A DNA stretch of 64,000 bases. It comes from Kiritimatiellia bacterium (GTDB lineage: Bacteria; Verrucomicrobiota; Kiritimatiellia; RFP12; UBA1067). Below the pieces are notes generated by a model, which saw nothing but the letters and a program-made list of their open reading frames with translations, was not told where the DNA came from and ran no database searches. The DNA is taken from the NCBI GenBank assembly GCA_045545855.1, contig JAZQBR010000203.1:1264-65263 (forward strand), written 5' to 3'. The position numbers were made by a program, and so were the translations under genes. Within the stretch, counting starts at the first letter, position 1, and the number at the start of each line of letters is the position of its first letter. This document shows positions 1 to 64,000 of the stretch, piece after piece.

Positions 1-561
1 CACGTCTGCGCGCGAAGCGAGATCGCACGCCGCCGAGAACGCGGCCTCGGGCAGGGATTCGCCGAAGAATGTTATGTCGGGCTTGTACACCCCGCCGCAG
101 CGGCAGACGGGCACATAGTCCTCGCCCAGTTTCGCGAGGCCGCCGTTCGCGGCGATCATGGCCATGATCCCATCGAACGTCTTTGCGTCGCCGCACCGCC
201 TGCAGTGGTGCATGATCGGCGAGCCGTGCACCTCGTAGACCTTCTTCGAACCGGCCTTCTGGTGCAGCATGTCTATGTTCTGGGTTATCACCCCGTCGAG
301 CAGGCCCGCGTCCTCGAGCGCCTTGAGCGCCAGATGCACCGGCCCCGGCGCGAAGTCGCCAAGCCCGTACACGAGTTCGCGGCAGCCGCGGTAGTAGACG
401 CGCGCGTCGCGGTCGAACCAGTCTATGTCGAAGATGCGCTCCGCGTCAGGATTCTTGTACAGCCCATTTGGTCCGCGAAAGTCCGGTATGCCGCAGAGCG
501 TGCTGACGCCCGCGCCGGTCATTGCGGCGACACGTTTCGCGCCCCGCACCGCCTCGATCAT
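1..561 (-). CDS. cobB: NAD-dependent protein deacylase, Sir2/CobB family (C-terminus beyond window start)
   Basis: Minus-strand translation (antisense of listed ORF 205..666) reads MIEAVRGAKRVAAMTGAGVSTLCGIPDFRGPNGLY...ITQNIDMLH...EVHGS...CRRCG...CRCGG...ITFFGESLP. These are the sirtuin GAGxS/GIPDFR, QNID, HG and Zn-ribbon Cys motifs. ATG at 561..559. Confidence 0.75.
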   Translation of the reverse strand, partial: MIEAVRGAKRVAAMTGAGVSTLCGIPDFRGPNGLYKNPDAERIFDIDWFDRDARVYYRGCRELVYGLGDFAPGPVHLALKALEDAGLLDGVITQNIDMLHQKAGSKKVYEVHGSPIMHHCRRCGDAKTFDGIMAMIAANGGLAKLGEDYVPVCRCGGVYKPDITFFGESLPEAAFSAACDLASRADV

Positions 562-673
562 TTCCTTCACTGCGACAGACCTCCTTCCTTTCTCGCCTGC
601 GCCGCCCAGGCCTTGCGGCACATTATACCAAAAATCGGCGCAACGCGGCGCGTCTTTTTGGTATAATACCCCC

Positions 674-2011
674 ATGAGGCAGATTCTCGAGAAACTTCAC
701 GCGCGCATGGGCGACTTCTGGTGGTATTCGCTCATGCTCTTCTGCGCCTGCCGTCTCGCGGACTGCCTGAATGTATTTGTCGGGCTGTGGCTCGTGCCGA
801 AGTGCGTCGACCCTGCCGAGCTTGGCGCCGTCATGCCGCTTGCGAACTTCGCGTCAGCGCTGGCGATCCCGGCCGCCGCGTTCGCCAACACGTTCAGAAA
901 CGAGCTTGTGCGCCTGTCGGCGGGCCGCGAGTTCGGGCGCCTCAGGTCGCTCATGCGCGGCGTCTTTCTGGCCGCCGCCGTTTTTCTCTTCGCCGCCATT
1001 GTAATCTCGCGCCTGCTCATGCCGCTTTTGCTGGAGAGGCTGCGCATAGTCGAGGGGTCTTTGGGGCTACTGATAATCGCGGCCTCGTTCTTCAGCGCCG
1101 TCGCGCCGGTCTACACGAACGCGCTCCAGGCTCTGAAGAAGTTCGGCCCGCAGTCTGCGATACACATACTCGGCGCGCCGGTGCGCCTCGCGGCCATGCT
1201 CGTCGCCATGCCCTTCAGGGCCCTTTCGGGCTACTTTGTCGGTCAGGCCGCGACACCGGCCTTCAGCATCGCCGCCTCGGTCTTGAGCCTCAAACGCGAG
1301 CTCGCCGTCCCGCCCGAGCCATACTGGACGCGCGCCGTCGCGAAACGCTTCGCCTCGCTCTTCGCCATCTTCGCCCTGAGCGGCGCCGCAGGCACCGGCT
1401 GCGGGCTCGTCGAAATGCTCGTCCTCCGCCAGCGTCTGCCTGACATGGATTCCGCCGGCTATTACATGGTCTCCAGATTCTCCGACATGGCCATCATTCT
1501 CTACACCGCTCTCAGCTACACGATATTCCCGTTCGCCGCCGACATGGCCAAAGACGCCGCCGCTCGCGCGCGCCTCATACTAAAGTCGTTTGGCGCGAAT
1601 ATCGCGTTCTGCGCCATGCTGGCGGCGCTTCTCGCGCTTGCGGCGAAACCGCTCCTGGCGATGCTGCCGCACGGCGAACTATACGCCGGCTACTGGTGGG
1701 CCGCCCCCTGGCTCGTCGCGACAACCGCCCTCTCGTCCCTCATCGGCCTCTACTCGGCCGCCGAAACGGCCGCCGGACGGTTCGGCTTCATGCGGTGGGC
1801 CGTGCCTCTAGACTTCGCCTACGCCGCCTCGCTCATGCTGGTGACGGGTTACGGATATTTCACCGGCTTTCTGCCCCGGGCGTGCACGGCCTTTCTCGAC
1901 GCCCACAATGTAAGATCGCTCGACGCGATGCTGTGGTGGATGACCGCCATCGCCGTCTTGCGCGCCGCATTCGCCCTCGCCGCCATTCTGAAAGACCGTA
2001 GAAAACAATGA
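674..2011 (+). CDS. Polytopic membrane protein, MOP/Wzx-like polysaccharide flippase family (445 aa from internal ATG of ORF 425..2011)
   Basis: About 12 hydrophobic segments. ATG at 674 (MRQILEKLHARMGDFWWYSLMLF) follows the sirtuin gene. The stop overlaps the next gene's ATG (ATGA), suggesting an operon. Confidence 0.5.
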   Translation: MRQILEKLHARMGDFWWYSLMLFCACRLADCLNVFVGLWLVPKCVDPAELGAVMPLANFASALAIPAAAFANTFRNELVRLSAGREFGRLRSLMRGVFLAAAVFLFAAIVISRLLMPLLLERLRIVEGSLGLLIIAASFFSAVAPVYTNALQALKKFGPQSAIHILGAPVRLAAMLVAMPFRALSGYFVGQAATPAFSIAASVLSLKRELAVPPEPYWTRAVAKRFASLFAIFALSGAAGTGCGLVEMLVLRQRLPDMDSAGYYMVSRFSDMAIILYTALSYTIFPFAADMAKDAAARARLILKSFGANIAFCAMLAALLALAAKPLLAMLPHGELYAGYWWAAPWLVATTALSSLIGLYSAAETAAGRFGFMRWAVPLDFAYAASLMLVTGYGYFTGFLPRACTAFLDAHNVRSLDAMLWWMTAIAVLRAAFALAAILKDRRKQ

Positions 2012-2775
2012 ATCGCGACTCTACAGTGCTTGTATGCTCGTGCGACGCCTATCACGATGTCGAGGCCCCTTTCATCGCGCTGTGGCGCCGGTTCTGGCCC
2101 GACTGTCCGTTCGAGACCGTGCTCTTGGGTGAGACCCTGTCAACCGAAGGCTTCGACCGCGCAATACTGACGGGGCGCGGCCTGACGTGGTGCGAGATGC
2201 TTTCGCGAGCGCTGGAGGCGATCGATACGCCCTATGTGCTGATGCTGATGAACGACTATTTTCTCGAAGCCCCCGTCGACACGGCGAAGATTCTCTCGCG
2301 CCTCGATGACGCCAGGCGCTTCGACGCCGCGAGCCTGAGGCTGAACCCGAACCCGCCCGGACGGCTGAAGCGGGCGGGCACCGACCTTCTCGAAATGCCC
2401 AAGAACGCCGCCTACTCGGTGACTTGCCAGACGAGCTTCTGGCGGCGCGAATTTCTTCTGTGGCTCGCCAGACGCAACAAAAGCGCCTGGGAGTTCGAGC
2501 GCCGCGGCTCGTTCATGACCGGCGGCGAGCCACGCCCGCTTCTCGTGACGCCGTCAAAGGAGTTCCCTTTTGTCGATGCCGTCCACAAAGGCTGCTGGGA
2601 ACGCTTCGGCCTCGAAGTCTGCCGCAGAAACGGCATCTCGCTCGCCCATTCGGCGCGCACCCTCCCGCCGTTCCGCACCCGGGTCGCCGAAGGACTGAAG
2701 GGGCTCGTCTTCAGACTCGCCCCCAAAACTCTTCTCGTGCGCCTGCAAAACCGCTTCAACATCGGCGCGCGGTAG
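2008..2775 (+). CDS. Hypothetical protein, translationally coupled to the upstream flippase-like gene
   Basis: 255-aa ORF with coding-like composition. The start overlaps the previous stop. No motif recognised. Confidence 0.45.
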   Translation: MNRDSTVLVCSCDAYHDVEAPFIALWRRFWPDCPFETVLLGETLSTEGFDRAILTGRGLTWCEMLSRALEAIDTPYVLMLMNDYFLEAPVDTAKILSRLDDARRFDAASLRLNPNPPGRLKRAGTDLLEMPKNAAYSVTCQTSFWRREFLLWLARRNKSAWEFERRGSFMTGGEPRPLLVTPSKEFPFVDAVHKGCWERFGLEVCRRNGISLAHSARTLPPFRTRVAEGLKGLVFRLAPKTLLVRLQNRFNIGAR

Positions 2776-2787
2776 TCTGATTTCGCG

Positions 2788-4407
2788 TCAAGCCTGCGCG
2801 AGCTCTTCCTGGAGCAGCCGTCTCGCGGCCCCCGGGCCCGACAGAAGCCTCAAGAAGAACCCCTCGATTTTCGCGGCGAGCGGCGTCGCGGCAAGGTCGC
2901 TGCCGAATATGGAGGCGTTCGAAAGAATGTCTTTCAGCTGCCCGCCGTAGCTCGAGGGGTCGTTCCAGACAATTCCTCCAAGCTTCGCCTGAAGCTCTTC
3001 CTTGAGCGGGTCTGCGCTGACCTCCATCGGTTCGCCCTTGTCGTCCACGGCGAGAAGATAGCGCATCCACCCCGCTATGGCGAGCGGTATTGCGACAAGC
3101 GTGTTCAAGTCGCGGCCCTCTGCCATGTAGCTCTTTATGGTCTCGCCGAAGCGTATGCCGACCTTCTGCGACGTGTCGGTCGCGATGCGCCTCGGGTCGT
3201 CGGGCATGAACGGGTTGGGCAGACGCTCGCCGACAACTTCGTCGATGAACGCCTTTGGCGAGAGTATCTTCGGGTCGACAACTACAGGCAGGTCCTCGAC
3301 ATAGCCGAGCCGCCTGACGAGCTTCACGATATCGGGGTCTTTCATCTCCTCGCAGATAAGCGTGTACCCCAGCAGACAGCCGTACATCGACATCGCCGTA
3401 TGTAGCGGATTGAGGCATGTCGTCACCTTCATGCGCTCCGTCTTGTTGACCGTCGCGCGGTCGGTCATGTAGACCCCGGCCTTTTCGAGCGCGGGCCGTC
3501 CGTTCGGGAACCGGTCTTCGACGACCAGATACTGCGGCTTTTCGGCGTTGACAAAAGGCGCGATGAACGTCTTTTTGGACGTGACGATAGGCGTCATGCC
3601 CTCGATGCCGTCCTTCTTCAGCGACTCTTCGACTATTGGATGAGGCCTTGGGGTGATCTTGTCTATCATCGACCAGGGGAAGGATACCACCGTCTCGTCC
3701 GTCACGTAGTCGAGATACTCCCGGCTGGCGAAACCGCTTTCGACCCAGGCCTTGGCGATCTCGACGACGGACGCCTTGAGTTTCTCGCCGTTGTGCGAGC
3801 AGTTGTCCATAGAAACGACAGCCAGCGGCAGACGGCCGGCCTTGAAGCGCTCCAGAAGGAGCGCGGCGACAATGCTCATCGCGTGGCGCGAGGCGGACGG
3901 GCCTTCTTTCATGTCGGCCTCTACGACCGGCATGAGCGAACCGTCTGGCCGGCGCAGTTGATAGCCTTTCTCGGTGATTGTGAAAGAAATCATCTTGAGC
4001 GAGGGCGAGCGGAACACCGCCTTGAGGCGCTCGACCGACGCCGCATCAGAGAAATCGGCCTTGACGCCTTCTGCGACGCCGGCGAGCACTTCGCGCGACG
4101 TCGTGCCGTCGGGGTTCAGCAGCACGTTCAGCGTCAGGCAGTCGAACGGCGCGTATATCTTGTCTATCACATCGTAGTCGAACGTATCGCAGGCGATGAT
4201 GCCCGTCTCGGCGAGCCCCGCGTTAAGCAGAGTCTGGCTTATCGAGCCAATGAAGCCGCGAAAGATGTTGCCGGCGCCGAAGTGCACCCACTCCGGGGCC
4301 TTGGCCGTCGCCTCGCGCATCTTGGCGATGTCGAATTTCGGCAGATTCACGCCGGCCTTCTGCCACGCGGCCGCGTCTTTGGTTATCGATTCGAGTGTGA
4401 GTTTCAT
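2788..4407 (-). CDS. Mannitol dehydrogenase family oxidoreductase (mannitol 2-dehydrogenase / D-mannonate-fructuronate reductase-like)
   Basis: 539 aa. N-terminal Rossmann motif WVHFGAGNIFRGF plus a long C-terminal domain typical of the long-chain mannitol DH family (UxuB/MtlK-like). Confidence 0.7.
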   Translation of the reverse strand: MKLTLESITKDAAAWQKAGVNLPKFDIAKMREATAKAPEWVHFGAGNIFRGFIGSISQTLLNAGLAETGIIACDTFDYDVIDKIYAPFDCLTLNVLLNPDGTTSREVLAGVAEGVKADFSDAASVERLKAVFRSPSLKMISFTITEKGYQLRRPDGSLMPVVEADMKEGPSASRHAMSIVAALLLERFKAGRLPLAVVSMDNCSHNGEKLKASVVEIAKAWVESGFASREYLDYVTDETVVSFPWSMIDKITPRPHPIVEESLKKDGIEGMTPIVTSKKTFIAPFVNAEKPQYLVVEDRFPNGRPALEKAGVYMTDRATVNKTERMKVTTCLNPLHTAMSMYGCLLGYTLICEEMKDPDIVKLVRRLGYVEDLPVVVDPKILSPKAFIDEVVGERLPNPFMPDDPRRIATDTSQKVGIRFGETIKSYMAEGRDLNTLVAIPLAIAGWMRYLLAVDDKGEPMEVSADPLKEELQAKLGGIVWNDPSSYGGQLKDILSNASIFGSDLAATPLAAKIEGFFLRLLSGPGAARRLLQEELAQA

Positions 4408-4491
4408 TCTAGTGCCTCCATGATTGACCCATATTTTCTCATAAAGGCGCGGCTTGCGCTAGAGCAAAGTTGCGACTTCTGCGCCGTATTT

Positions 4492-5460
4492 TTACGACTT
4501 TACGGCCGTGACCAGCCAATGGGGCATGGGCGGCGGCGCCGGGCGCGTCTCCTCAGGCGAGAGCCCCGCCTCGCGCATCCATCCCTTCAGCTCGCCGTCC
4601 GCGAAAACCCAGCCGTTCTCCGTTGTAAGCGCCATATTGACGGCGAAGAGCGCCGAAAACTTCGGGGCCGTGCGTGTCGCGTCGGTCATCATGTCGAGCA
4701 CATACACCCGCCCGCCCTTTTTCAGAGCGCGCGCCGCGCGGCCGAGTATGGCGACTATCGCCTCGGGCGACTCCTGGTGAAGCGCTCCGAAGATCGTGAC
4801 GGCGTCGTAGGCCGCCTGCTCGTATTCGTCGACATGGTAGTCTCCCGCACGGCATTCTATTCTGTCCGACAGGCCGAACTGCTCCACGTATGCGGCGGCT
4901 TCGGCGCTGATCGCCTTGAGATCGACCGTGACCGCCGAAAGCCCCGCGTTCGCCTGGCACATGAGTATCGCGTACGCGCCGGGGCCGCCGGCGAGATCCA
5001 GGACGCGCCCGCCGAGCGCGCCGAGCATTGGCACCACGCCGCGGCCTATGCCCATCGCGCGCCCGAACATCGCCGCCGCAAACGCCTTGGTGCGCGCGGC
5101 GTCTTCGCCCAGGTGCAGCGAGGGACGCTCCACCGGGCGGCCCGTGCGGGCGAAGTCTGCCAGACGCCCCCACGCCGGGTAGACATCGCGGTTGTACCTG
5201 ATCGCCTTTGTCAAATCGGCCGGCCCGCCCGGCAGCAGCGCCGCCTTCCCGGCCGGTGTGTTCATGTAGACGCCTTCGCTCTTCTTGATCAGAAGCCCTT
5301 CCGCCACGCATGCATCCGCCAAAAGACGCATGCCGCGCCCGCTCGCGTCAAACTCGCCCGACTCGACTTTCGAGAATATGTCCAGATCTATCGCCGCGAA
5401 AAGAACCGCGCTGCCGTAATATGCGCTCGCGAGATCCACGATCTCCTGCACTGACTTCAT
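4492..5460 (-). CDS. SAM-dependent O-methyltransferase (class I, family 2-like with N-terminal dimerisation domain)
   Basis: 322 aa. SAM-binding LDLAGGPGAYAI (motif I) and downstream VYVLDMM acidic motif. The N-terminal winged-helix-like region is typical of plant/bacterial OMTs. Confidence 0.65.
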   Translation of the reverse strand: MKSVQEIVDLASAYYGSAVLFAAIDLDIFSKVESGEFDASGRGMRLLADACVAEGLLIKKSEGVYMNTPAGKAALLPGGPADLTKAIRYNRDVYPAWGRLADFARTGRPVERPSLHLGEDAARTKAFAAAMFGRAMGIGRGVVPMLGALGGRVLDLAGGPGAYAILMCQANAGLSAVTVDLKAISAEAAAYVEQFGLSDRIECRAGDYHVDEYEQAAYDAVTIFGALHQESPEAIVAILGRAARALKKGGRVYVLDMMTDATRTAPKFSALFAVNMALTTENGWVFADGELKGWMREAGLSPEETRPAPPPMPHWLVTAVKS

Positions 5461-6785
5461 TCCTTCTCCTCCCCTGCCATTCGCCTGAGGCGCCGGTCCG
5501 CCAGCTTGAAAAGCTCCAGAAGAACTTCATCGTCGCCCATCGACACGTACTCCGGCCCCCAAAGCTCGTCGGCCTTGTCGGAGGCGAGCTTTCGCCGCAT
5601 CCCGGCGATTATGTCGGCCGCCTTGCCTATGGTAATGGCGTCCGTCGCGAGGCTCTCGAACACCCCGCGCGTCGCGACCCACGCGTCTATCTGCGAGAGC
5701 TCGATCGACGACTGGCTCATCATCGCGTCGGACATGTCGACCCGCTCTGCGACGCTGGGCTCGGCGAATATCTCCTCGAAGCGCGGAATGGCGAGCCGTC
5801 TTTCGGCCTCCGTCAGCCGGGCGTGCGTGGCGGCGAGCCTGTAGCCCAGCGCCCCCGCGGCCAGCGCGGCGGCGATCGCCACGCCCCCCACGTACCGCGC
5901 GACATGGCGTGCCGCGTGCCCGCGCCCCTTCTCGCGCAGATAGCGCTTCTCGGCCTCGGCCTCCGCACGCTCGCGCGCCGCCGCTTTTTCCGCCGCGTAC
6001 GAGAGGCACTCGCGCCCCTCCGGATTGGAGTGCAAGAGCTTCGGCACGATAACCTTCCAGACCGGATCGTACGTCTCAAGCGTCGTCACGACATCAGTGC
6101 GCGAGTCGCACCATGTGCCCGTCAGAAGCTTGTACACGATCACCCCCAGTGCATACCAGTCGGACTGCGGCGAGGCCGCGACCCCGAGCTCTATCTCCGG
6201 CGCCATGTACCCTATCGAGCCCATCACCGGCCGCCGCCCGTCGCGCAGGTTCACTATCGTGTTTACCGTGGATATCACCGACGCCTTGCCGTCGCCTGGC
6301 TCGAACGCCTTTGATATGCCGAAATCCATCAGAACCGCGTGCGAATCGGGCCCGACCATTATATTCTGCAGCTTCAGGTCGCGGTGGACGACCCCCTGCG
6401 CGTGGATGTACGCGAGGGCGTCGCGTATGTCGTCGTACCACATGCCAATCGTCTCTTCGTCGACCGAGCCTTCTTCGACGTCGGCGAGACTTTGCGGCAC
6501 GCCATCGGGGTTGCGCACGAGGTCCATTACGAAATACATGCGCCCGGCGTCTTCGCCCATGTCGGTTACACGCACTATGCGCGGGTGGCTGAGGCGCGCG
6601 AGAAGGAGCCCCTCGGTTTGAAAGCGCCGCCTTACCTCCTCGTCGTCCTTCGGGTAGGCGTAGACCTTGACCGCATGCCGCGAGCCGAGACGCGTATTCT
6701 CGGCCTCGTACACTTCGCTCATGCCGCCCTTGCCCAGAAGCCGCACTACCTTCAGCCCGCCGATGCTCTCGAGTTCGCCTGCCAT
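5457..6785 (-). CDS. Hanks-type serine/threonine protein kinase with C-terminal transmembrane/coiled region
   Basis: GKGGMSEVY (Gly-loop), AVKV (Lys), HRDLKLQNIMV (catalytic loop), DFGISKA (DFG), APE motif. C-terminal hydrophobic helix follows. The stop overlaps the start of the upstream-adjacent gene. Confidence 0.8.
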   Translation of the reverse strand: MAGELESIGGLKVVRLLGKGGMSEVYEAENTRLGSRHAVKVYAYPKDDEEVRRRFQTEGLLLARLSHPRIVRVTDMGEDAGRMYFVMDLVRNPDGVPQSLADVEEGSVDEETIGMWYDDIRDALAYIHAQGVVHRDLKLQNIMVGPDSHAVLMDFGISKAFEPGDGKASVISTVNTIVNLRDGRRPVMGSIGYMAPEIELGVAASPQSDWYALGVIVYKLLTGTWCDSRTDVVTTLETYDPVWKVIVPKLLHSNPEGRECLSYAAEKAAARERAEAEAEKRYLREKGRGHAARHVARYVGGVAIAAALAAGALGYRLAATHARLTEAERRLAIPRFEEIFAEPSVAERVDMSDAMMSQSSIELSQIDAWVATRGVFESLATDAITIGKAADIIAGMRRKLASDKADELWGPEYVSMGDDEVLLELFKLADRRLRRMAGEEKE

Positions 6786-6786
6786 A

Positions 6787-7482
6787 TCACTGCCTCTTCC
6801 CGGGCAATTCGCCCGTTACGTCGAGAATCCACGCCGTGTCGGCCCAGCAGGGATGGCTCTTGTCCTTGAATATCTGCTGCATGATCGGCTTCTTGACTTC
6901 GTCGGCCCGGTTCAGTATGTCGTTGAACACCAGTTCGACAAGATCTTTCTCCTGCGTCTTGTCCATCAAGATGCCGGCGAGCAGCATGACATTCTCGTCC
7001 GGCACGAGATTCAGCGCCCTTTGCAGGCACTCTTCGCGCCGCGCCTTGGGCACCTTTCTGAACTGCTCTGAAAAAGCTTCTATATCCTCCATCGAGACTC
7101 CGGCCTTGGCGGGCTCCATCCACTTGTCGGTCAGCGAATCGAACGCATCCACGAGAGCCGTCTCTTCGCGCTCGGCGCGCGCCGCCTCGTCCTCTGCAGG
7201 CGCCTCTTCGGCCGCGCCCGCCAGGATTTGAGCACCGGCAGCCTCTCCGCTCTCCCGGCCCTGAGCCGCGCCAGCGACCGCACGGCCTTTTGCCGCCTCG
7301 CCAACGGACCCTTGAACCTCGAATGTCTCGCCTTCAGCCGCCTCGCTTGACGCGCCCGTCTCGCCTTCAGCCGCCCGCCCGCTCAAAAAAAAGTGCACGG
7401 CGACCGCGGCGACCGTCGCCGCAATCGCCGCAATGGCGACGAGAAGCGTTGCCCTTCTTCTACTCTCAGCTTTCTGAGTCAT
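6787..7482 (-). CDS. Hypothetical membrane-anchored protein (operon with Ser/Thr kinase)
   Basis: 231 aa. N-terminal TM helix (LLVAIAAIAATVAAVAV), low-complexity Gly/Ala/Glu region with GE(T)GASSEAAEGE repeats, and a C-terminal structured domain. Confidence 0.5.
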   Translation of the reverse strand: MTQKAESRRRATLLVAIAAIAATVAAVAVHFFLSGRAAEGETGASSEAAEGETFEVQGSVGEAAKGRAVAGAAQGRESGEAAGAQILAGAAEEAPAEDEAARAEREETALVDAFDSLTDKWMEPAKAGVSMEDIEAFSEQFRKVPKARREECLQRALNLVPDENVMLLAGILMDKTQEKDLVELVFNDILNRADEVKKPIMQQIFKDKSHPCWADTAWILDVTGELPGKRQ

Positions 7483-8311
7483 CGCTGCTGCCGCCGTAGA
7501 ACTCTTCGTCGTCTTCGTCGTCCGGATTCTCCTTCAGCCATTCGTCCAGCTGCTCGGCTGTAGTGATCTCTTCCTCGCCTGTGTAGAACTCGATGTTGTC
7601 GGGCAGCACAGACTTCGTCGCGTCGCTGCCCGAGACCATCAGCTCCTTTATTGTCTCGACGGCGACCGAGTGTCGCATGTTGTTGAGCTCGAAAAGCATC
7701 GAGTCCATCGCGTCCGCGTCAGTTATAACCTTGGCCGCCTGGATAAGTATGAGCGAACGCTCGCGGTCGCTCAGATCGAAATCTGAAAGCGCCTCTTCAT
7801 ACTTCTCGACCGCCGTCTGCAGAACTTCGGCGTCAGCATCGGCGAGAAAACCGGCTATCTCCGGCAGGCACGAGACGCCAAACCAGCCCAGCGCCTCGAT
7901 CGCGGCCATCCTTATCGACTTCGGTATGCCGTCGGGCCACTCGTCAGAGGCCTGCATCCTCTGCACCAGCCTGACTACCGTCTTCTTGTCCTCCATATCG
8001 AGAGCCTTGCGGATCTCCTCAATGAGCTTGCGCTGCTCTTCGGTCAAGTTCAATTCTTCTTCGTCTTCGACCGCGAACGTCGGCTTCTGGCGGGCGGCCT
8101 CGTCCCCGCCGATCGGCACCGGCTTTCTGCTCTCGAGCCTCTTTCTCGCCGCTGCCAGGTTGGCGCTTTTGGCAGGCTTTTCCTGCGCTTTCTTAACGAC
8201 TATCGCCTCGGCCGCCGGCTTTGGTTCATGCCCTTTGTCTATAAAGAACATGGATAGCGCGCCAAGCCCGGCCGCCACGACAGTCACCAATATCAACTTC
8301 CATGTATTCAT
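7466..8311 (-). CDS. Hypothetical membrane-anchored protein with acidic C-terminal tail
   Basis: 281 aa. N-terminal TM helix, central helical region, and a C-terminus of DDEDDEEFYGGSSDDSES. Overlaps the downstream gene by 17 bp. Confidence 0.5.
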   Translation of the reverse strand: MNTWKLILVTVVAAGLGALSMFFIDKGHEPKPAAEAIVVKKAQEKPAKSANLAAARKRLESRKPVPIGGDEAARQKPTFAVEDEEELNLTEEQRKLIEEIRKALDMEDKKTVVRLVQRMQASDEWPDGIPKSIRMAAIEALGWFGVSCLPEIAGFLADADAEVLQTAVEKYEEALSDFDLSDRERSLILIQAAKVITDADAMDSMLFELNNMRHSVAVETIKELMVSGSDATKSVLPDNIEFYTGEEEITTAEQLDEWLKENPDDEDDEEFYGGSSDDSES

Positions 8312-8368
8312 TTATTTATTATATGCGGGAATCGCCCTCCAATGACAAACTTTGTCGCGCTACGCCGC

Positions 8369-8578
8369 TCAAAGCCCGAGCTTCGCTTTCGTCGCCGCCG
8401 CCACTCCGCCGGCCGCCTCGGCGCCGCTGTGCGACAGCGCGTTGAGCTGCGGAACCTCCGTCGGCCCGATCCACCCAGCCTTCACGCCCACATAGCCGTA
8501 CAGCCACATCCCGCCGCAGACCACGACCGCCAGCACGATTACCGGCAGAACCACCTTCTTTAAAACGAGCTTCATCAT
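8369..8578 (-). CDS. Small membrane protein (69 aa)
   Basis: Single strong TM helix (VVLPVIVLAVVVCGGMWLYGYV). Position is consistent with the start of the kinase operon. Confidence 0.3.
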   Translation of the reverse strand: MMKLVLKKVVLPVIVLAVVVCGGMWLYGYVGVKAGWIGPTEVPQLNALSHSGAEAAGGVAAATKAKLGL

Positions 8579-8699
8579 GATTTAACCCTCCTTGTCTTTT
8601 TGGGCGCCGCCCGGCCGGGCCGGACGCTTCGCGCTTGTCGCCGCATATATTACCATATTTCCGCCCGTCTGCCTACCCTGAATTTTCACGCGAGACGGA

Positions 8700-10169
8700 C
8701 TACTTGCCAAGCCAGTCGTTGATGTTGAGGTTCTGGGTGAGGTCGTCTTGGTGTCCGCTATCAATCTCCTCCATGACTTTATCGATAGAATTGACAACCT
8801 TGGTGGTGAAAGCAAGCTTTATCTCGTCGATGAGTTCCTTGCGATTGATTGTCGTGTCGCCGCTCAGCGCGCTGCGCACCTTGTTCACGAGCAGGACATT
8901 CTTGTTGTCCAATCCGCGGACTTTGTCCAATTCCTGCTGGAGAGGCTCGACGATGTTTGTGATTACATTGGAACGCACATTATCTTTGGCTTTCGCCTCC
9001 ATGAGGTCCTGGAACTTTTTGTCGGCCAGTATTTCTTCCTTCGTCTTCACCCTTGTGTCGCCGGCGTTCGGGTTGTTCGCCAGAGCCTTTTTGGCCTTCT
9101 TCTCGATTTTTTCCAGGCTTTCTTTGATAATGGTCTTCTTCGCACTGTCAACCTTCGCGTTGAACACCTGCTTGTCATTCGGGTTCAAAAGGGCAAATGC
9201 ACTCTCCAAATCGTCGATAAGCGCTTCCTGGCTGGCGGTGAGCGTTATTTTCTGCTGATTGACCTTGCCGGCGCCGTTATTCACGGCCTTGCCGCTTTTG
9301 TCTTTCGGGTCTTCAGCCACGCGCTCTTCGCCCGCCGGCTTGCCGGCGCCCATGGCCTTCCCGGCCTGGGCCTTGTTCACCTGGGCGAGGAGTTCCTCCC
9401 TTTCCATGCCCGTATTGACCGAGAATGTGTTGCCGCCGTCCAGCATGAAAGTTACCACTATACTCGCGTCGTCCGCTTCGTGAAGAGAGGCGAGCGCGGT
9501 ATTCAACTGGATGGGATTGTTCTTGCCGGGCAGATTGCCCGGCCGATTCATGATTATCGCGATCTCGTTTGCAATCCCCTTCTGGAGGTTGCTGAGCGTC
9601 TCGGTTTCGCCTTCGCCCGTGTATTGAAGAATGCCCAGAATCGTATTCACCGACTGGTCCGCCTCTGACACCATGCTGTCGATCGTCCGGCTGTTAATCT
9701 CGTTGCGCTTCGTCTCGCGCGCTTCCATCGTCTCCTTGCTCACGCCTTTGTAGATATCTTCGCCGGTCTTAAGCGTCGCGGTGCCGTCGATTTCACGCTT
9801 TGTGTTGATTATGCCGGCATACTCGTCGATAATCTGGCGGACATCTGCGGCTGAGAGAGGCTTTATGCCGCCGGCCCTTATGACGTCGACCGACTTGCCG
9901 GCGATGCCGAGTTTCTCCTTGACGGACGCAATATCGTCGGGGGAGAGGCCCTCGCTCGCGAGCGCCCGGCAGAACGCGGTCTTGAGCGCCAGCGATTCCT
10001 CGGGCGATATGGGCGTATTGTTGAATATCGTCCACGTCTTGTGGTTGTTCGTGCGGTAGACGCTCGAACCGTCCTCGCTGAGCTTGAGCTGACCGATATT
10101 GTACTTGCCGCTGGCTGCGGCGCTGAACTGGTCGAGTGTCAAGTGCAAGTTGTCTAGATTTACGCCCAT
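8700..10169 (-). CDS. Hypothetical protein; candidate secreted effector encoded immediately downstream of a T3SS-chaperone-like gene
   Basis: 489 aa from ATG at 10169 (MGVNLDNLHLTLDQFS...). Polar, Ser/Thr/Asn-rich N-terminus, no TM segments, Lys/Glu-rich helical body, no recognisable enzymatic motif. Confidence 0.5.
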   Translation of the reverse strand: MGVNLDNLHLTLDQFSAAASGKYNIGQLKLSEDGSSVYRTNNHKTWTIFNNTPISPEESLALKTAFCRALASEGLSPDDIASVKEKLGIAGKSVDVIRAGGIKPLSAADVRQIIDEYAGIINTKREIDGTATLKTGEDIYKGVSKETMEARETKRNEINSRTIDSMVSEADQSVNTILGILQYTGEGETETLSNLQKGIANEIAIIMNRPGNLPGKNNPIQLNTALASLHEADDASIVVTFMLDGGNTFSVNTGMEREELLAQVNKAQAGKAMGAGKPAGEERVAEDPKDKSGKAVNNGAGKVNQQKITLTASQEALIDDLESAFALLNPNDKQVFNAKVDSAKKTIIKESLEKIEKKAKKALANNPNAGDTRVKTKEEILADKKFQDLMEAKAKDNVRSNVITNIVEPLQQELDKVRGLDNKNVLLVNKVRSALSGDTTINRKELIDEIKLAFTTKVVNSIDKVMEEIDSGHQDDLTQNLNINDWLGK

Positions 10170-10274
10170 CTCGAAATCCCTTGTTTGTCTTGTACCGGCG
10201 GCGGCTCCGCACACCTGTGCTGAACATGCCGACCATGCCTCTACATCATATATACACGCGACAACATCAAAAGG

Positions 10275-10730
10275 TTACACCTGCATCATGCGAAAATCTT
10301 CGTGTGATGCATCCTCCCGGACCTCAGACGGACGATAATCGGCGATTGCGCGGCTCCAGAACAGTGCCGTTTCGATGAAAGAGACGATTTTCTTCTCGAC
10401 ATCGTTGGCCAGTTCATCCGGAGATTCGTACTTTTGCAGGCGAAAGCGCTGCGCTGCGCTGTCGAGAGCGAGCGTGGCCCCTGCGGTCTGCGAAAAGAGG
10501 TTGTTGGCTTCCAGCAAGATCCGGCAAAGCCTTTCAGCGCCTTCCGGGGGCAGCCCGCCGAGGTCCGCCGACATCAGAACCAGATTCCTCTCGTCCTCGC
10601 TTTGAATCAGCACTCGCACCTTTGTACCGCCATCCTCGCTCGCCACCTCGAATGCTGTCGAATCTTCCACGACCTTGAGTTCAAGGTGGAATGCATTCTC
10701 CAATATTGATGCTATTTCTTCGAAAATCAT
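10275..10730 (-). CDS. Type III secretion class I chaperone-like protein (CesT/Tir-chaperone or YbjN-like fold)
   Basis: 152 aa from internal ATG (MIFEEIASILENAF...). Small acidic protein with the CesT-like pattern ...LCRILLEANNLFSQTAGATLALDSAAQRFRLQKYESPDELANDVEKKIVSFIETALFWS. Sits directly upstream of the candidate effector. Confidence 0.45.
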   Translation of the reverse strand: MIFEEIASILENAFHLELKVVEDSTAFEVASEDGGTKVRVLIQSEDERNLVLMSADLGGLPPEGAERLCRILLEANNLFSQTAGATLALDSAAQRFRLQKYESPDELANDVEKKIVSFIETALFWSRAIADYRPSEVREDASHEDFRMMQV

Positions 10731-10952
10731 GGTTTTGGTCTGGTTCTGTCTTGTTTCTCGCCTGCTCTTGCCTGCCAAGCGCGTATTATACCATAACTTG
10801 CGCCTGTTTGTCCATGTGCCGTAGATTATAGCTACGAATAATCAGACATATAAACACATTTATCCAATGAATAAATCAATCTTAAAGCACCTTATCCAAA
10901 CGAATCAACGCCGAAGCCCCGCTCGGTCAAACCAAACGGGGCTTCTTGATAC

Positions 10953-11030
10953 AGCAAAGGCCGCCCTCTCGGACGGCCCTCAAATGCAATCAGGTAAAAC
11001 TCACACCTCTCTCCAACTCCAACTCATCTC
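10953..11030. repeat. Left copy of ~78-bp direct repeat (AGCAAAGGCCGCCCTCTCGGACGGCCCTCAAATGCAATCAGGTAAAACTCACACC...)
   Basis: Near-identical copy at 12856..12932. The two copies bracket the Abi_2 gene and mark the high-GC to low-GC transition. Confidence 0.6.
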
Positions 11031-11300
11031 TCCAACTCCCAACTCCTCCACTCCTAACTCCCTCACTCCCACACTTCGCTACTCCCTCACGCCCCCACTC
11101 CTTCACGTCTCTCCACGCTTTCACCAAATTGACAAGTCCCTTCTTCCTCTGCACCCGGCTCACAAACAACAATACCTTCTTACCATCTGCACGCTCTACA
11201 CGGCTCAAACTCCCCCACTCCCTCTCTCCCACACTCTCAACTCTACATGTTTCTACACGTTCTACACGGCTATTTATATTCACCCCCAGCGGAGCGGCAA
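11000..11300. repeat. Strand-asymmetric CT-rich microsatellite-like array (AACTCC/CACTCC units)
   Basis: Runs of ctccaactccaactcatctctccaactcccaactcctccactcctaactccctcactcc. Overlapping ORFs (10946..11368, 10867..11424) are low-complexity artefacts. Confidence 0.6.
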
Positions 11301-11741
11301 ACGGCCAAGCGGCAACGCCCACGCGCCACCTCTTGCGCCCAGGCGCAAAAAGGCCCGGCTGGAGATGAATCCAACCGAGCCTCTTTACACCTGTTGCCAA
11401 TGGCAACAGCCAACGCCTTTTTAAGCAACTTTCTTCTCATCCCCCCTTGCGCCGCAAGAGATAATTCCGTACAATTACAACCAGCACGCCCTCGTAAGCC
11501 TCTGGAACTTCGGTTTCAAGCTCAAATTTCGAGGGTTTTCCATTATGCACAACATAATCCCACTACACTCGTCCGACACAATGATTGCACCCTGACACAA
11601 AGTCTCCACGCCACCCGATGGGCACATAGACAAATGCCTCGCGGGGCACTGAAACAGACCGACAAGAGACACATGACATCCTCATAACCAGCCGAAAGAA
11701 TCAAAAAACGCCCAACTTCTCACTTTTTCAAAGGCACCCCC

Positions 11742-11770
11742 TTGCGCCCAGCAAAAATTTTTGCTACAAT
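11742..11770 (+). promoter_or_regulatory. Candidate sigma70-type promoter for the Abi_2 gene (-35 TTGCGC, 17-bp spacer, TG-extended -10 TGCTACAAT)
   Basis: Read directly: cttgcgcccagcaaaaatttttgctacaat, located 37 bp upstream of the first ATG of ORF 11807..12856. Confidence 0.35.
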
Positions 11771-11806
11771 ACACTCAACATACGCGCCGGACCGCTTGCC
11801 CGCCTT

Positions 11807-12856
11807 GTGCGGGGAATGTCCATAAAGGGCGCGTTTCTTTCTATGCAGATAACAGTCAAATCATCATACCCCAAGGGCTGGCTTGACTATGACGGCCAAG
11901 TCGAGAAACTGAAGAAGCGAGGTCTGAAAATTGACGATGTGGAATTTGCCAAGCAGTTCCTTGCGTATTCCAACTACTACCGATTTACTGGCTACTGCCT
12001 CCGATTCCAGCACAAGGACGAATCCGGCGAGCGCGTGTTCAATGACGGTGTTTCCGTCTCCGACATAATCGACATCTACAAAATTGACAAAGGCCTCCGA
12101 GATTGTGTTTCAGATGCACTCGGAGCGATTGAGATTAGTTTCCGTTCCGCCGTTGCATACCATTTTGCGGAGGCACACGGGGCTTTTGGACATACGATAA
12201 AGGAAAATTTCGTCCGTCCATTCATAATGCGCCGGACAGATGCAAATGGTCGAGAGCAGCCATCCCCTTATGACGAGTGGCATGAGGGTCTTGTCTCTGA
12301 AACGCGGCGTTCAAATGAATTGTTCGTCAAACATTTTGAGGCGAAATATCTCCAGTTCCCCGATCTTCCTATCTGGACTGCGCTTGAGATATGCTCCTTC
12401 GGAACACTCTCCAAGATGTTCAAGAATATGCTGCGGTTTGACATGAGACCTATCGCCGCAAGATATTCTCTTCAACCTTCGACGCTGGATTCATGCATGC
12501 ATTCCTTCGTCTATGTCCGCAACATATGTGCGCACCATAGCAGACTGTGGGACAAGGAATTCGCCATATCTCCACAACTGCCGCCCGGCAGGAAATGGGA
12601 TGTCGTGCGCAATGCGAACAAAAAGTTGTATGCGGTAGCGATGTTGGTAAATTGGATGCTCGCGCATGATTTCTTCGGGAAAGCGATGCATTCAAACTGG
12701 AAGAAACGTTTTGAGACCGTCGTCGACTCTCTCTTCGATAGATTCCCAGAACTAGCACACCACACAGGTATTCCCGCCGACTGGAAGAACCAAGAAATTT
12801 GGTCTTCCATCAAGCCGGCTCAACCGCCCACGGAACCTAACCCATCTTCACTATAG
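11807..12856 (+). CDS. Abortive infection protein, Abi_2 family (AbiD/AbiF-like)
   Basis: Conserved Abi_2 block LEICSFGTLSKMFKNM and the signature VRNICAHHSRLWDKEF. Alternative start at 11843 (MQITVKSSYPKGW). Confidence 0.75.
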   Translation: MRGMSIKGAFLSMQITVKSSYPKGWLDYDGQVEKLKKRGLKIDDVEFAKQFLAYSNYYRFTGYCLRFQHKDESGERVFNDGVSVSDIIDIYKIDKGLRDCVSDALGAIEISFRSAVAYHFAEAHGAFGHTIKENFVRPFIMRRTDANGREQPSPYDEWHEGLVSETRRSNELFVKHFEAKYLQFPDLPIWTALEICSFGTLSKMFKNMLRFDMRPIAARYSLQPSTLDSCMHSFVYVRNICAHHSRLWDKEFAISPQLPPGRKWDVVRNANKKLYAVAMLVNWMLAHDFFGKAMHSNWKKRFETVVDSLFDRFPELAHHTGIPADWKNQEIWSSIKPAQPPTEPNPSSL

Positions 12857-12932
12857 AGCAAAGGCCGCCCTCTCGGACGACCCTTAAAAGCAATCAGGTG
12901 ATACTCACACCACTCTACAACTCCAACTCAAA
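12856..12932. repeat. Right copy of ~78-bp direct repeat
   Basis: GAGCAAAGGCCGCCCTCTCGGACGACCCTTAAAAGCAATCAGGTGATACTCACACC... matches 10953..11030 with a few substitutions. Confidence 0.6.
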
Positions 12933-13020
12933 ACTCATCCACTCCTAACTCCCCCACTCCTAACTCCCCCACTCTCAACTCCTCCACTCTCAACTCCCCC
13001 ACTCACTCACTTTATACTTC
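12900..13020. repeat. Second CT-rich microsatellite-like array (AACTCC/CACTCT units)
   Basis: ctccaactcaaaactcatccactcctaactcccccactcctaactcccccactctcaactcctccactctcaactcccccactcactcac. Confidence 0.6.
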
Positions 13021-13160
13021 CGCTCCTGCTCCTTGCGCTGCTCGTCGGGCGGGAGGGAGTCGAAGCGTCTGCACCAACGGCGATAGGCGATCGCGCCGGC
13101 AATCTCGATGCCAATGATAGCAACAACTACAACGCCAACTACAATCAGCACAATCTTCAT
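12990..13160 (-). CDS. Small single-pass membrane peptide (56 aa), translationally coupled to an upstream 37-aa peptide
   Basis: Manual translation gives MKIVLIVVGVVVVAIIGIEIAGAIAYRRWCRRFDSLPPDEQRKEQERKYKVSEWGS. Its ATG overlaps the stop of the preceding peptide (ATGA). Below the 60-aa cutoff of the ORF track. Confidence 0.35.
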   Translation of the reverse strand: MKIVLIVVGVVVVAIIGIEIAGAIAYRRWCRRFDSLPPDEQRKEQERKYKVSEWGS

Positions 13161-13273
13161 TTGGCTCCCTTATACTCCTTCGGCGGATTCAGAACGGCCA
13201 CAATTACGAAAACCACGCCAAGAAGCGCAACGCCCCCTAGCGCGACCTCAATGACATGAAATGCAAGTTTCAT
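13160..13273 (-). CDS. Small single-pass membrane peptide (37 aa)
   Basis: Manual translation gives MKLAFHVIEVALGGVALLGVVFVIVAVLNPPKEYKGAK. The stop overlaps the start of the 56-aa peptide. Confidence 0.3.
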
Positions 13274-13376
13274 GGTTAGACATCCTCTATGGATTCATTC
13301 CAAATATTATCGCCCTTACGCCTACGATTACGGGAACGGCCCCAAAGCAGAAGAAGGATAGGCCTAGGCAATTTAG

Positions 13377-13426
13377 AAATGATAAAACAGGTCAGACCTA
13401 TTTTATCATTTTAGTCTTCGCGGGGC
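13377..13426. repeat. 50-bp direct repeat copy 1 containing a 13-bp perfect-arm palindrome (GATAAAACAGGTC/AGACCTATTTTATC)
   Basis: aaatgataaaacaggtcagacctattttatcattttagtcttcgcggggc. A second copy lies at 13551..13600. Confidence 0.55.
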
Positions 13427-13550
13427 TTGACGCGATTGCGGCTCCCGCTGAAGGCTGCCGACAAAGAAGAGATAACGAAGATTTGATGTAGCGATATACG
13501 CCAAAAAAGCCGCGCGATGCGGGAGATTTCTGGATAATTGCGTATAGGAG

Positions 13551-13600
13551 AAATGATAAAATAGGTCAGACCTATTTTATCATTTTAGTCTTCGCAGGGC
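13551..13600. repeat. 50-bp direct repeat copy 2 with internal palindrome
   Basis: aaatgataaaataggtcagacctattttatcattttagtcttcgcagggc, 174 bp from copy 1. Confidence 0.55.
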
Positions 13601-13703
13601 GTGGCTGCATGGCGGCGTCTGTTGCGGCCCCAAAGAGAGGCTATGGTCACAAGCGTTGAATCGATCGTGAGGATAATTGCACCTAACACAAGAGCGATGA
13701 TCT

Positions 13704-14576
13704 TCATCGTGTGCATATCAAATCCTTTATTGCCGAACTGAGCATTGCAACTCTTTGGGCGGAAGTTCCATCCCTATAGCCACGCAAGTAAGTCAACCTG
13801 CCGCCATATGTATTGCCATCGCCCCACGCTGGGGCTCCGTCAGTGGTTATCACGCGCTTGTCGCGCTCAAGTGCCTCGGCGATGACGAGTCCAAAGTTCT
13901 CCGACAACGTTGGGAGAACAAGCACGTCACACCATTGATACGCCGCCTCTTTATCGGCATCACTGACAACACCTTTGAATTCTACGTTAAGACCACGGCG
14001 AGTGACAATCTTCTTGAGCTTCTTCCCTTCGCCCTCGTCTTTACCGATGATGACAAGTTTGCAATCAGTCGGCATCGCCTCAAGCAGATATTCAACACCC
14101 TTCAACGGATGCAACCGTCCAACATAAAGCAACTTTGCTTTGGAGGATTGCTCATATCCTGAACAAACTATCGGTGCTGAAAACGAGTCCATCTCGTCTG
14201 ATTTGTGTGCCAACCGGACAATCTCCACTCTCTTCACTTTTGGCTCGAACGCCTTGATCCATTCTACTTCATCCTCGCATGTTGCAACAATTCGATCTGC
14301 ATGGCGAAACAACCAACGCTCAATAGGCGCAACCCAGCGCTTCTTGTGCCAATGGTATCTCAGTTTCGTCGGGTCTGTGCAGCCATGCGGCATACGGACG
14401 AGTTTTTTACCTGTTAGCAACGTCTTGATGCTTGCTCTTATAACCAGCGGCGTCCACATGGAATGCACCCACACCTCGCCATCCTCGCCGACGCCACGCG
14501 CAACCAATTGTTTCGCCGCCACCGCAATCCCGCACGTCGGATCGTCAACTCCTGGTATTACATGATAAGCACTCAC
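13704..14576 (-). CDS. Glycosyltransferase, GT4 family (short form)
   Basis: C-terminal GT-B motifs LLYVGRLHPLKGVEYLL...CDVLVLPTLSENFGLVIAEALERDKRVITTD. Confidence 0.65.
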   Translation of the reverse strand: MSAYHVIPGVDDPTCGIAVAAKQLVARGVGEDGEVWVHSMWTPLVIRASIKTLLTGKKLVRMPHGCTDPTKLRYHWHKKRWVAPIERWLFRHADRIVATCEDEVEWIKAFEPKVKRVEIVRLAHKSDEMDSFSAPIVCSGYEQSSKAKLLYVGRLHPLKGVEYLLEAMPTDCKLVIIGKDEGEGKKLKKIVTRRGLNVEFKGVVSDADKEAAYQWCDVLVLPTLSENFGLVIAEALERDKRVITTDGAPAWGDGNTYGGRLTYLRGYRDGTSAQRVAMLSSAIKDLICTR

Positions 14577-15553
14577 TTTGCCGTCTCCGTCATCTCCATC
14601 GCCTTCTGTACCAGTTCTCCGACATCGCCGCTTTTGAAAAGCGTGATGCGCCCCGCGTGCCGTTCCGCCACAGCGACATTACCGGGATTGTCGCTGGCAA
14701 GAACAGGACGTCCGATTTGCAGATACTCAAACAGCTTGAGCGGATAATTCCATTTGAAGGCATATGTTGCCAAATATGGGACGACAAGCACATGACACCG
14801 CCTCAGCATCTCAAACGCCTCATTCTGCGGCATACGACCGGCAAAGACAATCGGGTCGCCTGCATTGCCGCTCGGAGGATTGCCAATCCACAAACATTTT
14901 TTGTCTGGCATACGCTTCATCGCTTCTGCCATCAACTGCCCCCCCTTGCCGATTTCCCAATTCGCAAGAACACCGAAATCAAACTCAAAACCATCTTCTT
15001 CTGCATGTTCCGACTTCTCAACATAATTCAAATCTATTTCTTCAAAAGCGTCCTGCATCCGCAATTCAACCTGTCCTTCACGCGGCTTGTAGCCGATTTC
15101 ATCCAAAAGGCCAGGATGAATATTCAAAACAAGTTTGTCGCACCGCTTGGCAAAAAATCTGAACGCAGCATCTATCGCCCAACGGATCGGCCGGAAACCG
15201 TCACGCCATCTCAGGCTCGGCGGATCCCAAAGAAACACCGTCCAATGGCAACCATAGCGTCGCTTCAATCGCCACCCGACAAGCATACACGGGAAATCAA
15301 ACCCTGTGAAAACCTTAACATCCCCCTGCGATTCAGCACCTCTGCGCTTCTGCGTTAAAACGTCGAAGACGTTGGCAAACCGAACAATCTCAACACACTT
15401 TTCTGCGATCTCCATTGGGACACGGCAATGCTCTGGCACATACAGCGTCGCAGCGTACCGCGTCGCCACCTCCAACGGCTTGCGATAGGCATTGGCATTT
15501 TTGGAATACCAGCCGATGTCGCAACGCGTAATGTAGACAGCCCGCTCTTTCAT
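14573..15553 (-). CDS. Glycosyltransferase, GT4-like
   Basis: 326 aa. C-terminal LKLFEYLQIGRPVLASDNPGNVAVAE resembles the GT4 EX7E region. Overlaps neighbouring genes by 4 bp on both sides. Confidence 0.55.
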   Translation of the reverse strand: MKERAVYITRCDIGWYSKNANAYRKPLEVATRYAATLYVPEHCRVPMEIAEKCVEIVRFANVFDVLTQKRRGAESQGDVKVFTGFDFPCMLVGWRLKRRYGCHWTVFLWDPPSLRWRDGFRPIRWAIDAAFRFFAKRCDKLVLNIHPGLLDEIGYKPREGQVELRMQDAFEEIDLNYVEKSEHAEEDGFEFDFGVLANWEIGKGGQLMAEAMKRMPDKKCLWIGNPPSGNAGDPIVFAGRMPQNEAFEMLRRCHVLVVPYLATYAFKWNYPLKLFEYLQIGRPVLASDNPGNVAVAERHAGRITLFKSGDVGELVQKAMEMTETAK

Positions 15554-15556
15554 TGG

Positions 15557-16369
15557 CTATATCCGCGCAACGCCATCCCACCTGGGATTCTTCCAGTACT
15601 TTCCGCCGCGCGTCAAAAGATGCCACAGGCCCCAACACTTCGGGCGCTTCCGGATGTTCGGCACCACTTGCCCGTCGGACAGCAACGTGTGCGTTGCGTC
15701 AAGAACATTCGGGCCGAAGTCGCGCAATCGATTGTTGCGCCTGTTCGCCAGGGCCTCTTCACCGGTCCATACCTGCCGCCGACCGCCCGCGACGTGCCCA
15801 TAATCATGGAACTGGTGTTCAACCCGAATCGCATAACTCGCATCAATAACCGGGATGCCCTTGCGCAGGCAATAGGCGACCAAAGCGTTATCGCAATACG
15901 CCCGACCCATCAGCGTCCGCGGCAAATCATGAAACATTCCGCGCCGGAAAACGAAATAATCCATACCGCTCGGCCGGTGCAATCGCTTGGCACCATCTTC
16001 CAGAATATCAATCCTCTGTCCTGTCAAAAGAAACTCGTGATCAAACACCTCTTGCCGCCACGCATCCATCTGCATCAGCAGCTGCCTGATTTGCCCTTTG
16101 TCAAAAAGAATATCGGCATTCGCATACATAAAGATGTCCGCATCGGAATCGCCCTCGACAGCCTGAACCATTTCGCTAAACGGAACCAGCGGCCCATCGA
16201 ATTCGATAATATCTGAAAGCATAAAGGCGTCATGCCAGTTCGCAAGCGAACGCGACTGAATATCATCCAAACGTTTCGATGGCCGCTTGAGAGACGTGAA
16301 AAGAGCAATCACCATTATCTTCGCTCCAAGGTTCTTTCGTTCGCAATCAGGCAATAATATAGTCATCAT
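15557..16369 (-). CDS. Putative nucleotide-sugar-dependent glycosyltransferase (GT-A-like) / hypothetical
   Basis: 270 aa with the acidic motif DSDADIFMYANADILFD (DxD-like). Sits within the GT operon. Confidence 0.4.
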   Translation of the reverse strand: MMTILLPDCERKNLGAKIMVIALFTSLKRPSKRLDDIQSRSLANWHDAFMLSDIIEFDGPLVPFSEMVQAVEGDSDADIFMYANADILFDKGQIRQLLMQMDAWRQEVFDHEFLLTGQRIDILEDGAKRLHRPSGMDYFVFRRGMFHDLPRTLMGRAYCDNALVAYCLRKGIPVIDASYAIRVEHQFHDYGHVAGGRRQVWTGEEALANRRNNRLRDFGPNVLDATHTLLSDGQVVPNIRKRPKCWGLWHLLTRGGKYWKNPRWDGVARI

Positions 16370-16384
16370 TCACATTCCGTCATT

Positions 16385-19054
16385 TCAAAGCAGAGCTTTA
16401 TTCTTATATCGATAAACAATTCTCTCAACATCGGACTTACATTCATTATCGTGCAGATATTCTCGCATCGTATAACGCCGATTTTCAGAACCAATCTTAT
16501 CTCGTGCCCTTAACAAGTATTTGCCTACCAATTCCCAAGCAGGCGGCAGTAGGAATCCATGTTCCTCAAAATATTTCACCACATCATCAAAACACTGCAT
16601 GCTTTTAAGTTCATGATAATTTACATCGACAACCCACGGATAATCTTCGTCTCTCAAGTTTTTCAAAAATGGCAACATCCAATGCAAAACCGGATCCAGA
16701 GATTTTCGCATTACAGCTTCCCAACGCGCATTGTACGAACCATAAATCTTTTCATTCCATTCACACACTTTAGAGAGCCACAGCCACTTCTCTCGCAAAA
16801 GCGTTTCATTGGGGTGCGCGTCCAACGGCATTTTTTGCACCTGTCTTGCAAACACTGTCAGTAGTCTATCATAATCAGCATCATTGCAAATGAGATGCAT
16901 ACCGTCATCTTCTCTATGATGCACCATGGGGCGATGATGGCCCCCGTCCTCTTTTTCCAACAACAACACCTGCAGTAGCAATAGCCCGTCATCGCAATCC
17001 TGATCCGCAAACATGCGATAGAGGAACGAACCTCTTTCGTGCTGATCTGGATAATATTTCCAAGTCAGCGTAACAAGGCACTCAAGCAGGTCGGCAAACA
17101 AAGCCCTCTCCAGATTCAAATAAGTAACAGGGTTCTCAATGTCGCTTATTTTATCGCCAAGCCTTGCAACCGCTATCTTTGCAAACGCCAAGAATACATT
17201 CGAGAGACGCACCATACTTTTCTTTTGCAGAAGATCCATATCGCTTTGAAGAGCATAAAAGAGCGGTCGCAGATAACCATTACCATAGAACTTCTGGATC
17301 AACTCTTCAATGCGCGGACCACACGGCTCGCTTGCGACCATCTGTACAAACTCTTCAACCTGTGCTTTGGGAATGGCGACGGACCGCTCGGTATACCCTG
17401 TAAAATAATTATCATAATACGACGAAACTACCATTCTGTAATCGCGCATCGCATCAATAGACTTATAAGTCACAGCCCAATATTCTTGCATCGAGTCGTT
17501 AGTGTCTTGTCGATAACTTGATTTGAAATGCAAGACATGTGTCAGAAACAGCCATGTCGCCTTCTTCTTGAACTTATCCCGCTCGCAAGAGAATAACGCC
17601 AATAATTCTTCTTCCTGCCGTTTTCCCTCAGCAAGCAACTCATCTTTCTCACGATACAGAGTCTCATACGTATCTGGATAAAAATATCCCAACAACGTCA
17701 ACGAGATAAAGTCATCCTCGCAAATGCAAGGCCGAGAGTGATTTTGAGGATTTGTGTACAGATAATATAACTGCGTGCCTACATAATCTGCACACTGCCG
17801 GACGTGACGCATTGTCTTTACGAGCAGCGGAATCATCTTGGCCGCGCATGAATTCTCGTCCAGCGCAGCCAGTCGTCTATCTTTAAGCATTTTCGAGATC
17901 AACTCCATCAGAAGATTCGGCAAGCGCTCTTTGGGCAGTTGCGGCAATTTAAAAGCAACTGGAAATATTTTCTCCAAGTACTCGTGCCCCGCGCCAATCT
18001 GATTGTCTTTGCAATCGCCAACGATCTCCCGCCCCAACGCCATCTCGACATGCTGCTGATCAGCCAAAACAAGATAGGTTACTCTCGGGAAGTCGCAGTT
18101 TGTCCGAATGAGTCGGATAAGCTCAATTATTTCTTTGTGCATCAGTCGATCTACGTCATCTATCACAACCACCAACCGCTGGTTTTCAGGCAGCATACAC
18201 AACATCTCTCTGACGCGCGACTCGAGCGCCGCCGTTCCTGAAAAAGCACGGACGCAAGAATTTAAAAAGTTGATACAACCAGATTGGGCCGTCAACGCCT
18301 CCCATAGGCTCGAACTAGAAAGTTTCGCACCCAGAAGTCGCAAATCCATCGCACCACCCGGCAATCCCAGGTTAACGACAGTGCTGGCAAGAGTATCGCA
18401 CAACTCAGCCGCATACCCTTCTTTGGCCCTACTCCCCCAGGGCGCAAAGCGCACGAGAAAGAAGTTTTGCTCAAAATTGCGCAGCCGATCATCCAGAATA
18501 TTCACGACACTCGTCTTACCTTCACCCCATGCGCCATAAAGTGCAATAAACGCCGCCTGCGGTTGCCGACACGATTCTTTGATGGCATGGATAATCGCAT
18601 CCACAAAAGGCAATCGGTCAAGACGGTCTTCCGATGCTTGCGTAATGGGCGCATCAATTCCTTGTGACTCCCCGACCAACAGACACTTATATGGATGAGA
18701 TGCCCTCAATCGTTTGATAGCTTGGATGATGCTAGAGGCCATCCATGTGATCGCTAGCACCAGTATTATGGCCATGGCGCATTGCAGCAAAAGGCTGTTG
18801 CCCATTTGCTGACACACGGTGACATAGCACGAAGACAGACGGCTAAGGAGCGCGTGGCAGGTGGCAACCGCCAGAAAGGCGCCCGCCGCGACACCGGCAT
18901 ACAGAACGATGAAGCCGAAATGCACGACTATAAATTTCAGTATAGCACACATTGTCTTTCCATAGCTAACGATGTAATGCATCATGGTCGCGATAAACTC
19001 ACACGCACAGCATCTCCACCCCATATTGCAAGAAGATTTCATCAACCAATCCAA
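16385..19054 (-). CDS. KAP-family P-loop NTPase with N-terminal transmembrane segments
   Basis: Walker A IALYGAWGEGKTSVVNIL (KAP-type GxWGxGKS/T), Walker B VVVIDDVDRL, and 3-4 N-terminal hydrophobic helices. A large 889-aa protein of lower GC than the flanks. Confidence 0.65.
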   Translation of the reverse strand: MDWLMKSSCNMGWRCCACEFIATMMHYIVSYGKTMCAILKFIVVHFGFIVLYAGVAAGAFLAVATCHALLSRLSSCYVTVCQQMGNSLLLQCAMAIILVLAITWMASSIIQAIKRLRASHPYKCLLVGESQGIDAPITQASEDRLDRLPFVDAIIHAIKESCRQPQAAFIALYGAWGEGKTSVVNILDDRLRNFEQNFFLVRFAPWGSRAKEGYAAELCDTLASTVVNLGLPGGAMDLRLLGAKLSSSSLWEALTAQSGCINFLNSCVRAFSGTAALESRVREMLCMLPENQRLVVVIDDVDRLMHKEIIELIRLIRTNCDFPRVTYLVLADQQHVEMALGREIVGDCKDNQIGAGHEYLEKIFPVAFKLPQLPKERLPNLLMELISKMLKDRRLAALDENSCAAKMIPLLVKTMRHVRQCADYVGTQLYYLYTNPQNHSRPCICEDDFISLTLLGYFYPDTYETLYREKDELLAEGKRQEEELLALFSCERDKFKKKATWLFLTHVLHFKSSYRQDTNDSMQEYWAVTYKSIDAMRDYRMVVSSYYDNYFTGYTERSVAIPKAQVEEFVQMVASEPCGPRIEELIQKFYGNGYLRPLFYALQSDMDLLQKKSMVRLSNVFLAFAKIAVARLGDKISDIENPVTYLNLERALFADLLECLVTLTWKYYPDQHERGSFLYRMFADQDCDDGLLLLQVLLLEKEDGGHHRPMVHHREDDGMHLICNDADYDRLLTVFARQVQKMPLDAHPNETLLREKWLWLSKVCEWNEKIYGSYNARWEAVMRKSLDPVLHWMLPFLKNLRDEDYPWVVDVNYHELKSMQCFDDVVKYFEEHGFLLPPAWELVGKYLLRARDKIGSENRRYTMREYLHDNECKSDVERIVYRYKNKALL

Positions 19055-19082
19055 CCTCTCTTCTAGTGCATGTCAATCGCCT

Positions 19083-19850
19083 TTAGTGACGGTGCAATAC
19101 CCGCACTCTCGTAAACTCATATACCAATATCCATGCCGCGCGGGGAACACACCAGAGGTCGCGCTTTAGGACCCTCCATCCGCCCGTCAACATCCTCCAC
19201 AGCCAGCAGATGCCGTATTTGTGAACCCACTGCGGAACCGGCTTCTGCGTTCCGGCGTGAAAATCGAATGCCGCGCCAACGGGCAGAACAGCAGCCGCAT
19301 TGAACTCGCCCAAATGACGAGCGCACCACTTCTCCTGCTTCGGGCTGCCAAGCGCGACCCAGAGAAAATCGCACTCCATATTTTTCGGCACTTTAGGATC
19401 GGGCGAATACTCAGGAGCGAATGTCCCGACGATTTTCACACCGGTAAATCTCGCCTCCATGTTTGCCTTCAATTTCGCCAATGTCTCTTCATTCGTACCG
19501 CAAAATGCGTGCCGCCAACCACGGCCAATGCCGTATTTCATAGCCTTCTCGAAAAATACGGGACCGATGACGCGTCCCGGCAACTTGCCACCGCTTATCG
19601 CCGCCAACTTGACCATGACGATTCCATCCGACATGACGGCATCCGCCTTGCGATAGGCAGCAGCCAACTCCTCGTCCCGCCATCCATGCGCCAATCCATT
19701 CGCATCGCAGAAGCACACCAACCTACAATCCCCTTTTCGTGTATTTAGTGGTTCCATACTCCGCCACGAATCCATCTCCGCGAGCAGCGACTCATAGCCA
19801 ACTGCTGCCATGTCCCAATAGCGAGTTTTTACTTTCTCAATCATAAACAA
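19083..19850 (-). CDS. WecB/TagA/CpsF family glycosyltransferase (GT26; N-acetylmannosaminyl/glucosyl transferase-like)
   Basis: Signature LWVALGSPKQEKW and overall length 255 aa. Confidence 0.7.
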   Translation of the reverse strand: MFMIEKVKTRYWDMAAVGYESLLAEMDSWRSMEPLNTRKGDCRLVCFCDANGLAHGWRDEELAAAYRKADAVMSDGIVMVKLAAISGGKLPGRVIGPVFFEKAMKYGIGRGWRHAFCGTNEETLAKLKANMEARFTGVKIVGTFAPEYSPDPKVPKNMECDFLWVALGSPKQEKWCARHLGEFNAAAVLPVGAAFDFHAGTQKPVPQWVHKYGICWLWRMLTGGWRVLKRDLWCVPRAAWILVYEFTRVRVLHRH

Positions 19851-19946
19851 TGAATAGGGAATATAAGCCGATATCGATTGCGCATCAAATACGCAATCAA
19901 CACGAGCTTCAGCTCAATATATTACAGGAAACTTAGTGCTGTATCA

Positions 19947-20633
19947 TCATCTACGCCGCCAAGACTTAGTCTCAACAAACGGCGCTTTGATTATCTTTTC
20001 CACCAACGGATAAATACCGGCATAATGCGAAGCGTTCAGACATTCGGGGAATTGGCCATGCGTTGCAGCCCATGCCTTGGCTCGCCTAATTGCAACCTCT
20101 GTTTGCGTCATCTTCCCTACATCGAACTGTGCTCCGCTCTTGTGATCATACTTCGGCATCAACTTGTGCAACAGACCATGCAGTTCATGCCTATCGAGAG
20201 GGAAGTTGTCCATTTTAGAACCATCCTCTGTGCAGAGGACTCCCCAGATTTCTATACACGGCGACATGAACGCCACATGGATACGATAAAAAACATCACG
20301 CGATTCGCATCTAGCTATATCGCGGACCTTGCAATCATCATCGCATCTTTCCGGGCACTTCGTCAAAACCGACCTGACCTCCAACATCTCCTTAGCCTTC
20401 GCATCGTGGTCGAAAACAACCCATATTTCCGCATTGGGATTATGACGCAAGTCCTTGGCAACTTCGACAGCAAACCTCAAAGCTCGTTCCAACAGGACCA
20501 CGGGCGACGAGACGGATGGCTTCTGCACAATCCTAATGTCGCGATTCTTCGCCAAAGCCTGCAAGTAGCCCAGCTCCGTCTTGCCCTCATGAAAGAGGTA
20601 GATGACAGGCGAAACAGCATAATCATTCGCCAT
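19947..20633 (-). CDS. RloB-like protein (AbiLii-like partner of AAA_21 ATPase)
   Basis: N-terminal VIYLFHEGKTELGYLQAL resembles the RloB ilvcEGekTEpnYf motif. Overlaps the 3' end of the upstream ATPase gene. Internal ATG at 20633. Confidence 0.5.
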   Translation of the reverse strand: MANDYAVSPVIYLFHEGKTELGYLQALAKNRDIRIVQKPSVSSPVVLLERALRFAVEVAKDLRHNPNAEIWVVFDHDAKAKEMLEVRSVLTKCPERCDDDCKVRDIARCESRDVFYRIHVAFMSPCIEIWGVLCTEDGSKMDNFPLDRHELHGLLHKLMPKYDHKSGAQFDVGKMTQTEVAIRRAKAWAATHGQFPECLNASHYAGIYPLVEKIIKAPFVETKSWRRR

Positions 20634-21900
20634 ACACCATCTCCCCTCCCAAGCTAGGCAACGCGCCATACAACCCCTGCAGATAGCCCTTCTCTAGATT
20701 CTTGTCGTGCCTTGGCTGAAACTGGTAAAGCGAATAGAGGTCTGACGAACCATCAACACGCTTCTCGGCGAACCAAATCTCATCGGTCCGCCAAATGTCG
20801 TGCGTCATCAGGTTTGTATCATGCATGGTTATCACAAGTTGTGCGCCATCGGCCCTGCGTTCCATGAAAGACTTAAGGAGGTACTTCATCAATACAGGAT
20901 GAATATGACAATCAGCCTCGTCTATAAACCATGTTCCAGTGCCACGATGCAACTGATACAGCATCGGCGAGAGATGGATCAACCGCACAGTCCCGTCAGA
21001 TTCGGACTCCGCCCGCAACGGAACGCCATTGTGCTGCAGGCGAAATTCCTCACCACTAATTCCGTTGGCATCCTTTTTAATCAAATAAAATCCTCGGCTA
21101 ATGCCCAATACACGAGCACCATCCCCTTTGAAAGGATTCATATTGAATATAATCTCGGCTTCCTTGCTGGACAAAGGCTCCCACGAGAGATCCGTGACGC
21201 CCAAGTCCGCACGCTTCAACAGCTCAAGCAGAAACGTCTTGAAGTCTTCTTGTTTGATAAAGGTGTAGAACGCCGCTGGATTCGGACGCGACTCCGTGCC
21301 TAACACGAACATTTGACTAAGCCCGACATAAGCCGACAGGATTACATCGGCCATCGCGATATCCAATTTGTTTTCCCTCAAACCATCGGAAATCAACTTA
21401 GGCAGATATAGCAGATTATCCGCCAATGTCCGTTGCCTATACCACTCAGCCTTATCAAGTCGCTCATCAAGTCCAAGGCGAGTTCCATTCTCCCTGTCGA
21501 ACAGAATTGATTCCCGTTCGCCACTGACCTGCCAAAGGGTTTCCCTCTTGACCGCAAGTCCATCCGTAGCGACTGCATACCTGAACATCAAGCCTTCATT
21601 GGAAAAAACAATGTCGAATCTCATTTCCGGTCTAATAGATTCAGACAAAGCAAACTGCATCCCACGCACTACAGAGCAATCGCCACGAAAAACCATCTGC
21701 TGAAATAAATCGACAGCCTTAAGGAGATTGGACTTGCCAGATGCATTAGCACCATATATTGCAGCCCCTCGCAAGACTGAAATACCATTCACATCGCGAA
21801 TATGGTTCTCATGCCGCGAAGTCTTGCGACCAGCCTCCATTGAGAAAGAGACAGGCGCATCAAACGACAAGAAGTTCTCGATTGTGAGATTTATAAGCAT
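20623..21900 (-). CDS. AAA_21/ABC-type ATPase (AbiLi/RloA-like)
   Basis: Walker A GANASGKSN, Walker B/D-loop WFIDEADCHIHP, H-loop ITMHDTNLM. 425 aa. Confidence 0.7.
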   Translation of the reverse strand: MLINLTIENFLSFDAPVSFSMEAGRKTSRHENHIRDVNGISVLRGAAIYGANASGKSNLLKAVDLFQQMVFRGDCSVVRGMQFALSESIRPEMRFDIVFSNEGLMFRYAVATDGLAVKRETLWQVSGERESILFDRENGTRLGLDERLDKAEWYRQRTLADNLLYLPKLISDGLRENKLDIAMADVILSAYVGLSQMFVLGTESRPNPAAFYTFIKQEDFKTFLLELLKRADLGVTDLSWEPLSSKEAEIIFNMNPFKGDGARVLGISRGFYLIKKDANGISGEEFRLQHNGVPLRAESESDGTVRLIHLSPMLYQLHRGTGTWFIDEADCHIHPVLMKYLLKSFMERRADGAQLVITMHDTNLMTHDIWRTDEIWFAEKRVDGSSDLYSLYQFQPRHDKNLEKGYLQGLYGALPSLGGEMVYGE

Positions 21901-22028
21901 CTTCTACCTCCAACGGCGTGTATTATACCATATCTCACTCACCCAACGCAATAGAACTTGTGAAAAAATCTCATAATCATATCTACCCGCAGAAAACTCG
22001 CCAATAGCAAAATACCAATAACTACCCC

Positions 22029-22844
22029 TCACCTAAACCACTTATAGCCGTAATAGCCGATGTACTCGTGGATGAACGAGTTATTGCGGGCGAAGGCGTC
22101 GAAGCTCGGCAACAGACCACGCCATTTGAAAGGTTCATCCTTCCACGGCAATGCCTGATAATCCGTCGCGGCCGGGATGCACTCTATCTCAGGCGCATAC
22201 TTTTTGAACATGTACAAGCTTCGTTTCATGTGACATGCGCTCGTCACCAACAATATACTTGGCTTCTTTGCGACCTCTGCTCCTTTGAGCCTCTGCGTTA
22301 CAATTTCTCCAACAAATTTTGCGTTCTCCTCGGTGTTCACCGCCTTGTCCTCCAACACAACAGCCTCACGCGGAACACCCAAATCCACAAGCAATTTCAC
22401 ATCCCCGAACTCGGCACCGACATTGCTTGAAATGACGATAGGCGCTTTCCCAGCCTTCCAGAGCCTTGCCGCATGCCATGGCCGGTCCGCCGCCTCATTC
22501 ATGCAGGCGTAGGGATAGCATTCGTCACCCCAAACGCCTCCGCCCATCAAAACAATCGCATCAGCTTTCGTCATATCCTCCGCCAACTGTACAGGGTAAT
22601 CCTCTTCAAGCGGCAACGCCAGCCAACCGCCGACAATCGGCATCGACCAAAACCAGAACCATGACAAGGCCGTTCCCAAAGTCCACATCACTGCTTTACG
22701 CTTTTTGAGCAGGGCAAACGTCTGCCCCAAGGCAACAGCCACAATGCCTACAAACAGCGGATTGGCGACAAAACCGACAATCTTATTTATCGTGTTCACA
22801 ATTTCATGCAACCATGTAGAACATGTAGAACGTATAGAAACCAA
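22029..22844 (-). CDS. YdcF/ElyC-like DUF218 family protein (start uncertain)
   Basis: ILLVTSACHMKRSLYMF and VLMGGGVW motifs of DUF218 with an N-terminal TM segment. The listed N-terminal residues STCSTWLHE are encoded by a CATGTAGAA repeat arm, so the true start is probably downstream. Confidence 0.55.
   Translation of the reverse strand: MVSIRSTCSTWLHEIVNTINKIVGFVANPLFVGIVAVALGQTFALLKKRKAVMWTLGTALSWFWFWSMPIVGGWLALPLEEDYPVQLAEDMTKADAIVLMGGGVWGDECYPYACMNEAADRPWHAARLWKAGKAPIVISSNVGAEFGDVKLLVDLGVPREAVVLEDKAVNTEENAKFVGEIVTQRLKGAEVAKKPSILLVTSACHMKRSLYMFKKYAPEIECIPAATDYQALPWKDEPFKWRGLLPSFDAFARNNSFIHEYIGYYGYKWFR
22812..22840. repeat. Solo arm of TGTAGAA-unit element (ccatgtagaacatgtagaacgtatagaa)
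   Basis: Three tandem (C/A)TGTAGAAC units with no inverted partner nearby, between the GT4 stop and the ydcF-like gene. Confidence 0.5.
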
Positions 22845-22864
22845 TCACCAACCACCAAAGACTA

Positions 22865-24130
22865 TCAACTGACCACTTCCCCGTAAATCTCCATTAGTCG
22901 CTTGTAGTTCGCTTCTTCTGAATATTTAGTTTCAGCCTCGTGCTTTGCCGCTGCACATACTTCGTCATAATCTGAACGCGACAGAAACCGCTTTATCGCC
23001 GCCGCACATGCCTCTGCATTGCCAGCCTCAAACACTTCACCGAAACGGTTTTCCTGCACGATCTCTGGCAAGGCACCAAGATTGCTCGTCACAACAGGCG
23101 TTCCCTCTAGCATTGATTCCACGACCGTCAATCCAAATGTCTCCCACCATTCACTTGGAAGGACAGTAGCCTTGGATTTAGCCATAAGACGGAGTACTTC
23201 AGCGGCTGATTTCAGGCCGACAAACTCAACATCCCCCCCGTCGGCAAGTTTCTCAAGCTCCTGCCGATCAACACCATCGCCGACTATTATCAGCTTGAGG
23301 TTATTTAACCATGTAGAACATGTAGGAGCATGTAGATGTTCTTTATGACAAATAATCTTGAAAGCCTTTATAAGAGTTTCGACACCTTTCTCTTTCGATA
23401 GCCGCCCAACATAAACTATCTGATCTTTCTTAAGGATGGGGGATGAGGGATGTGGGATGGGGGATGGGGGTGTTATTCTCATCCCTCCTATCTCATCTCG
23501 CATCCCTATCACAAAATTGCCCTTCACAGCAATTTTGTGTTCTGGCCAGCCATATTCAACCATCTTCCGCTTCTGGAACTCGCTCAGTACAATAAACCTT
23601 GAAACCCACTTTGGCAACCGCCTTCGATAAAGCGCAATGTTGATTGCAAGCGGCAATGTTGCCGCCAGACTTCCGCGATAGCAACGATACTTGATTCCAT
23701 CACATACACATCTCTTATCCAAACACAGCGAGCACACTTTCCCGTCCCTCGTCGGCACGCCTGCCGCACAAGCCATTCGATAGTTGTGTAGAGTCATCAC
23801 GACCTGCGCATACTTGCTCGCCGCACGAACCGCCAACGGGCTGATAAGCGGGAAGGTGTTATGGAAGTGAACGACATCCGGCTTGAATTCTCTACATTTC
23901 TTCGCAACCGCCCGCGCCGCGAACGGATTGCCGACCGTACACAGCGCCCCTTTGATTTTACCCAAGATCCTTTTAATTGCATTGCCGCACCGTATTTCAT
24001 CACTATGCCGGGCATATACAGCGACCTCATGTCCATGCTTCTCCAGCATGGCCTTCTCTGCCTCGAAGACCTTGTTCTCGCCTGACGGCGCCGATGAGCC
24101 ATAGTAGTTATGGACAAGGAGAATCCTCAT
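22865..24130 (-). CDS. Glycosyltransferase, GT4 family, carrying two in-frame repeat-element insertions
   Basis: MRILLVHNYYGSSAPSGENKVFE... N-domain and ...ETFGLTVVESMLEGTPVVTSNLGALPEIV C-domain. The segments HLHAPTCSTWLNN and ITPPSPIPHPSSPIL are encoded by repeat elements at 23301..23337 and 23435..23510. Confidence 0.7.
   Translation of the reverse strand: MRILLVHNYYGSSAPSGENKVFEAEKAMLEKHGHEVAVYARHSDEIRCGNAIKRILGKIKGALCTVGNPFAARAVAKKCREFKPDVVHFHNTFPLISPLAVRAASKYAQVVMTLHNYRMACAAGVPTRDGKVCSLCLDKRCVCDGIKYRCYRGSLAATLPLAINIALYRRRLPKWVSRFIVLSEFQKRKMVEYGWPEHKIAVKGNFVIGMRDEIGGMRITPPSPIPHPSSPILKKDQIVYVGRLSKEKGVETLIKAFKIICHKEHLHAPTCSTWLNNLKLIIVGDGVDRQELEKLADGGDVEFVGLKSAAEVLRLMAKSKATVLPSEWWETFGLTVVESMLEGTPVVTSNLGALPEIVQENRFGEVFEAGNAEACAAAIKRFLSRSDYDEVCAAAKHEAETKYSEEANYKRLMEIYGEVVS
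23301..23337. repeat. TGTAGAA-unit element arm inside GT4 CDS (tatttaaccatgtagaacatgtaggagcatgtagatg)
   Basis: Shares the TTTAACCATGTAGAAC terminus with the elements at 28984 and 34190 and is read in-frame. Confidence 0.55.
23435..23510. repeat. G-rich palindromic element (GGGATGAGGGATGTGGGATGGGGGATGGGGG ... CTCATCCCTCC...CATCCCTATC) inside GT4 CDS
   Basis: Tandem GGGATG units on the left and complementary CATCCC units on the right. Read in-frame (PPSPIPHPSSPI). Confidence 0.5.
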
Positions 24131-24600
24131 GTTTAATTAGCCGTGTAGAACGTGTAGATCGTGTAGAATTATGCGGTGATGGTACGACGCTCGAATTTAT
24201 AGGAACCAAAATTTACAAGAAGTCCAACAGGATGCCGCGTGATCTTCAAGTAGTTTATAATCTGGGCAAAGTGTTCAGGAGCAAACGTTTTAACGGCCTT
24301 AAGCTCAACTATCAAGCTATCATTTACAAACATGTCTACAAAATACTCCCCGACACAATATCCGTCCCTGTCGAACACTTTAAGCGGTTTTTGTCGTTCG
24401 ACTTTATAGCCCGCAATTACAAGCCTATGCTCCAAGGCCGCCTCATAAACCTTTTCCAGCAATCCCGTGCCAAAGTATTCATGCACCCCATACGCAATCT
24501 GACCTACATCAGCTGCCAGTTTCCTTAATTCATCAGCGCAACCATCCATACTTCCCACCTTCTGCACGTTTCTACACGTTCTACACGGTTAGAACCCTTC
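24131..24600. mobile_element. ~470-bp cassette bounded by inverted arrays of CGTGTAGAA units, carrying a GxxExxY gene
   Basis: Left terminus ttaattagCCGTGTAGAACGTGTAGATCGTGTAGAA (24133..24168). Right terminus cacgTTTCTACACGTTCTACACGGttagaacc (24561..24600) is its inverted complement. The left end abuts the GT4 start codon and the right end overlaps the 3' end of the kinase-like gene. Confidence 0.55.
24169..24549 (-). CDS. GxxExxY family protein (PD-(D/E)XK-like small protein)
   Basis: MDGCADELRKLAADVGQIAYGVHEYFGTGLLEKVYEAALEHRL... contains the GLLEKVY = GxxExxY motif. About 126 aa from ATG at 24549 (the ORF track begins at an upstream GTG). Confidence 0.65.
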   Translation of the reverse strand: MDGCADELRKLAADVGQIAYGVHEYFGTGLLEKVYEAALEHRLVIAGYKVERQKPLKVFDRDGYCVGEYFVDMFVNDSLIVELKAVKTFAPEHFAQIINYLKITRHPVGLLVNFGSYKFERRTITA

Positions 24601-25465
24601 CCCTCCTTCTACACGGATATGCATCAATTCCCAACAGCCCTTTGACCTGCTTCTTAAACCAGGATTCATCCTTGCCCTCGACCCACTGCCCTGCGTCTTC
24701 CCAATCCCAGACATACAATTTGCCATCCACGATAGAACAGTTCCACGGAGCAAAGTCGCCGTGCGACAAACCCGCCCTTCTCAATTCGTCCAGAAATACA
24801 TAATGCTCCTTCTGCATCCGAACAGGGCTTTTGCCTTTCGGCAATACCGACTGCGCACTCCATGTCCATGCCCCATCATGCCCGACATCGCCTATGGCAA
24901 CAGGTACTTGCGCACACAAAGGCGTCATCATCAGCCTTTTCAGCACGTCCACCTCTTCCCTGATCGCCTCTGCCGCCTTATCTGTCCTTCCCAACTTCAA
25001 TATGATTTCATTTGTGTTTAACACAGAGTCACAGAGACGCAGAGGATTGGGAGAGTCAGAAGAAATCTCTGTGCCTCTGTGCCTCTGTGTTAAAACCTTC
25101 ACCAGCACCGTCAACTTGGACTTCGCCGAATCGTTTCCCATATAAAGCGTTATCCACTCTATCTTCTTTGCGAACTTTGCGTTCTTTGCGGCTAAATCAT
25201 CTATCGCTTTCCCTATTACCTCGTGTCCATCCAGTTCATCAAACCGCTTGATTGGCCCATGAACCATCTTCTCGATGGGCAGCCATGCGAACCATCCCAG
25301 AACCTTTACAGCCCACTTCAGCACCTTGCGCCCTGGCGTGTGCATCGCCAGCCCTGCCCGCTTGCTTGCGGCAGATGAAAGGTCAATCCACACGCGCGGT
25401 TTCGGAGACGGAAGGCCAAGGAATCTGTGCATAGATATTTTCATGTGCACCTCATGATACAACAT
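24581..25465 (-). CDS. Phosphotransferase-family kinase-like protein (APH/choline-kinase fold)
   Basis: Brenner motif LSHGDFAPWN and DWE motif VWDWEDAG. An in-frame palindromic element lies at 25019..25092. The C-terminus overlaps the cassette TIR. Confidence 0.5.
   Translation of the reverse strand: MLYHEVHMKISMHRFLGLPSPKPRVWIDLSSAASKRAGLAMHTPGRKVLKWAVKVLGWFAWLPIEKMVHGPIKRFDELDGHEVIGKAIDDLAAKNAKFAKKIEWITLYMGNDSAKSKLTVLVKVLTQRHRGTEISSDSPNPLRLCDSVLNTNEIILKLGRTDKAAEAIREEVDVLKRLMMTPLCAQVPVAIGDVGHDGAWTWSAQSVLPKGKSPVRMQKEHYVFLDELRRAGLSHGDFAPWNCSIVDGKLYVWDWEDAGQWVEGKDESWFKKQVKGLLGIDAYPCRRRGRVLTV
25019..25092. repeat. Palindromic element built from CACAGAG units (cacagagtcacagagacgcagagg ... cctctgtgcctctgtg) inside CDS
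   Basis: Tandem 7-mers on the left, their complement on the right, and a ~25-bp loop. Translated in-frame within the kinase-like protein. Confidence 0.5.
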
Positions 25466-26390
25466 GCTTTAATCCCATTTTGAACAACCCACAAGAATTC
25501 CGTCTACCAATATCCAAAACGAGGCAAATCAAGTATGTAATCACCGATGTCGCACAGAACGCCGCCAAAATCCCCCAACCTTGTTTTTCGACAAGGCACA
25601 ACTCCAATCGCGACATCAAGGATAGGCCTCCAGAAGTGATGTGAAGAAGATACACCGCAAATGCTGATGGCGCAAGAAATAACACTATTCGTTCCATTGT
25701 CGATGGCATCTTCAACCGCCTAAAGAACTCAAAGGCGAAACAGGAAACGACAAACGCCGGGATCCACCAGTACCACCAGAATCCGGCCAGCATCGCTATC
25801 ACACATATCGGCAGCATCCAGATGGCGTTGCGCATCGTGCAGAAACGTCCCAAGTCCAATGACTTGTATAGCCGCACTGCTATATAAATACCGACAAGTG
25901 AAAGGAATGTGCATCCATCGAGTCCGCGCGGCGACGGAATCCAATCCCTGACATAAGGTATTGCACACATAACACCCCACGCATAAACAGCGAACAATAC
26001 AGGGGCTGACAAGATAAAAATCGTGCGCCCAACTTTACCGGCAAATGCGGCATCAATAAGTGGAGCAAGCATCATAAGCAACAGATAAGCCCACAGGAAC
26101 CAATAGCCGCAAATGCCTTTAATGGCATATAATGCCCCCGCCCCCCCTGCAATGTTTGACACAATAGCACACCAGATGCAGAGCGCGACCATATTCAGAC
26201 ACTTACGCACGTTGAACTTCACACCGAAATATCCAGATATAAACACAAACCCACATACGCACCAGTCAAGAATTGTCCAATGCGAACCGTCTTGTGGATA
26301 TGCACACTGCACTGCAGCATGCATGGCGACAATGCCAAACATCATCAAGAGCCGCATAAGCTCAAGCCCTGCGTTACGTTTCCCGTTCAT
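25452..26390 (-). CDS. Acyltransferase family 3 membrane protein (O-acyltransferase)
   Basis: N-terminal LELMRLLMMFGIVAMHA and a C-terminal SAFAVYLLH-type block, with about 10 TM helices. Confidence 0.7.
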   Translation of the reverse strand: MNGKRNAGLELMRLLMMFGIVAMHAAVQCAYPQDGSHWTILDWCVCGFVFISGYFGVKFNVRKCLNMVALCIWCAIVSNIAGGAGALYAIKGICGYWFLWAYLLLMMLAPLIDAAFAGKVGRTIFILSAPVLFAVYAWGVMCAIPYVRDWIPSPRGLDGCTFLSLVGIYIAVRLYKSLDLGRFCTMRNAIWMLPICVIAMLAGFWWYWWIPAFVVSCFAFEFFRRLKMPSTMERIVLFLAPSAFAVYLLHITSGGLSLMSRLELCLVEKQGWGILAAFCATSVITYLICLVLDIGRRNSCGLFKMGLKHVVS

Positions 26391-26417
26391 TTACGACCTC
26401 CGCATATATCTCATTAA

Positions 26418-26666
26418 TTAAAGCGCCGCAGTTCGCCCATGTGTATTGCGCTTTGATGCGTGCTTGCCCAGTTCCGCCTTGTGTTTTGAGTATCTCGAAA
26501 TCACGAAAATAACGCCCAAGCACCGCAACGAGGCCGTCAACAGAATCCGAATTGCCGCATCAACATTCACAGGCACGGTCATTCCGCAAAACGCAAGCCC
26601 AAATCCCGTCGCATCGCCATGCATCCACAGAATCATCGACTGGCAATGGATACCGACAACCATCAA
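26418..26666 (-). other. Possible N-terminal fragment of an acyltransferase-3 paralogue (remnant)
   Basis: MMVVGIHCQSMILW... resembles the N-terminus of the acyltransferase at 32861..33907 (LLVVAIHCQSMAPW). Only 82 aa between two acyltransferase genes. Confidence 0.2.
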
Positions 26667-26725
26667 TGCGCATGCAAAGGCCGCCGCACCAAGACGCTTG
26701 CTTGTTTCTACGTCGCCTTCATTTG

Positions 26726-27692
26726 CTAAATCAGTCTGAACATCGTCTTATAGTCGTATGCACAATCACAGAATGTCTGACTTAAGAATCTCGCTGCACA
26801 GCGCGCCAGCCACGAAACGGCAAGAGATGCAATAAAACCGCAAATATAGCACAATGGGAAATACGAGGTAAACATGAATGTCTTTGCGAGCCAGCCGACG
26901 AGATACATCTCCAGTGAAAGTCCTCCTACGAACATCACAAGAAAATTGACGACTGGATGTCTCATTGCACGAATGCAGAAATCCGACATGCAAAGCCTAT
27001 ATAGGCCCCAAACGCCAACCAAAAGCGGCACGCCCATTAGAATCTGCAATCTGGCAATTAGCTGGACTCGACCTGCCAGATAATATATTGCATAAAATAG
27101 CACAATCCCCCCCCCCCCCGAATAAAAGCGGCAAAGAGATTGTTCTTTCGACCTCGTCTTTTCTCTGTGCCATATATGCGCCCTCTATGAAAAACACAAA
27201 GAACAGCAAGTATTTCAAACTGTTATCGCCAAAGAGCCATGCACCACAGTCAACATCCTGACATCCCCATCCGAATGCATATGCTATTAATGTCATCCCC
27301 AAAGAAATCCAAACCAGCAACCCAAGCCGATTTGACATCAATCTAACTATAAAATAATAAACACCATAATAAACAAGCAAACACGTCACAAACCAACCAC
27401 TCCCGGCAAGCGCAAACGCAACCGAACAGCCAAGGCCCAGAAAACCCTTAACGAACGCCGCAACCAAGCAGGTTGGCCACAGTCTAGCCAGCCTACGCTT
27501 CATCCATAGATCAAAGCGGACCATCCTCCCTAATTGGCAGAGATAACCAGAAACGAAATAGAACAGTGCGCATCCAATACCACCGCCCGTGGCCAGGAAA
27601 GAGTATTTTCCATAGTAAGGCCCAGCCAAGTGATTGAATATCATCATGGTGGCAATGAACTTAAGGATATCTATACCTACTATTCTATTCAT
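26726..27692 (-). pseudogene. Acyltransferase family 3 gene split by a frameshift at a poly(C)13 tract (candidate phase-variable gene)
   Basis: The N-terminal part (ORF 26997..27692: MNRIVGIDILKFIATMMIFNHL...LFGGGGD) and the C-terminal part (ORF 26726..27103: LFYAIYYLAGRV...) overlap in different frames across C13 at 27107..27119. A 12-C or 15-C tract fuses them into a ~315-aa protein matching the 312-aa paralogue. Confidence 0.6.
27107..27119. repeat. Homopolymeric C13 (G13 on coding strand) tract
   Basis: cacaatCCCCCCCCCCCCCgaataaaag, read directly. Confidence 0.8.
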
Positions 27693-27768
27693 AGTCGTTT
27701 CAATTCGTTTAGTACCTTTAGCAAAATCGGCAAAACCTTTCTTTGCTCAAACACTCCGCTCCATGCGA

Positions 27769-28980
27769 TTACAATACCCTCCTAATATTGCTATAATCGC
27801 AGGAATCAACTCCGATTTCACACAAAACAGTCGAATCCACGCCCCACAATTTACGTGCCTCTCTTTGGTTTTCCCCAGTGGCGACAATCAAGCGATTTGT
27901 TTCGGCGGCACGTCTTGCTGCCATTCGAGGACGCAGAAGGAAATGAGAATGACACCAGTTTATTATATTCCTTGCAGCAAATTCAAGCACACCAAACATA
28001 CCCATAAGGGGCAAGAGCCGCCAAGCAGTATAGCCCAGTCCACCGATAGGCCCCCAGGCAAAAGGGACTTTAAGTTTCCAAAGATAACCCGGCTCGCGAA
28101 AGCCCACCATATTCAACTGATGCACAAGATCGAATCCAACAATTTTGTGCAAATCACACGCTTTCTTATATGCACGCCATTGCCAGACGCGATAGAACCA
28201 ATAGTAGCTTGGGGGCCATATCTTGCGAAGCAACCGCGCTCTTGGCTTGCGAATGAATGTCCAGTGGACGTTCTGCATTTCGTCGGGATGATCGGCAAGA
28301 TATTTTTCAATATCCGGACGCCACTTCTCTTCTTCGACAATTGCCCACACTTCGTTCTCCTTGGCAATCATCTTTAGGAAATGCCACCCCATGCCCGGCT
28401 CCGACCCCCTGTATGGGGAACAGGCGTAAACTGAAACCAAAACTTTTTTGCCGCCACCGCCATAAATATCTTTCAAGACTTTTGCTTTTTCCGTCCAAAG
28501 ATACCGCTTGGCCTTTTCAATTGCGCCCCTTGACAATTTTTCACGCAATTCCCGATTCTTCAACCTGCAAATTGCCTTTCCGAACCCGGCAATCACTTCT
28601 CTGGGGAGCCCAATCGGGATTTTTATTCCGCAAGTATCATCAACTACATCTGAAAAGCCGCAGTGGTCGAGGCAGATGACAGGCTTACCCGCAGACAACG
28701 CTTCGATCAGAACCGTAGAGGTCAAATCCCTTAGACTTGTAATTACAAAGACATCTGAGTCCGCGACTACTTTCTGCGCTTCGGCCTTCGGCAGCCAACC
28801 ATGCCACGTGATTTTGTCGTTGACGCCAAGCCGCGACGCCAAACGCTGATAATACTTGCGCAACTTGCCGTCACCCAGCACATCAACCCGTATAGAACTG
28901 TTTTCGATACCGGCAACGGCATTCTCAAGAACAGACAAAGCCTTGCCGCGCGTATATTGTCCTGACCAAGCAATCTTCAT
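27769..28980 (-). CDS. GT4-like protein with inverted domain order (C-terminal Rossmann domain first, N-terminal domain second); possibly a rearranged gene
   Basis: The first ~160 aa carry C-domain motifs (VDVLGDG...DVFVITSLRDLTSTVLIEALSAGKPVICLDHCG). After GGGGKK comes an N-domain (KVLVSVYACSPYRGSEPGMGWHF...FDLVHQLN...IVATGENQREARKLWGVDS). Confidence 0.45.
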   Translation of the reverse strand: MKIAWSGQYTRGKALSVLENAVAGIENSSIRVDVLGDGKLRKYYQRLASRLGVNDKITWHGWLPKAEAQKVVADSDVFVITSLRDLTSTVLIEALSAGKPVICLDHCGFSDVVDDTCGIKIPIGLPREVIAGFGKAICRLKNRELREKLSRGAIEKAKRYLWTEKAKVLKDIYGGGGKKVLVSVYACSPYRGSEPGMGWHFLKMIAKENEVWAIVEEEKWRPDIEKYLADHPDEMQNVHWTFIRKPRARLLRKIWPPSYYWFYRVWQWRAYKKACDLHKIVGFDLVHQLNMVGFREPGYLWKLKVPFAWGPIGGLGYTAWRLLPLMGMFGVLEFAARNIINWCHSHFLLRPRMAARRAAETNRLIVATGENQREARKLWGVDSTVLCEIGVDSCDYSNIRRVL

Positions 28981-28983
28981 TTT

Positions 28984-29228
28984 ATTTAACCATGTAGAGC
29001 GTGTAAAGTTATGCCGTAATTGTGCGACGCTTTAATTTGCACGAACCAAAGTTTACGAGAAGACCTGCAGCGTTATGAAGAGTCGATTCATAAGCCTTTT
29101 CAAATAAGTCATTCTCAAAATATTCGTATACATCATACGCCACTTGCCCTACTCCCGAAGCGAGTTCTCTCAATTCATCTACTTCATCCATGCACCACCT
29201 CCACTCTACACGATCTACACGGCTATAC
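28984..29228. mobile_element. Degenerate second copy of the CGTGTAGAA-TIR cassette with a decayed GxxExxY gene
   Basis: Termini tttatttaaccATGTAGAGCGTGTAaag (28984..29008) and cacctccactCTACACGATCTACACGGctatac (29195..29226). The internal sequence is homologous to 24165..24330 but carries a deletion. Confidence 0.5.
29009..29191 (-). pseudogene. GxxExxY gene remnant (internal deletion)
   Basis: MDEVDELRELASGVGQVAYDVYEYFENDLFEKAYESTLHN...AGLLVNFGSCKLKRRTITA parallels the intact copy (…VGLLVNFGSYKFERRTITA) but lacks ~35 central residues. The listed ORF 29009..29305 reads through the flank. Confidence 0.5.
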
Positions 29229-30569
29229 ATACCTTTCCTCCATTCGTCCCATAATGAATGCAAGCGCAGCATCGACGCTTCCTTGCAGCAACATTGTCGT
29301 GTCAATCCATACTGCTCGCCTATTGCCGTCGCAAAACTTCTTCAAGTCCGTTACTTGCCGCCGCACTTCTTCCAACGACGTTTCCGGCTTGCGCGCATAT
29401 ATCTTTTCCGGGTCGCCGCCAAGGCATAAAATCAAGTCCGGCTTTGGTATGAACCACGAAAAGAAGCGCGCCATGCCAGTCGGCAGCTTGACGGCGCACC
29501 GTCTGGGATCGATCATATACTCGTAATAGTAGCGGTCGCAAATGACTATAGTAGGACGCTTCACAAGCCACGGGAATATTTTGACATAATAGCCAAGCGT
29601 ATAGTCGATGTAGTAATAGAAGAATCTAAACACCGACGCAATCCAGCCCGACGTCTTGCCTCCATGCGGATTGGTGACCGGTCCGATCATCGCGGGTTTC
29701 CCCGCCAACCGCGCCAGACTCGGCAAAAGCCCTGGGCGCAGATGGCGATATTCGACAGGATGGTGCATCATCTGATACAGCACGGGCGTCACTTTCTCGA
29801 TAAGCGTCGATTTGCCGCTGCCATCCGTCCCCAGAAACGCAACACAATATCCGGGATATTTGAGAAGCCGTCTATAGCGTTGCTTGATGTTGTTCAATTT
29901 TATTCTTGCAAGCGACAGCCAATGGAATCCGGCAATCTGCCGTATCCAAAGCGCACGGACAAGTCGTTTTGAATCGCGGAAGATCTCCTTGTCCGAACAT
30001 TCCCCTGAAAGCAGCTTCTCCACAAGCGCCCATCCCTTTGCGCCGTAGCACCCAATCATAGCCGCCTTCACGCCATTGGGATTCGCCGCATAAGCCGCCC
30101 TCGCCCGTGGATAATAATCTTTCTTGGTCCGACGGTTCGGCATAATCTCCTTGATGAAACTCGCCACATCGGAAAGCCCGCCAAGTCTGTAAAACGAATC
30201 TTTCTCCAACACCCGCTCCGAAAATGCTCTGGCGGAATCCATATACGGAATGCCAAAATACATAAAGCCGGGGAAGAGGTCGATGTGAAGCCCCCACCAC
30301 GTTCCGTCCGCATGCCGCCCGCCGAGGCAGGTAATCGTCGCCTCCACCGTGTACTTTACGGTAAATCCGCCATTGTATTTTTTCGCTATTTCATCTGCAG
30401 TGGCGAGAACCTTCCCGACCTCGCACGGCCCGTCGGCGAACAGATCGAGATCGCTGCCGCCAAGCGATTCCGGCAGCGTTTCGTTGTTGCGCATCACGGC
30501 GTACCGGACGCCGCGCTCCTTCAGCACCGCAAAGAAATCAAGCAAAAATAGGGTTTCTGGTGTTTTCAT
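29223..30569 (-). CDS. Two-domain protein with a C-terminal P-loop NTP-binding domain (nucleotide/sugar kinase-like), function unknown
   Basis: Walker A FLGTDGSGKSTL at aa ~245. The N-terminal ~200 aa contain GGSDLDLFADG (a possible nucleotidyltransferase-like GS...D.D motif). 448 aa, in the GT operon. Confidence 0.45.
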   Translation of the reverse strand: MKTPETLFLLDFFAVLKERGVRYAVMRNNETLPESLGGSDLDLFADGPCEVGKVLATADEIAKKYNGGFTVKYTVEATITCLGGRHADGTWWGLHIDLFPGFMYFGIPYMDSARAFSERVLEKDSFYRLGGLSDVASFIKEIMPNRRTKKDYYPRARAAYAANPNGVKAAMIGCYGAKGWALVEKLLSGECSDKEIFRDSKRLVRALWIRQIAGFHWLSLARIKLNNIKQRYRRLLKYPGYCVAFLGTDGSGKSTLIEKVTPVLYQMMHHPVEYRHLRPGLLPSLARLAGKPAMIGPVTNPHGGKTSGWIASVFRFFYYYIDYTLGYYVKIFPWLVKRPTIVICDRYYYEYMIDPRRCAVKLPTGMARFFSWFIPKPDLILCLGGDPEKIYARKPETSLEEVRRQVTDLKKFCDGNRRAVWIDTTMLLQGSVDAALAFIMGRMEERYV

Positions 30570-31657
30570 CTACTCTCCTTGACCAATCTCTCAACCGACA
30601 ACCTCAGGTCATATTTGAGCAACGATTCGTTGCTACGGGCAGGCAGACGGTCAATGGCCGCCTTGAAGTCAACCATATCGTTACAAGCAAAAACAGTACC
30701 GCTTATGCCATCCTCTATCATAACCGCCGCGCCCAAATGGCTGGCGACCACACACGGAGTTCCCCACTGCAAAGCCTCTGCGACAACTGCTCCGAATGTT
30801 TCTGAATGACTGCACAATACAAGACCGTCCGCCATTGCCATCATCGCGTAGAGGGAATCACCCTCCTTCCTGCCAGCGAACACCACCCGATCATCAAGTT
30901 TCAACGCGGCTACCATCGCTTTTAATTCCGTATCCAATACTCCGTCGCCAACTAAAACAAGTCCCGTTGTTTTAGGTTGCTCTCGCATCTGCTCTATTAG
31001 CCAAGGCAGATTCTTGACTTTCGCAAAGCGCCCTACGAACACAAGTACACGGTTCCATACCTTGGGGCAGTTCGCTTCTCGCCATGCACGCCCCGCCGCA
31101 TAGATTTTGTCTGCGTTCTTTCGCATTGTCGCCGTATCATGGATTATGGGCACGACAGAGTAGTTGTTGGTGGTTAGTCGATAGTCGTCGGTTGATAGAG
31201 AGCGATAAGCGTCAGCGGCGGCTTGACTGGGAACGATTATCTTTTCGACATTTCGCAGAACCCAATCGCGCATGATACGTCGCAATCCTCTCCGTGACCT
31301 AATCTGTTCGGCGCTGTCATCCATGCTCGTCCATATTTTGGCGCTAACGAGCCCAAGCTTCTTCAACAGAACCAGTTCAAGCGTGAGCGGGCTTGCTTCG
31401 TAGGCAAGAATGATGTCTGGACATTCACGACGGACAATCCCAAGGATGCCAGTGCGGATGCATCGTCCGCGTATGCAAACGCCGTTTGTCAAATGCTCAT
31501 ACGGCACTCTAAGCCTTTCCAGCAATGCTTTCTGGTCGAACTTCTGAGTCTGCAAATTCTCCTGAAGGAATACCATTTTCAATTCCGCCAGCTCACCGAG
31601 CAGATTGAAGAAATCAACCCGGTATGGCGCAAGAGCAGGATGGAAGCAGATAATCTT
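30566..31657 (-). CDS. Glycosyltransferase, GT4 family
   Basis: Starts at MKIICFHPALAPYRVDFF (ATG at 31657, overlapping the upstream stop). C-terminal ETFGAVVAEALQWGTPCVVASHLGAAVMIEDGISG. Confidence 0.65.
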   Translation of the reverse strand, partial: KIICFHPALAPYRVDFFNLLGELAELKMVFLQENLQTQKFDQKALLERLRVPYEHLTNGVCIRGRCIRTGILGIVRRECPDIILAYEASPLTLELVLLKKLGLVSAKIWTSMDDSAEQIRSRRGLRRIMRDWVLRNVEKIIVPSQAAADAYRSLSTDDYRLTTNNYSVVPIIHDTATMRKNADKIYAAGRAWREANCPKVWNRVLVFVGRFAKVKNLPWLIEQMREQPKTTGLVLVGDGVLDTELKAMVAALKLDDRVVFAGRKEGDSLYAMMAMADGLVLCSHSETFGAVVAEALQWGTPCVVASHLGAAVMIEDGISGTVFACNDMVDFKAAIDRLPARSNESLLKYDLRLSVERLVKESR

Positions 31658-32859
31658 CATTGACCGCGAACTACTCCTTCCATCCATTGATACATTCCGC
31701 CGACAAGAACATCCCACTGCTTGCGGGCAAGGAACCACTTCTTTATCGTCCCGAACTTCGCTCGTTTACGCTCTTCGTCCCAAGCAAGCACTTCACGGAT
31801 CTTGGCGACATAATCTTCCGCCGTGTCGCCTTCCGCAAACTCCACGACCTCGGCATAGTCAGGCGACAAGCTTTCAAGTCGCGTACTGACGACCGGGCGA
31901 CCGAAACTAAGGTAGTGCGGCAGCTTGCTTGGGTAGTTTAATATGTTGTCGGGATGATGGGGATCGCGTACATTCAGCAATACATCCGCGTTACGGCATA
32001 TGCGGTTCATCTCTTCCTCTTCCACGAAGCCTGGCAACTCAACGTATGGGTTGTCGCCAAACAACTTCGCAAGGATACGGCAACTGGACTTGCCGCAGAA
32101 TATGAACTTTATGTCGGGCGCAGCCATTTTGCGGACAACCTCAACCATGAAATCAAGTCCGCGCCACTGATCGAGCGCTCCTGTATGGACAAGTGTCTTA
32201 GTCGTTAGCCGCTGGTCGTTAGCCGTTAGCTTGTGGTCATCAACACCACTATCGACTAACGACTGACGACTATCGACTTCTTCTCCTCCACACCAACCAT
32301 CCGCCCCGCCGTCCATATGGTATTTTGGCACATCAACAGGGCAATGCGTATGCACCCACCACGAAAGCGAGACGATGCCGCTTGAATATTGCCCAGCCCG
32401 TTTCACCCAACCCCAGTCATCCTTGCGCGGATCGTCGCCATCAAGAATTATGGGGAAACACGGAACACCCATGCCGCGCAGGATTTTCATTGTGCGCACA
32501 AGGTAGGGCAAATGGCAATTGTAAAATATGGCCACATCGATTTTCTTCTGGCGAGCGATTTTCCTTGCCTCGACCGGGTATCGCCATACATACCACCAGT
32601 CGCGGAAATATTTGATTACAGGATATGAAAGTGCCACGCAATCCCACCCGTCAGGGTAGAGACGCTTATCGTATCCACGCCACAACACCTTGCCCTTCGG
32701 CCATGACACTTCGTATGTGTGGGTGAGTGCCGTCACATTGGATATCTTCGAGAGTGCAGTCAGGAACCCTCGCGCCCATTTCGCCGCCGCAAGCGAGACC
32801 GGGCGGTTCATCTGCGCCCATTCGCTGTCGTTCGGGCCTATGTAGAGTATGTTCAGCAT
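31657..32859 (-). CDS. Glycosyltransferase, GT4 family, with in-frame palindromic insertion
   Basis: MLNILYIGPNDSEW... and a GT4 C-domain (VLLNVRDPHHPDNILNYPSKLPHYLSFGRPVV). The segment VDSRQSLVDSGVDDHKLTANDQRLT is encoded by the GTCGTTAG-unit element at 32198..32278. Confidence 0.65.
   Translation of the reverse strand: MLNILYIGPNDSEWAQMNRPVSLAAAKWARGFLTALSKISNVTALTHTYEVSWPKGKVLWRGYDKRLYPDGWDCVALSYPVIKYFRDWWYVWRYPVEARKIARQKKIDVAIFYNCHLPYLVRTMKILRGMGVPCFPIILDGDDPRKDDWGWVKRAGQYSSGIVSLSWWVHTHCPVDVPKYHMDGGADGWCGGEEVDSRQSLVDSGVDDHKLTANDQRLTTKTLVHTGALDQWRGLDFMVEVVRKMAAPDIKFIFCGKSSCRILAKLFGDNPYVELPGFVEEEEMNRICRNADVLLNVRDPHHPDNILNYPSKLPHYLSFGRPVVSTRLESLSPDYAEVVEFAEGDTAEDYVAKIREVLAWDEERKRAKFGTIKKWFLARKQWDVLVGGMYQWMEGVVRGQ
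32198..32278. repeat. Palindromic element of GTCGTTAGCC units (tagtcgttagccgctggtcgttagccgttagc ... cgactaacgactgacgactatcgac) inside CDS
   Basis: Tandem units and their complements. A partial copy of the unit (accaacgactaacgacc) also occurs intergenically at about 49078..49100. Confidence 0.5.
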
Positions 32860-32860
32860 A

Positions 32861-33907
32861 TTACGCCCTTCCCCCTGTCAACAAATTGAATATCCTCGGC
32901 GAACAACGCTTTGAAAGGAGGCCGACAAGGAGCGCCCCCCCCATCCCAGACAAGATTTTAAGGAGATACATCGTCAACGTTTGCAGATGAAACGCCAGCC
33001 CAACCCGTAACGCCACGGAAATCATCAATGTGTGGATTGCATAGATAAAGAACGTTAATCCGACAAATCTCCTGCTCAATGGCGATACACGATCAACCAT
33101 TTGCAGATTGGCAAACACTGCACACACGCCAGAGAAGACAAGCACTTTGTCTGCAATGTCAAACGCCATTTTGTTGCGATACACGCCGAACAAGACCTTG
33201 CAAACAATACTTGTGCAGAATATGGCAAGCACAAGATGTCTTCTATCGACAAGTGTTTTTCGCAATTCTAAGAAACTGTCGGCATCGCGCATTCTGAATC
33301 CAACCCATGATCCAACTGCGAGCCACAAGAAATTACCTGCGGCAAGCGGCAACGGCAGATAGTACCAGAACGTGCCTATCCACCCGGCAAGGAAGACGCA
33401 AATCAATACCACCCCATGCAATTTGTTCCGCAATAACGGAAGAATCAGGGGCGCAGCAAGCACATATATGAAAACTGTCTGCAAATACCAGAACTGCATG
33501 CAGCCAAGGCGGACATATGGGTCATAACCAAAAATCTTCGCCATAATTGACAAACCTTCATGCAATTCCCCAGACAGAAGCGCAAGCGCAAGATAAATGG
33601 CGTTCCATAGAACGAATGGAACATACAGCGTGATGAGTCGCTTCCTTATTTCATTGGTAAACCATGTGAACCATCCATTGCCCGGATATCCCTTGACAAG
33701 GAAGAACCCCGTGATCGTGAAGAAGATCGGTACGGCTATTCGTGGAACCGTGTATGTCCCCAGAAAATAGAACGCCGCCTCCAATTTGCCGACAGGCATC
33801 TCCCCAGCGAACCACGGCGCCATAGACTGGCAATGGATCGCGACAACAAGCAATGCGCACAGGAAAGCCACCGTGCGCAGACGCTCGCTTGTCTTGGCGG
33901 ATATCAT
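32861..33907 (-). CDS. Acyltransferase family 3 membrane protein
   Basis: N-terminal RTVAFLCALLVVAIHCQSM, with about 10 TM helices. A homopolymeric G-run encodes MGG near the C-terminus. Confidence 0.7.
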   Translation of the reverse strand: MISAKTSERLRTVAFLCALLVVAIHCQSMAPWFAGEMPVGKLEAAFYFLGTYTVPRIAVPIFFTITGFFLVKGYPGNGWFTWFTNEIRKRLITLYVPFVLWNAIYLALALLSGELHEGLSIMAKIFGYDPYVRLGCMQFWYLQTVFIYVLAAPLILPLLRNKLHGVVLICVFLAGWIGTFWYYLPLPLAAGNFLWLAVGSWVGFRMRDADSFLELRKTLVDRRHLVLAIFCTSIVCKVLFGVYRNKMAFDIADKVLVFSGVCAVFANLQMVDRVSPLSRRFVGLTFFIYAIHTLMISVALRVGLAFHLQTLTMYLLKILSGMGGALLVGLLSKRCSPRIFNLLTGGRA

Positions 33908-35196
33908 TTGCCTCGCTCCTGTTTGACAACGTTTTCAAGCGCGGCAATGTAACGCTTCACGACAGCGGTCATCATGAATCGTTCTTTCACGTTCCTTACG
34001 GCATTGCCAGACATCTTTGCCCTCGCCGAATAATCAAGCATCAAGTTCTCGATGCATTCCGCCAACTTCTCTGGTCTTGTTACGTTGCATACGACACCGC
34101 CCGCAACGGATGATTCCGATCTTTCCTTTTCATTTAGCCGTGTAGAACAGGGAGAACATGAAGGATTTTCTACACGCTCTACATTTTCTACATGGTTAAA
34201 TCCATCGATTCCCAACACCCACGGCACCGCGCCACTCTTCTCGCCGCCGACGCACGGGACTCCATGCGCCATCGCCTCTATGAAAACCATGCCAAAACTC
34301 TCTTCCAAGGACGGACTGCAAAATACATCCGCCTCTTTCTGCAACGCTCGCCGTATCATCTCCGAAGAGCCATAACCTCGCAACTCTATGCACCCGGAAT
34401 CGATGAGACGACCCATGCCATTCTGCCGCATCCAAGGATCGGCACCGCGTTGATCCATATAATGTCCATACACCACCAGCCGCCATTCCGGGTGTCTCGC
34501 ATGGAGCAGCGCAAATGCCTTGAAAAGCGTCTTAGAGTTCTTGAGGCGACCCCACTGCGTGACACACAATATCGTCCGCGCTTCGAGGCGGATTTCAATC
34601 CTGCCGGCCTGGGCGGTTTCTTCCTTAATGGCATTTGGAATAATCTCCACCGGCTTGCGATAGAAGTTGAAGTTTCGCAGATCTTCCGCCATGTGCGGAG
34701 AAACGGTAGCCATGTGCTTGACATGTGGAAAAACAAAGAACTGTGAATATATCGCCTTGAAAAGCGATGCGGCATTGCGCATTGTCCATACGACCCGCCA
34801 AGGAGAGTCATGCGCCACAACAAGCGTTGGAACGCCACTTTTCAGAGCAGCACGTGCATACTGATATGTCCAGTTCGCCAGTATGACATCCGGCTTTGCC
34901 TTATGTATTTCGTCAACCATACATGACACTTCTTTTGAATAGAACGTCATGTATTGATAGCGGCAACGTCTTTCGGGAACAATCCTGATCTCCAGACGGC
35001 CAGCCGTATAGGTGGTTGCCGCGGAATGGTTCATGTCTGTGACGACTACAGAAACCTCATGCCCGGAATCAACCAATGCAGCGACCAGATCGCTTCCGTA
35101 GTTGAAATCCCATCTGACGGACGGCAATTGCCTGTCGAACTTGAATCGTTCTGCAAGACAAGACAGCGTGACACGCCCTAAAAACGCTATCTTCAT
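33904..35196 (-). CDS. Glycosyltransferase, GT4 family, with an in-frame miniature CGTGTAGAA-TIR element
   Basis: Starts at MKIAFLGRVTLSCL (ATG at 35196). C-domain ...ADVFCSPSLEESFGMVFIEAMAHGVPCVGGE... The segment GFNHVENVERVENPSCSPCSTRLNEKERSE is encoded by the element at 34133..34202. Confidence 0.65.
   Translation of the reverse strand: MKIAFLGRVTLSCLAERFKFDRQLPSVRWDFNYGSDLVAALVDSGHEVSVVVTDMNHSAATTYTAGRLEIRIVPERRCRYQYMTFYSKEVSCMVDEIHKAKPDVILANWTYQYARAALKSGVPTLVVAHDSPWRVVWTMRNAASLFKAIYSQFFVFPHVKHMATVSPHMAEDLRNFNFYRKPVEIIPNAIKEETAQAGRIEIRLEARTILCVTQWGRLKNSKTLFKAFALLHARHPEWRLVVYGHYMDQRGADPWMRQNGMGRLIDSGCIELRGYGSSEMIRRALQKEADVFCSPSLEESFGMVFIEAMAHGVPCVGGEKSGAVPWVLGIDGFNHVENVERVENPSCSPCSTRLNEKERSESSVAGGVVCNVTRPEKLAECIENLMLDYSARAKMSGNAVRNVKERFMMTAVVKRYIAALENVVKQERGK
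34133..34202. mobile_element. Miniature (~70 bp) cargo-less copy of the CGTGTAGAA-TIR element (MITE-like) inside a CDS
   Basis: tttagCCGTGTAGAACagggagaacatgaaggattTTCTACACGCTCTACATTTTCTACATGGTTAAAtcc. Both termini match those of the 24131 and 28984 cassettes, with only ~20 bp between arms. Confidence 0.55.
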
Positions 35197-35606
35197 CTCT
35201 TGCCTCCAAGCAATGCAGGACAAAATCTCAATATTGCGACAGAAGCAACCCAGCTGACGCATATAGTCGCAAACATAATGCCGCAAAGCAGAATCGCAAG
35301 ACTTCCGCCAGTCAGGATGCATCCAGATGGCAATAAGCGGACGGACGCGACGATGATGAATTTATGCAATAGCATTATTCCGAGCGAACATTCCCCTATG
35401 CGCTTCCAAAGTGGATTCGAGAGGCATCCCGCGATGCCGGCAGACAGCGCAGCGCCGACAAGTCCGGACATCCATGCGATGTAACTGAACATAATCCTGT
35501 TAGACCAACCATTATCGTGCAACCAGTTAACCGACATGGCCACAGCCACAATGACAGGCACCCCAAGCATGCTCCACATCCCCCGGCAAACGACTTGCAT
35601 CATATC
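35193..35606 (-). CDS. Possible small polytopic membrane protein downstream of wzy (start uncertain; may be an acyltransferase C-terminal remnant)
   Basis: The listed ORF 35193..35912 overlaps the wzy-like gene by ~190 bp. Its distal 135 aa (MMQVVCRGMWSMLGVPVIVAVAM...IMLLHKFIIV...) are strongly hydrophobic. Confidence 0.25.
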   Translation of the reverse strand, partial: DMMQVVCRGMWSMLGVPVIVAVAMSVNWLHDNGWSNRIMFSYIAWMSGLVGAALSAGIAGCLSNPLWKRIGECSLGIMLLHKFIIVASVRLLPSGCILTGGSLAILLCGIMFATICVSWVASVAILRFCPALLGGKR

Positions 35607-35722
35607 CTTCTCGTCAGACGCGATTGCGGTAATTCGTCCAACGAAGTAGAAGGACAGCCACCTCGGCAGCACCACAAGCGTGATGAGCAATCCTTTATAT
35701 GCGTCTATCGAAGCATTCTTCT

Positions 35723-37069
35723 TCACAACACGCCCCCAGTCCCATACTTCGGCGGAAACCGCCACGCTTCCTGGGTGAATGGCCGGAATGGCACAACGCA
35801 CGGCAATTGCCTGAACTTCCGCGAACAGAGGGCCACGGCAAGGCCAAGAAGGACTTTGGTGCTGCCGCCACGCAGAATCGGTTGCGCCTCGCCTACGCCT
35901 GTAAGCGCCCATACGCCGAACAGCATCAATGCAAGCCGTCCCATCGTCCCCATGCGTACGCTACGCACCATGAGTCCAATGGCAAACAGCGCGAACAGCA
36001 GCGACCCGACATATCCCGACTGCCTGAATATCTGGAAATACACACTATGATAATTTCCTAGTACAATTTGTCCCGTCTCGGTAATGTCGACATATCCGCC
36101 AGAACCAAACCAACGCTCTCCCACCTTGGCAGAGTTGTAATAATTGATATACCAATCAATTCTTCCCGACGAGAACTGGTTTAGATCAGTGCCTTTCTCG
36201 TAGGAAAACACGCGCAGATTTGAGATAGAACTTGTAGTGAGCACAATCAGCAGACCGAGAAAAATCACAAGAACGCTGAAAATCGCCATGCGCTTCGCGC
36301 GGTTTCCGCCAGATTTGGCGAAGATGAAATACCATGCAATCGGCAGAAGTCCGAGACAGGCGTTTCGTGCACCAGTGCGTATAAGAAGAAGAGTCAAGAC
36401 GAGCACATTGACGACTCCGACTATCTTCATCCACTTCATCCGCGTATATTGCTGTTTGCCGAGCACATAGAGGAACAGATAAGGCAAAAGACCAATCATC
36501 GAAAGCCCGATCCAGTTCACGTTGCTCTTTCTGTCCGCTATGTCGGCAGAAAGACCTTCCACGTTCACTCCGGCGCGCATGTTCGCATCCATCGCTTCCG
36601 GCGAGAGACTGCCCGTCACAATATAGAAGAACGTAACAAGCGTGAAGCAAACCGCAGCAGCCCGCACGATGCGTTCCATCCCTCCAGGCGTTCGCAACGC
36701 CCACATGCCGACGAAATACCCTACGCTGATCAACTCAAACAGAATAATCAGATACTGCGAGAAGCAGATCATTGCGTATTTGCCGAAAAACATGCTTACG
36801 AGCATCCACCCCCAGAAAAGGAGAAACAACAGCAGAACGCCATTGCGACTGCACATTCTAAGCGAATAGCCGTCGGTCAGAAACGAAATCGCCAGATAGT
36901 AGAAAAGCACCCCGAAGAAGAATATTCGCGTCGGGACAAAAGGCGTTATGGCCGTCCATGTAAGCAATCCGGCAAGTACCCAAGGCGTGATTTTGTCACG
37001 AATCCTTTGCGGAATCGTTGCCTTGAATATCCAACTGAATATGATTTCCGCTATCAGTCTGCTAAACAT
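35723..37069 (-). CDS. wzy: O-antigen polymerase/ligase-like (Wzy family) polytopic membrane protein
   Basis: More than 10 TM helices and a large periplasmic loop with NYHSVYFQIFRQSGYVG (Wzy_C-like). 448 aa. Confidence 0.55.
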   Translation of the reverse strand: MFSRLIAEIIFSWIFKATIPQRIRDKITPWVLAGLLTWTAITPFVPTRIFFFGVLFYYLAISFLTDGYSLRMCSRNGVLLLFLLFWGWMLVSMFFGKYAMICFSQYLIILFELISVGYFVGMWALRTPGGMERIVRAAAVCFTLVTFFYIVTGSLSPEAMDANMRAGVNVEGLSADIADRKSNVNWIGLSMIGLLPYLFLYVLGKQQYTRMKWMKIVGVVNVLVLTLLLIRTGARNACLGLLPIAWYFIFAKSGGNRAKRMAIFSVLVIFLGLLIVLTTSSISNLRVFSYEKGTDLNQFSSGRIDWYINYYNSAKVGERWFGSGGYVDITETGQIVLGNYHSVYFQIFRQSGYVGSLLFALFAIGLMVRSVRMGTMGRLALMLFGVWALTGVGEAQPILRGGSTKVLLGLAVALCSRKFRQLPCVVPFRPFTQEAWRFPPKYGTGGVL

Positions 37070-38220
37070 CTGTCATGCCCTCCATCTACAAATCTGCACA
37101 GATTCTCCACGCCCATGCGAGAATTCCACTTGTCAACGATTTTGCAGGCGTTTTGCTTCATCCTCTCCAGAAGAGAATTGTCGCCCAATATTTCAGCAAG
37201 GTGACCGCACAGCTCGTCAGGATGCCGTGCCGCCACCTTAAAGCCGTTCACGCCGTCCTCGACCAATTCGGCAGCCCCGATTGCATTCGTGCATATCACG
37301 GGAAGACCCATGGACAACGCTTCGTTTACGACAAGCCCCCAGATGTCGCCCTCGCTCGGAAAGAGAAACACGTCCGCCGCCGAATAGTAGGACATCACTT
37401 CGCCGTATGGCATATCCTTGACAAAGTGAACCTTGATTGTCTTGAGCGACTTCAATATCGGCTCATGGGCACGCCATTCCCCTTGTCCGATCAAGACATA
37501 TTCGACATTGGCAGCAATATCTGGATGCGTTTTTTCCAACAGGGCCAAGGCGTTTGAAGCGTCTTCCAGACGCTTCAAACAGAGCCATCTACTGATTGTC
37601 AGGACAACCGTCTTCCCTTCTGAAATGCCAAGGCGTTTGCGTATCAGCATCCGCGCCGCCGCTCCTTTCTCCATGCGAAACTTCCCGAACGCATCGACGT
37701 CATGCGAAAAACAGGCGTTGATCATCTGCGCATTATGAAAGCCAAACTTGCCTGAATAACGCCGCCCCATTTCGCCAGGAGTGAACACACCGCAGCATCC
37801 TATTCGCCATAGGCGCTTCCAAAGCATTGCATCCTTTTGCCGTATTGCATCAACAAACCCTGCGTCATTCCATTTTACAACCTTGGCAAGACGCATAACC
37901 CCCAACAGCCACACGAGAAGCCAGTCGCCAGAATGTATGCCTGCACCAACCAAATGGACGCTGCCGCGTCGCTGCCGGAAAAATGTGCGAAGCATGTTCA
38001 CTGAGAATATACGTCCCAGAAAATGAAATGTCTTTTTAGCCACGACTACATCCATGCCGCCTAAAACTTCACTTGCCGGTTTCCAAGTCTTATGCTCAGG
38101 TCTATCCGTATAAAAAATGAACTGTGCATGGCGGAAGCTTCTGTCAAACATCTTAAACAGGTGCACCCGGTAAGGCGCTGCAACATTCGTATGCACATAC
38201 AAGTCGCGTTCTACATGCAT
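37054..38220 (-). CDS. Glycosyltransferase, GT4 family
   Basis: C-domain VFLFPSEGDIWGLVVNEALSMGLPVICTNAIGAAELVEDGVNGF. Confidence 0.7.
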   Translation of the reverse strand: MHVERDLYVHTNVAAPYRVHLFKMFDRSFRHAQFIFYTDRPEHKTWKPASEVLGGMDVVVAKKTFHFLGRIFSVNMLRTFFRQRRGSVHLVGAGIHSGDWLLVWLLGVMRLAKVVKWNDAGFVDAIRQKDAMLWKRLWRIGCCGVFTPGEMGRRYSGKFGFHNAQMINACFSHDVDAFGKFRMEKGAAARMLIRKRLGISEGKTVVLTISRWLCLKRLEDASNALALLEKTHPDIAANVEYVLIGQGEWRAHEPILKSLKTIKVHFVKDMPYGEVMSYYSAADVFLFPSEGDIWGLVVNEALSMGLPVICTNAIGAAELVEDGVNGFKVAARHPDELCGHLAEILGDNSLLERMKQNACKIVDKWNSRMGVENLCRFVDGGHDRCLAD

Positions 38221-39332
38221 AGCGCCTCCTTCAAATAGTCAATTCCGCATTGCCTAAACCGAACTGTTTCCATATCAACGGAATCCCAGTCGATGTGCTT
38301 CCCGGCTATGTCATCCAGCCTGTTCCCTTCTGCGACCACTCGCTCCATCAGCGAGCATCTCTCCATGATGGCAAAAGCCCTCGCATTCAACCCGCTGGTC
38401 GCTCCTGAGATCGGGATGTAGGCAAACGGGCGATGGAACAGCAGCGAAAACATGACGCCATGAAATGAATTCGTCACGACAAATGCCGCATTCCAAACAA
38501 AACCCAGCCACTGGACGGGCGTCGGGAAGCAGGCGTAATTCCTCGCCGCCCATATCTTACGCGGGAAGGGAATGCGCACAGCCAAATCTTTCCGCCTGGC
38601 AAATTCTTTGCAGGCGGAAAGAACGGAGATCGCGCCAGGATGCCCCAGATCATATCCAAACACATACGATCCATGTTCCCGGGGTGGCATTTCCGTTATC
38701 TGTCGCCATTCGTCCGCATCAAGCAGCAATGTAGGATCGGGCGCAAGAACGGCCTGAATGCCGCGTTCTCTCAAGAAATCGGCATTGCTCTGCTCTCGGC
38801 AGGATATCCGCTGGAATCCTCCGCACTTTATCCGCTCAACAACCGCATCCTTCCTGTCATAGCCGGTCAACGCCGCACCCGTGCTGGCGGCATAGACGAT
38901 CTTTCGAGAATGCGTTATCCCATCGCCGAAAAACACTTTCGCCATGACTGAATCAAGCCCTACCGCCCACGGACTCCAGATGTTATCGCTGCCGAACACA
39001 AGATAATCGGCATCATGCTTCATCTTAAGCGCCTTGGCGAAACTGCAGTGCTGTTTATTGCCATAGTCAAAATAGATCTGGCGAAACTTTTCAAATCCAT
39101 CATGCCATCGACTGCCACGCTCCCGGCAAAAGCGCTCAAGCTTCGAGCAAGTTCCACGCAGAGTCTTCGAGAAGACTCTGCGAACCCCTGTGTCTCGCGC
39201 TACTTCCATAGGAACAATGTGGGCAGCAATGCCAAGTCTGCGAAGCGCCGTCTGCAATGCGTAGGCCTGTAAGACTGTACCGTAATTGTCGTACCACTGG
39301 AACGTGATTATTTCGGCGGTCTTCATCTTCAT
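38211..39332 (-). CDS. Polysaccharide pyruvyl transferase family protein (WcaK/CsaB-like)
   Basis: N-terminal ITFQWYDNYGTVLQAYALQTAL matches the PS_pyruv_trans hallmark (Y..N.GA.LQAYAL). 373 aa. Confidence 0.7.
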   Translation of the reverse strand: MKMKTAEIITFQWYDNYGTVLQAYALQTALRRLGIAAHIVPMEVARDTGVRRVFSKTLRGTCSKLERFCRERGSRWHDGFEKFRQIYFDYGNKQHCSFAKALKMKHDADYLVFGSDNIWSPWAVGLDSVMAKVFFGDGITHSRKIVYAASTGAALTGYDRKDAVVERIKCGGFQRISCREQSNADFLRERGIQAVLAPDPTLLLDADEWRQITEMPPREHGSYVFGYDLGHPGAISVLSACKEFARRKDLAVRIPFPRKIWAARNYACFPTPVQWLGFVWNAAFVVTNSFHGVMFSLLFHRPFAYIPISGATSGLNARAFAIMERCSLMERVVAEGNRLDDIAGKHIDWDSVDMETVRFRQCGIDYLKEALCM

Positions 39333-40507
39333 AAGCGGACCATCCTTTTTAGTTTCCCCTCCATCCGTTTGAATAGGGTCGGGCGAGGATCAAGTTTCGC
39401 GCAGATATTGCGGACTGACATCCCCGCCTTGACAAGTTCGACCGTATTCGATCTGTTCGGCGGACGGCTCAACGATTCACACATGGAGGGATTTACTTTC
39501 AATGCCGTTTCCATGTTTGATTCGCGCCATATCGTATCGCCGACAATTTTCTTCCACATGGTGCGTCCTGATTCCGTATGGACGACAACAAGCGATACAC
39601 CCTTGTCATCGTCAAAATCGGGCATCGAGCGATGAACGTTCCAGAAATCGCCGAGCGTGACGTCTGCGCCGCTTCCACCGCCTTCCTTGGCGGCACAACG
39701 GTAACACGATTCACGCTGCCACAAATGGCTCATCATTGCTCGGTAGAACACGGCTGATTTCGTGCTGTTGCCATTCTCATCGACATATTGGACTCGAGCC
39801 GTCGAACGTGCACAACATCCAGCATTCCATCCGTTGTCCTTGTTGCGAAACACAACTTCGCCGTGTCCATTCCACCCGCATTCTTCTCCGGCGAGCGCAA
39901 GCGTCTTTGAAGAAAGGCATCCCATGCAGATTACCTCCGCAAGGAGAAGCCGTTTAGGCTTGCATCCGAGAAAAGCCAACAACCCGGCTATTTGGCACGG
40001 CGTTCCGGTAAACAATACGTCGCGGCCCTCGACAATACGTTCTTTCACACGTCCGTATATCGCCCCGGCAAACGCCTGTACGTACTTAGAACCTCGCATC
40101 GATGCTATTCCATTGGAATCCGTCGTCTGCGCATAAACGGCTTTGCCAGAAACGGCATCCCAGACCACGCCGAAAACAACCCCGCCATTTCGCAAAGTCT
40201 CCTCCGCCATCAGAGAAAACACACCACCAGAAGAACTCTTCAGGCGCAATAAATCGTCGTTAGCCTTAACGGCATATACATGACATGGGGCATCTGCGGT
40301 TTCGTTCTGAGTCGGAGGTTTGTGCAGAACCGGGCAAGACTTTGCGCATCGCCCGCAATTGATGCAACGGCTTTCATCGATGGCTGGATAGGCAAACCCC
40401 AGTTCATCTTCAACCCACTTGGTTGCAGCTTGCGGACATACAGCAGAACAGACCCCGCATCCTGTGCAGTGCAGATTGTCGGCAAGTTGTATCGTCGTTT
40501 TGTTCAT
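39329..40507 (-). CDS. Coenzyme F420 hydrogenase/dehydrogenase beta-subunit-like Fe-S protein (usual partner of pyruvyl transferases)
   Basis: Two 4Fe-4S ferredoxin motifs (CTGCGVCSAVCP and CINCGRCAKSCP) in the N-terminus. About 390 aa from MNKTTIQLAD. Overlaps the pyruvyl transferase start. Confidence 0.55.
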   Translation of the reverse strand: MNKTTIQLADNLHCTGCGVCSAVCPQAATKWVEDELGFAYPAIDESRCINCGRCAKSCPVLHKPPTQNETADAPCHVYAVKANDDLLRLKSSSGGVFSLMAEETLRNGGVVFGVVWDAVSGKAVYAQTTDSNGIASMRGSKYVQAFAGAIYGRVKERIVEGRDVLFTGTPCQIAGLLAFLGCKPKRLLLAEVICMGCLSSKTLALAGEECGWNGHGEVVFRNKDNGWNAGCCARSTARVQYVDENGNSTKSAVFYRAMMSHLWQRESCYRCAAKEGGGSGADVTLGDFWNVHRSMPDFDDDKGVSLVVVHTESGRTMWKKIVGDTIWRESNMETALKVNPSMCESLSRPPNRSNTVELVKAGMSVRNICAKLDPRPTLFKRMEGKLKRMVRL

Positions 40508-40526
40508 GACTGTAAACCGCTTCTCT

Positions 40527-41807
40527 TCAACTCTCCAGCAACGATACCTTGCGGTTACCATGCGTAAGCAAATTCAGCAGATGGATGAAACGCATTTTCC
40601 ATTTCCTGTACCATAAAATGCGTGGCAGATGATGTGCGACAAAGAAACCCTCGCCTCTGCGCAGTTCGCGGATGAGGCGGTCATAATTCTCTTTCGTCTC
40701 AAATTGTCGTGCATGTTCTTCAGCATAGGGGAGCAGATTGCCACCATCATCTTTCTCCAGTACGGCAAAGAACGACCTCCACCTCCCGCTGAGATTCAAT
40801 GACGTGGCTTTTTCCGTCACGGATTGCCGAGCCGCACTTCCCAGCTTTAAAATCCGTTCTGGATTCTTTAGCAGCGCAATTGTTGCATCGGCAAGTTTCT
40901 TGGCATCATCTGCAAGCACCACACCGTCCGAATCGGACAGCCCTTCCAAAACAGGCATCCGCAAAGCCACGGTCGGCACACCGCAAGCTTGCGCCTCAAG
41001 AATTACCTGCGGTACGGTTACTTCCAGCAAGGACGTGAAAATGTGCAACGCGGACTTGCCTAGTCTATCTCGCACGTTCGGTTCATATCCAACAATGTCT
41101 ATCACCTTGCGCACTTCTGCAGGGACGAAAGCAAGATACCGATTCTTCTGTTTAGGCGTAATGGTACCCAAGACTGTCAGTCGTGCATCAGGGCATTGTT
41201 CGTAGATTAGGACAAATGCCTCCAACGCCAGCTGAAAACGCTTGGCTTCATCCGTCGGCCGTCCAACCCAGACAATATTTCTGCCATGCCCGTAAGAATG
41301 TATGCCCTGCATTTCGTCCGCGACTGGATTTGGGATAAAGAACGTCTCGCGCTTGACACGCCGCCACCATATCGCCTGCATCGGGTCGACGCAAACAAGA
41401 GCGTCAATCATCGGCATATAGGCATCCATGTCATAATCGGAATGATTGCAAAGCGAGTACGTCCAGTTGTTCACCACATGGTGCAGAATTACGCAGACAC
41501 GAACATTTTTTAGCGTATGAACCAATTTTATGGCATTTTTGAACCGAGGTATCGCCCATGAGCCATTGAAAACCGCGATGTCAAATCCATATTTCTGGTG
41601 TAAGACACCAATTGTCTTGGCATCCAGCCGCTCATAATCAAGATGTTCCCGTGCGATGCACGAATGGTCAAATTCACCATCAAACTTCGGCTGCATCGTG
41701 AAGAACACGCATTTCATCCCCAATGTCGACCAGAGGCGCGAAAGCGTGGTTATGACACGTTCCGTTCCTCCATTATGCAGACAGCGGGTAAAGATCGCTA
41801 CGTTCAT
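40527..41807 (-). CDS. Glycosyltransferase, GT4 family
   Basis: MNVAIFTRCLHNGGTERVITTL... N-domain and ...LEVTVPQVILEAQACGVPTVALRMPVLEG C-domain. Confidence 0.7.
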   Translation of the reverse strand: MNVAIFTRCLHNGGTERVITTLSRLWSTLGMKCVFFTMQPKFDGEFDHSCIAREHLDYERLDAKTIGVLHQKYGFDIAVFNGSWAIPRFKNAIKLVHTLKNVRVCVILHHVVNNWTYSLCNHSDYDMDAYMPMIDALVCVDPMQAIWWRRVKRETFFIPNPVADEMQGIHSYGHGRNIVWVGRPTDEAKRFQLALEAFVLIYEQCPDARLTVLGTITPKQKNRYLAFVPAEVRKVIDIVGYEPNVRDRLGKSALHIFTSLLEVTVPQVILEAQACGVPTVALRMPVLEGLSDSDGVVLADDAKKLADATIALLKNPERILKLGSAARQSVTEKATSLNLSGRWRSFFAVLEKDDGGNLLPYAEEHARQFETKENYDRLIRELRRGEGFFVAHHLPRILWYRKWKMRFIHLLNLLTHGNRKVSLLES

Positions 41808-42004
41808 TTACTTCTCTCGTTTTTCAATCTACATATTGCGCCAGAGCAACAACTAACGACAAGCGCCTTGGCTAAACGATCGCTACGGCTGGCGTTTCTA
41901 TGACATGGCGTCAAAGACACAATGCCACAAGGCTTGCTCAAAGGGTGCGCAGGGTTTGTGGTAAAGGGTACGCAGGTTTTACATCAAACACTGCGCAGGG
42001 ATAG

Positions 42005-43714
42005 TCAATTGTTTAGGGCTTCCATCTTCGGCTTTATGCGCTTCCAATGGCGGTTGACGACATTTGTAAACGTGTGAAGATTCTTGTACGCCCCGCGATT
42101 GGGATGTTCGGACTTCCAGCCGTCGTACACCTGTTTTGCAATGGCATTGACGTCAATGCCGCCAGGGTTTTTCTTTGCCTTTTCTTCAAGCTTGTCCATC
42201 GCGAACTTAAGCATTTCAGGATACTTGACCATCGGTCCCCGCCTTTTGGAATCAACCTGGGATGGCGTATCTTGCTCTGCCTTGATGAACTTGATGTCCT
42301 TGCCTTGCTGAAGCTGGGTGCGCCGTATCATGTCCTGCTTGTCGGCCATGCGGGAAACCATTGCATGGGTCTTGAAGCAAATCTCCGCAATCTCAGGATC
42401 TATTGCCGATCCGACGGAACTGTTGCCGAGAGACGGTTCTTTGCCCCTCGCATGAAGCCCGTTTTCATAATATCCAAGGCTCAAGTCAAACTCCGTCATG
42501 CTGCCCATGAATCTGTCATAGGCATCGCCGACAGGCTCCATCATGAAATACCCTTGCCCGACGACTCCCATCATCTTTCCAAAATAGCCGTTGCAACTGC
42601 ATTGCAACGAACGCAGCCACGACAACACTTCCGCAGGGAGATTGAAGTGCTCAAGCAATTCAAGGAGGTTGGAGAAAAGACCATGCGCGCTTTCGACAAG
42701 GTTCCCGTGCATTGATGAGAAGTCATTATCCATCTCATAGAAAGAAGCGTGCAACACCTCTATTGCCCTGCGCAAGAAGGAACACTTGTCAAACACATTG
42801 AACAGACGAATCTTGGGAATCTGCAAGTCCTCGCCTCTAAAGAACTTTTCCGTATTCTTTACGTCCTCAATGGCAAGACATGTCGAGAACTGCAAAACTA
42901 TTGCCGACAGCTCCATGCAACGGATTGCCGCATCGCCGCTGAACTCCGCTTCAAGCAGCCGCTCTTCAACCATTGCATAGCGATTTGAATGTGGCGTTTC
43001 CCGTAAGCGATTCTTGCGGAAATCATCAAAAGAACCGTATGCATAGGCAGAATCCAGTTCATCCTCATAGTCTCGCATGGCTTTGTTCATCTTGCCAAGC
43101 GACTCGTTTACGACGAATGCCCACACTCTGAAAATGATGGGGACTTCGCTCTCATGCACCCATTCCCATTCGCAGAACAGCGTGACAAGAAACCGCAAAT
43201 GGCAGAATGCCCTCCTGATCATGGACGGCGGATACCAATATCCAAGCCACATTTGCAATTCCTGAAGCAAAGAATCGGTCAACATATAAAGCCGATTGGG
43301 ATTGTCTGCGTAACGCTTTTTCGCAATTTGAAACTCCGCTTGCGACGATTCATCGGCGAGAAGCCATATCGCCTTGCCAACAATCCCCTGCGGAGCGAAC
43401 AAATCACTTGGGCGTTCCTCTCCCATATTAAACGGCCCCGCGCCAACAAGCGGTCTATGCGCCGTCAAAAGATTCTCCTCGAAACTGCGCAGAACGGCAA
43501 GCGCAAAACCTTCCAACCCGTGTTTCGCCACACCGCCGCCGGTTTTGCAGCAGGAGTTTATTCCAGCCCGCAACTTGGCAAAATCCGAATCCGCAGACCG
43601 AATCGTCCTCTCGAACGCAGTCACGCCAGCCGGCTCCATGTCCGTAGCAATCATTTTACAGTCATGTCGGCAAGTGCGGCCCGACATAGCCGATGTATAA
43701 CTTCTTGGCGTCAA
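42005..43714 (-). CDS. Hypothetical protein (569 aa), last gene of a four-gene defence-like operon
   Basis: Long ORF with coding composition and no recognised motif. Overlaps the upstream gene by ~50 bp. Confidence 0.5.
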   Translation of the reverse strand: MTPRSYTSAMSGRTCRHDCKMIATDMEPAGVTAFERTIRSADSDFAKLRAGINSCCKTGGGVAKHGLEGFALAVLRSFEENLLTAHRPLVGAGPFNMGEERPSDLFAPQGIVGKAIWLLADESSQAEFQIAKKRYADNPNRLYMLTDSLLQELQMWLGYWYPPSMIRRAFCHLRFLVTLFCEWEWVHESEVPIIFRVWAFVVNESLGKMNKAMRDYEDELDSAYAYGSFDDFRKNRLRETPHSNRYAMVEERLLEAEFSGDAAIRCMELSAIVLQFSTCLAIEDVKNTEKFFRGEDLQIPKIRLFNVFDKCSFLRRAIEVLHASFYEMDNDFSSMHGNLVESAHGLFSNLLELLEHFNLPAEVLSWLRSLQCSCNGYFGKMMGVVGQGYFMMEPVGDAYDRFMGSMTEFDLSLGYYENGLHARGKEPSLGNSSVGSAIDPEIAEICFKTHAMVSRMADKQDMIRRTQLQQGKDIKFIKAEQDTPSQVDSKRRGPMVKYPEMLKFAMDKLEEKAKKNPGGIDVNAIAKQVYDGWKSEHPNRGAYKNLHTFTNVVNRHWKRIKPKMEALNN

Positions 43715-44645
43715 AATCAGGCAGAAAATGCATTCTTTCTTTGATATTCAATCTCAAATGGGGCCAACAATCGCGGCGCACTCCATTCCAATGGAATGTA
43801 CGGGAATTGGGATATTGATGTTTTGTTGAATCGCTCTCATCCATTATCAAAGACTTTGTCGAACCGTATTCTTTCCGCAAATCGCGAGATCCGCCATTCA
43901 GGCATATCTCAAATGCAGAATGCAATCTTATCAGGTCGCCGACCAGATGCCCGTTGGCTACATCAAAAGCAGGCAATTGCGCTATCACTTCGTCAGAAAA
44001 CGACAGATACGGCCACAAGTTTTCGCAGACATCCAATATTGCCTGTCCGGAATGAACTTCTTTGACAATCCTTTGGGTTACAGGATCGCTAAATAATTCT
44101 GCTCCCGCCCCAGTGGCAACGACATCGACAGCCTCCTGCCTTATGTCAATTTCGCCACTCTCGAGCAACTCGTGCTTTTCGAGCAAAAACCCGCCCCCCA
44201 TGGAAAAGCGTCCGACATTGAGAGCAATGGACGGCAAGCGATTTAGATACGACAACAAGAATGCAGGTATATATGTTGATCCGCCGCCATATATCTGCTC
44301 GCCTTCAAAAAACAAATCAAAATCGCAATAGCCGACAAAAGAATCCGGAGCCTCTTCGAACGCAGGCGTTTTTGACATTGCAATCTTGAAGAAGCCCTTG
44401 AGCATTCGTTCTTGCGAATTCAATGCATTTTTGTCAAACAGCCACTTTCGAAATGTAGTTCCCGAATAACACACCCGTTCATATATGCCATGCGATTTGG
44501 CTACAGCGTACGAAAAACCGATTCTATTCATGGCGTCCATCACACACTTAAGCTCCTGCATCCTGGACAGAAACTCTTCGTGCGAGACACAAGCCACAAA
44601 GGACAACTCATTCAAAATCTGAGGATATGGAATCCTTAACGCCAT
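43662..44645 (-). CDS. Hypothetical protein (327 aa)
   Basis: Long ORF, 17 bp downstream of the ATPase gene. Gly-rich loops (YGGGSTYIP, SMGGGF). No family recognised. Confidence 0.5.
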   Translation of the reverse strand: MALRIPYPQILNELSFVACVSHEEFLSRMQELKCVMDAMNRIGFSYAVAKSHGIYERVCYSGTTFRKWLFDKNALNSQERMLKGFFKIAMSKTPAFEEAPDSFVGYCDFDLFFEGEQIYGGGSTYIPAFLLSYLNRLPSIALNVGRFSMGGGFLLEKHELLESGEIDIRQEAVDVVATGAGAELFSDPVTQRIVKEVHSGQAILDVCENLWPYLSFSDEVIAQLPAFDVANGHLVGDLIRLHSAFEICLNGGSRDLRKEYGSTKSLIMDESDSTKHQYPNSRTFHWNGVRRDCWPHLRLNIKERMHFLPDFDAKKLYIGYVGPHLPT

Positions 44646-44661
44646 CTATAAACCCTGAATA

Positions 44662-45801
44662 TCAAATCAACTCGGCAATCGTATTCTCGTATTCATCAAA
44701 GAACCCCTCCGGCCAAACATCTATCGCGCCCGACTGAAGTATGCGCGGAGTGGCGATTTCGACATCCCTCTCGCTATCGCCCTTGGCGACAAAATTCAAT
44801 CTGACATCCGTGCCGCGCACGATGTCCTTCTTCACGGCAAGCCTCATGCCATTCAAAATATGATCGCTATGCGTCTCTACAACAACCTGTATGCCATTTG
44901 CCGCAACTTTTGAAAGGAACATTCCCATGGCTACCTGTCCCTTAGGATGAAGATGCGCCTCTGGATTTTCAATCAGCGCCAGACCTCCTTTCGGCAATGC
45001 AAGCAGAGCGACAAATATGGGGAGCGAATATGTCAATCCAAAACCTACATTTGAGGGACTATAGTCCAGTCCATAACCGTCTTCGCCCTCAAGAAAGGAA
45101 AAGGCCAGCCATGCACTCTGCTGCCGTTCGTTCATATCGGCAGACACTCTCATCTGCCGTCCCATCTTGCTCATCCATGCAGACACTTGCTGGATGAGCG
45201 AGTCGCCGTAAATGCCGTCCTGATCTGCAAGCAATTCCGGTATATGGAGTTTCGACAACTGTCTGTCGGCGAGATGCCATGCGCAAAACTCTCCCTGATT
45301 GCCAAGAAAGTTAAGGCGGGCCTCTTCCGGCGTTGGTGCTTTGAAGTTCGTCCGAGGACCGACTCGATCAGCGCACAGGTAGGCGAAATCTTCTGAGAAC
45401 AGGGGAAGCGACCTGTCTGTCGCCGACAACGTCTCGATTTCAAGAATCTGCTTCTGGATACGCATAGGCGCGTCGGTTTCATGCCGATACGCAGACAATT
45501 CCGCTTGTGCGGCCCCGCAATCGAACTCCACTGAAACCGCCACATTGCCATGTGCGCTGTTTATTCTGCCATAGGCATACAACAAATCATCGACCTGTCC
45601 GAACGAAACAAGACGCCCGTTTACAGGAAGCAGGGAATCGCCTTCGCGCCGTTCAAGCATCGACTGCCGCAAAAACAACAAGGCCTGCAACACCGTGCTC
45701 TTTCCTACTGCATTCATGCCAGCGAAAACGGTCAATGGAGCAAAATCCAATTCCGCCTCACGATAACATTTGAAGTTGCGCAGCTTAAGCTTGCTAACCA
45801 T
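44662..45801 (-). CDS. AAA_15/AAA_21-type ATPase (SMC/ABC-like split Walker motifs; DUF3696-like C-terminus)
   Basis: Walker A AGMNAVGKSTVLQAL. Walker B/H-loop LALIENPEAHLHPKGQ...VVVETHSDHIL. Overlaps the DUF262 gene by 8 bp. Confidence 0.7.
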   Translation of the reverse strand: MVSKLKLRNFKCYREAELDFAPLTVFAGMNAVGKSTVLQALLFLRQSMLERREGDSLLPVNGRLVSFGQVDDLLYAYGRINSAHGNVAVSVEFDCGAAQAELSAYRHETDAPMRIQKQILEIETLSATDRSLPLFSEDFAYLCADRVGPRTNFKAPTPEEARLNFLGNQGEFCAWHLADRQLSKLHIPELLADQDGIYGDSLIQQVSAWMSKMGRQMRVSADMNERQQSAWLAFSFLEGEDGYGLDYSPSNVGFGLTYSLPIFVALLALPKGGLALIENPEAHLHPKGQVAMGMFLSKVAANGIQVVVETHSDHILNGMRLAVKKDIVRGTDVRLNFVAKGDSERDVEIATPRILQSGAIDVWPEGFFDEYENTIAELI

Positions 45802-47074
45802 TTAAAGTCTCCTCTATGATCTGACGAACAGCACCAAACCGCTTGTGAACGCGTGCGACGGAACCCGTCCCCTGTGTTACAGATTGCAGAAATTCATTGT
45901 CGTTGGACATCTTCGCCCTGAAGCGTTCTATCAAGACATCTTTGCGCGCCAGAAGAACTTCCCGCTCTGTCGGCGTCAACCGGTGCAGATTCACGCTCCA
46001 CGCCTCAAACAGCGACTTGTTTACCGGGCTGCGCGTCTGCCGGCCGACATCCATCTTTCTGAAAGCCAACTTCCCCAGAAGGTCATGCGCATAGCGCATC
46101 GTGCATGTAAACTCGTCTATTATCGCACGAATGGGCGCACTGTCCAATGTCTGTCCGGCATGGACTTCATTGAATGAACGCATCGCGTCGTTGAGAAAAC
46201 TGTTGTAGTCGTTCTTCCTGTAATCGGAAATGTCTATGTCTTTGAAGGCGAGATACCGCATGATACACTCTCTGTCTGCCATGCGCTTTGCCTGAATGCC
46301 GTTCATTGTCGCTTCTTTGAAGGCGTCGCTTTCAGAAAGATGCTTGAGCAACATCGTGCATATGCCCATGTTCAAGGCATGGCGAATTTCCTGCGGGCTC
46401 AAGGGTTCGCCTCCTGTATTGATGCGCCGGAAGATATCGAATTTGACTCGTGGCGGCGTTCCTGGCAATATGATGTAGCATACGACCTCCGTCTCGTCGA
46501 TTCGTCGTTGCAGGGATGGCGGAAGCTGTGAATAAGTTTTGCCCTCCATGTTGTGAAGGAATTCAAGCCCGGTCAACTTCAGTTCCCCGTTGACGAAATC
46601 GCGTATCGTCGAAAGTCGCTGCAAACCATCGATGACAAGCCAGCGGTCGTCGTCCGATGCGTCAAAGTAGAAAGCCGGTATCGGTATGCGGATCAGCAAC
46701 GATTCTATAAGCCGGCTTTTGGCGACCTTGGACCAAACGCCTTCGTTCCGCTGAAAATCGGGATGTAGTTCAATCGCATTGGATTTTATCCTGCGCAGCA
46801 ACAAATCCAGAACCGTTGTCTTTGGCTGCACCTGTATGAACGCTGGATTGAACGGTTCGTCTATTCGCGTACCGCCCTCCGAATCATCTTCGATGGACTC
46901 GTCCTCTTCCTGAAAAGAAACGGCTGCTTTCCCCTTTTCTTCATCTGTTTCAAGATATTCCATAAATCTGCTCCCGCTATCGTTTTTCTTGGACTTGGAT
47001 TCTGTGGTCAGGACAAGCCATTTGTCAGTAACATCCTTTTTCCGCATTCCAAGTCCGTTGTCTCGGATATGCAA
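45794..47074 (-). CDS. DUF262 (ParB/GmrSD-N-like) domain protein; likely 3' portion of a frameshifted GHKL-DUF262 fusion gene
   Basis: DUF262 hallmarks PDFQRNEGVWSKVAKSRLIESLLIRIPIPAFYF...VIDGLQRLSTI. The N-terminus begins HIRDNGLGM, a GHKL G1-box. The ORF track start is TTG. Confidence 0.65.
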   Translation of the reverse strand: MHIRDNGLGMRKKDVTDKWLVLTTESKSKKNDSGSRFMEYLETDEEKGKAAVSFQEEDESIEDDSEGGTRIDEPFNPAFIQVQPKTTVLDLLLRRIKSNAIELHPDFQRNEGVWSKVAKSRLIESLLIRIPIPAFYFDASDDDRWLVIDGLQRLSTIRDFVNGELKLTGLEFLHNMEGKTYSQLPPSLQRRIDETEVVCYIILPGTPPRVKFDIFRRINTGGEPLSPQEIRHALNMGICTMLLKHLSESDAFKEATMNGIQAKRMADRECIMRYLAFKDIDISDYRKNDYNSFLNDAMRSFNEVHAGQTLDSAPIRAIIDEFTCTMRYAHDLLGKLAFRKMDVGRQTRSPVNKSLFEAWSVNLHRLTPTEREVLLARKDVLIERFRAKMSNDNEFLQSVTQGTGSVARVHKRFGAVRQIIEETLNG

Positions 47075-47292
47075 AAAACAAAACTTCGCTCTTTAGTCCC
47101 ATCATTTTCAGCAGGGAGTGTATAGTTTATCCAAACGTCACTTGCCCCGGCGCCCAATGAATTCTTGAACAATTCGCCCTCCGCCGTCGGCGCATCAGCT
47201 ATCTGCTGACGTCCCAACAGGTCTATCACGCGCGCACGGCTTCTAAAATGGGCAGTTGCCATTTGCTCCAACCTTTTCCAATAGAGATGCAA
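47008..47292 (-). pseudogene. 5' fragment encoding a GHKL/MutL-MORC-like ATPase N-box, out of frame with the DUF262 ORF
   Basis: ...IADAPTAEGELFKNSLGAGASDVWI... matches the GHKL N-box (ELVENSLDAGA in MutL) about 37 aa upstream of the IRDNGLGM G1-box in the next ORF. The frames differ by 1 nt across an A6 run at about 47073..47078. A7 would give ...SFVFLHIRDNGLGM... Confidence 0.4.
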
Positions 47293-47641
47293 AATATTAT
47301 ACCATTTCGCTGAAGTCCGGTCAATGGGACGCGAAACAGTTTATTGCTTCAAACTGTTGCATTGTTTTCCCGCACAAGATCAATCTCTAACTTGTTCAAC
47401 GCACATTCCCACGAGAGCATAATCCCTCCCGAAAACTTTCCGCAACAGTTTTCCTGTTGCATGGCGCGACAATGACGCATGGTCAGGCAGATTGTCGCGC
47501 GTTGCAGATGTGACACATTTTCCGTTCTCCACGACTTTCCAATGACCGCCTCGGGGCTGGCCGGGAAAGTCTCGGTTGACGCTGTCGGCCAGACCTGACG
47601 GCAATGAACAGAACAACACAATCCCGAAAGGAACCCGGAAA

Positions 47642-48106
47642 ATGGAAACAACACGGAACAAAGACAATCGCGGCTATGAGCTTGACGCCCTTGCCCGAAA
47701 AATGGAACGCGCCGCAGAAGTTGATTATATCCGCTGGGCGAACGCAAAGAAACGCCGCGCATGGACTGCCGGGGCATTGCGTCTCGACGACTGCCTGTTC
47801 GATGAAAACGGGGATGAGAGGGAAAACTCCCTGCTTTCCGACAACGGCAGAGGTGCCGAGTTGATTCGCCGCTGCGGGGAACCTGCGCCAAAGGCGAACA
47901 ATGCTTGGCGTAAGGAGTTCCGCCGCGTATTTTCGACCCTGAACGCTGTCGAGCAAGGCATTGTCCTCGCGTTGTCGAAGGATTCCCGCCCTCAAGTCGC
48001 CGCCCGCATGGCCTGGACGAACCGCATGCGCGTATATCGCACCATCGCGAAATTGCGCAAATTGCTCGCAACCGCCCATTCCCTCTGGCTGCGCCGCTGG
48101 GAATAA
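47642..48106 (+). CDS. Putative DNA-binding regulator with sigma-70 region-4-like HTH
   Basis: Internal ATG of ORF 47576..48106 (METTRNKDNRGYELDALARKMERAA...). C-terminal EQGIVLALSKDSRPQVAARMAWTNRMRVYRTIAKLRKLL resembles a region-4/LuxR-type HTH. Higher GC than neighbours. Confidence 0.35.
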   Translation: METTRNKDNRGYELDALARKMERAAEVDYIRWANAKKRRAWTAGALRLDDCLFDENGDERENSLLSDNGRGAELIRRCGEPAPKANNAWRKEFRRVFSTLNAVEQGIVLALSKDSRPQVAARMAWTNRMRVYRTIAKLRKLLATAHSLWLRRWE

Positions 48107-48242
48107 AAAACTTTCGCAGATGCCGCGTTGCACATCTCTCGGTTTCTGCGATTGTCAAATGAACACCTCTGTCGGCGATGCAGGACGCCAGGTGGCATCC
48201 CGCCGGCGAGGTTGAAGAAAGCACAAATAAAGGAATAAAGTT

Positions 48243-48977
48243 ATGGCTGCTGTTAAGCCTCAATTGAAATACCGCGTCGTCAATGGCTACAACCCAAAGA
48301 CGCGCGGAACCTGCAAGCGCCCCCAGATCACGGAACGCGAAACCTACTACCTCGATCAGGTGGTGCAATTCGCGCTGGACAACGGATTCGTCCGTGGCCA
48401 GTTCCAGGACATGAAGGGTGCGCTCAACGGGTTCATCGAATGCATCCAGTACCTCGGGCTGACCGGCAAGGCCGTCTCGCTCAACGACTGGCTCAGAGTC
48501 CATTCCGAACTCACGGGAACGGTCGGCGAAGACTACCAGCTCACGTCCGGCAACGACTTGCGCGTCCGCATCCAGGCTCTCAAGGAACTGAAGACGAGCG
48601 TGGACAAGTTCAGCTGGACGAACGTGAGCGACACGGGCGTTCTGCCGAAGATCGATTCGCTCATGTACGTTGGCGCTCCGAAAAGCGGTGAAATCAAGAA
48701 GTCTCTGGCCATCATCGCCACGGGACGCAATCTTGCGTTCAACGCCGCCTTGGGCGACACCGTGACGCTTATCTGGACGGAAGGCGACGAGGCCAAAACC
48801 GTTACCCTCACGCCTGCCGAGAGCGACTATTCGCACATGAAGTTCAACTGGCCGTCTGCATTGGCTGACGTGCCGGACGGAACCGAAATTACGTTCACCT
48901 TCACTCTCCACGGCGGAGTGGAAGGAGGCGCGGCCCATACGGCCACGAAAAGCGTGAAGCTTCTCGCTGCCGCATAA
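48243..48977 (+). CDS. Hypothetical protein (244 aa)
   Basis: Clean ORF with strong codon bias. The antisense 579-aa ORF 47349..49088 is an artefact of this high-GC block. Confidence 0.55.
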   Translation: MAAVKPQLKYRVVNGYNPKTRGTCKRPQITERETYYLDQVVQFALDNGFVRGQFQDMKGALNGFIECIQYLGLTGKAVSLNDWLRVHSELTGTVGEDYQLTSGNDLRVRIQALKELKTSVDKFSWTNVSDTGVLPKIDSLMYVGAPKSGEIKKSLAIIATGRNLAFNAALGDTVTLIWTEGDEAKTVTLTPAESDYSHMKFNWPSALADVPDGTEITFTFTLHGGVEGGAAHTATKSVKLLAAA

Positions 48978-48986
48978 GCTAATTAT

Positions 48987-49061
48987 CTCACGCAAAGTCC
49001 GTGACGTACGCAAAGTTTCATCCCTCAGGCGCCTTTGCGTCTTTAGCGGACTTTGCGTGAG
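48987..49061. repeat. Palindromic element of ACGCAAAG units (tctcacgcaaagtccg...cgcaaag ... ctttgcgt...cggactttgcgtgag), 10 bp after the stop codon
   Basis: Perfect 15-bp outer inverted repeat and inner CGCAAAG/CTTTGCG pairs. No downstream U-tract. Confidence 0.5.
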
Positions 49062-49100
49062 CGATCTATCCATACCACCAACCACCAACGACTAACGACC

Positions 49101-49784
49101 ATGAAAACTATCGTCAAAAAAGTAAAGTTGCTTCCCTGGTCCAACCCCTATATCACCGACGGCCTCATCGCCATGTGGGATGGCGAATGGAACGCAGGCA
49201 TCGCCAAGCATGATCCCACTGCAACGACTTGGACCGACCTCGTCAACGGGTGCGTCGGCATCAAGGCCGCTGACACTGTGCAATGGCTCGACAAGGCCTG
49301 TTTTGTCGATAACGGATACTTCATTGTCGAAACGCTCCCTGATTCCATCAAAGACGCCATGAACGCCGACAACTTCACATGGGAAGTCTGCAGATACTAC
49401 AGAGGCGGCAACGGCCAATACACGGCCCTCGGCTCGGCTGCGGTGCGAAACGAGTTCTGGGCGAGCGGCCCGAACAACGCCAACTCCTACCTTTCGTGGC
49501 ATTCGCCATCTTTTACGAGCTACTGCGGCGGTGGCGGAGGAAAAGTCAAAACTACGCATTCTTTCACTGTTTGCGGCGATACAATCATTGGCTACAGCAG
49601 GGGTGTTCCGTATGCAACCCAGACTTTCACTGCAATCGGTTCTATCGACGCGGCAAGACTCCTGCTCGGCGGCAAGCGCGGCATCGTTGCCGACATCTAC
49701 TGCATTCGCATATACAACCGCGCCCTCTCAACCGCCGAAATCGCAGCCAACTTCGCTATCGACAGAATGAGGTTCGACCTGTGA
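49101..49784 (+). CDS. Hypothetical protein (227 aa)
   Basis: Internal ATG (MKTIVKKVKLLPWSNPYITDG...) of ORF 49053..49784, consistent with a beta-rich secreted or structural protein. No motif recognised. Confidence 0.5.
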   Translation: MKTIVKKVKLLPWSNPYITDGLIAMWDGEWNAGIAKHDPTATTWTDLVNGCVGIKAADTVQWLDKACFVDNGYFIVETLPDSIKDAMNADNFTWEVCRYYRGGNGQYTALGSAAVRNEFWASGPNNANSYLSWHSPSFTSYCGGGGGKVKTTHSFTVCGDTIIGYSRGVPYATQTFTAIGSIDAARLLLGGKRGIVADIYCIRIYNRALSTAEIAANFAIDRMRFDL

Positions 49785-49789
49785 GCAAA

Positions 49790-50356
49790 TCACCACTGCT
49801 TTGCCAATACAAAATCTTCGAACTCGGCAGGCGTATATATTTCGAAATTTTTAACCACCTGACCGACTACCGTTCTAGGGTCGTTATTAACGTCAGAGCA
49901 AGATGAATTCATACAATCTGCGACCGACTTCTTCCTAATCTGTTCAAGTCGCTTTTCTACTTCGGCTCCAACAAGAACAAAAGTCAGATGGTGTCTGCAT
50001 TGATCCCATGTGAGAACATTATGTTCGACCAGAGCCATTGCGGAGTCGCATGCCTTGCGAAACGTGTCGGCAATATTAACACCTCCAGTTTTGAACTCAA
50101 TCAAGTAATATTCCAAACCATCGACAATCAATGCATCAGCAGATTTACCCTTAAACACGAATTTACCATCGCGCCAATAATCTTTTACTAAATCAAAATC
50201 AATTGCTTGCACCTTTCCGGCATTTGATGTCGGTGCAACACAATATTTCTTCTCTGCCCCTGGTTTGGCCTTGGTCGCAGACAACTCCGCCAGTGACTTG
50301 CGGAAGTCCTCATTCCGCAAGTCATCAGAAAGTCCATCAAAATCGCTCGGTTTCAA
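49790..50356 (-). CDS. Hypothetical protein (188 aa), third gene of an ATPase operon; possible PD-(D/E)XK-like core
   Basis: Start overlaps the ATPase stop by 4 bp. The segment ALIVDGLEYYLIEFK has a D...ExK-like arrangement (weak). Confidence 0.5.
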   Translation of the reverse strand: MKPSDFDGLSDDLRNEDFRKSLAELSATKAKPGAEKKYCVAPTSNAGKVQAIDFDLVKDYWRDGKFVFKGKSADALIVDGLEYYLIEFKTGGVNIADTFRKACDSAMALVEHNVLTWDQCRHHLTFVLVGAEVEKRLEQIRKKSVADCMNSSCSDVNNDPRTVVGQVVKNFEIYTPAEFEDFVLAKQW

Positions 50357-51684
50357 TTTTGAACTCCATCATCAGCAGAAGACTTTTCCAATTCAGCAAC
50401 ATTCATGCGTTCTAATTCCAGCTCGCGCATGGTTTTTGCGAATTTGCGATACATGCTTGACGTGTCATTTGAAATATCATCAAATTCCACACGCCCTGAA
50501 TCATCAATTTTCTTCGGTTGATAGACCTTGAGAGTTTCGCCTTCGCCATTCTCCGCTCTCTTTTTACGCGCAGAAAGCTCAAGCGACTGCAGAAAATAAG
50601 GACTGTGTGTGGTCACTAGAACAGTCAAATCATATATTCGCTGAAGTTCAACGATTACATCGGCGAACAAAACCTGCAATTCAGGATGAAGATGGTTTTC
50701 CGGCTCATCCAAAATCAAAACGTCCTTCCGCTTCAACAAATTGGCATCTATCATCAAACGCAGCAACGCCAACATTTTTATGCCCATTGAAAGATTGGCT
50801 GAATTAAGAGGCTTCTGCATTCCGGGAATGCCAACTTCCAGTTCTCCGTTTTTGCCTAATGAGAATTCACCGGAGAAATATCCATCAATCATTTCATAGA
50901 TTGTCGCTAATTCCTTATCTGCGACACGACGAGCAATACTACTTCTTGGTCTTGCACGACGAATTCTCGACGCTAATTCTCTGCTTATTGGATCCCCAAT
51001 CGTCCACGAAGACATCCTGAACGATGTTCCCAAGGCATCCATAATTAATGGTGTTCCAATAAACCAAGCATCATTGCGCAAAAACTCTTCAACCACCATA
51101 GGCTGCGCATTGGTATTCCATTTTGCGACAATCTTTCGGCCCTTGACAGTAATCGATATCTCACTCTCACCGGTAAAATCAAAATAGTTGGGAAGAAATT
51201 GATTGTTGAAATAACGATTTAGGTCGGCCTGAACAGCATCGTGAAAGAGAACCATCTCCGAAATTCCACGGGCCTTTTTGATTTGTAATTTTATATCAGC
51301 AACTATATCACGCTCGGAATCCTGCCTCAAGCGCGAAGATTCATCTGCCAAAAAGGAACTCTGCCTGAGGGTTCCAGGCCGATAATAAAAACGCAATCTC
51401 CGCCACAACTCATCATCATCAATAGAGGAATCAGAAGAAAACCATTCATCACGAAATATCCTACGGGTGAGATTTGTATTGCGCAAATTGAGCGATTCAA
51501 GCACAAATCCCGCACGAGCATCGAAAAATCCTTCTTTGAGATTTGCAAAGGTATGAAAAATGGAATACAATACTTTCCCGACCGTGCTTTTGCCCCTGTC
51601 ATTGTCGCCAATGATTGCTGTAAGTCCCTGGCAGACCAAATTTGCATTGCTTATTTTCGCGATATTGTTTATGGTCACATTCAT
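50353..51684 (-). CDS. AAA_15/AAA_21-type ATPase (ABC/SMC-like)
   Basis: Walker A IIGDNDRGKSTVGKVL. Walker B/D-loop VLILDEPENHLHPELQ. H-loop VLVTTHSPYFL. 443 aa. Confidence 0.7.
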   Translation of the reverse strand: MNVTINNIAKISNANLVCQGLTAIIGDNDRGKSTVGKVLYSIFHTFANLKEGFFDARAGFVLESLNLRNTNLTRRIFRDEWFSSDSSIDDDELWRRLRFYYRPGTLRQSSFLADESSRLRQDSERDIVADIKLQIKKARGISEMVLFHDAVQADLNRYFNNQFLPNYFDFTGESEISITVKGRKIVAKWNTNAQPMVVEEFLRNDAWFIGTPLIMDALGTSFRMSSWTIGDPISRELASRIRRARPRSSIARRVADKELATIYEMIDGYFSGEFSLGKNGELEVGIPGMQKPLNSANLSMGIKMLALLRLMIDANLLKRKDVLILDEPENHLHPELQVLFADVIVELQRIYDLTVLVTTHSPYFLQSLELSARKKRAENGEGETLKVYQPKKIDDSGRVEFDDISNDTSSMYRKFAKTMRELELERMNVAELEKSSADDGVQN

Positions 51685-51687
51685 GTC

Positions 51688-52287
51688 TCACCTCCAACCA
51701 TTTTTCGCGACGAAAGCAGCAACTTCATCGTCAAAGAGGACATAAGCCTTCTCACAAATCAACCCTGATAATCGATACTCTTGGGGCGCTCTTTTCTTTC
51801 TTTTTATATCGGAATATTCCCGCAAATCATACTCCCATGCATCTTCTACGAGTCGATCAAGCGATCCTGCCATAAAACTTGTAGGATCCAAAGTCTCAGA
51901 CCGCGCGAACTTGCCGGCATCACGCGAACCAGATTCCCTAATCTGCAGATAGAAGAATCCATGGCGCAATGCACCAACGCGGCATTGCCCAGTTTGGCAC
52001 ATACCTATGACCAAATTGTAGAATCGACGCAACCTATGTATTTGATTGACTGTAGAACAATAGGATTCCACAGCATAAACACCCGCACTGTTTGAATGAA
52101 TTGCCGGGACAGTTTCTCGATGAAATTGATGCGCTGACGGCACCAAGCCCTTAAGATACCCTGATGCATTAATACAGGAAATGGTTGCCAATGCTGCATG
52201 GGACTGCACCCCCAGCGCACCAAATGTCGATGCCAATATTGGGTTTGACAATCCGTACGGAGCCGCACTGAAATCGTTAGGAGTCAT
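51688..52287 (-). CDS. Hypothetical protein (199 aa), first gene of an ATPase operon
   Basis: Ends 4 bp before the ATPase start. Contains Cys at GMCQTGQC. No family recognised. Confidence 0.5.
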   Translation of the reverse strand: MTPNDFSAAPYGLSNPILASTFGALGVQSHAALATISCINASGYLKGLVPSAHQFHRETVPAIHSNSAGVYAVESYCSTVNQIHRLRRFYNLVIGMCQTGQCRVGALRHGFFYLQIRESGSRDAGKFARSETLDPTSFMAGSLDRLVEDAWEYDLREYSDIKRKKRAPQEYRLSGLICEKAYVLFDDEVAAFVAKNGWR

Positions 52288-52585
52288 TGCATTCCACCTT
52301 CAACCTTTTTAGCAATTGCACAGCATACGCCCACAGCGACTGCAATACCACCCCCAAAAAGATGCCAACGCATCCTTCCCACTAACATTTGTCCACATGA
52401 TTGTGGCTCTGCTATGCATATACTCTATCATTGCCAATTGATTTGCCGCATAGTTTACCATTTTTCGTTTTCGCTGACAAGTGGGGCATCGGTTTTTTTT
52501 GCATCCGCGATTGCCACCGAAATCGCTATAACCTCTACCAGCGACGGGATGTGGTTGGCTCTGGCACTTTGACTTATCCATCCGC

Positions 52586-54730
52586 TCACTCCAAGTGACC
52601 TCCAGGCAACAAGTGCAAAGTATCAAGGAAAAACTTGAAGCCGCTGAGCAGGAAGTGGATGTTGTACTTGTCTCCGGCGAGGTAGAAGCGCGGAAGGAAA
52701 TATCGATCAGGCGACATGACTGAATACTCCATGTTAGATACGGCACATGGATATCCCGACTGTTTAACCATGTCGATGTTTGCATCAGACACCGACATCC
52801 TTTCGCCAAAGGGAAAACTGAACGGCAGTCCGACAAAGTCGTCTGGTGGCGTAACTTCAGTATTCACCTCTTCACGAGACAAGCCCGAAAGCGGGAAATG
52901 GCTTTGGGTATGCCAACAGACAAGCCACCCCGCTTTTCGCATTTCATCAAGCTGTTCGCCTGAAATGCCGCAAAGTCGCTGCCTTAAGTATTCCTCCGGC
53001 AATTCGCTCCAAATTTTTGCAAACGGATAAAGCGCATCAAGCCGCTTTACGACATTAGCGCCTTTGGCTTCCGTATCGGCTGCGTATTCAGGGCGGATAA
53101 ACTTCGACCATACCTCATTCCTTGTCAATCCTGCGCCAAACTCCCTGTCAAGGATTTCTTGCGGCGCATACGACTTCCAGAAAAGCAGGCGATCGACAAT
53201 CAGCGCTTCGGCAGGAGTCTTGGCCTTTAGCGCATCGCCGCTTGCGAAAACAATTCCAGGTATGCCCATCTCTTTAAGACACCTGAATGCACAATCATAC
53301 TGGTTGCAATATCCATCGTCAAAAGTGATGGTCGCCGTATTCGCATCAAGCAGATCATTTGAGAATCTGTACTTCTTGGCGATATCGCCTACAATCATCC
53401 TGAACTGTGATTCACTGCAGGACACGCCATTCGTGCCATCATTTCTGAATATCTCGTCTGGCAAGACATTGTGAAATGTCACAATCCGTTTCGCCTTCCG
53501 ATTGAGGCGATAGAATAATGAATCAATGCCAAGATAATACCCGACAACCGCGAGCAGCCGCTGAACTTTGCCGCGACTGAATACGGAGGCCCAAATCTTC
53601 TTTAGCACCATTTTTGACAATCGCCCTGCATCACGTTTAAAAGCGACCAAAAACGGTTTTCTATCTTTTCTGTTCCGCACAAAGTACGCATCAACAGCCA
53701 TATACTCGCGTATCCATTGGAGCACCGGGACTTTACCTTCCAGCATATTCTTATGGTCTTCCCAGTTCATCAAATAATATGGTGTCTTGAATTGTATACG
53801 CTCCAACTCATCCTTGCTCAATTCATCCCGACAATACTTCACCCACAAAGCCGGATAGTTAATTCCAGCTGCCGTGTACAAATACCCACACGCATCATTG
53901 CGCAAATTGACTTCAAGGAAATAATACTTTCCACCACTCTTTATAACCTCTACACTAAATATCCCCTCATAATGCAACTCTTTTATGAAATCTTTTACCC
54001 ACTCGATGTTAAAGTCGCGATATTTCCTAATATCGTCCAGCCGGATATATACCGATTGTCTGTGCAAATCATCCCTTATTTTTCTGACAACCGCCGGAAC
54101 ATACGAACCCTTCCCATGATTCCATGCCAGCCCCACAAAGTTAAGTTCATAGTCCTTTATTAAATATTCTTGCACAAGATAATCGACATCTACACAAAGA
54201 GACTGTTTTAGTTCTAGCTCATTCTGGCATATTCGCATGTGTCCCTTATTACTGGTTGTGCTATTGGCACCCTTTATAAGACACGGATATGTTACATCCG
54301 ATGGAATTTCACATCCACCTAAAACATGCCAAGTTTTGATTAGGCTGAATCCACATTTTTCTGCAACAGGGAATGTGTTCATTTTGTCTAGAAAACGGCT
54401 TATCCTACCCTGTTCGCCAGCATTGAAAAATAAAAATCGCTCTTTAAGTTCATTATAGTGACTATCAACCAAACAGACAGGCGGATCGCCTCCAAAAAGC
54501 AGAATCGGTTTCTCCCGCTCGTCCCAATATTCACGGCGAAGAACTTCCAACCCCTCTTCTTGTGTATGGCAATAGTGGGTTGCCGCAATATATTTGCTGT
54601 ATTGAACATAGCAACGATGAGGATCCTTGCTCACCAGCAGCAAATATACAGGCATACCCGCCTCACCAATGCTGCGGATCAGCCCTAATGTATTATTAAG
54701 GCCATTGCCAAAGATGATTACCTTATTCAT
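52586..54730 (-). CDS. Fusion protein: N-terminal ATP-grasp ligase domain plus C-terminal polysaccharide deacetylase (NodB-like) domain
   Basis: ATP-grasp features (…YPCLIKGANSTTSNKGHMRIC…, …KYYFLEVNLRNDACGY…) in the first ~400 aa. NodB motif ITFDDGYCNQYDCAF at aa ~475, followed by …WHTQSHFPL…. Confidence 0.6.
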   Translation of the reverse strand: MNKVIIFGNGLNNTLGLIRSIGEAGMPVYLLLVSKDPHRCYVQYSKYIAATHYCHTQEEGLEVLRREYWDEREKPILLFGGDPPVCLVDSHYNELKERFLFFNAGEQGRISRFLDKMNTFPVAEKCGFSLIKTWHVLGGCEIPSDVTYPCLIKGANSTTSNKGHMRICQNELELKQSLCVDVDYLVQEYLIKDYELNFVGLAWNHGKGSYVPAVVRKIRDDLHRQSVYIRLDDIRKYRDFNIEWVKDFIKELHYEGIFSVEVIKSGGKYYFLEVNLRNDACGYLYTAAGINYPALWVKYCRDELSKDELERIQFKTPYYLMNWEDHKNMLEGKVPVLQWIREYMAVDAYFVRNRKDRKPFLVAFKRDAGRLSKMVLKKIWASVFSRGKVQRLLAVVGYYLGIDSLFYRLNRKAKRIVTFHNVLPDEIFRNDGTNGVSCSESQFRMIVGDIAKKYRFSNDLLDANTATITFDDGYCNQYDCAFRCLKEMGIPGIVFASGDALKAKTPAEALIVDRLLFWKSYAPQEILDREFGAGLTRNEVWSKFIRPEYAADTEAKGANVVKRLDALYPFAKIWSELPEEYLRQRLCGISGEQLDEMRKAGWLVCWHTQSHFPLSGLSREEVNTEVTPPDDFVGLPFSFPFGERMSVSDANIDMVKQSGYPCAVSNMEYSVMSPDRYFLPRFYLAGDKYNIHFLLSGFKFFLDTLHLLPGGHLE

Positions 54731-54755
54731 TTATGATAGTCCACAAACCAGAGCC

Positions 54756-55862
54756 TCACTGCACAATATTTCTTAAGAAGCTTATTGATTCATCGCGTAG
54801 TTTCATTAAACGCGGCTCAACAACAGTATAGTCAACATTGAAACGACTCTCAATATGGTCATCATCCGGTATGTCATTATCCATAACTACCTGTTGAGGA
54901 ATCCCCAACCTTGTAAGCAAATCTGTAACACGCTCATTCAAGTCATATCCCACAGGCCGAATGACAATAAAAGGCTTACGATTAATCAATGCAAAAGCCG
55001 TTCCATGAAAAGATGTTGAGATGACAAACTTGGCATTTCGCATCAACCATAAAAACCTATCAGGGGGCATCCCTATCCAGTCGCCTTTACGCTGTCTAAA
55101 TCTGCTTAATGGCCATTGATTAATGAACACAACTCTCAGACCATGTTTTGCGGCCAATTTATGCGCAATTGCCCGCGCCTCTTCTCCACAACGCCCACCC
55201 CAGTAAATGACAATATATTCCCCACCCACATACGAGGGCGATTCAAACTCTTTATAGTCATCAGCCTCAAGTAATAGCGTCGGGTCAAGAACTGTTTTCG
55301 GTTTGACATTGATACCAAGTTCTTCACGGCAGATTTTCTCAGCCGAAGACTCCCTAAAACCTAAATATTCGAATTTCGCCAGTTCTGCCGCAAAGTCACC
55401 GCGATATTGTTCTGGCAACGTGGCTGAGCCAAAGCTGGCCGCATAACAACTCTTCTTTGAATTGTCCATGAAATCTTTTAGCAGAAATACGTTAGTCTGT
55501 GAACCAGTTATCATAGGATTGAACACCTGGTCACTGCCAACAATGATTCTGTCAAACTCATCAGGAAACTTTTTGCCAATACAATTTTGGGTAATAGGTA
55601 TAAGCCTACGGCGAAAAAGTTTGTAGTGACGGAAAAATTGACCAGCTATTCCGATTGACATTGCAAGACGAACTAAAAGCCCAACAAGACCGCGAATTGT
55701 TCTTACGCCTCTAAATTTGGGCCAATGCGACTCGCCTACATTGTTGCAATCGACGACCTTGACTGTATGCCCCATGCGTTGAAGAACCATAACTAATGCA
55801 GCACATTGCAACGCCGCCCCACAGTTATGTGCGCGATGGAATGTAACAACTCCTACTTTCAT
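54756..55862 (-). CDS. Polysaccharide pyruvyl transferase family protein
   Basis: MKVGVVTFHRAHNCGAALQCAALVMVLQRMG matches the pyruvyl transferase N-terminal hallmark. 368 aa. Confidence 0.7.
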   Translation of the reverse strand: MKVGVVTFHRAHNCGAALQCAALVMVLQRMGHTVKVVDCNNVGESHWPKFRGVRTIRGLVGLLVRLAMSIGIAGQFFRHYKLFRRRLIPITQNCIGKKFPDEFDRIIVGSDQVFNPMITGSQTNVFLLKDFMDNSKKSCYAASFGSATLPEQYRGDFAAELAKFEYLGFRESSAEKICREELGINVKPKTVLDPTLLLEADDYKEFESPSYVGGEYIVIYWGGRCGEEARAIAHKLAAKHGLRVVFINQWPLSRFRQRKGDWIGMPPDRFLWLMRNAKFVISTSFHGTAFALINRKPFIVIRPVGYDLNERVTDLLTRLGIPQQVVMDNDIPDDDHIESRFNVDYTVVEPRLMKLRDESISFLRNIVQ

Positions 55863-56860
55863 CAGTTCAGCTCCTTTAGAATCTCATCTGTGCTAATGCG
55901 TGGAGAAGACGCCACATCAAACTCACTGGGTGCTTCTCCACACGACAAAATAGCAATAACGCATTCAGAATCTTTGATTGAGATAATCTTGCGCAAGAGA
56001 ACGTCCTTATCTGGATATTGCGACCAATTGAGAACACAATGCGCTATCTCTTCATAGAAAAGAGCATAGCACAAATTCATCAAAAACATTCCGCCGTTAG
56101 TAAACACATCATCGCGCTCACACGGGACAACACCTTCAATGTCAACAGTTACAACCAGACATTTATCTGCAAGGTGCCCAAATCCACGATTTCCACCTTG
56201 AAGGGAAAGGACCTCCTCAATTCTTGCCTTGTCACTTAGGCAATAGACGCGGCAATACTGTTTATTGCATGCTGTCGGCGTTGTCCGAGCAATCTCTACC
56301 GCGCGTCGAATACGCTCAAGGGGAAGCGGTTCCGCCGCATAATTACGTATCGTATGTCGTGATTTGGCAAATTGCGGAAACGATGCGTCTTTATTAGCAT
56401 AGAAATCCTTTTTTTCGAAATGAAATTCTATTGCAGGTTCAACATCCTGATATTTAAGCAGAAAGTCATCAATCTCTTTGTCGTTAGATTCTGAATGAAG
56501 AACTTTGTATGTTTTGATGACTTGAATTGCATGAAGGATTTGAGGATCGGTGGCTCCGTATTTATTGCAGAAATCCGTTATCTGCCGCATCAGATTTGAG
56601 ACTTTTGCCCTGCCAAACCCTTTGCGCCGATTAGGCATTGTAAGCCCTTTCTCCAAAATATGATATGAGATGATTATTCCCGATCTCTCCATATTGCGGG
56701 TCTTTGGGCCGTCCCAACCTGAAAACTTTATAAAGCGTTCATGATCATAGTCAAAACATAGTTTCACTCTTTTTCTGAAAAGACGTTTTCTCCGCCACTC
56801 GCGAATACGCGAACACATTGACACGCCCAAAAGCATCTTCATAATTGAAGTCAATATCAT
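55862..56860 (-). CDS. Nitroreductase-family flavoprotein
   Basis: SRHTIRNYAAEPLP and CNKQYCRVYCL motifs in the C-terminal ~180 aa. 332 aa with a long N-terminal extension. Confidence 0.55.
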   Translation of the reverse strand: MILTSIMKMLLGVSMCSRIREWRRKRLFRKRVKLCFDYDHERFIKFSGWDGPKTRNMERSGIIISYHILEKGLTMPNRRKGFGRAKVSNLMRQITDFCNKYGATDPQILHAIQVIKTYKVLHSESNDKEIDDFLLKYQDVEPAIEFHFEKKDFYANKDASFPQFAKSRHTIRNYAAEPLPLERIRRAVEIARTTPTACNKQYCRVYCLSDKARIEEVLSLQGGNRGFGHLADKCLVVTVDIEGVVPCERDDVFTNGGMFLMNLCYALFYEEIAHCVLNWSQYPDKDVLLRKIISIKDSECVIAILSCGEAPSEFDVASSPRISTDEILKELN

Positions 56861-56878
56861 AATACCCCTTTCTTTCGT

Positions 56879-58441
56879 CTACCGTCTTGAACCTCTCATC
56901 TTTGCGGCAAACGCACTACATTTTGCGCGGACAAATTCACGCTCCGCGCAATCAAGCACAAGATACCATGCACACGGGAAAAGCGCGGCTTCGCAAAACA
57001 AAGTAGTCATGCAAATACGCTGAAACCCAGAAGCGACAAAACACGAAGGGACGAAGCCAATAGACAGCGCCACCACGGTTGTCAGTGCAAGCGGCACGAA
57101 AACCTTGCGCAACCACTCACGGATCGGCACACCCACATAAGCCCTCGTGAAAAACACCCGTCCCCATGCGCAGACTGCCGTTGTAATAACAAAAAGACAA
57201 CACAATGAATAAACGCCCAAGCCAAGATGAAATGAAATCCAGGCCAACGGCAGTGTAGCAACCAGAGAGCCGCCAAGCAACAACTGATATTTCGCGATTC
57301 GTCCTGTCGCATGGACAACTGACATATGTCCGATTGTTGTTTTGTCTATAATCAGCGCAATCATCATGCTCACACAAAGACCAGCCGTGTATTCCGGCGG
57401 CGTCACCAGCCACAATCTAAGGACTTCGCCTATCTCTATGCACAGCGGAAGTGTAAAGATGAACGAAAGAAGGACTCCAAACTTGCAAGCGCGATACATC
57501 AAGTTCCTCGTCTTCGCAATGTCGCCAGAGCCATACGCCGTTGTTATCGCGGGCATGAACGCGCCCTGCATTGCACTAGCAAGAGAGTTTGCCTGGCCAT
57601 TAACGGTATTGCCAATCGCCATCGCGGCATTTACGCTTGGCCCGAAATACTTGTTTACGAGAACCGCCATGCCTTGCCCGCGTGCCAGATTCCCAAGAGT
57701 CCCAAACATCTGCCAGCCTGTATATTTGAACAGAGAGCCAAAACGCGACCGATCAAACGCATAGTGCCATCTGAATCTGCATTCCTTGAAGATGAAACAC
57801 GCTCGAATCGATATTATCAACTGCGGCAGAACCACCATCAAGCAATGCCAGAACGCATACTTCGTCAGCCAGAACCCTGGATGGGTCACCATATAGTAGA
57901 GGAAAACGAAATTGCACAACGTCGTTACAAAGGCATACACCGTCAATTCGGCAATATATTGTTTCGCCGTGTACATGGCATTGAACGGAACACTGACCAT
58001 GCCCAAAAAACAAGAAACGCACACAAACCTGAATACCCAGACGCACGATGCAATCCGACCAGGAGGAATCGTCAGAAAGTTACGAACCGCCCATTCGCCA
58101 ATTGGATATCCAATAAGCAACAGCAGCGCGGGGACAATTGTATGGATCACAACCGCAATTGAAAACCATCGTCTGCACTCTTCAAGGCCCTCAACTTCGT
58201 TGCCTTTCTTCAGCGCCGCGCCGACCGACAACGCGTAGAAGCGGCCAATGGAATATGCAAGAACCGAGTTGAAAAACGAGATGAACATGGCCAGCCCACC
58301 GACAACACCATTCAACCCAAAGTCAACCTCACCCAACGCCTGCAATGCCCACCGCCCGGAAAACAGCCCGCACGCAAGAGCGAACAGACTCCGCCCGTAC
58401 GTGGCTAAAATGTTCAGTGCTATCCGCTTATTTGGGGACAT
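56879..58441 (-). CDS. wzx: Polysaccharide/O-unit flippase, Wzx (MOP superfamily)
   Basis: 520 aa with about 12-14 TM helices. N-terminal MSPNKRIALNILATYGRSLFALACGLFSGRWALQALG is typical of Wzx. Confidence 0.65.
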   Translation of the reverse strand: MSPNKRIALNILATYGRSLFALACGLFSGRWALQALGEVDFGLNGVVGGLAMFISFFNSVLAYSIGRFYALSVGAALKKGNEVEGLEECRRWFSIAVVIHTIVPALLLLIGYPIGEWAVRNFLTIPPGRIASCVWVFRFVCVSCFLGMVSVPFNAMYTAKQYIAELTVYAFVTTLCNFVFLYYMVTHPGFWLTKYAFWHCLMVVLPQLIISIRACFIFKECRFRWHYAFDRSRFGSLFKYTGWQMFGTLGNLARGQGMAVLVNKYFGPSVNAAMAIGNTVNGQANSLASAMQGAFMPAITTAYGSGDIAKTRNLMYRACKFGVLLSFIFTLPLCIEIGEVLRLWLVTPPEYTAGLCVSMMIALIIDKTTIGHMSVVHATGRIAKYQLLLGGSLVATLPLAWISFHLGLGVYSLCCLFVITTAVCAWGRVFFTRAYVGVPIREWLRKVFVPLALTTVVALSIGFVPSCFVASGFQRICMTTLFCEAALFPCAWYLVLDCAEREFVRAKCSAFAAKMRGSRR

Positions 58442-58446
58442 TGCAA

Positions 58447-59202
58447 TTAAATGCGCTCTTCAACTCCACGGAAGTGTACGTTCAACTCATGAAGCGGTGC
58501 AAGAAGTGTTCCCATTGAGGTCCCTTGCGTCATTTTGGCAAAGGCATTGACATCCTTCGGGAAGCACTTGCCCCCGTAACCGAACTTGCCGTCTGGACCG
58601 GGGACGTAGGTATGCGTGTCGTTGATGTAGCCAGAGAGCAATACGCCTGTGTGAACCTTCGCCCAATCGCCGCCCATTTTCTCGACATACTCCTTCGCCG
58701 CGTTGAAGTATGTGACCTTATATGCTCCGAACACATTGTGAATATACTTTGTAAGCTCGGCCTCCAGCGGCGACATAACTGTAAACTTCTTCCCTGGAAA
58801 CACCTTGATAAGAAGGTCGACCGCACCAGTGAACACCATCGTCTGCTTCTTGAAGTCTTCGATGTGCGTCCGCTCGGTCAGGAACTCCGGCATGTAGCAG
58901 ACCTGATGCCCCGTCTCTTTCGAGAGCATGTCACTCGTCCCCGGCAGAATCGTCGTCCTCACGAATACCGGCACATTCGGCAGTTTGCGAATCAGCTCTT
59001 TCATCAGCGTCAGATTCTGTGTCCCGTCATCTTCCGTCGGAACATGGATTTGCAGAAACGCGATATCGATTTGCGAAAGGTCGTCATTCATTCCCTTCGG
59101 CGGATCACTAACAAAGACTTTCGCGTCCTTGTTGTTCTCCTCCAGCCACGCTTTGAGGGCTCCACCCACAAAACCACAGCCAATGATACCTACGTTAATC
59201 AT
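58447..59202 (-). CDS. UDP-glucose/GDP-mannose dehydrogenase family protein, short form (251 aa; lacks the usual C-terminal UDP-binding domain)
   Basis: N-terminal Rossmann GIIGCGFVGGAL and catalytic-Cys motif GYGGKCFPKDV. The gene ends 6 bp from the wzx start. Confidence 0.6.
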   Translation of the reverse strand: MINVGIIGCGFVGGALKAWLEENNKDAKVFVSDPPKGMNDDLSQIDIAFLQIHVPTEDDGTQNLTLMKELIRKLPNVPVFVRTTILPGTSDMLSKETGHQVCYMPEFLTERTHIEDFKKQTMVFTGAVDLLIKVFPGKKFTVMSPLEAELTKYIHNVFGAYKVTYFNAAKEYVEKMGGDWAKVHTGVLLSGYINDTHTYVPGPDGKFGYGGKCFPKDVNAFAKMTQGTSMGTLLAPLHELNVHFRGVEERI

Positions 59203-59293
59203 TTCATTAAATCTCCTTATGTTCTATGCACTCGCAACAAGAACTTACTTGGGACAGCAATCCCTAATCCATTCCAACGGCACAACAAACAAG

Positions 59294-59563
59294 TTATAGA
59301 GAAGTCAATAATACGGGTTGCGCTTCATCGCGCACCCACAGTATCCGCCCCTTTTGCATATTGTGTTCATGACACATAGGTACAATTCTTATTTTAGTTC
59401 CCGAGCCAACACGAACATGAGCACCATCCGTTGCCCACTTATCGCAACCACGAACGCAGCACTTCACTGGTCCAGAGACACCCCTCGCATCCTTCCATAG
59501 ATCAATCATGGGCTCCGACCGATATGTTCGAGGATCTGTCCCAATATTCGTCACTTGCTTCAC
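59294..59563 (-). CDS. Small Cys/His-rich protein with HNH-like motif (89 aa)
   Basis: CCVRGC...GAHVRVG...IVPMCHEHN fits a CxxC...H...N...C-H-x-H-N HNH/zinc-ribbon arrangement. Confidence 0.35.
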   Translation of the reverse strand: MKQVTNIGTDPRTYRSEPMIDLWKDARGVSGPVKCCVRGCDKWATDGAHVRVGSGTKIRIVPMCHEHNMQKGRILWVRDEAQPVLLTSL

Positions 59564-59856
59564 TGTTCGCGTTCCTTTCTATTTACATTCCGTGATATAA
59601 AGTTTAAAAGGTCATTCTACCGAACAAACCGAATGCCTTTCCGCTCAAATAGGTTATTTATTCCACAATTTCCCTACAAGCCGATGATTTTGTCGCTCGC
59701 TACCACCCCCAACTTCCTGTAACCGGTTTATGGTAGCTTCATCAAAAAGTCGGACAACGACCCTTCGAACATCTGTCTTTTGCTTATTTAGGCCTTGATT
59801 GTTTTTCACTACCACCAACATGCCTTCCGAATAATCAGCTATTCTAAAGTTAATTT

Positions 59857-60735
59857 TCATTTTTTAGGTGTGTCTATAATTCTTATAAGTAATTCATACA
59901 AATTATCTATAATGCTCTCTATCACAGGAATATCATATCGTTTTTCATCAAATTTCTCTATTTTATCGCAATCAACACATAGAAAACCGCACATCACAGA
60001 ATCAGTTTCACCACGTTTCAACGGCATTATGGGATATACTATTTCACTCTTATAAGGCAATACCGTTTCTTCATTGATTTTACTAGTATTCAAATAATCC
60101 TTTGCTTCCGGTATGTTGTTATTGATATACGCCACTTTTGTGCTATGCCGAATCAACTGATTGACAACATGCTGATATGGAGTATTGCCAACCACGGTAT
60201 GCTCGGTCCGTAGGTATTCCTCTGTATCACGACAAGTGTTTTTGTCGTCTCGACATAGATTCCGGAATTTCCATGATGTAATTTCCTTGTCCTTCGACAG
60301 TGTGACTTTGATTGAAACACCACATTTTGCACTTGTCTTATCATCAAAAAACTGTTTCAACTCATTGCAAATTTTCTTCAACACCTTCATCAACCTGTCA
60401 TCGTCGATACTTTCGCCTCTTACGAGTTCTTTCAATTGCAAATTCAATTCTGTGAGACTAGTAATGACTTTCCCATATAGCGAATCCACAAAAGTATTAT
60501 GTATATACCGTAATAGGTTCTTCGCTGAAATAACACCAATGACAAATAAATACCAACCTAAGACGATAGTGATTACGAGTATCGCATTGTCTCGGTTGAT
60601 AGTAGACTTGTCATTTGCAGTTACAAACCAAGCAACCAGACTTCCAATGACTCCACTAATCAACCACCCCATTCTCACAAGCTGCGAATGTCTTATGTCC
60701 TTCCACGTATTCCTTAAAAAACAACTCTTTTTCAT
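59857..60735 (-). CDS. Hypothetical low-GC membrane protein (2 N-terminal TM helices plus cytoplasmic domain)
   Basis: 292-aa ORF with AT-rich codon usage distinct from the neighbours. TM helices LVRMGWLISGVIGSLVAWFV and AILVITIVLGWYLFVIGVI. Confidence 0.5.
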   Translation of the reverse strand: MKKSCFLRNTWKDIRHSQLVRMGWLISGVIGSLVAWFVTANDKSTINRDNAILVITIVLGWYLFVIGVISAKNLLRYIHNTFVDSLYGKVITSLTELNLQLKELVRGESIDDDRLMKVLKKICNELKQFFDDKTSAKCGVSIKVTLSKDKEITSWKFRNLCRDDKNTCRDTEEYLRTEHTVVGNTPYQHVVNQLIRHSTKVAYINNNIPEAKDYLNTSKINEETVLPYKSEIVYPIMPLKRGETDSVMCGFLCVDCDKIEKFDEKRYDIPVIESIIDNLYELLIRIIDTPKK

Positions 60736-61159
60736 ACCTTCGGTTTATTCATATACGACAATCTGCATCAAACATCAACTTGCCTTAAAAATAGGGCGAC
60801 GCTTCAGGTTCAACAGGGTCAGACTTGATTGCCACAGTAAATTGCCACAGTAGTTTTCGTTTCTCACTGCGGCATTCCCTCCGCACACCTACCTCATCGT
60901 ACAAGCCGTCAACTCAATCACCGTCATCCCACCAACCACGCTACACAATCCAAACTCACTCTTCCCCACCGCCGACACATTGAGAAGTTAAGAGTGGGTG
61001 AGTTAGCCTCTATTTTACAGCCTATTTCGATGCTTCCAACTTGTACATCAGCATACTGGCAAACGCCAATTTTCTAATGGCATCATCTTCGCTGATCGTC
61101 ATGTTTTCATGCGCCTTTGGAATCTGTGGGGAGAGGCCCCGCGAGGGGGAGATGTAAAT

Positions 61160-61560
61160 GCGGTTATTGAGCGAAATGGGAGGTGAATCTTCGCCTTTCA
61201 AGCGAGTTACTGACCCCAGTGGGCAAAAGCGCCACCCCCTCGGAGGGGGTGAAGCGAAGCGCCCCCACTACATCGCGACACCCCCTCTGGCAGGGTAGCG
61301 CGACCCTGCCAGGCAGGGTGTACCCGACCCTGCCGGGCGGGGTGGCGCGACCCCGTCCGGCACCCAAAGGCGACCCCGCCAGAGGGGGGCGAGGTTCTTG
61401 CCTCAAGGACGAAATCGTCGCAGGACCCACTACCGCTACCACTAAACCTACCGCTCGGGCCGCCCGGTGGTCGGCCCCTACCGTTTGGGGCACACCTCAA
61501 TCCTGTCAATCCTGTTAATCCTGTCAAAACCTCTACACCTCTACACGGCCAAAAATCCGC
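61160..61560. repeat. GC-rich repeat-dense intergenic region (CGACCCTGCC(A/G)GGC(A/G)GGGT units, CTACCGCT units, CAATCCTGT x3, CTCTACAC x2)
   Basis: Read directly. ORFs 61164..61493, 61183..61518 and 61207..61527 here are frame artefacts. Shares a ~30-bp block TCGGGCCGCCCGGTGGTCGGCCCCTACCG with 63360..63390. Confidence 0.5.
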
Positions 61561-61592
61561 TACCGCTTCTCAATCACTCCAAATAAGCAAAG

Positions 61593-61655
61593 CTCGTTTG
61601 TCTATTCGTAAAATTTTGTTCAAATAAGCAAAAAACGACCCCGCGCGTTGCTTAA
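61593..61655. repeat. ~60-bp direct repeat, left copy (gtctattcgtaaaattttgttcaaataagcaaaaaacgaccccgcgcgttgcttaatt)
   Basis: A near-identical copy lies at 63117..63180. The two bracket the DUF4143 ATPase gene. Confidence 0.65.
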
Positions 61656-63043
61656 TTGGCAAGCATCTCTCGACCTAGATTGTACGCAAAACGCGATGTT
61701 GAAACAAAAGTCAGCTCCACCGGACCCACGTGCTTCACGCCTTCTTGCGAACGCGATGTGACAACCATCCGGTTGAGACCGTTTCGTTCGGCAAAGTTGA
61801 CCGCCTCTTTGATCTCGGCTGGATGATCAAAAGGTCCGTCAGACCATTTCACTTCGAACATTGAATCGGCCCGCTGCGTGCCCGCGTCTATCCGCACAAA
61901 GTCGACCTCGCGATTTTCTCGGCCGACTTTCCAATTTGCATAGCGCCAGGACATGCGCTCTTCGCCAATACCCAGTTGCGCGGCTACGGCCGTCTCTATG
62001 ATATGCCCGAAATACACATCATCAACGGCTCTTGCCGGCTGGAACATGGCCGCTCTCAACGACGGATTTGTCAAATACAACTTGAACTGCATGGCGCGTT
62101 TGAGCGACAGAGCGTTCAAGTCAACCCTGTCATGCCGCACAATCAAGAAAGCTTCCTCCAGGTATCTAAGCAGATTTGCCACCGTGTGCTTTGTCAGGCC
62201 CGACCCTTGAGAAAGCCCCTCATACGACTGAACCATGCCGGAATGAAACGCCACATAAGAAAAAAAGGCCTGCAAATCACGAACATCGTCTATATGGTAA
62301 AGGCTCGGCAAATCGCGAAGCAGAACTTTATCGACTATATCGCGCTGGATGAACTGCCCGGGGTTGCCCCTCACCGTCTGGTTTGCGACAAGTTCAGGAT
62401 ATCCACCGTAGTTTACATAGTCTATGAAGCATTTGTTCGCCGCCTCCATCGACTCGAACATGCGCTCGTCTTCGCCAATCATCAAGCAGTATTCGTAAAA
62501 GCTCAACGGCGCCAGCTTAAGATCGGTAAAACGCCCGGCCCCGCTTTCTCTCGCGCCCTTCACAAGAACGGATGCCGCCGAACCCGATGCAGTGAAGCGT
62601 ATATTGGGATATGTATCGGTAAGCGTTTTCAGCGATGTCTCCCAATCCTTCATATACTGTATTTCGTCAAAGAAGACGAACAACCGGTCTAGCCTTGGGT
62701 CGCGCCCGGTGAATCTGCACGCTTCTCTTAACAGTTCTTCAAGTTCGCTGCCATGATATACAGGCACATCTATCGGCAGAAAGATTATGTTCTTGGCAGG
62801 TATATTATCCTTAGTAATAAGCCGATGGATGGCGTGTTGCATAAGCCAGGTTTTACCAACACGCCTGGGCCCCATGAGCAAGAGCGCCCTTTTAACCCCG
62901 TCAAGCTTCAGAAAGCTATAGAATTTGTCAAGAAACCGTCTTGGCGTGACTGAGGTATAGCCTTGATCGACAATCCCAGTCTCCCACCAGGGATTGTCCA
63001 GCTTGATGCGATCGACAAACATTTCTTTTGATAACATAATCAC
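61652..63043 (-). CDS. AAA-family ATPase with DUF4143 C-terminal domain (archaeal-ATPase-like, AAA_14)
   Basis: Walker A LLLMGPRRVGKTWLMQH, Walker B RLFVFFDEIQYMKDW, and the C-terminal DUF4143-like region. 463 aa. Confidence 0.7.
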   Translation of the reverse strand: MIMLSKEMFVDRIKLDNPWWETGIVDQGYTSVTPRRFLDKFYSFLKLDGVKRALLLMGPRRVGKTWLMQHAIHRLITKDNIPAKNIIFLPIDVPVYHGSELEELLREACRFTGRDPRLDRLFVFFDEIQYMKDWETSLKTLTDTYPNIRFTASGSAASVLVKGARESGAGRFTDLKLAPLSFYEYCLMIGEDERMFESMEAANKCFIDYVNYGGYPELVANQTVRGNPGQFIQRDIVDKVLLRDLPSLYHIDDVRDLQAFFSYVAFHSGMVQSYEGLSQGSGLTKHTVANLLRYLEEAFLIVRHDRVDLNALSLKRAMQFKLYLTNPSLRAAMFQPARAVDDVYFGHIIETAVAAQLGIGEERMSWRYANWKVGRENREVDFVRIDAGTQRADSMFEVKWSDGPFDHPAEIKEAVNFAERNGLNRMVVTSRSQEGVKHVGPVELTFVSTSRFAYNLGREMLAN

Positions 63044-63116
63044 CTACTTTCGCTCAAAACAAGCAAAAGTGTATCATATTATTTCGCCATTGTCAATAGC
63101 AACACCATTACGCACA

Positions 63117-63180
63117 TCGGTCTATTCGTAAAATTTTGTTCAAATAAGCAAAAAACCACCCCGCGCGTTGCTTAATTCAA
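63117..63180. repeat. ~60-bp direct repeat, right copy
   Basis: gtctattcgtaaaattttgttcaaataagcaaaaaaccaccccgcgcgttgcttaatt. Confidence 0.65.
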
Positions 63181-63283
63181 CATCGTGTAGAAGTTGACGG
63201 CATAGTCCCTGCGAAGGAGGTCTACAAGCGTCGACTTACCTGACCCGTTGGGGCCGGCAATCATTCTGAAACGCTTCGTCATA
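63181..63283 (-). pseudogene. 5' fragment of a P-loop ATPase gene truncated at the direct-repeat/cassette boundary
   Basis: Minus-strand MTKRFRMIAGPNGSGKSTLVDLLRRDYAVNFYTML... (Walker A GPNGSGKST) runs into the repeat at about 63180 with no further ATPase motifs. Confidence 0.4.
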
Positions 63284-63299
63284 TCGGCTCAAACTCCTT

Positions 63300-63560
63300 G
63301 ACAAAAGTTCTGGTACCATCGGGCTGCACCCCTGCTAGGGCATCCGCTTCGCGGCTCACTGCACTCGGGCCGCCCGGTGGTCGGCCCCTACCGCTACGCC
63401 TTTCCGCGACCGCTACACCTACCGCTCGGGCTGCACCCATGCTAGGGCATCCGCTTCGCGGACAGCCTTCGGCTGGGGGATACCAGTGATCGGCCCCTAC
63501 CGCTACGCCTACACCTACCGTGCGGGCTGCTCGGTGATCAGCCCCTACCGCTAAATCCTA
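63300..63560. repeat. Tandem ~105-bp GC-rich repeats (two-plus units containing GCTAGGGCATCCGCTTCGCGG and CCCCTACCGCTAC)
   Basis: Units at about 63320..63425 and 63416..63535 share long identical blocks. Related blocks lie at 61440..61490. Confidence 0.55.
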
Positions 63561-63563
63561 CCG

Positions 63564-64000
63564 CTAGCCCAGCATAATCATCTGGCCGCGGACGGAGAAG
63601 GCGTCGCGGACGAGCCCTTTCGCCGCAGAACGTTCGCGCTCGCCCAGCCAGCCGAACGGCGCGAGCCACACCACCGGGGCCGGGGCCGCGCCTTGGTTCA
63701 TCGCGCAGACAAACGCCGCCAGAAACATCATCTTCTCGCCGTTGTCGACCAGCGCGAACGGGGTGCCGCCGGGGGCGATGTCGCCCTGATGGCGAACTGT
63801 CAGAACGGGCGCGCCTTTCTCGCCGGGCTCGACCGCATAGCCCGTCAGCGACGGACACACCCGTTGGAGTGCCGCGCGCATCGCCGAGGCGACCTGCCCG
63901 TTCGAAAGCTGCGCCGCCATGCAGGTCGCAAAGTCCGAAAAATCCCCTTCTTCGCCCTTCGCCCCGGCGCGGCCGATTTCGCTTCTCATCGCGTTCGGGT
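63564..64000 (-). CDS. Hypothetical protein (partial; N-terminus may lie beyond window end), high-GC core-genome gene
   Basis: ORF 63564..63989 (141 aa) with GC-rich codon usage resuming after the island. No motif recognised. Confidence 0.35.
   Translation of the reverse strand, partial: PNAMRSEIGRAGAKGEEGDFSDFATCMAAQLSNGQVASAMRAALQRVCPSLTGYAVEPGEKGAPVLTVRHQGDIAPGGTPFALVDNGEKMMFLAAFVCAMNQGAAPAPVVWLAPFGWLGERERSAAKGLVRDAFSVRGQMIMLG

What the first reader, a model, noticed from the sequence alone, without database searches (positions are those of the whole stretch)
45794..47292. DUF262 protein with a MutL/MORC-like GHKL N-terminus split by a frameshift at an A6 run, paired with an SMC-like ATPase
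ORF 47008..47292 contains ...AEGELFKNSLGAGASDVWI..., a close match to the GHKL N-box (MutL ELVENSLDAGA). ORF 45794..47074 begins ...HIRDNGLGM..., the G1-box, at the expected ~37-aa spacing, then continues into a DUF262/ParB-like domain (DFQRNEGVW...DGLQRLSTI). The two frames overlap around aaaaaa at about 47073..47078. One extra A gives the continuous reading ...KERSFVFLHIRDNGLGMRKKDV..., reminiscent of MutL LIRIRDNGCGI. Immediately downstream is an AAA_15/21 ATPase (44662..45801) overlapping by 8 bp, followed by two unknown genes. A GHKL-DUF262 fusion plus ATPase is not a defence architecture I can name, and the frameshift could be phase variation, a pseudogene or a homopolymer sequencing error.
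Basis: partly seen in the sequence, partly recalled or inferred. Interest (0 to 1): 0.6.

Follow-up and report, generated by a model that had tools for sequence, protein, structure and literature searches.

The report
Menshen defence operon beside gene remnant
The apparent GHKL-DUF262 fusion is an ordinary three-gene Menshen anti-phage operon sitting next to the leftover first 95 codons of a different, mostly deleted gene, so it is a deletion scar and not a new defence architecture.

Summary
Two minus-strand ORFs meet at a T6 run (A6 on the + strand, 47073..47078), and one extra T joins them. The upstream piece carries a genuine GHKL N-box and G1-box.

The DUF262 protein, the ATPase and the next gene are NsnA, NsnB and NsnC of the known Menshen system (PADLOC E 2.5e-135, 1.5e-97, 3e-26). 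nsnA has its own start at 46963 (MEYLE…), like its closest homologue. None of the 120 best of 6314 NsnA homologues carries a GHKL domain.

The GHKL piece is the first ~95 codons of a ~985-aa paraMORC-type histidine-kinase-like gene (HATPase_c_3–HEF_HK–HATPase_c). That gene normally precedes a Response_reg_2 gene and a C5 DNA methylase. The closest relative (L082) has kinase–regulator–methylase–nsnABC in that order. The window therefore most likely carries a ~5 kb deletion that removed everything between kinase codon ~95 and the last ~25 nt before nsnA.

The same deletion is seen in a second assembly, and the same T6 frameshift in two further sequence-distinct assemblies. The remnant accumulates amino-acid changes, including at catalytic N-box residues. 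Sequencing error and phase variation are therefore unlikely. Interest is low.

The parts
47296..47324 (-). Sigma-70-like promoter, TTGACC-17 nt-TATAAT with an extended TG. It lies 34 nt upstream of the remnant's ATG and is the presumed former promoter of the paraMORC-kinase operon, now the nearest promoter upstream of nsnABC.
   Evidence: 11 of 12 consensus positions, the best site in 41800..47700. This is a consensus match only; function is inferred.
47008..47262 (-). 84-codon remnant ORF as it reads with T6 (MATAHF...LLTNGLS*). Codons 1-73 are in the original GHKL frame and the last 11 are out of frame.
   Evidence: P0001. The same 84-aa product is called in two other assemblies, P0136 and P0137.
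46972..47262 (-). Full extent of the sequence homologous to the 5' end (about codons 1-95) of a HATPase_c_3–HEF_HK–HATPase_c (paraMORC-type kinase-like) gene, read across the frameshift.
   Evidence: Alignment A1. Full-length homologues of 981-1053 aa with Pfam HATPase_c_3 + HEF_HK + HATPase_c. Homology runs to ...KWLVLTTESKSKKND.
47143..47175 (-). GHKL N-box, ELFKNSLGAGA. The Asp that is conserved in at least 90% of the family is Gly here.
   Evidence: D37 nearly invariant. Sister assemblies have KNSLDAGA (P0137) and KSSLDAGA, with the Mg-binding Asn changed to Ser (P0136).
47073..47078 (-). T6 homopolymer (A6 on the + strand) where the remnant's frame breaks. T7 would restore the GHKL frame, which by coincidence is also the nsnA frame.
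   Evidence: The run is identical in L091 and is implied by the identical 84-aa ORF length in P0137.
47045..47071 (-). GHKL G1-box, HIRDNGLGM (DxGxG), downstream of the frameshift.
   Evidence: D68, G70, G72 and M73 invariant in the family.
46964..46988 (-). Deletion junction zone. These last 25 nt before nsnA are homologous to the 3' end of the C5-methylase gene of L082 and include the nsnA ribosome-binding site GGGAG (46971..46975). GAAAAAC is a possible microhomology.
   Evidence: 19 of 25 nt match L082; homology is lost further upstream. (GHKL codons reach ...AAG AAA AAC GAT)..
45794..46963 (-). nsnA (389 aa): Type I Menshen sensor with a ParB-DUF262 domain plus a C-terminal DNA-binding domain. 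Motifs: FQRNEGVW (46733..46756), DGLQR (46616..46630), FRRINTGG (46409..46432).
   Evidence: PADLOC NsnA E 2.5e-135, profile positions 15-384 of 385. GmrSD_N E 8e-23. Same length and start as P0017, 86% identical. Motif coordinates.
44662..45801 (-). nsnB (379 aa): ABC/SMC-type ATPase with a C-terminal DUF3696. Walker A is GMNAVGKS, Walker B is the 'EN' variant LALIEN, and a HSDH motif is present.
   Evidence: PADLOC NsnB E 1.5e-97. Pfam AAA_15, AAA_21 and DUF3696. Motifs. The EN variant is described for NsnB in PMC12065111.
43662..44645 (-). nsnC (327 aa): the predicted Menshen effector (inactive-PIN-like N-domain plus a C-terminal nuclease-type domain in the family). The effector class was not determined here.
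   Evidence: PADLOC NsnC E 3.1e-26 over the full length. No Pfam hit. The single-sequence AlphaFold model was unusable, pLDDT 33.
42005..43654 (-). Adjacent 549-aa all-helical orphan gene. It is a conserved flank of the cassette-swapping site, not a Menshen component.
   Evidence: No Pfam or PADLOC hit. It follows a different cassette in L113-L116 and is absent from L082. Only 12 representatives exist in 1.84 billion proteins. The model has pLDDT 79 and no PDB fold match.

Best explanation
Window 43662..46963 is an intact Type I Menshen anti-phage operon.
- nsnA encodes the ParB-DUF262 sensor.
- nsnB encodes an ABC/SMC-type ATPase with DUF3696, the transducer.
- nsnC encodes the effector.

The GHKL-like sequence just upstream (46972..47262) is not part of NsnA. 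It is the decaying 5' stump, about 95 codons carrying only the N-box and G1-box, of a paraMORC-type kinase-like gene (HATPase_c_3–HEF_HK–HATPase_c).

In an ancestor arranged like locus L082, that gene was followed by a Response_reg_2 gene and a C5 cytosine methylase, and then by nsnABC. One deletion of about 5 kb, possibly at the short repeat GAAAAAC, removed the rest of the kinase-like gene, the regulator gene and nearly all of the methylase gene. This placed the old promoter and stump directly in front of nsnA.

A one-base loss in a T7 run (now T6) and amino-acid changes at catalytic residues are further decay of the stump. NsnA is translated from its own ribosome-binding site and its ATG at 46963.

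How the system works is taken from the family literature and was not tested here. NsnA binds and senses foreign DNA and hydrolyses NTP. NsnB transduces the signal. NsnC degrades nucleic acid.

What is shown: the homologies, the gene orders, the shared deletion and frameshift in independent assemblies, and the substitution pattern. What is inferred: the single-deletion history, the use of the old promoter, and the Menshen mechanism.
For: 1. Identity of the operon. PADLOC gives NsnA E 2.5e-135, NsnB 1.5e-97 and NsnC 3.1e-26. DUF262, AAA_15/21 and DUF3696 are found by Pfam.
2. Native nsnA start. The closest homologue, P0017 (86% identical, 389 aa), begins MEYLESEDEKK, which matches window MEYLETDEEKG. 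A GGGAG sits 7 nt upstream. The 120 best NsnA homologues listed are mostly 371-407 aa, and none has PF13589.
3. Origin of the stump. It is 55-67% identical to the N-termini of 981-1053-aa proteins with HATPase_c_3 + HEF_HK + HATPase_c. All 16 loci that extend far enough show the order kinase-like gene, Response_reg_2, C5 methylase. The family's G2-box (GEKGIGRL) and everything after it are absent from the window. tblastn finds no regulator, methylase or kinase C-terminus anywhere in the 64 kb.
4. Ancestral arrangement. L082 has kinase C-terminus, regulator, methylase and nsnABC in that order, with the methylase stop overlapping the nsnA start. It shares the downstream flank with this lineage. 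Window-L082 DNA homology begins 25 nt before the nsnA ATG, inside the 3' end of the methylase gene.
5. The frameshift is not an error. L091 carries the same deletion junction and the same T6 run. P0137, from a 558-bp contig, carries the same 84-aa frameshifted ORF. Both differ in sequence from the window.
6. Decay of the stump. Window versus L091 differences are 6 non-synonymous and 0 synonymous in the stump, against 26 and 34 in nsnABC (Fisher p = 0.01). In nsnA the counts are 5 and 11, and in nsnB 7 and 16. The stump changes include D37G, N34S and R9C.
7. Promoter. The best sigma-70-like site in the region lies 34 nt upstream of the stump's ATG.
Against: - The 5' end of the kinase-like gene of the L082 lineage was not available, because the contig ends inside the gene. 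The direct ancestor of the stump has therefore not been seen.
- The junction can only be placed within about 17 nt (46972..46988).
- L082 is only 73% identical at the DNA level, and it is the only locus found with both systems adjacent.
- The substitution counts are small. In the corrected GHKL frame they are 5 non-synonymous to 1 synonymous, p = 0.09.
- With T7 the stump would be in frame with nsnA. A past or rare fusion product cannot be formally excluded.
- The NsnC fold and effector class were not verified.
- No read-level data were available.
Confidence: 0.82

Rival explanations
1. A true GHKL-DUF262 fusion gene, meaning a new Type II-like Menshen whose NsnA has an N-terminal MORC/MutL-like ATPase sensor. 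It would be recently broken by a frameshift or mis-assembled at a homopolymer.
For: One extra T gives a single 489-aa frame containing an N-box, a G1-box and DUF262. About 23% of NsnA proteins do carry extra N-terminal sensor domains (PMC12065111).
Against: - Only about 95 residues of GHKL are present, with no G2-box or lid.
- No homologue among the 120 best NsnA hits has PF13589, and no GHKL is among the 33 N-terminal families catalogued.
- The closest NsnA starts at MEYLE.
- The stump's family is a ~985-aa kinase-like protein.
- The same T6 run occurs in three distinct assemblies.
- Catalytic N-box residues are mutated.
Confidence: 0.03
2. Phase variation or programmed -1 frameshifting at the T6 run switches between native NsnA and a stump-NsnA fusion as a regulatory device.
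For: A homopolymer lies exactly at the frame change, and the two frames are compatible. Contingency loci are common in defence genes (general knowledge).
Against: - All three assemblies have T6.
- Six bases is short for efficient slippage (general knowledge).
- GTT TTT TGC is not a canonical X XXY YYZ slippery heptamer (read from the sequence).
- The stump shows no purifying selection, 6 non-synonymous to 0 synonymous changes.
- nsnA has its own ribosome-binding site and start.
Confidence: 0.03
3. The stump arose when a Menshen cassette was inserted into, or replaced part of, a resident kinase-like gene. It did not arise by an internal deletion of an L082-like array.
For: The segment 43623..47429 behaves as a swappable cassette. 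L113-L116 carry a different three-gene cassette between the same flanks. Only one locus (L082) shows the two systems adjacent.
Against: - No 3' part of the kinase-like gene lies beyond the cassette or anywhere in the window.
- The 25 nt before nsnA match the methylase 3' end of L082. This is expected for an internal deletion but not for an independent insertion.
- L082 shares the downstream flank.
Confidence: 0.1
4. The 84-aa ORF is a functional small protein, such as a regulator or leader peptide of the operon.
For: It keeps a promoter, a Shine-Dalgarno-like AAGGTTGGAG and an ATG. It is present at the same length in three assemblies.
Against: Every difference between strains is non-synonymous, including changes at former catalytic positions. 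It has no homologues other than fragments of the long GHKL gene.
Confidence: 0.03

Closest known systems
Menshen anti-phage system (NsnA-NsnB-NsnC), Type I, as dissected by Li et al., Nucleic Acids Res 2025 (PMC12065111). The prototype is from Solibacillus silvestris StLB046.
   Same: - Three co-oriented genes in the order A-B-C.
- NsnA has ParB-DUF262 motifs and the C-terminal domain, with no extra N-terminal domain.
- NsnB has Walker A GxxxxGKS, the 'EN' Walker B variant and DUF3696.
- NsnC matches the NsnC profile over its full length.
- The operon neighbours, or neighboured, a methylase, as do 27.9% of Menshen operons.
   Different: - Nothing architectural differs.
- This copy is preceded by a gene stump that gene callers merge into nsnA (417-aa call, P0016).
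- The NsnC effector class is undetermined.
- No activity data exist.
paraMORC-related two-component-like system: HATPase_c_3–HEF_HK–HATPase_c protein, Response_reg_2 protein and C5 DNA methylase (Bellieny-Rabelo et al., Genome Biol Evol 2021, PMC8011034).
   Same: The stump is 55-67% identical to the first ~95 residues of these proteins, including the family-specific LLGRQQIA and KWLVL motifs, the N-box and the G1-box.
   Different: Only about 10% of the gene survives, and it is frameshifted. There is no G2-box, HEF_HK domain or C-terminal HATPase_c. No Response_reg_2 gene and no methylase gene occur in the window. This is a relic, not a member system.
MutL, PMS2, MORC and Hsp90 GHKL (Bergerat-fold) ATPase domains.
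   Same: The N-box (E..N..DA) and G1-box (DxGxG) are recognisable. The family profile hits MutL at E 4e-7.
   Different: The stump lacks the second half of the fold and cannot form an ATP-binding domain. It has no MutL or MORC C-terminal modules.
Type II Menshen (NsnA with added N-terminal sensor domains) and other DUF262 defence proteins (GmrSD, SspE, DndB).
   Same: They share the DUF262 sensor logic, and N-terminal additions to NsnA do occur in nature. PNP_UDP_1-NsnA fusions were seen.
   Different: Here the N-terminal addition is not translated with NsnA and is not a complete domain. There is no DUF1524 nuclease domain as in GmrSD and SspE.

Membership tests
Menshen (NsnABC) | NsnA: ParB-DUF262 domain with motifs I (QR...W), II (DGxQR) and III (FxxxN), plus the C-terminal NsnA-C/ParBDB region. 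| tested here: met
   FQRNEGVW, DGLQR and FRRINTGG are present. GmrSD_N E 8e-23. The PADLOC NsnA profile is covered at positions 15-384 of 385, E 2.5e-135. Motif I has four rather than three residues between QR and W, as in its close homologues.
Menshen (NsnABC) | NsnB: ABC-type ATPase (AAA_15/AAA_21) with Walker A, an EN-type Walker B and C-terminal DUF3696. | tested here: met
   AAA_15 2e-24, AAA_21 1.1e-18 and DUF3696 3.6e-7. NsnB 1.5e-97. GMNAVGKS, LALIEN and HSDH are present.
Menshen (NsnABC) | NsnC: third gene, with an inactive-PIN-like N-domain and a C-terminal nuclease-type effector domain. | tested here: inconclusive
   The PADLOC NsnC profiles match over the full length (E 3.1e-26 and 6.2e-26). 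The fold could not be checked: single-sequence AlphaFold gave pLDDT 33 and there is no Pfam hit.
Menshen (NsnABC) | Compact co-oriented A-B-C operon. | tested here: met
   nsnA and nsnB overlap by 8 nt, and the nsnB-nsnC gap is 16 nt. The same order is seen in L082 and L084-L091.
Menshen (NsnABC) | Protects against phage infection. | not testable with these tools
   This needs plaque assays. Purifying selection on nsnA (5 non-synonymous, 11 synonymous) and nsnB (7, 16) suggests the genes are kept functional.
GHKL/Bergerat-fold ATPase (functional domain) | All four motifs: N-box, G1 (DxGxG), G2 (GxxGxG) and motif IV with the lid, in one reading frame. | tested here: not met
   Only the N-box and G1 are present, and they are split by a frameshift. 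The family's GEKGIGRL G2-box has no counterpart. The Pfam match covers positions 9-71 of 137 and scores below the cut-off. The N-box Asp is changed to Gly.
paraMORC-type HEF_HK two-component-like system | HATPase_c_3 + HEF_HK + HATPase_c protein with an adjacent Response_reg_2 gene, usually with a C5 methylase. | tested here: not met
   The window has only the first ~95 codons. tblastn at E 1e-10 finds no HEF_HK or C-terminal part, no regulator and no methylase in 64 kb. Intact systems are seen in L007, L004, L092-L110 and L117.
Type II Menshen (NsnA with N-terminal sensor domain) | The extra domain is encoded in the same ORF as DUF262 and recurs in homologues. | tested here: not met
   The frame is broken at T6 in three assemblies. 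No GHKL-NsnA is found among the listed homologues or in the published catalogue.
Phase-variable contingency locus | Homopolymer length differs between closely related strains or reads. | tested here: not met
   T6 is found in the window and L091, and the identical ORF length is found in P0137. Read-level heterogeneity is not testable here.

The most novel reading that the evidence does not exclude
The deletion may be a natural knock-out bearing on an open question about Menshen.

In the L082-type ancestor the C5 methylase stop overlaps the nsnA start, so the methylase and Menshen were probably co-transcribed and translationally coupled. Li et al. (2025) ask whether such methylases mark self DNA for the DUF262 sensor.

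This lineage lost the methylase, together with the paraMORC kinase-like and regulator genes. It nevertheless kept nsnA and nsnB intact under purifying selection across at least two diverged strains.

One reading is that this Menshen does not need the neighbouring methylase for self-tolerance. The more novel alternative is that it did need it, and that survival required a compensating change or a second methylase elsewhere in the genome.

A smaller possibility is that the retained stump and promoter are what keep nsnABC expressed.
Probability: 0.12. Interest if true: 0.45.

Novelty: new member of a known kind. Interest (0 to 1): 0.15.

Why it matters
It matters mainly as a caution. A domain 'fusion' inferred across a frameshift can be a deletion scar between two neighbouring defence systems. 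Automatic gene callers here already extend nsnA into the stump (417 aa instead of 389 aa).

It also documents turnover inside a defence hot spot that is embedded in a surface-polysaccharide locus. A methylase-linked paraMORC two-component-like system was lost while the adjacent Menshen operon was kept. In sister strains a different ATPase cassette occupies the same site.

The natural loss of the methylase next to a retained Menshen gives a cheap experimental handle on whether Menshen depends on neighbouring methylases.

Tried and rejected
- **Exact look-up of the 84-aa remnant product (P0001).** No record was found. The source record and organism were not identified. The nearest relatives are Kiritimatiellae and Verrucomicrobiota MAGs.
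- **Flank synteny with 80 GTDB loci carrying the GHKL family.** None was found; only the stump matched.
- **Scan of metagenome contigs for a closer intact copy of the kinase-like gene.** The best hit was 67% identical, and none had nsnABC downstream.
- **Idea that the stump's homology runs on into MEYLETDEEKG (compare W.EF..EQ.KW).** Rejected, because P0017 shows this is the native NsnA N-terminus.
- **Idea that the short GHKL proteins in the database (P0003, P0006 and others) are independent truncations at a recombination hot spot.** Rejected. In L117, P0006 is a frameshift-split full-length gene followed by the regulator and methylase genes. P0003 likewise lies on a short contig with an overlapping ORF directly downstream.
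- **Idea that the 569-aa ORF is a fourth Menshen gene.** Rejected. It follows a different cassette in L113-L116 and is absent from L082.
- **Structure of NsnC from a single sequence.** Unusable, pLDDT 33.
- **tRNA and Rfam scans of the window.** Nothing found.
- **My first nsnA coordinate.** It was off by one base (46964), which gave a wrong-frame query. It was corrected to 46963. The NsnA rows should be ignored.


Full report
**1. What is in the sequence**

All genes of interest are on the minus strand.
- ORF 47008..47292 is 94 aa from a TTG. It more plausibly starts at the ATG at 47262, giving 84 aa beginning MATAHF, preceded by AAGGTTGGAG.
- ORF 45794..47074 is 426 aa.
- The two ORFs overlap at a T6 run at 47073..47078, which is A6 on the + strand.
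- Inserting one T produces a continuous 489-aa reading...KERSFVFLHIRDNGLGMRKKDV....

**2. The downstream genes are a known system**

PADLOC profiles identify three genes:
- The DUF262 protein is NsnA, E 2.5e-135. Residues 115-488 of the conceptual fusion cover profile positions 15-384 of 385.
- The ATPase at 44662..45801 is NsnB, E 1.5e-97.
- The gene at 43662..44645 is NsnC, E 3.1e-26 over its full length.

Pfam agrees, with GmrSD_N at 8e-23 and AAA_15, AAA_21 and DUF3696 in the ATPase.

NsnABC is the Menshen anti-phage system. Li et al. (NAR 2025, PMC12065111) describe NsnA as a ParB-DUF262 sensor with a DNA-binding C-domain, NsnB as an ABC-ATPase transducer with an 'EN' Walker B and DUF3696, and NsnC as an inactive-PIN plus nuclease effector. 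The window copy has FQRNEGVW, DGLQR and FRRINTGG in NsnA, and GMNAVGKS, LALIEN and HSDH in NsnB.

**3. NsnA does not include the GHKL piece**

- A search with the whole conceptual fusion returned 6314 NsnA homologues. The 120 best listed are mostly 371-407 aa and none has PF13589. The exceptions are the window's own 417-aa call, two of 428 and 486 aa, and three ~640-aa nucleoside-phosphorylase fusions.
- The closest homologue, P0017 (86% identical, 389 aa), begins MEYLESEDEKKLPEAAFREEDESIDDDSENG. This aligns residue for residue with window MEYLETDEEKGKAAVSFQEEDESIEDDSEGG.
- The native start is thus the ATG at 46963, with GGGAG 7 nt upstream. That gives a 389-aa Type I NsnA.
- The published catalogue of 33 N-terminal NsnA domain families contains no GHKL domain.

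**4. What the GHKL piece is**

The first ~95 residues of the conceptual fusion have strong homologues.
- phmmer E values reach 1e-33 and all hits are PF13589 proteins.
- tblastn gives E down to 2e-33 in 468 genome loci.
- The family profile hits the MutL, PMS2 and Hsp90 N-domains at 4e-7.

The MutL/MORC-like reading of the motifs is therefore right.

The full-length homologues are 981-1053 aa. They have an N-terminal HATPase_c_3, a long helical region, a HEF_HK domain (PF19191) and a C-terminal HATPase_c. Each is followed by a Response_reg_2 (PF19192) gene and a C5 cytosine methylase in all 16 loci that extend far enough. This is the paraMORC-related two-component-like system described by Bellieny-Rabelo et al. 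(GBE 2021, PMC8011034).

In the window, homology covers only the N-box and G1-box and ends at ...KWLVLTTESKSKKND.
- The family's G2-box (GEKGIGRL) and everything after it are missing.
- Pfam HATPase_c_3 covers positions 9-71 of 137 and scores 24.9 bits against a cut-off of 25.
- No regulator, methylase or kinase C-terminus exists anywhere in the 64 kb.

**5. How the two came to be adjacent**

The contig carrying the closest NsnA is L082 (ENA ERZ27297813). Its gene order is: C-terminal 221 aa of the kinase-like gene (cut by the contig end), a Response_reg_2 gene (481 aa), a C5 methylase (356 aa), then nsnA, nsnB and nsnC. The methylase stop overlaps the nsnA start by 14 nt.

L082 also shares the downstream flank with this lineage.
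- 83 nt after nsnC match window 42028..41946.
- Its next gene is 77% identical to the gene downstream in sister strain L091.

DNA homology between the window and L082 runs through nsnABC. It continues for 25 nt upstream of the nsnA ATG, with 19 of 25 matching, into what in L082 is the 3' end of the methylase gene. It then stops. On the other side, the GHKL codons run to AAG AAA AAC GAT.

The simplest history is one deletion of roughly 5 kb. It would run from codon ~96 of the kinase-like gene to about 15-25 nt before nsnA. The breakpoint lies within 46972..46988, and GAAAAAC is shared by both parents as a possible microhomology.

The single-deletion history is inferred. The exact ancestor was not available.

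A comparable microhomology deletion (GCCTGTT, 1.5 kb) is seen nearby in L091.

**6. Error, switch or decay?**

The protein cluster of the 84-aa product contains two further, sequence-distinct members from independent assemblies, P0136 and P0137. L091 (ENA ERZ12302851, 34.8-kb contig) is 95% identical to the window over 47800..41889. It carries the same junction and the same T6 run. A homopolymer sequencing error is therefore unlikely, and there is no length polymorphism to suggest phase variation.

Differences between the window and L091:

| Region | Non-synonymous | Synonymous |
|---|---|---|
| Stump | 6 | 0 |
| nsnA | 5 | 11 |
| nsnB | 7 | 16 |
| nsnC | 14 | 7 |

- Fisher's exact test for the stump against nsnABC combined (26 to 34) gives p = 0.01. 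In the repaired GHKL frame the stump counts are 5 to 1, p = 0.09.
- The stump changes hit former catalytic positions. The window has N-box Asp changed to Gly. L091 has the Mg-binding Asn changed to Ser. P0137 keeps the ancestral KNSLDAGA.

The stump is therefore evolving without constraint, while nsnA and nsnB remain under purifying selection.

That T7 would put the stump in frame with nsnA has a one-in-three chance of being coincidence. A minor fusion product cannot be excluded, but nothing supports a role for one.

**7. Expression (inferred)**

The best sigma-70-like site in 41800..47700 is TTGACC-17-TATAAT with an upstream TG. It lies at 47324..47296, 34 nt before the stump's ATG. The deletion probably left the old operon promoter driving nsnABC. 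The stump ORF would then act as a translated leader ending 44 nt before nsnA.

**8. Genomic setting**

The block 43623..47429 (promoter, stump and nsnABC) behaves as one cassette.
- In L113-L116 the same flanks enclose a different three-gene cassette of 316 aa, a 364-aa AAA_15/21 ATPase and 194 aa. The flanks are the 176-aa and 244-aa + strand genes on one side and the 549-aa orphan on the other.
- The whole site lies inside a surface-polysaccharide biosynthesis locus. So do other Menshen copies in Kiritimatiellae MAGs.
- The 549-aa gene after nsnC is therefore a flank, not a Menshen component. It is a rare all-helical orphan with 12 representatives in 1.84 billion proteins, a model of pLDDT 79 and no PDB fold match.

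**9. Verdict**

The proposed GHKL-DUF262 architecture is not real. The locus is a Type I Menshen operon (a new member of a known kind) preceded by a frameshifted, decaying 5' remnant of a paraMORC-type kinase-like gene. The remnant was left when that gene's system and its methylase were deleted.

Interest is low. The one point worth a follow-up is that the lineage is a natural methylase knock-out next to a retained Menshen.

Noticed in passing
window 42005..43654 (-): A 549-aa all-helical orphan gene lies directly after nsnC. It has no Pfam or PADLOC hit. Only 12 representatives exist among 1.84 billion proteins, and the pLDDT-79 model has no PDB fold match. It diverges much faster between strains (87.8% nt identity) than nsnABC (~98%). 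It sits next to different defence cassettes in different strains.
   Followed up: partly
window 43623..47429 versus L113 7183..10032 (also L114-L116): This is a cassette-swapping hot spot. Sister strains have a different three-gene cassette (316 aa, a 364-aa AAA_15/21 ATPase, 194 aa) between the same flanking genes where the window has the stump plus nsnABC.
   Followed up: partly
window 49790..52287 (-): A second, lower-GC block (~43% against ~50%) holds a 443-aa AAA_15/21 ATPase (50353..51684) flanked by unknown 188-aa and 199-aa ORFs. It has only weak PADLOC hits (AriA, HEC-02A, PD-T4-4_A, mad3-like). It may be another defence cassette.
   Followed up: no
window 47800..49287, compared with L091 8984..9480: L091 lacks this 1.5-kb segment. 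Its junction fuses the 176-aa and 243-aa + strand genes at the 7-nt microhomology GCCTGTT. This is a second small deletion of the same kind in this region.
   Followed up: partly
window 47576..49784 (+): Three divergently oriented genes lie in a higher-GC stretch (~57%): 176 aa, 244 aa and 243 aa (the last with a weak Laminin_G_3/concanavalin-like hit). Their function is unknown. The first two are conserved in L113-L116.
   Followed up: no
window 41946..42004: The intergenic sequence after the orphan gene contains CCTGCGCA (once as CCTGCGTA) three times within ~60 nt. It is conserved (78%) in L082 immediately after nsnC.
   Followed up: no
proteins P0098, P0103, P0128: NsnA homologues of ~640 aa carry an N-terminal PNP_UDP_1 nucleoside-phosphorylase domain. 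This is a real N-terminal fusion to NsnA, unlike the one proposed for the window.
   Followed up: no
window 30000..41800 and 52500..59200: The defence cassettes are embedded in a large surface-polysaccharide locus containing glycosyltransferases, two polysaccharide pyruvyl transferases, an FrhB-like Fe-S protein, a flippase-like protein and UDP-glucose dehydrogenase. Menshen copies in Kiritimatiellae MAGs (L084-L090) sit in similar loci.
   Followed up: partly
L117 550..3492; L001 4931..6429: The paraMORC-type kinase-like gene and its methylase are also split into two ORFs in other public assemblies. These are frameshifts or assembly errors, and they explain why the protein database returned only short N-terminal fragments for this family.
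   Followed up: partly

Follow-up and report, generated by a model that had tools for sequence, protein, structure and literature searches.

A three-gene cassette encoding an OLD-type ABC ATPase, a predicted PD-(D/E)xK nuclease and a putative inactive paralog of the nuclease: a candidate conflict system

The window, the whole 64,000-nt stretch of DNA analysed here, contains three minus-strand genes, A, B and C, which form one unit in the order A-B-C. Their positions in the list of open reading frames (ORFs) are those given in a first-pass annotation. It had placed 4 bp between A and B, but the actual spacer is 3 nt (51685-51687), and the Shine-Dalgarno sequence of B, GGAGG, is located inside gene A at 51691-51695. 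The reported 4-nt overlap of B and C is correct: it consists of the letters TTGA, with the TTG start of C overlapping the stop codon of B. The same start codon and 4-nt overlap with the ATPase gene can be observed in two other loci, L081 and L084.

Table 1 Features of the A-B-C cassette. Positions are those of the window; conservation in B refers to 70 ATPases.
Feature	Position	Strand	Description
Gene A	51688..52287	-	199 aa, ATG start; predicted inactive paralog of nuclease C (pseudo-nuclease subunit)
Gene B	50353..51684	-	443 aa, ATG start; OLD/AAA_15-AAA_21-type ABC ATPase (putative sensor/regulator)
Gene C	49790..50356	-	188 aa, TTG start; predicted PD-(D/E)xK nuclease (putative effector)
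Upstream intergenic region	52288..52585	-	Shine-Dalgarno-like AAGGTGGA at 52293-52300; presumed promoter
Degenerate active-site region of A, P61 ... E74-S-Y76 ... R88-F-Y-N91	52015..52107	-	Joint gap-free alignment with C
Walker A of B, G26-D-N-D-R-G-K32-S-T34	51583..51609	-	G26, N28, G31, K32, S33, T34 100% conserved
ABC-signature-like motif of B, N297-L-S-M-G301-I-K303	50776..50796	-	G301, K303 100%, N297 96% conserved
Walker B and D-loop of B, D326-E-P-E-N-H-L-H-P334	50683..50709	-	9/9 residues 100% conserved
H-loop of B, H360-S-P362	50599..50607	-	H360, S361 100% conserved
Catalytic core of C, D74 ... E87-F-K89 ... K101	50054..50137	-	Invariant in 53 family members

The GC content of the cassette is 43.8%, compared to 51.5% in the window and 62.4% in its first 9 kb. 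The low value is not specific to the cassette, because the adjoining polysaccharide genes have 45–46%. The promoter presumably lies in the intergenic region upstream of A, which contains one promoter-like site (52480-52452). Its assignment stays presumptive, since a scan for promoters and terminators yielded no more sites than shuffled sequence would (6 found, 5.6 expected) and the conservation of the region with L081 or L084 stops beyond ~15 bp. An Rfam scan returned sub-threshold noise only, and no flanking repeats marking the ends of the cassette were found. The neighbouring plus-strand block (47576-49784) had been called phage-like. It has no PHROG match and no Pfam match above the curated threshold, leaving this description unsupported; a weak sub-threshold match to Laminin_G_3 (E 0.018) is present. 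PADLOC models place a Menshen system 2.7 kb from the cassette, and the neighbouring NsnB matches its own model at 1e-97.

Gene B encodes an ABC ATPase of the OLD type, in which the motifs for ATP binding and hydrolysis are intact. It matches the Pfam families AAA_21 (7e-19, 69.5 bits, cut-off 27) and AAA_15 (5e-18, 66.4 bits, cut-off 32.1), as well as phrog_14430 (3e-36). The PADLOC models AriA, NsnB, HEC-02A and PD-T4-4_A all score ~1e-19, all as partial matches, and the PDB contains weak matches only, to ABC-F, PtuA and OLD. The four motifs of the OLD/AAA_15-AAA_21 ABC clade are intact and follow each other in order, with 96–100% conservation in 70 sequences. Residue H360 is located 33 residues past the Walker B Glu, a spacing identical to that of E300 and H333 in WonA. 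The motifs and these model matches agree with the split-Walker ABC/SMC-type ATPase of the PtuA/AbiLi/AriA kind that was recognised in the first-pass annotation. The dN/dS of B is 0.08–0.10. An ATP-binding subunit of an ABC transporter for glycan export was considered and rejected: AAA_15 and AAA_21 score well above threshold and ABC_tran below it (22 bits, cut-off 25), and the partner proteins have no obvious hydrophobic stretch on reading.

Gene C encodes what we predict, from its sequence and model, to be a small PD-(D/E)xK nuclease. A weak D...ExK arrangement had been noted in this protein. The motif holds up, with D74 of SADALIV as its conserved Asp in place of the Asp of IVDG. Besides being invariant in the family, D74, E87, K89 and K101 are kept in 17/17 C members of a joint alignment of A and C proteins. 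In the confident AF2 model (pLDDT 84.5, pTM 0.85), D74 precedes the strand 75–79, while E87 and K89 lie within the strand 82–89, which is the canonical PD-(D/E)xK placement. The 53 sequences and the model thus concur in a D...(D/E)xK catalytic motif on consecutive strands, which in this superfamily belong to an alpha-beta-beta-beta-alpha-beta core; by this hallmark C was assigned to it. The top Foldseek matches are PD-(D/E)xK nucleases with probabilities up to 0.96–0.98, but with E-values of 5e-3 or higher. Almost all the top fold matches belong to this superfamily, including Bse634I, Can2, Nt.BspD6I, the bunyavirus endonuclease and, among the weak ones, LmuA; both BspD6I subunits were found. 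Two C-family members touch the Pfam family L_protein_N. The family also has a conserved N-terminal region (C39, F54, D55), and the dN/dS of C is 0.16–0.21.

Neither A nor C has a Pfam, PADLOC, NCBIfam or PHROG match at a meaningful E-value, PDB sequence searches with the profiles of both returned no match, and the C protein of the window has none among the PADLOC models. In at least 62 of 80 distant loci, the gene that follows the ATPase gene directly encodes a homolog of C. C therefore belongs to a widespread ABC-ATPase-linked nuclease family that is missed by current Pfam and PADLOC models.

Sequence comparison indicates that A is a full-length paralog of C which has lost the catalytic Asp and Lys and is nevertheless conserved and constrained. 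An HMM built from A proteins alone matches the C protein of the window at 4e-11 and other C proteins of the clade at up to 3e-18. BLASTP aligns A with C at up to 3e-11 over 195 aa, and hhalign relates them with 95% probability (E 2e-8, 146 columns). The hhalign relationship is detected only with divergent A members included in the alignment; with shallow alignments (A2 vs A3) it is missed (probability 1.4%), and jackhmmer started from the A protein of the window alone reached no member outside the A family. In the joint gap-free alignment, the column of D74 is occupied by P, R, H or A in 21/22 A proteins and that of K89 by Y, R, H, A, F or Q in all 22. The column of K101 is R in 18/22, and that of D104 is the invariant N91. 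Homology to C combined with these losses characterises A as a probable inactive member of the PD-(D/E)xK superfamily. The AF2 model of A, based on a 13-sequence alignment, has low confidence (pLDDT 37), so the fold rests on the homology to C; the secondary-structure elements of the two models match up.

The A family is rare, with 14 protein clusters among 1.84 billion representatives; none of the 14 members has a match in Pfam or PADLOC, and a single-sequence scan with A for related loci retrieved one short contig. A evolves fastest of the three proteins, with a dN/dS of 0.15–0.18. Across all three genes, values of 0.08–0.21 correspond to purifying selection, and the ORFs appear to be far more than chance reading frames.

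The majority of the family consists of a two-gene pair of ATPase and C without A, and A is confined to one clade. In a neighbour-joining tree of the ATPases (Poisson-corrected distances, 100 bootstraps), those of the three-gene loci form one clade in 100/100 replicates, and its sister group consists of L001 and L008, both two-gene loci. It is the C proteins of the same two loci that the A profile detects. The order A-ATPase-C, for which a check in other genomes had been proposed, is found in every lineage sampled that contains A (L081-86, L087, L125-129 and L136-138), down to an A identity of ~22%.

The cassette has sharp boundaries. Nucleotide homology to two other contexts begins at most 15 bp from the start of A and ends 8–28 bp from the stop of C, and the three proteins diverge together. 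A, B and C thus appear to be inherited and exchanged together as a 2.5-kb block. Between loci L128 and L137, the flanking epimerases are 96% identical and the cassettes only 23–35% identical. It seems that very divergent alleles of the cassette substitute for each other at one hotspot within surface-polysaccharide loci. Of seven informative contexts of the three-gene type, six (the window, L081, L084, L125, L128 and L137) are located inside glycan loci and are co-directional with the flanking genes; the L137 cassette is separated from the neighbouring pyruvyl-transferase and epimerase genes by only 46 and 8 bp. The three-gene clade is found mainly in glycan-biosynthesis loci, not in classical defence islands. 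Representing the same hotspot in related genomes, these contexts probably do not count as independent. Phage and plasmid collections contain few relatives: one in an unannotated faecal phage and four partial plasmid matches.

The two-gene relatives have a different neighbourhood. They are embedded in type 1 BREX loci in the same orientation, are found beside an integrase, an AAA_21+RloB pair and Fic, and occur on viral contigs; in Oligella, one is arranged in tandem with a WonAB-type pair. Among the three-gene loci, the L081 cassette adjoins RhuM and DUF4145. Embedding in larger defence systems is the pattern by which validated defence systems have been discovered (bioRxiv 10.1101/2024.01.29.577857). 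From this context and the precedent of WonAB, HEC-02 and PD-T4-4, we consider it probable that the cassette is a three-component conflict system, most likely directed against phages, in line with the defence-like operon suggested in the first-pass annotation.

WonAB, HEC-02, PD-T4-4, Septu and PARIS suggest a possible mechanism by analogy. A dimer of B would hold the nuclease on its C-terminal extensions and keep it silent. An infection cue, sensed through the variable inserts of B or through A, would shift the ATP-dependent state of B and license C, which could then cut an essential host RNA or the invader nucleic acid and abort the infection. Less certainly, A would take one of the two nuclease positions, resulting in an asymmetric A:C pair on B2. 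As a non-catalytic partner it might set the stoichiometry, guard against autoimmunity or recognise the target or trigger. The physical complex of A, B and C is hypothetical in this scheme, as are its trigger and its DNA or RNA substrate.

A more far-reaching form of this model is possible, if doubtful. A would be a working regulatory or sensor subunit rather than an idle leftover, at one of the two nuclease docking sites of the ATPase dimer, in an obligatorily asymmetric B2:A:C assembly, with its fast-evolving surface reading the cue or setting the nuclease dose, a mode of control that would be new to the ABC-ATPase/nuclease defence systems described so far. The cassette would, in addition, be purposely embedded in surface-glycan operons and co-transcribed with them. 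The defence allele would also be expressed together with the phage-receptor glycan type that accompanies it, and whole alleles would be swapped at the glycan hotspot under phage pressure.

A selfish addiction or toxin-antitoxin-like module, in which C is a toxin neutralised by A, B or both and the cassette stabilises itself, the hotspot or the glycan locus, is an unlikely alternative. The Pfam label of the AAA_21 domain is "putative AbiEii toxin, Type IV TA system", the discrete 2.5-kb unit moves without other cargo and persists at one locus in a lineage, and mimicry and blocking of C by a dead paralog are plausible. WonB on its own is toxic if it exceeds WonA; according to the data on WonAB, the nuclease-to-ATPase ratio determines whether the system is safe or toxic (PMC12137116). 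However, a simple antitoxin model was excluded for WonAB, where the toxicity of WonB requires ATPase-active WonA (PMC12137116). The two-gene relatives, which are embedded co-directionally in BREX loci and defence islands, also speak against addiction. Abortive infection and toxin-antitoxin action overlap in concept, and the distinction is partly a matter of emphasis.

The frequent location within glycan loci, with co-directional genes and the short gaps of L137, would also suit a function tied to the surface-polysaccharide locus itself, for instance a role of the nuclease and ATPase in the recombination or replacement of glycan gene cassettes, or in regulation of the locus. We regard this as quite improbable. 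The two-gene sisters in BREX loci, integrase islands and viral contigs are untied to glycan loci, and the glycan contexts are partly one hotspot in related genomes. Variable glycan loci are in general hotspots for accessory genes. Moreover, A, B and C resemble no glycan enzyme or transporter, and their sequences have no obvious hydrophobic or membrane-spanning stretch on reading.

That A is an unrelated neighbour, with B and C alone forming the functional system, seems very improbable. The prevalence of two-gene pairs and the rapid evolution of A would fit such an arrangement, but A is homologous to C, is constrained, travels inside the transferred block and directly precedes the ATPase gene in all sampled lineages, to ~22% identity; the 3-nt spacer and the position of the Shine-Dalgarno sequence of B within A also tie the two genes together. 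A housekeeping role in DNA repair or recombination, as a complex of the SbcCD, RecF/RecN or SMC type, suggested by weak SMC_N and DUF2813 matches of B and by the pairing of ABC ATPase and nuclease in SbcCD and Rad50-Mre11, is scarcely credible in view of the very patchy distribution (14 A clusters among 1.84 billion proteins), the low GC content, the replacement of the whole cassette between 96%-identical flanks, an SMC_N score of 19.8 bits against a 40-bit cut-off and the fact that only ~260 residues separate Walker A from the signature motif in the 443-aa B.

Septu, PARIS, Gabija, WonAB, HEC-02 and PD-T4-4, in which an ABC ATPase and a nuclease are combined, constitute a major, only partly understood class of bacterial immunity, and a central question of the class is how the ATPase silences the nuclease and then releases it. 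The cassette represents a natural variant in which selection has maintained a putatively dead nuclease copy as a third subunit through deep divergence, and it offers an experimental handle on the stoichiometry and activation of such systems. Our analysis defines C as a widespread ABC-ATPase-linked nuclease family, gives an identity to the formerly opaque family A and documents what appears to be wholesale allele replacement of a putative defence cassette inside surface-polysaccharide loci.

In Septu (PtuAB), PARIS (AriAB), Gabija/OLD and AbiL/RloAB, an OLD-clade ABC ATPase likewise controls a nuclease effector, and B matches the ATPase models of Septu, PARIS, Gabija/OLD and AbiL at 1e-9 to 1e-20 (PADLOC). 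Their nucleases are different, however: HNH in PtuB, TOPRIM/DUF4435 in AriB and GajA, or RloB. The first-pass annotation had set the partner proteins apart from RloB, HNH and TOPRIM, and indeed no such Pfam or PADLOC match was found for A, C, the 53 C-family members or the 14 A-family members, so neither gene supplies the partner of these systems. A retron-associated Septu-like system was rejected, as the reverse transcriptase gene and the ncRNA are both absent (ORF list, Rfam). Lamassu (LmuA, LmuB, LmuC) shares with the cassette three genes, an ABC/SMC ATPase, a nuclease effector, often of the Cap4 PD-(D/E)xK type, and a small third subunit. In contrast, Lamassu has a long SMC protein with coiled coils as its LmuB and an LmuC that is no paralog of its effector, and no specific LmuB match to B is among the top PADLOC matches.

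Pairs of active and inactive nuclease paralogs are found in XPF-ERCC1, Mus81-Eme1, the tRNA-splicing endonuclease subunits and the heterodimeric R.BspD6I. In such pairs, the paralog without an active site is an obligatory structural or recognition partner. The arrangement proposed for C and A, in which the heterodimer is itself inferred, would be similar, but these pairs have no sequence relationship to the cassette and lack an ABC ATPase partner.

The closest described systems are WonAB, HEC-02 and PD-T4-4, rather than Septu, AbiL or PARIS. PD-T4-4 likewise pairs a P-loop/ABC ATPase with a PD-(D/E)xK nuclease and forms higher-order complexes (Vassallo et al. 2022; bioRxiv 10.1101/2025.07.10.664194). 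PD-T4-4_A is among the top PADLOC matches for family ATPases, at up to 4e-27. Its matches cover only the C-terminal half of the ATPase, in B residues 295-371 (9e-19), PD-T4-4_B is absent among the PADLOC families matched by the 53 C-family members, and the system has two genes. HEC-02 consists of an ABC ATPase and a PD-(D/E)xK (NERD-like) nuclease, both required for defence (Payne et al., bioRxiv 10.1101/2024.01.29.577857). It shows the same ATPase-nuclease pairing as the C/ATPase family, and both occur within larger defence systems. For several family ATPases, HEC-02A ranks first or second among the PADLOC matches (up to 5e-30). However, its match to B (7e-19) is restricted to residues 296-377 and is no better than those of AriA, NsnB and PD-T4-4_A. 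The HEC-02B models are weakly matched by 3 of the 53 C-family members (best 8e-6) and not by the C protein of the window, Pfam NERD has no match among the 53, and HEC-02 comprises two genes only.

WonAB, an operon family of "OLD-ABC ATPase + novel REase" (Krishnan et al. 2020; Adams et al., Nat Microbiol 2025, PMC12137116), is an abortive-infection system that requires both proteins and their catalytic residues; an essential host RNA was suggested as the target of WonB but not identified (PMC12137116). As in the cassette, an OLD-type ABC ATPase comes first and then a small PD-(D/E)xK protein, whose core reads D...E-x-K-G/T/N, and the 33-residue spacing from the Walker B Glu to the H-loop His is shared. 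The nuclease cores are distantly homologous (hhalign probability 89%, E 2e-6, 68 columns only). Supplementary Table 5 of PMC12137116 includes a B-family ATPase of Oligella (identical to L037 6001-7197) among its "OLD-ABC ATPase" matches, but the "Novel REase" called at this locus is the 146-aa neighbour of the other ATPase and not the C-like protein beside the called one. The C-family HMM scores WonB and the Novel REases at only 1–16 bits, which places C outside that family. Further differences are that B aligns with WonA over the C-terminal 120 residues only (E 1e-7), that C is 30–50 residues longer than the WonB-type proteins, which lack the N-terminal region with C39, F54 and D55, and that WonAB has two genes without a dead paralog. 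The three genes do not all classify into a known system, which would have counted against the reading of the first-pass annotation. Because the cassette shares the architecture of WonAB, HEC-02 and PD-T4-4 but is not captured by their sequence models, we classify it, on present sequence comparison, as a putative sister family of these systems with an added pseudo-nuclease subunit.

The first-pass annotation had described a compact three-gene operon encoding a 199-aa protein (A), an ABC-type ATPase resembling those of defence systems (B) and a 188-aa protein (C). All three ORFs lie exactly at its coordinates on the minus strand; the observation as a whole is confirmed, and its interpretation is supported and extended here. 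Between the A stop and the B start lie 3 nt; the 3' end of A contains a GGAGG, and the B stop overlaps the C start in TTGA. The TTG start and this overlap also occur in relatives. Co-occurrence in other genomes had been raised as a check: the same gene order is found on other contigs, with encoded proteins about 70-80% identical. Pairwise comparisons give dN/dS values of 0.15-0.18 (A), 0.08-0.10 (B) and 0.16-0.21 (C). When the window is compared with two contigs whose flanks differ, nucleotide homology starts within 15 bp of the A start and ends within 8-28 bp of the C stop, which delimits A-B-C as a discrete block of ~2.5 kb. Judged by the same-order homologues, the dN/dS values and the bounded homology, A, B and C are real genes. 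Searches for an accompanying ncRNA and for repeats flanking the cassette found none. The low GC content remarked on earlier holds for the cassette (43.8%, against 51.5% for the window and 62.4% for its first 9 kb) but is shared by the flanking polysaccharide genes (45-46%).

Coordinates of features in the window and in other loci carrying relatives of the cassette genes (L-numbers)
Sequence	Feature	Coordinates	Strand	Details
Window	A	51688..52287	-	199 aa, ATG start
Window	B	50353..51684	-	443 aa, ATG start
Window	C	49790..50356	-	188 aa, TTG start
Window	Menshen system, complete	43662-47074	-	2.7 kb from cassette
Window	NsnA	45794-47074	-	PADLOC 2e-135, Pfam GmrSD_N
Window	NsnB	44662-45801	-	PADLOC 1e-97
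Window	NsnC	43662-44645	-	PADLOC 3e-26
Window	Plus-strand block	47576-49784	+	Three ORFs (176, 244, 243 aa), GC about 55%
Window	Overlapping ORF	47349-49088	-	579 aa, probably spurious
Window	UDP-glucose/GDP-mannose dehydrogenase ORF	58447-59202	-	251 aa
Window	ATPase at far end of glycan locus	61652-63043	-	AAA_14 (5e-29), DUF4143 (5e-17)
L128	Epimerase + glycosyltransferase flank	4240-5849
L137	Epimerase + glycosyltransferase flank	8410-10019
L081	42-53-bp element	7172-7213, 7760-7811, 14157-14209, 19640-19681
L084	Same element	9865-9919
L130	Pair in type 1 BREX	4905-10473
L131	Pair in type 1 BREX	4905-10570
L037	Oligella tandem pairs	4176-7810
L079	Two consecutive pairs	2388-6138
L132	Pair with DUF6933 and AAA_21+RloB	3419-8202

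C has 17 direct homologs among 5.8 billion proteins. An iterative search, run on ORFs from 80 genome loci encoding distant B relatives, widened the family. In at least 62 of the 80, the ATPase gene is immediately followed by a co-directional C homolog, usually with a spacing between a 4-nt overlap and a 9-nt gap; these loci come from Bacteroidota, Proteobacteria, Elusimicrobia, Campylobacterota and other groups. The C profile retrieved further members from the full database, with E-values down to 1e-44. A 53-sequence alignment contains four invariant residues, D74, E87, K89 and K101 (SADALIV...YYLIEFK...RK), a pattern that is, at the sequence level, the PD-(D/E)xK signature. The first-pass annotation had chosen the wrong catalytic Asp; the invariant one is D74 in SADALIV. 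In the confident AlphaFold2 model (pLDDT 84.5, pTM 0.85), D74 precedes one strand and E87 and K89 lie in the next. The top Foldseek matches in the PDB and BFVD are almost only PD-(D/E)xK nucleases, including Bse634I, Cfr10I, the Can2 nuclease domain, Nt.BspD6I and its small subunit, bunyavirus cap-snatching endonucleases, Hjc and LmuA, with probabilities up to 0.96-0.98, yet every E-value is at least 5e-3. No Pfam family covers C; two family members touch L_protein_N, itself a PD-(D/E)xK domain. By its invariant motif and modelled core, C is predicted to be an intact PD-(D/E)xK nuclease.

In Pfam, B scores well above threshold for AAA_21 and AAA_15. It also matches the PADLOC ATPase models AriA, NsnB, HEC-02A, PD-T4-4_A, PtuA, GajA and Old (about 1e-9 to 1e-20), in the C-terminal half only and none specifically. 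Across 70 family members, there is essentially no variation in the Walker A (G26xNxxGKST34), the signature-like motif (N297..G301xK303), the Walker B and D-loop (D326EPENHLHP334), Q337 or the H-loop (H360SP). The nearest solved structures, ABC-F proteins, PtuA and OLD, are all distant. By its motifs, B is an intact ABC ATPase.

A has 13 close homologs, and when 1.84 billion representatives were searched exhaustively by HMM, only 14 clusters emerged, no member of which matched in Pfam, PADLOC or PDB searches. The decisive evidence came from a profile built from A-position proteins alone, which matches the C proteins of the three-gene clade (3e-18 to 2e-7), among them the window's own C (4e-11). 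It also matches those of the closest two-gene loci, which lack A (L001, 8e-8; L008, 3e-4). Two independent methods agree: profile-profile comparison of A and C gives 95% probability (E 2e-8, 146 columns), and the best BLASTP match between A and C proteins from divergent cassettes spans 195 residues (3e-11). The joint alignment of 17 C and 22 A sequences runs through the core without gaps. D74 and K89, invariant in C, become P/R/H/A in 21 of 22 and Y/R/H/A/F/Q in all 22 A sequences, and invariant D55 is not Asp in 20. The position of invariant E87 holds E or D in 20 of 22 and that of invariant K101 holds R in 18; D104 (16 of 17 C) corresponds to an invariant N91 in A. A has conserved motifs of its own (RRxYN, WEY and SG..KAY). 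In a low-confidence model, its helices and strands coincide with those of C after a 13-residue offset. The homology and the altered core columns indicate that A is a full-length C paralog with a dismantled active site, a predicted dead nuclease under constraint.

In every A lineage placed, the gene immediately downstream of A encodes a B-type ATPase and the next one a C-type protein. The A-ATPase-C order is found in L087 (A 37% identical), L125/L126 (about 31%), L127-L129 (about 22%) and L136, L137 and L138; membership of the third gene in the C family was confirmed in L125-L129. No A-like sequence occurs within 1.5 kb upstream in any of the 80 two-gene loci. That A is irrelevant to the system is the less well supported reading. 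In a neighbour-joining tree of 78 ATPases, those of three-gene cassettes form one clade (100/100 bootstraps) whose sister group is L001 and L008, the two loci that also have C proteins matched by the A profile. A, B and C diverge together, A fastest and B slowest, and are inherited as one block. The simplest history has the nuclease gene duplicated once at the root of the clade, with the upstream copy then losing its catalytic activity.

The cassette sits in a long surface-polysaccharide locus, whose minus-strand genes account for almost all of window positions 13-60 kb and encode a GT1 glycosyltransferase, an FrhB-like (Fe-S) protein, a pyruvyl transferase, a nitroreductase, a flippase, a UDP-glucose dehydrogenase and an ATP-grasp/deacetylase protein. 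The dehydrogenase ORF comprises a partial N-domain and the central domain without the C-terminal domain, and may be truncated or frameshifted. GC content drops along the window, from about 62% over 1-9 kb to about 50% over 10-50 kb and 41-46% over 50-61 kb, and the whole region appears to be a variable glycan island acquired horizontally. Between the Menshen defence system and the cassette, a plus-strand block interrupts the locus. Its earlier description as phage-like is unsupported: the block has no PHROG match, and its sole Pfam match is a weak, sub-threshold Laminin_G_3 (E 0.018) in the last ORF.

Three-gene cassettes also lie within, and co-directional with, glycan loci in L081, L084, L125, L128 and L137. 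The contexts cannot be counted as independent: a 96%-identical epimerase gene neighbours the cassette in both L128 and L137, whereas the cassette proteins of the two are only 23-35% identical, indicating that divergent alleles replace each other at one hotspot. The epimerase and glycosyltransferase flank is 92.5% identical in DNA; L128 has an extra 494-aa gene of no assigned function between C and the epimerase. An intergenic element, present in at least four copies in L081 and once just upstream of the L084 cassette (83-86% identity), may represent a REP-like or terminator-like repeat belonging to the host lineage.

A glycan-locus-specific role is less well supported, and the defence contexts of the two-gene relatives are unambiguous. 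Such pairs are embedded in type 1 BREX between a methyltransferase and PglZ, lie beside an integrase, an AAA_21+RloB pair and Fic, stand in tandem with a WonAB-type pair in Oligella, and occur on IMG/VR viral contigs. In L130 and L131, the pair lies between a 602-aa MmeI/Eco57I-type methyltransferase and a 590-593-aa ORF without a Pfam match. Together these ORFs presumably approximate the expected length of the PglX methyltransferase, and the pair may be inserted within pglX or between split pglX halves. The Oligella WonAB-type pair is directly followed by the B/C-type pair, L079 apparently holds two consecutive ATPase and C-like pairs, and in L132-135 the B/C pair precedes DUF6933 and the AAA_21+RloB pair.

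By analogy with related systems, B dimers would bind the nuclease and govern its activity, with cleavage of host RNA or invader nucleic acid licensed by an infection cue. In the three-gene variant, A may fill a nuclease position, giving an asymmetric A:C pair on a B dimer, and could control stoichiometry, provide a safeguard or serve in recognition. XPF-ERCC1-type pairs likewise combine an active nuclease with an inactive partner. An addiction module and a housekeeping repair complex are less well supported. The interest of the cassette is moderate and lies mainly in its pseudo-nuclease third subunit and in allele swapping at the hotspot.

HEC-02, PD-T4-4 and WonAB are experimentally validated two-gene systems with the architecture of B/C. 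HEC-02 combines an ABC ATPase with a NERD-like PD-(D/E)xK nuclease, and both genes are required. WonAB, of the 'OLD-ABC ATPase + novel REase' operon family, causes abortive infection via translation shut-off without chromosome degradation; WonB is toxic only in excess and with ATPase-active WonA, and its predicted docking site lies on WonA's dimerised C-terminal extensions (PMC12137116). Using sequences from the supplement of that study (PMC12137116), we found that the WonB/Novel-REase set and the C family have in common only a 68-column catalytic core (89% probability) and that B and WonA align over only 120 residues. In Oligella, the published WonAB-family model calls the B-family ATPase but not the adjoining C-like protein. 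C is missed by the PADLOC nuclease models for HEC-02 and PD-T4-4, and the corresponding ATPase models match B only in part. Matches to 'HEC-02B' must be read by model number, since PDLC04146 (344 positions) matches ATPases rather than nucleases, while PDLC04217-04229 are weakly matched by C-family proteins. The failed nuclease models, partial ATPase matches and core-only likeness to WonB thus place B/C, on sequence comparison, in a sister family of the same architecture outside every named system, of which A-B-C is a three-component derivative.
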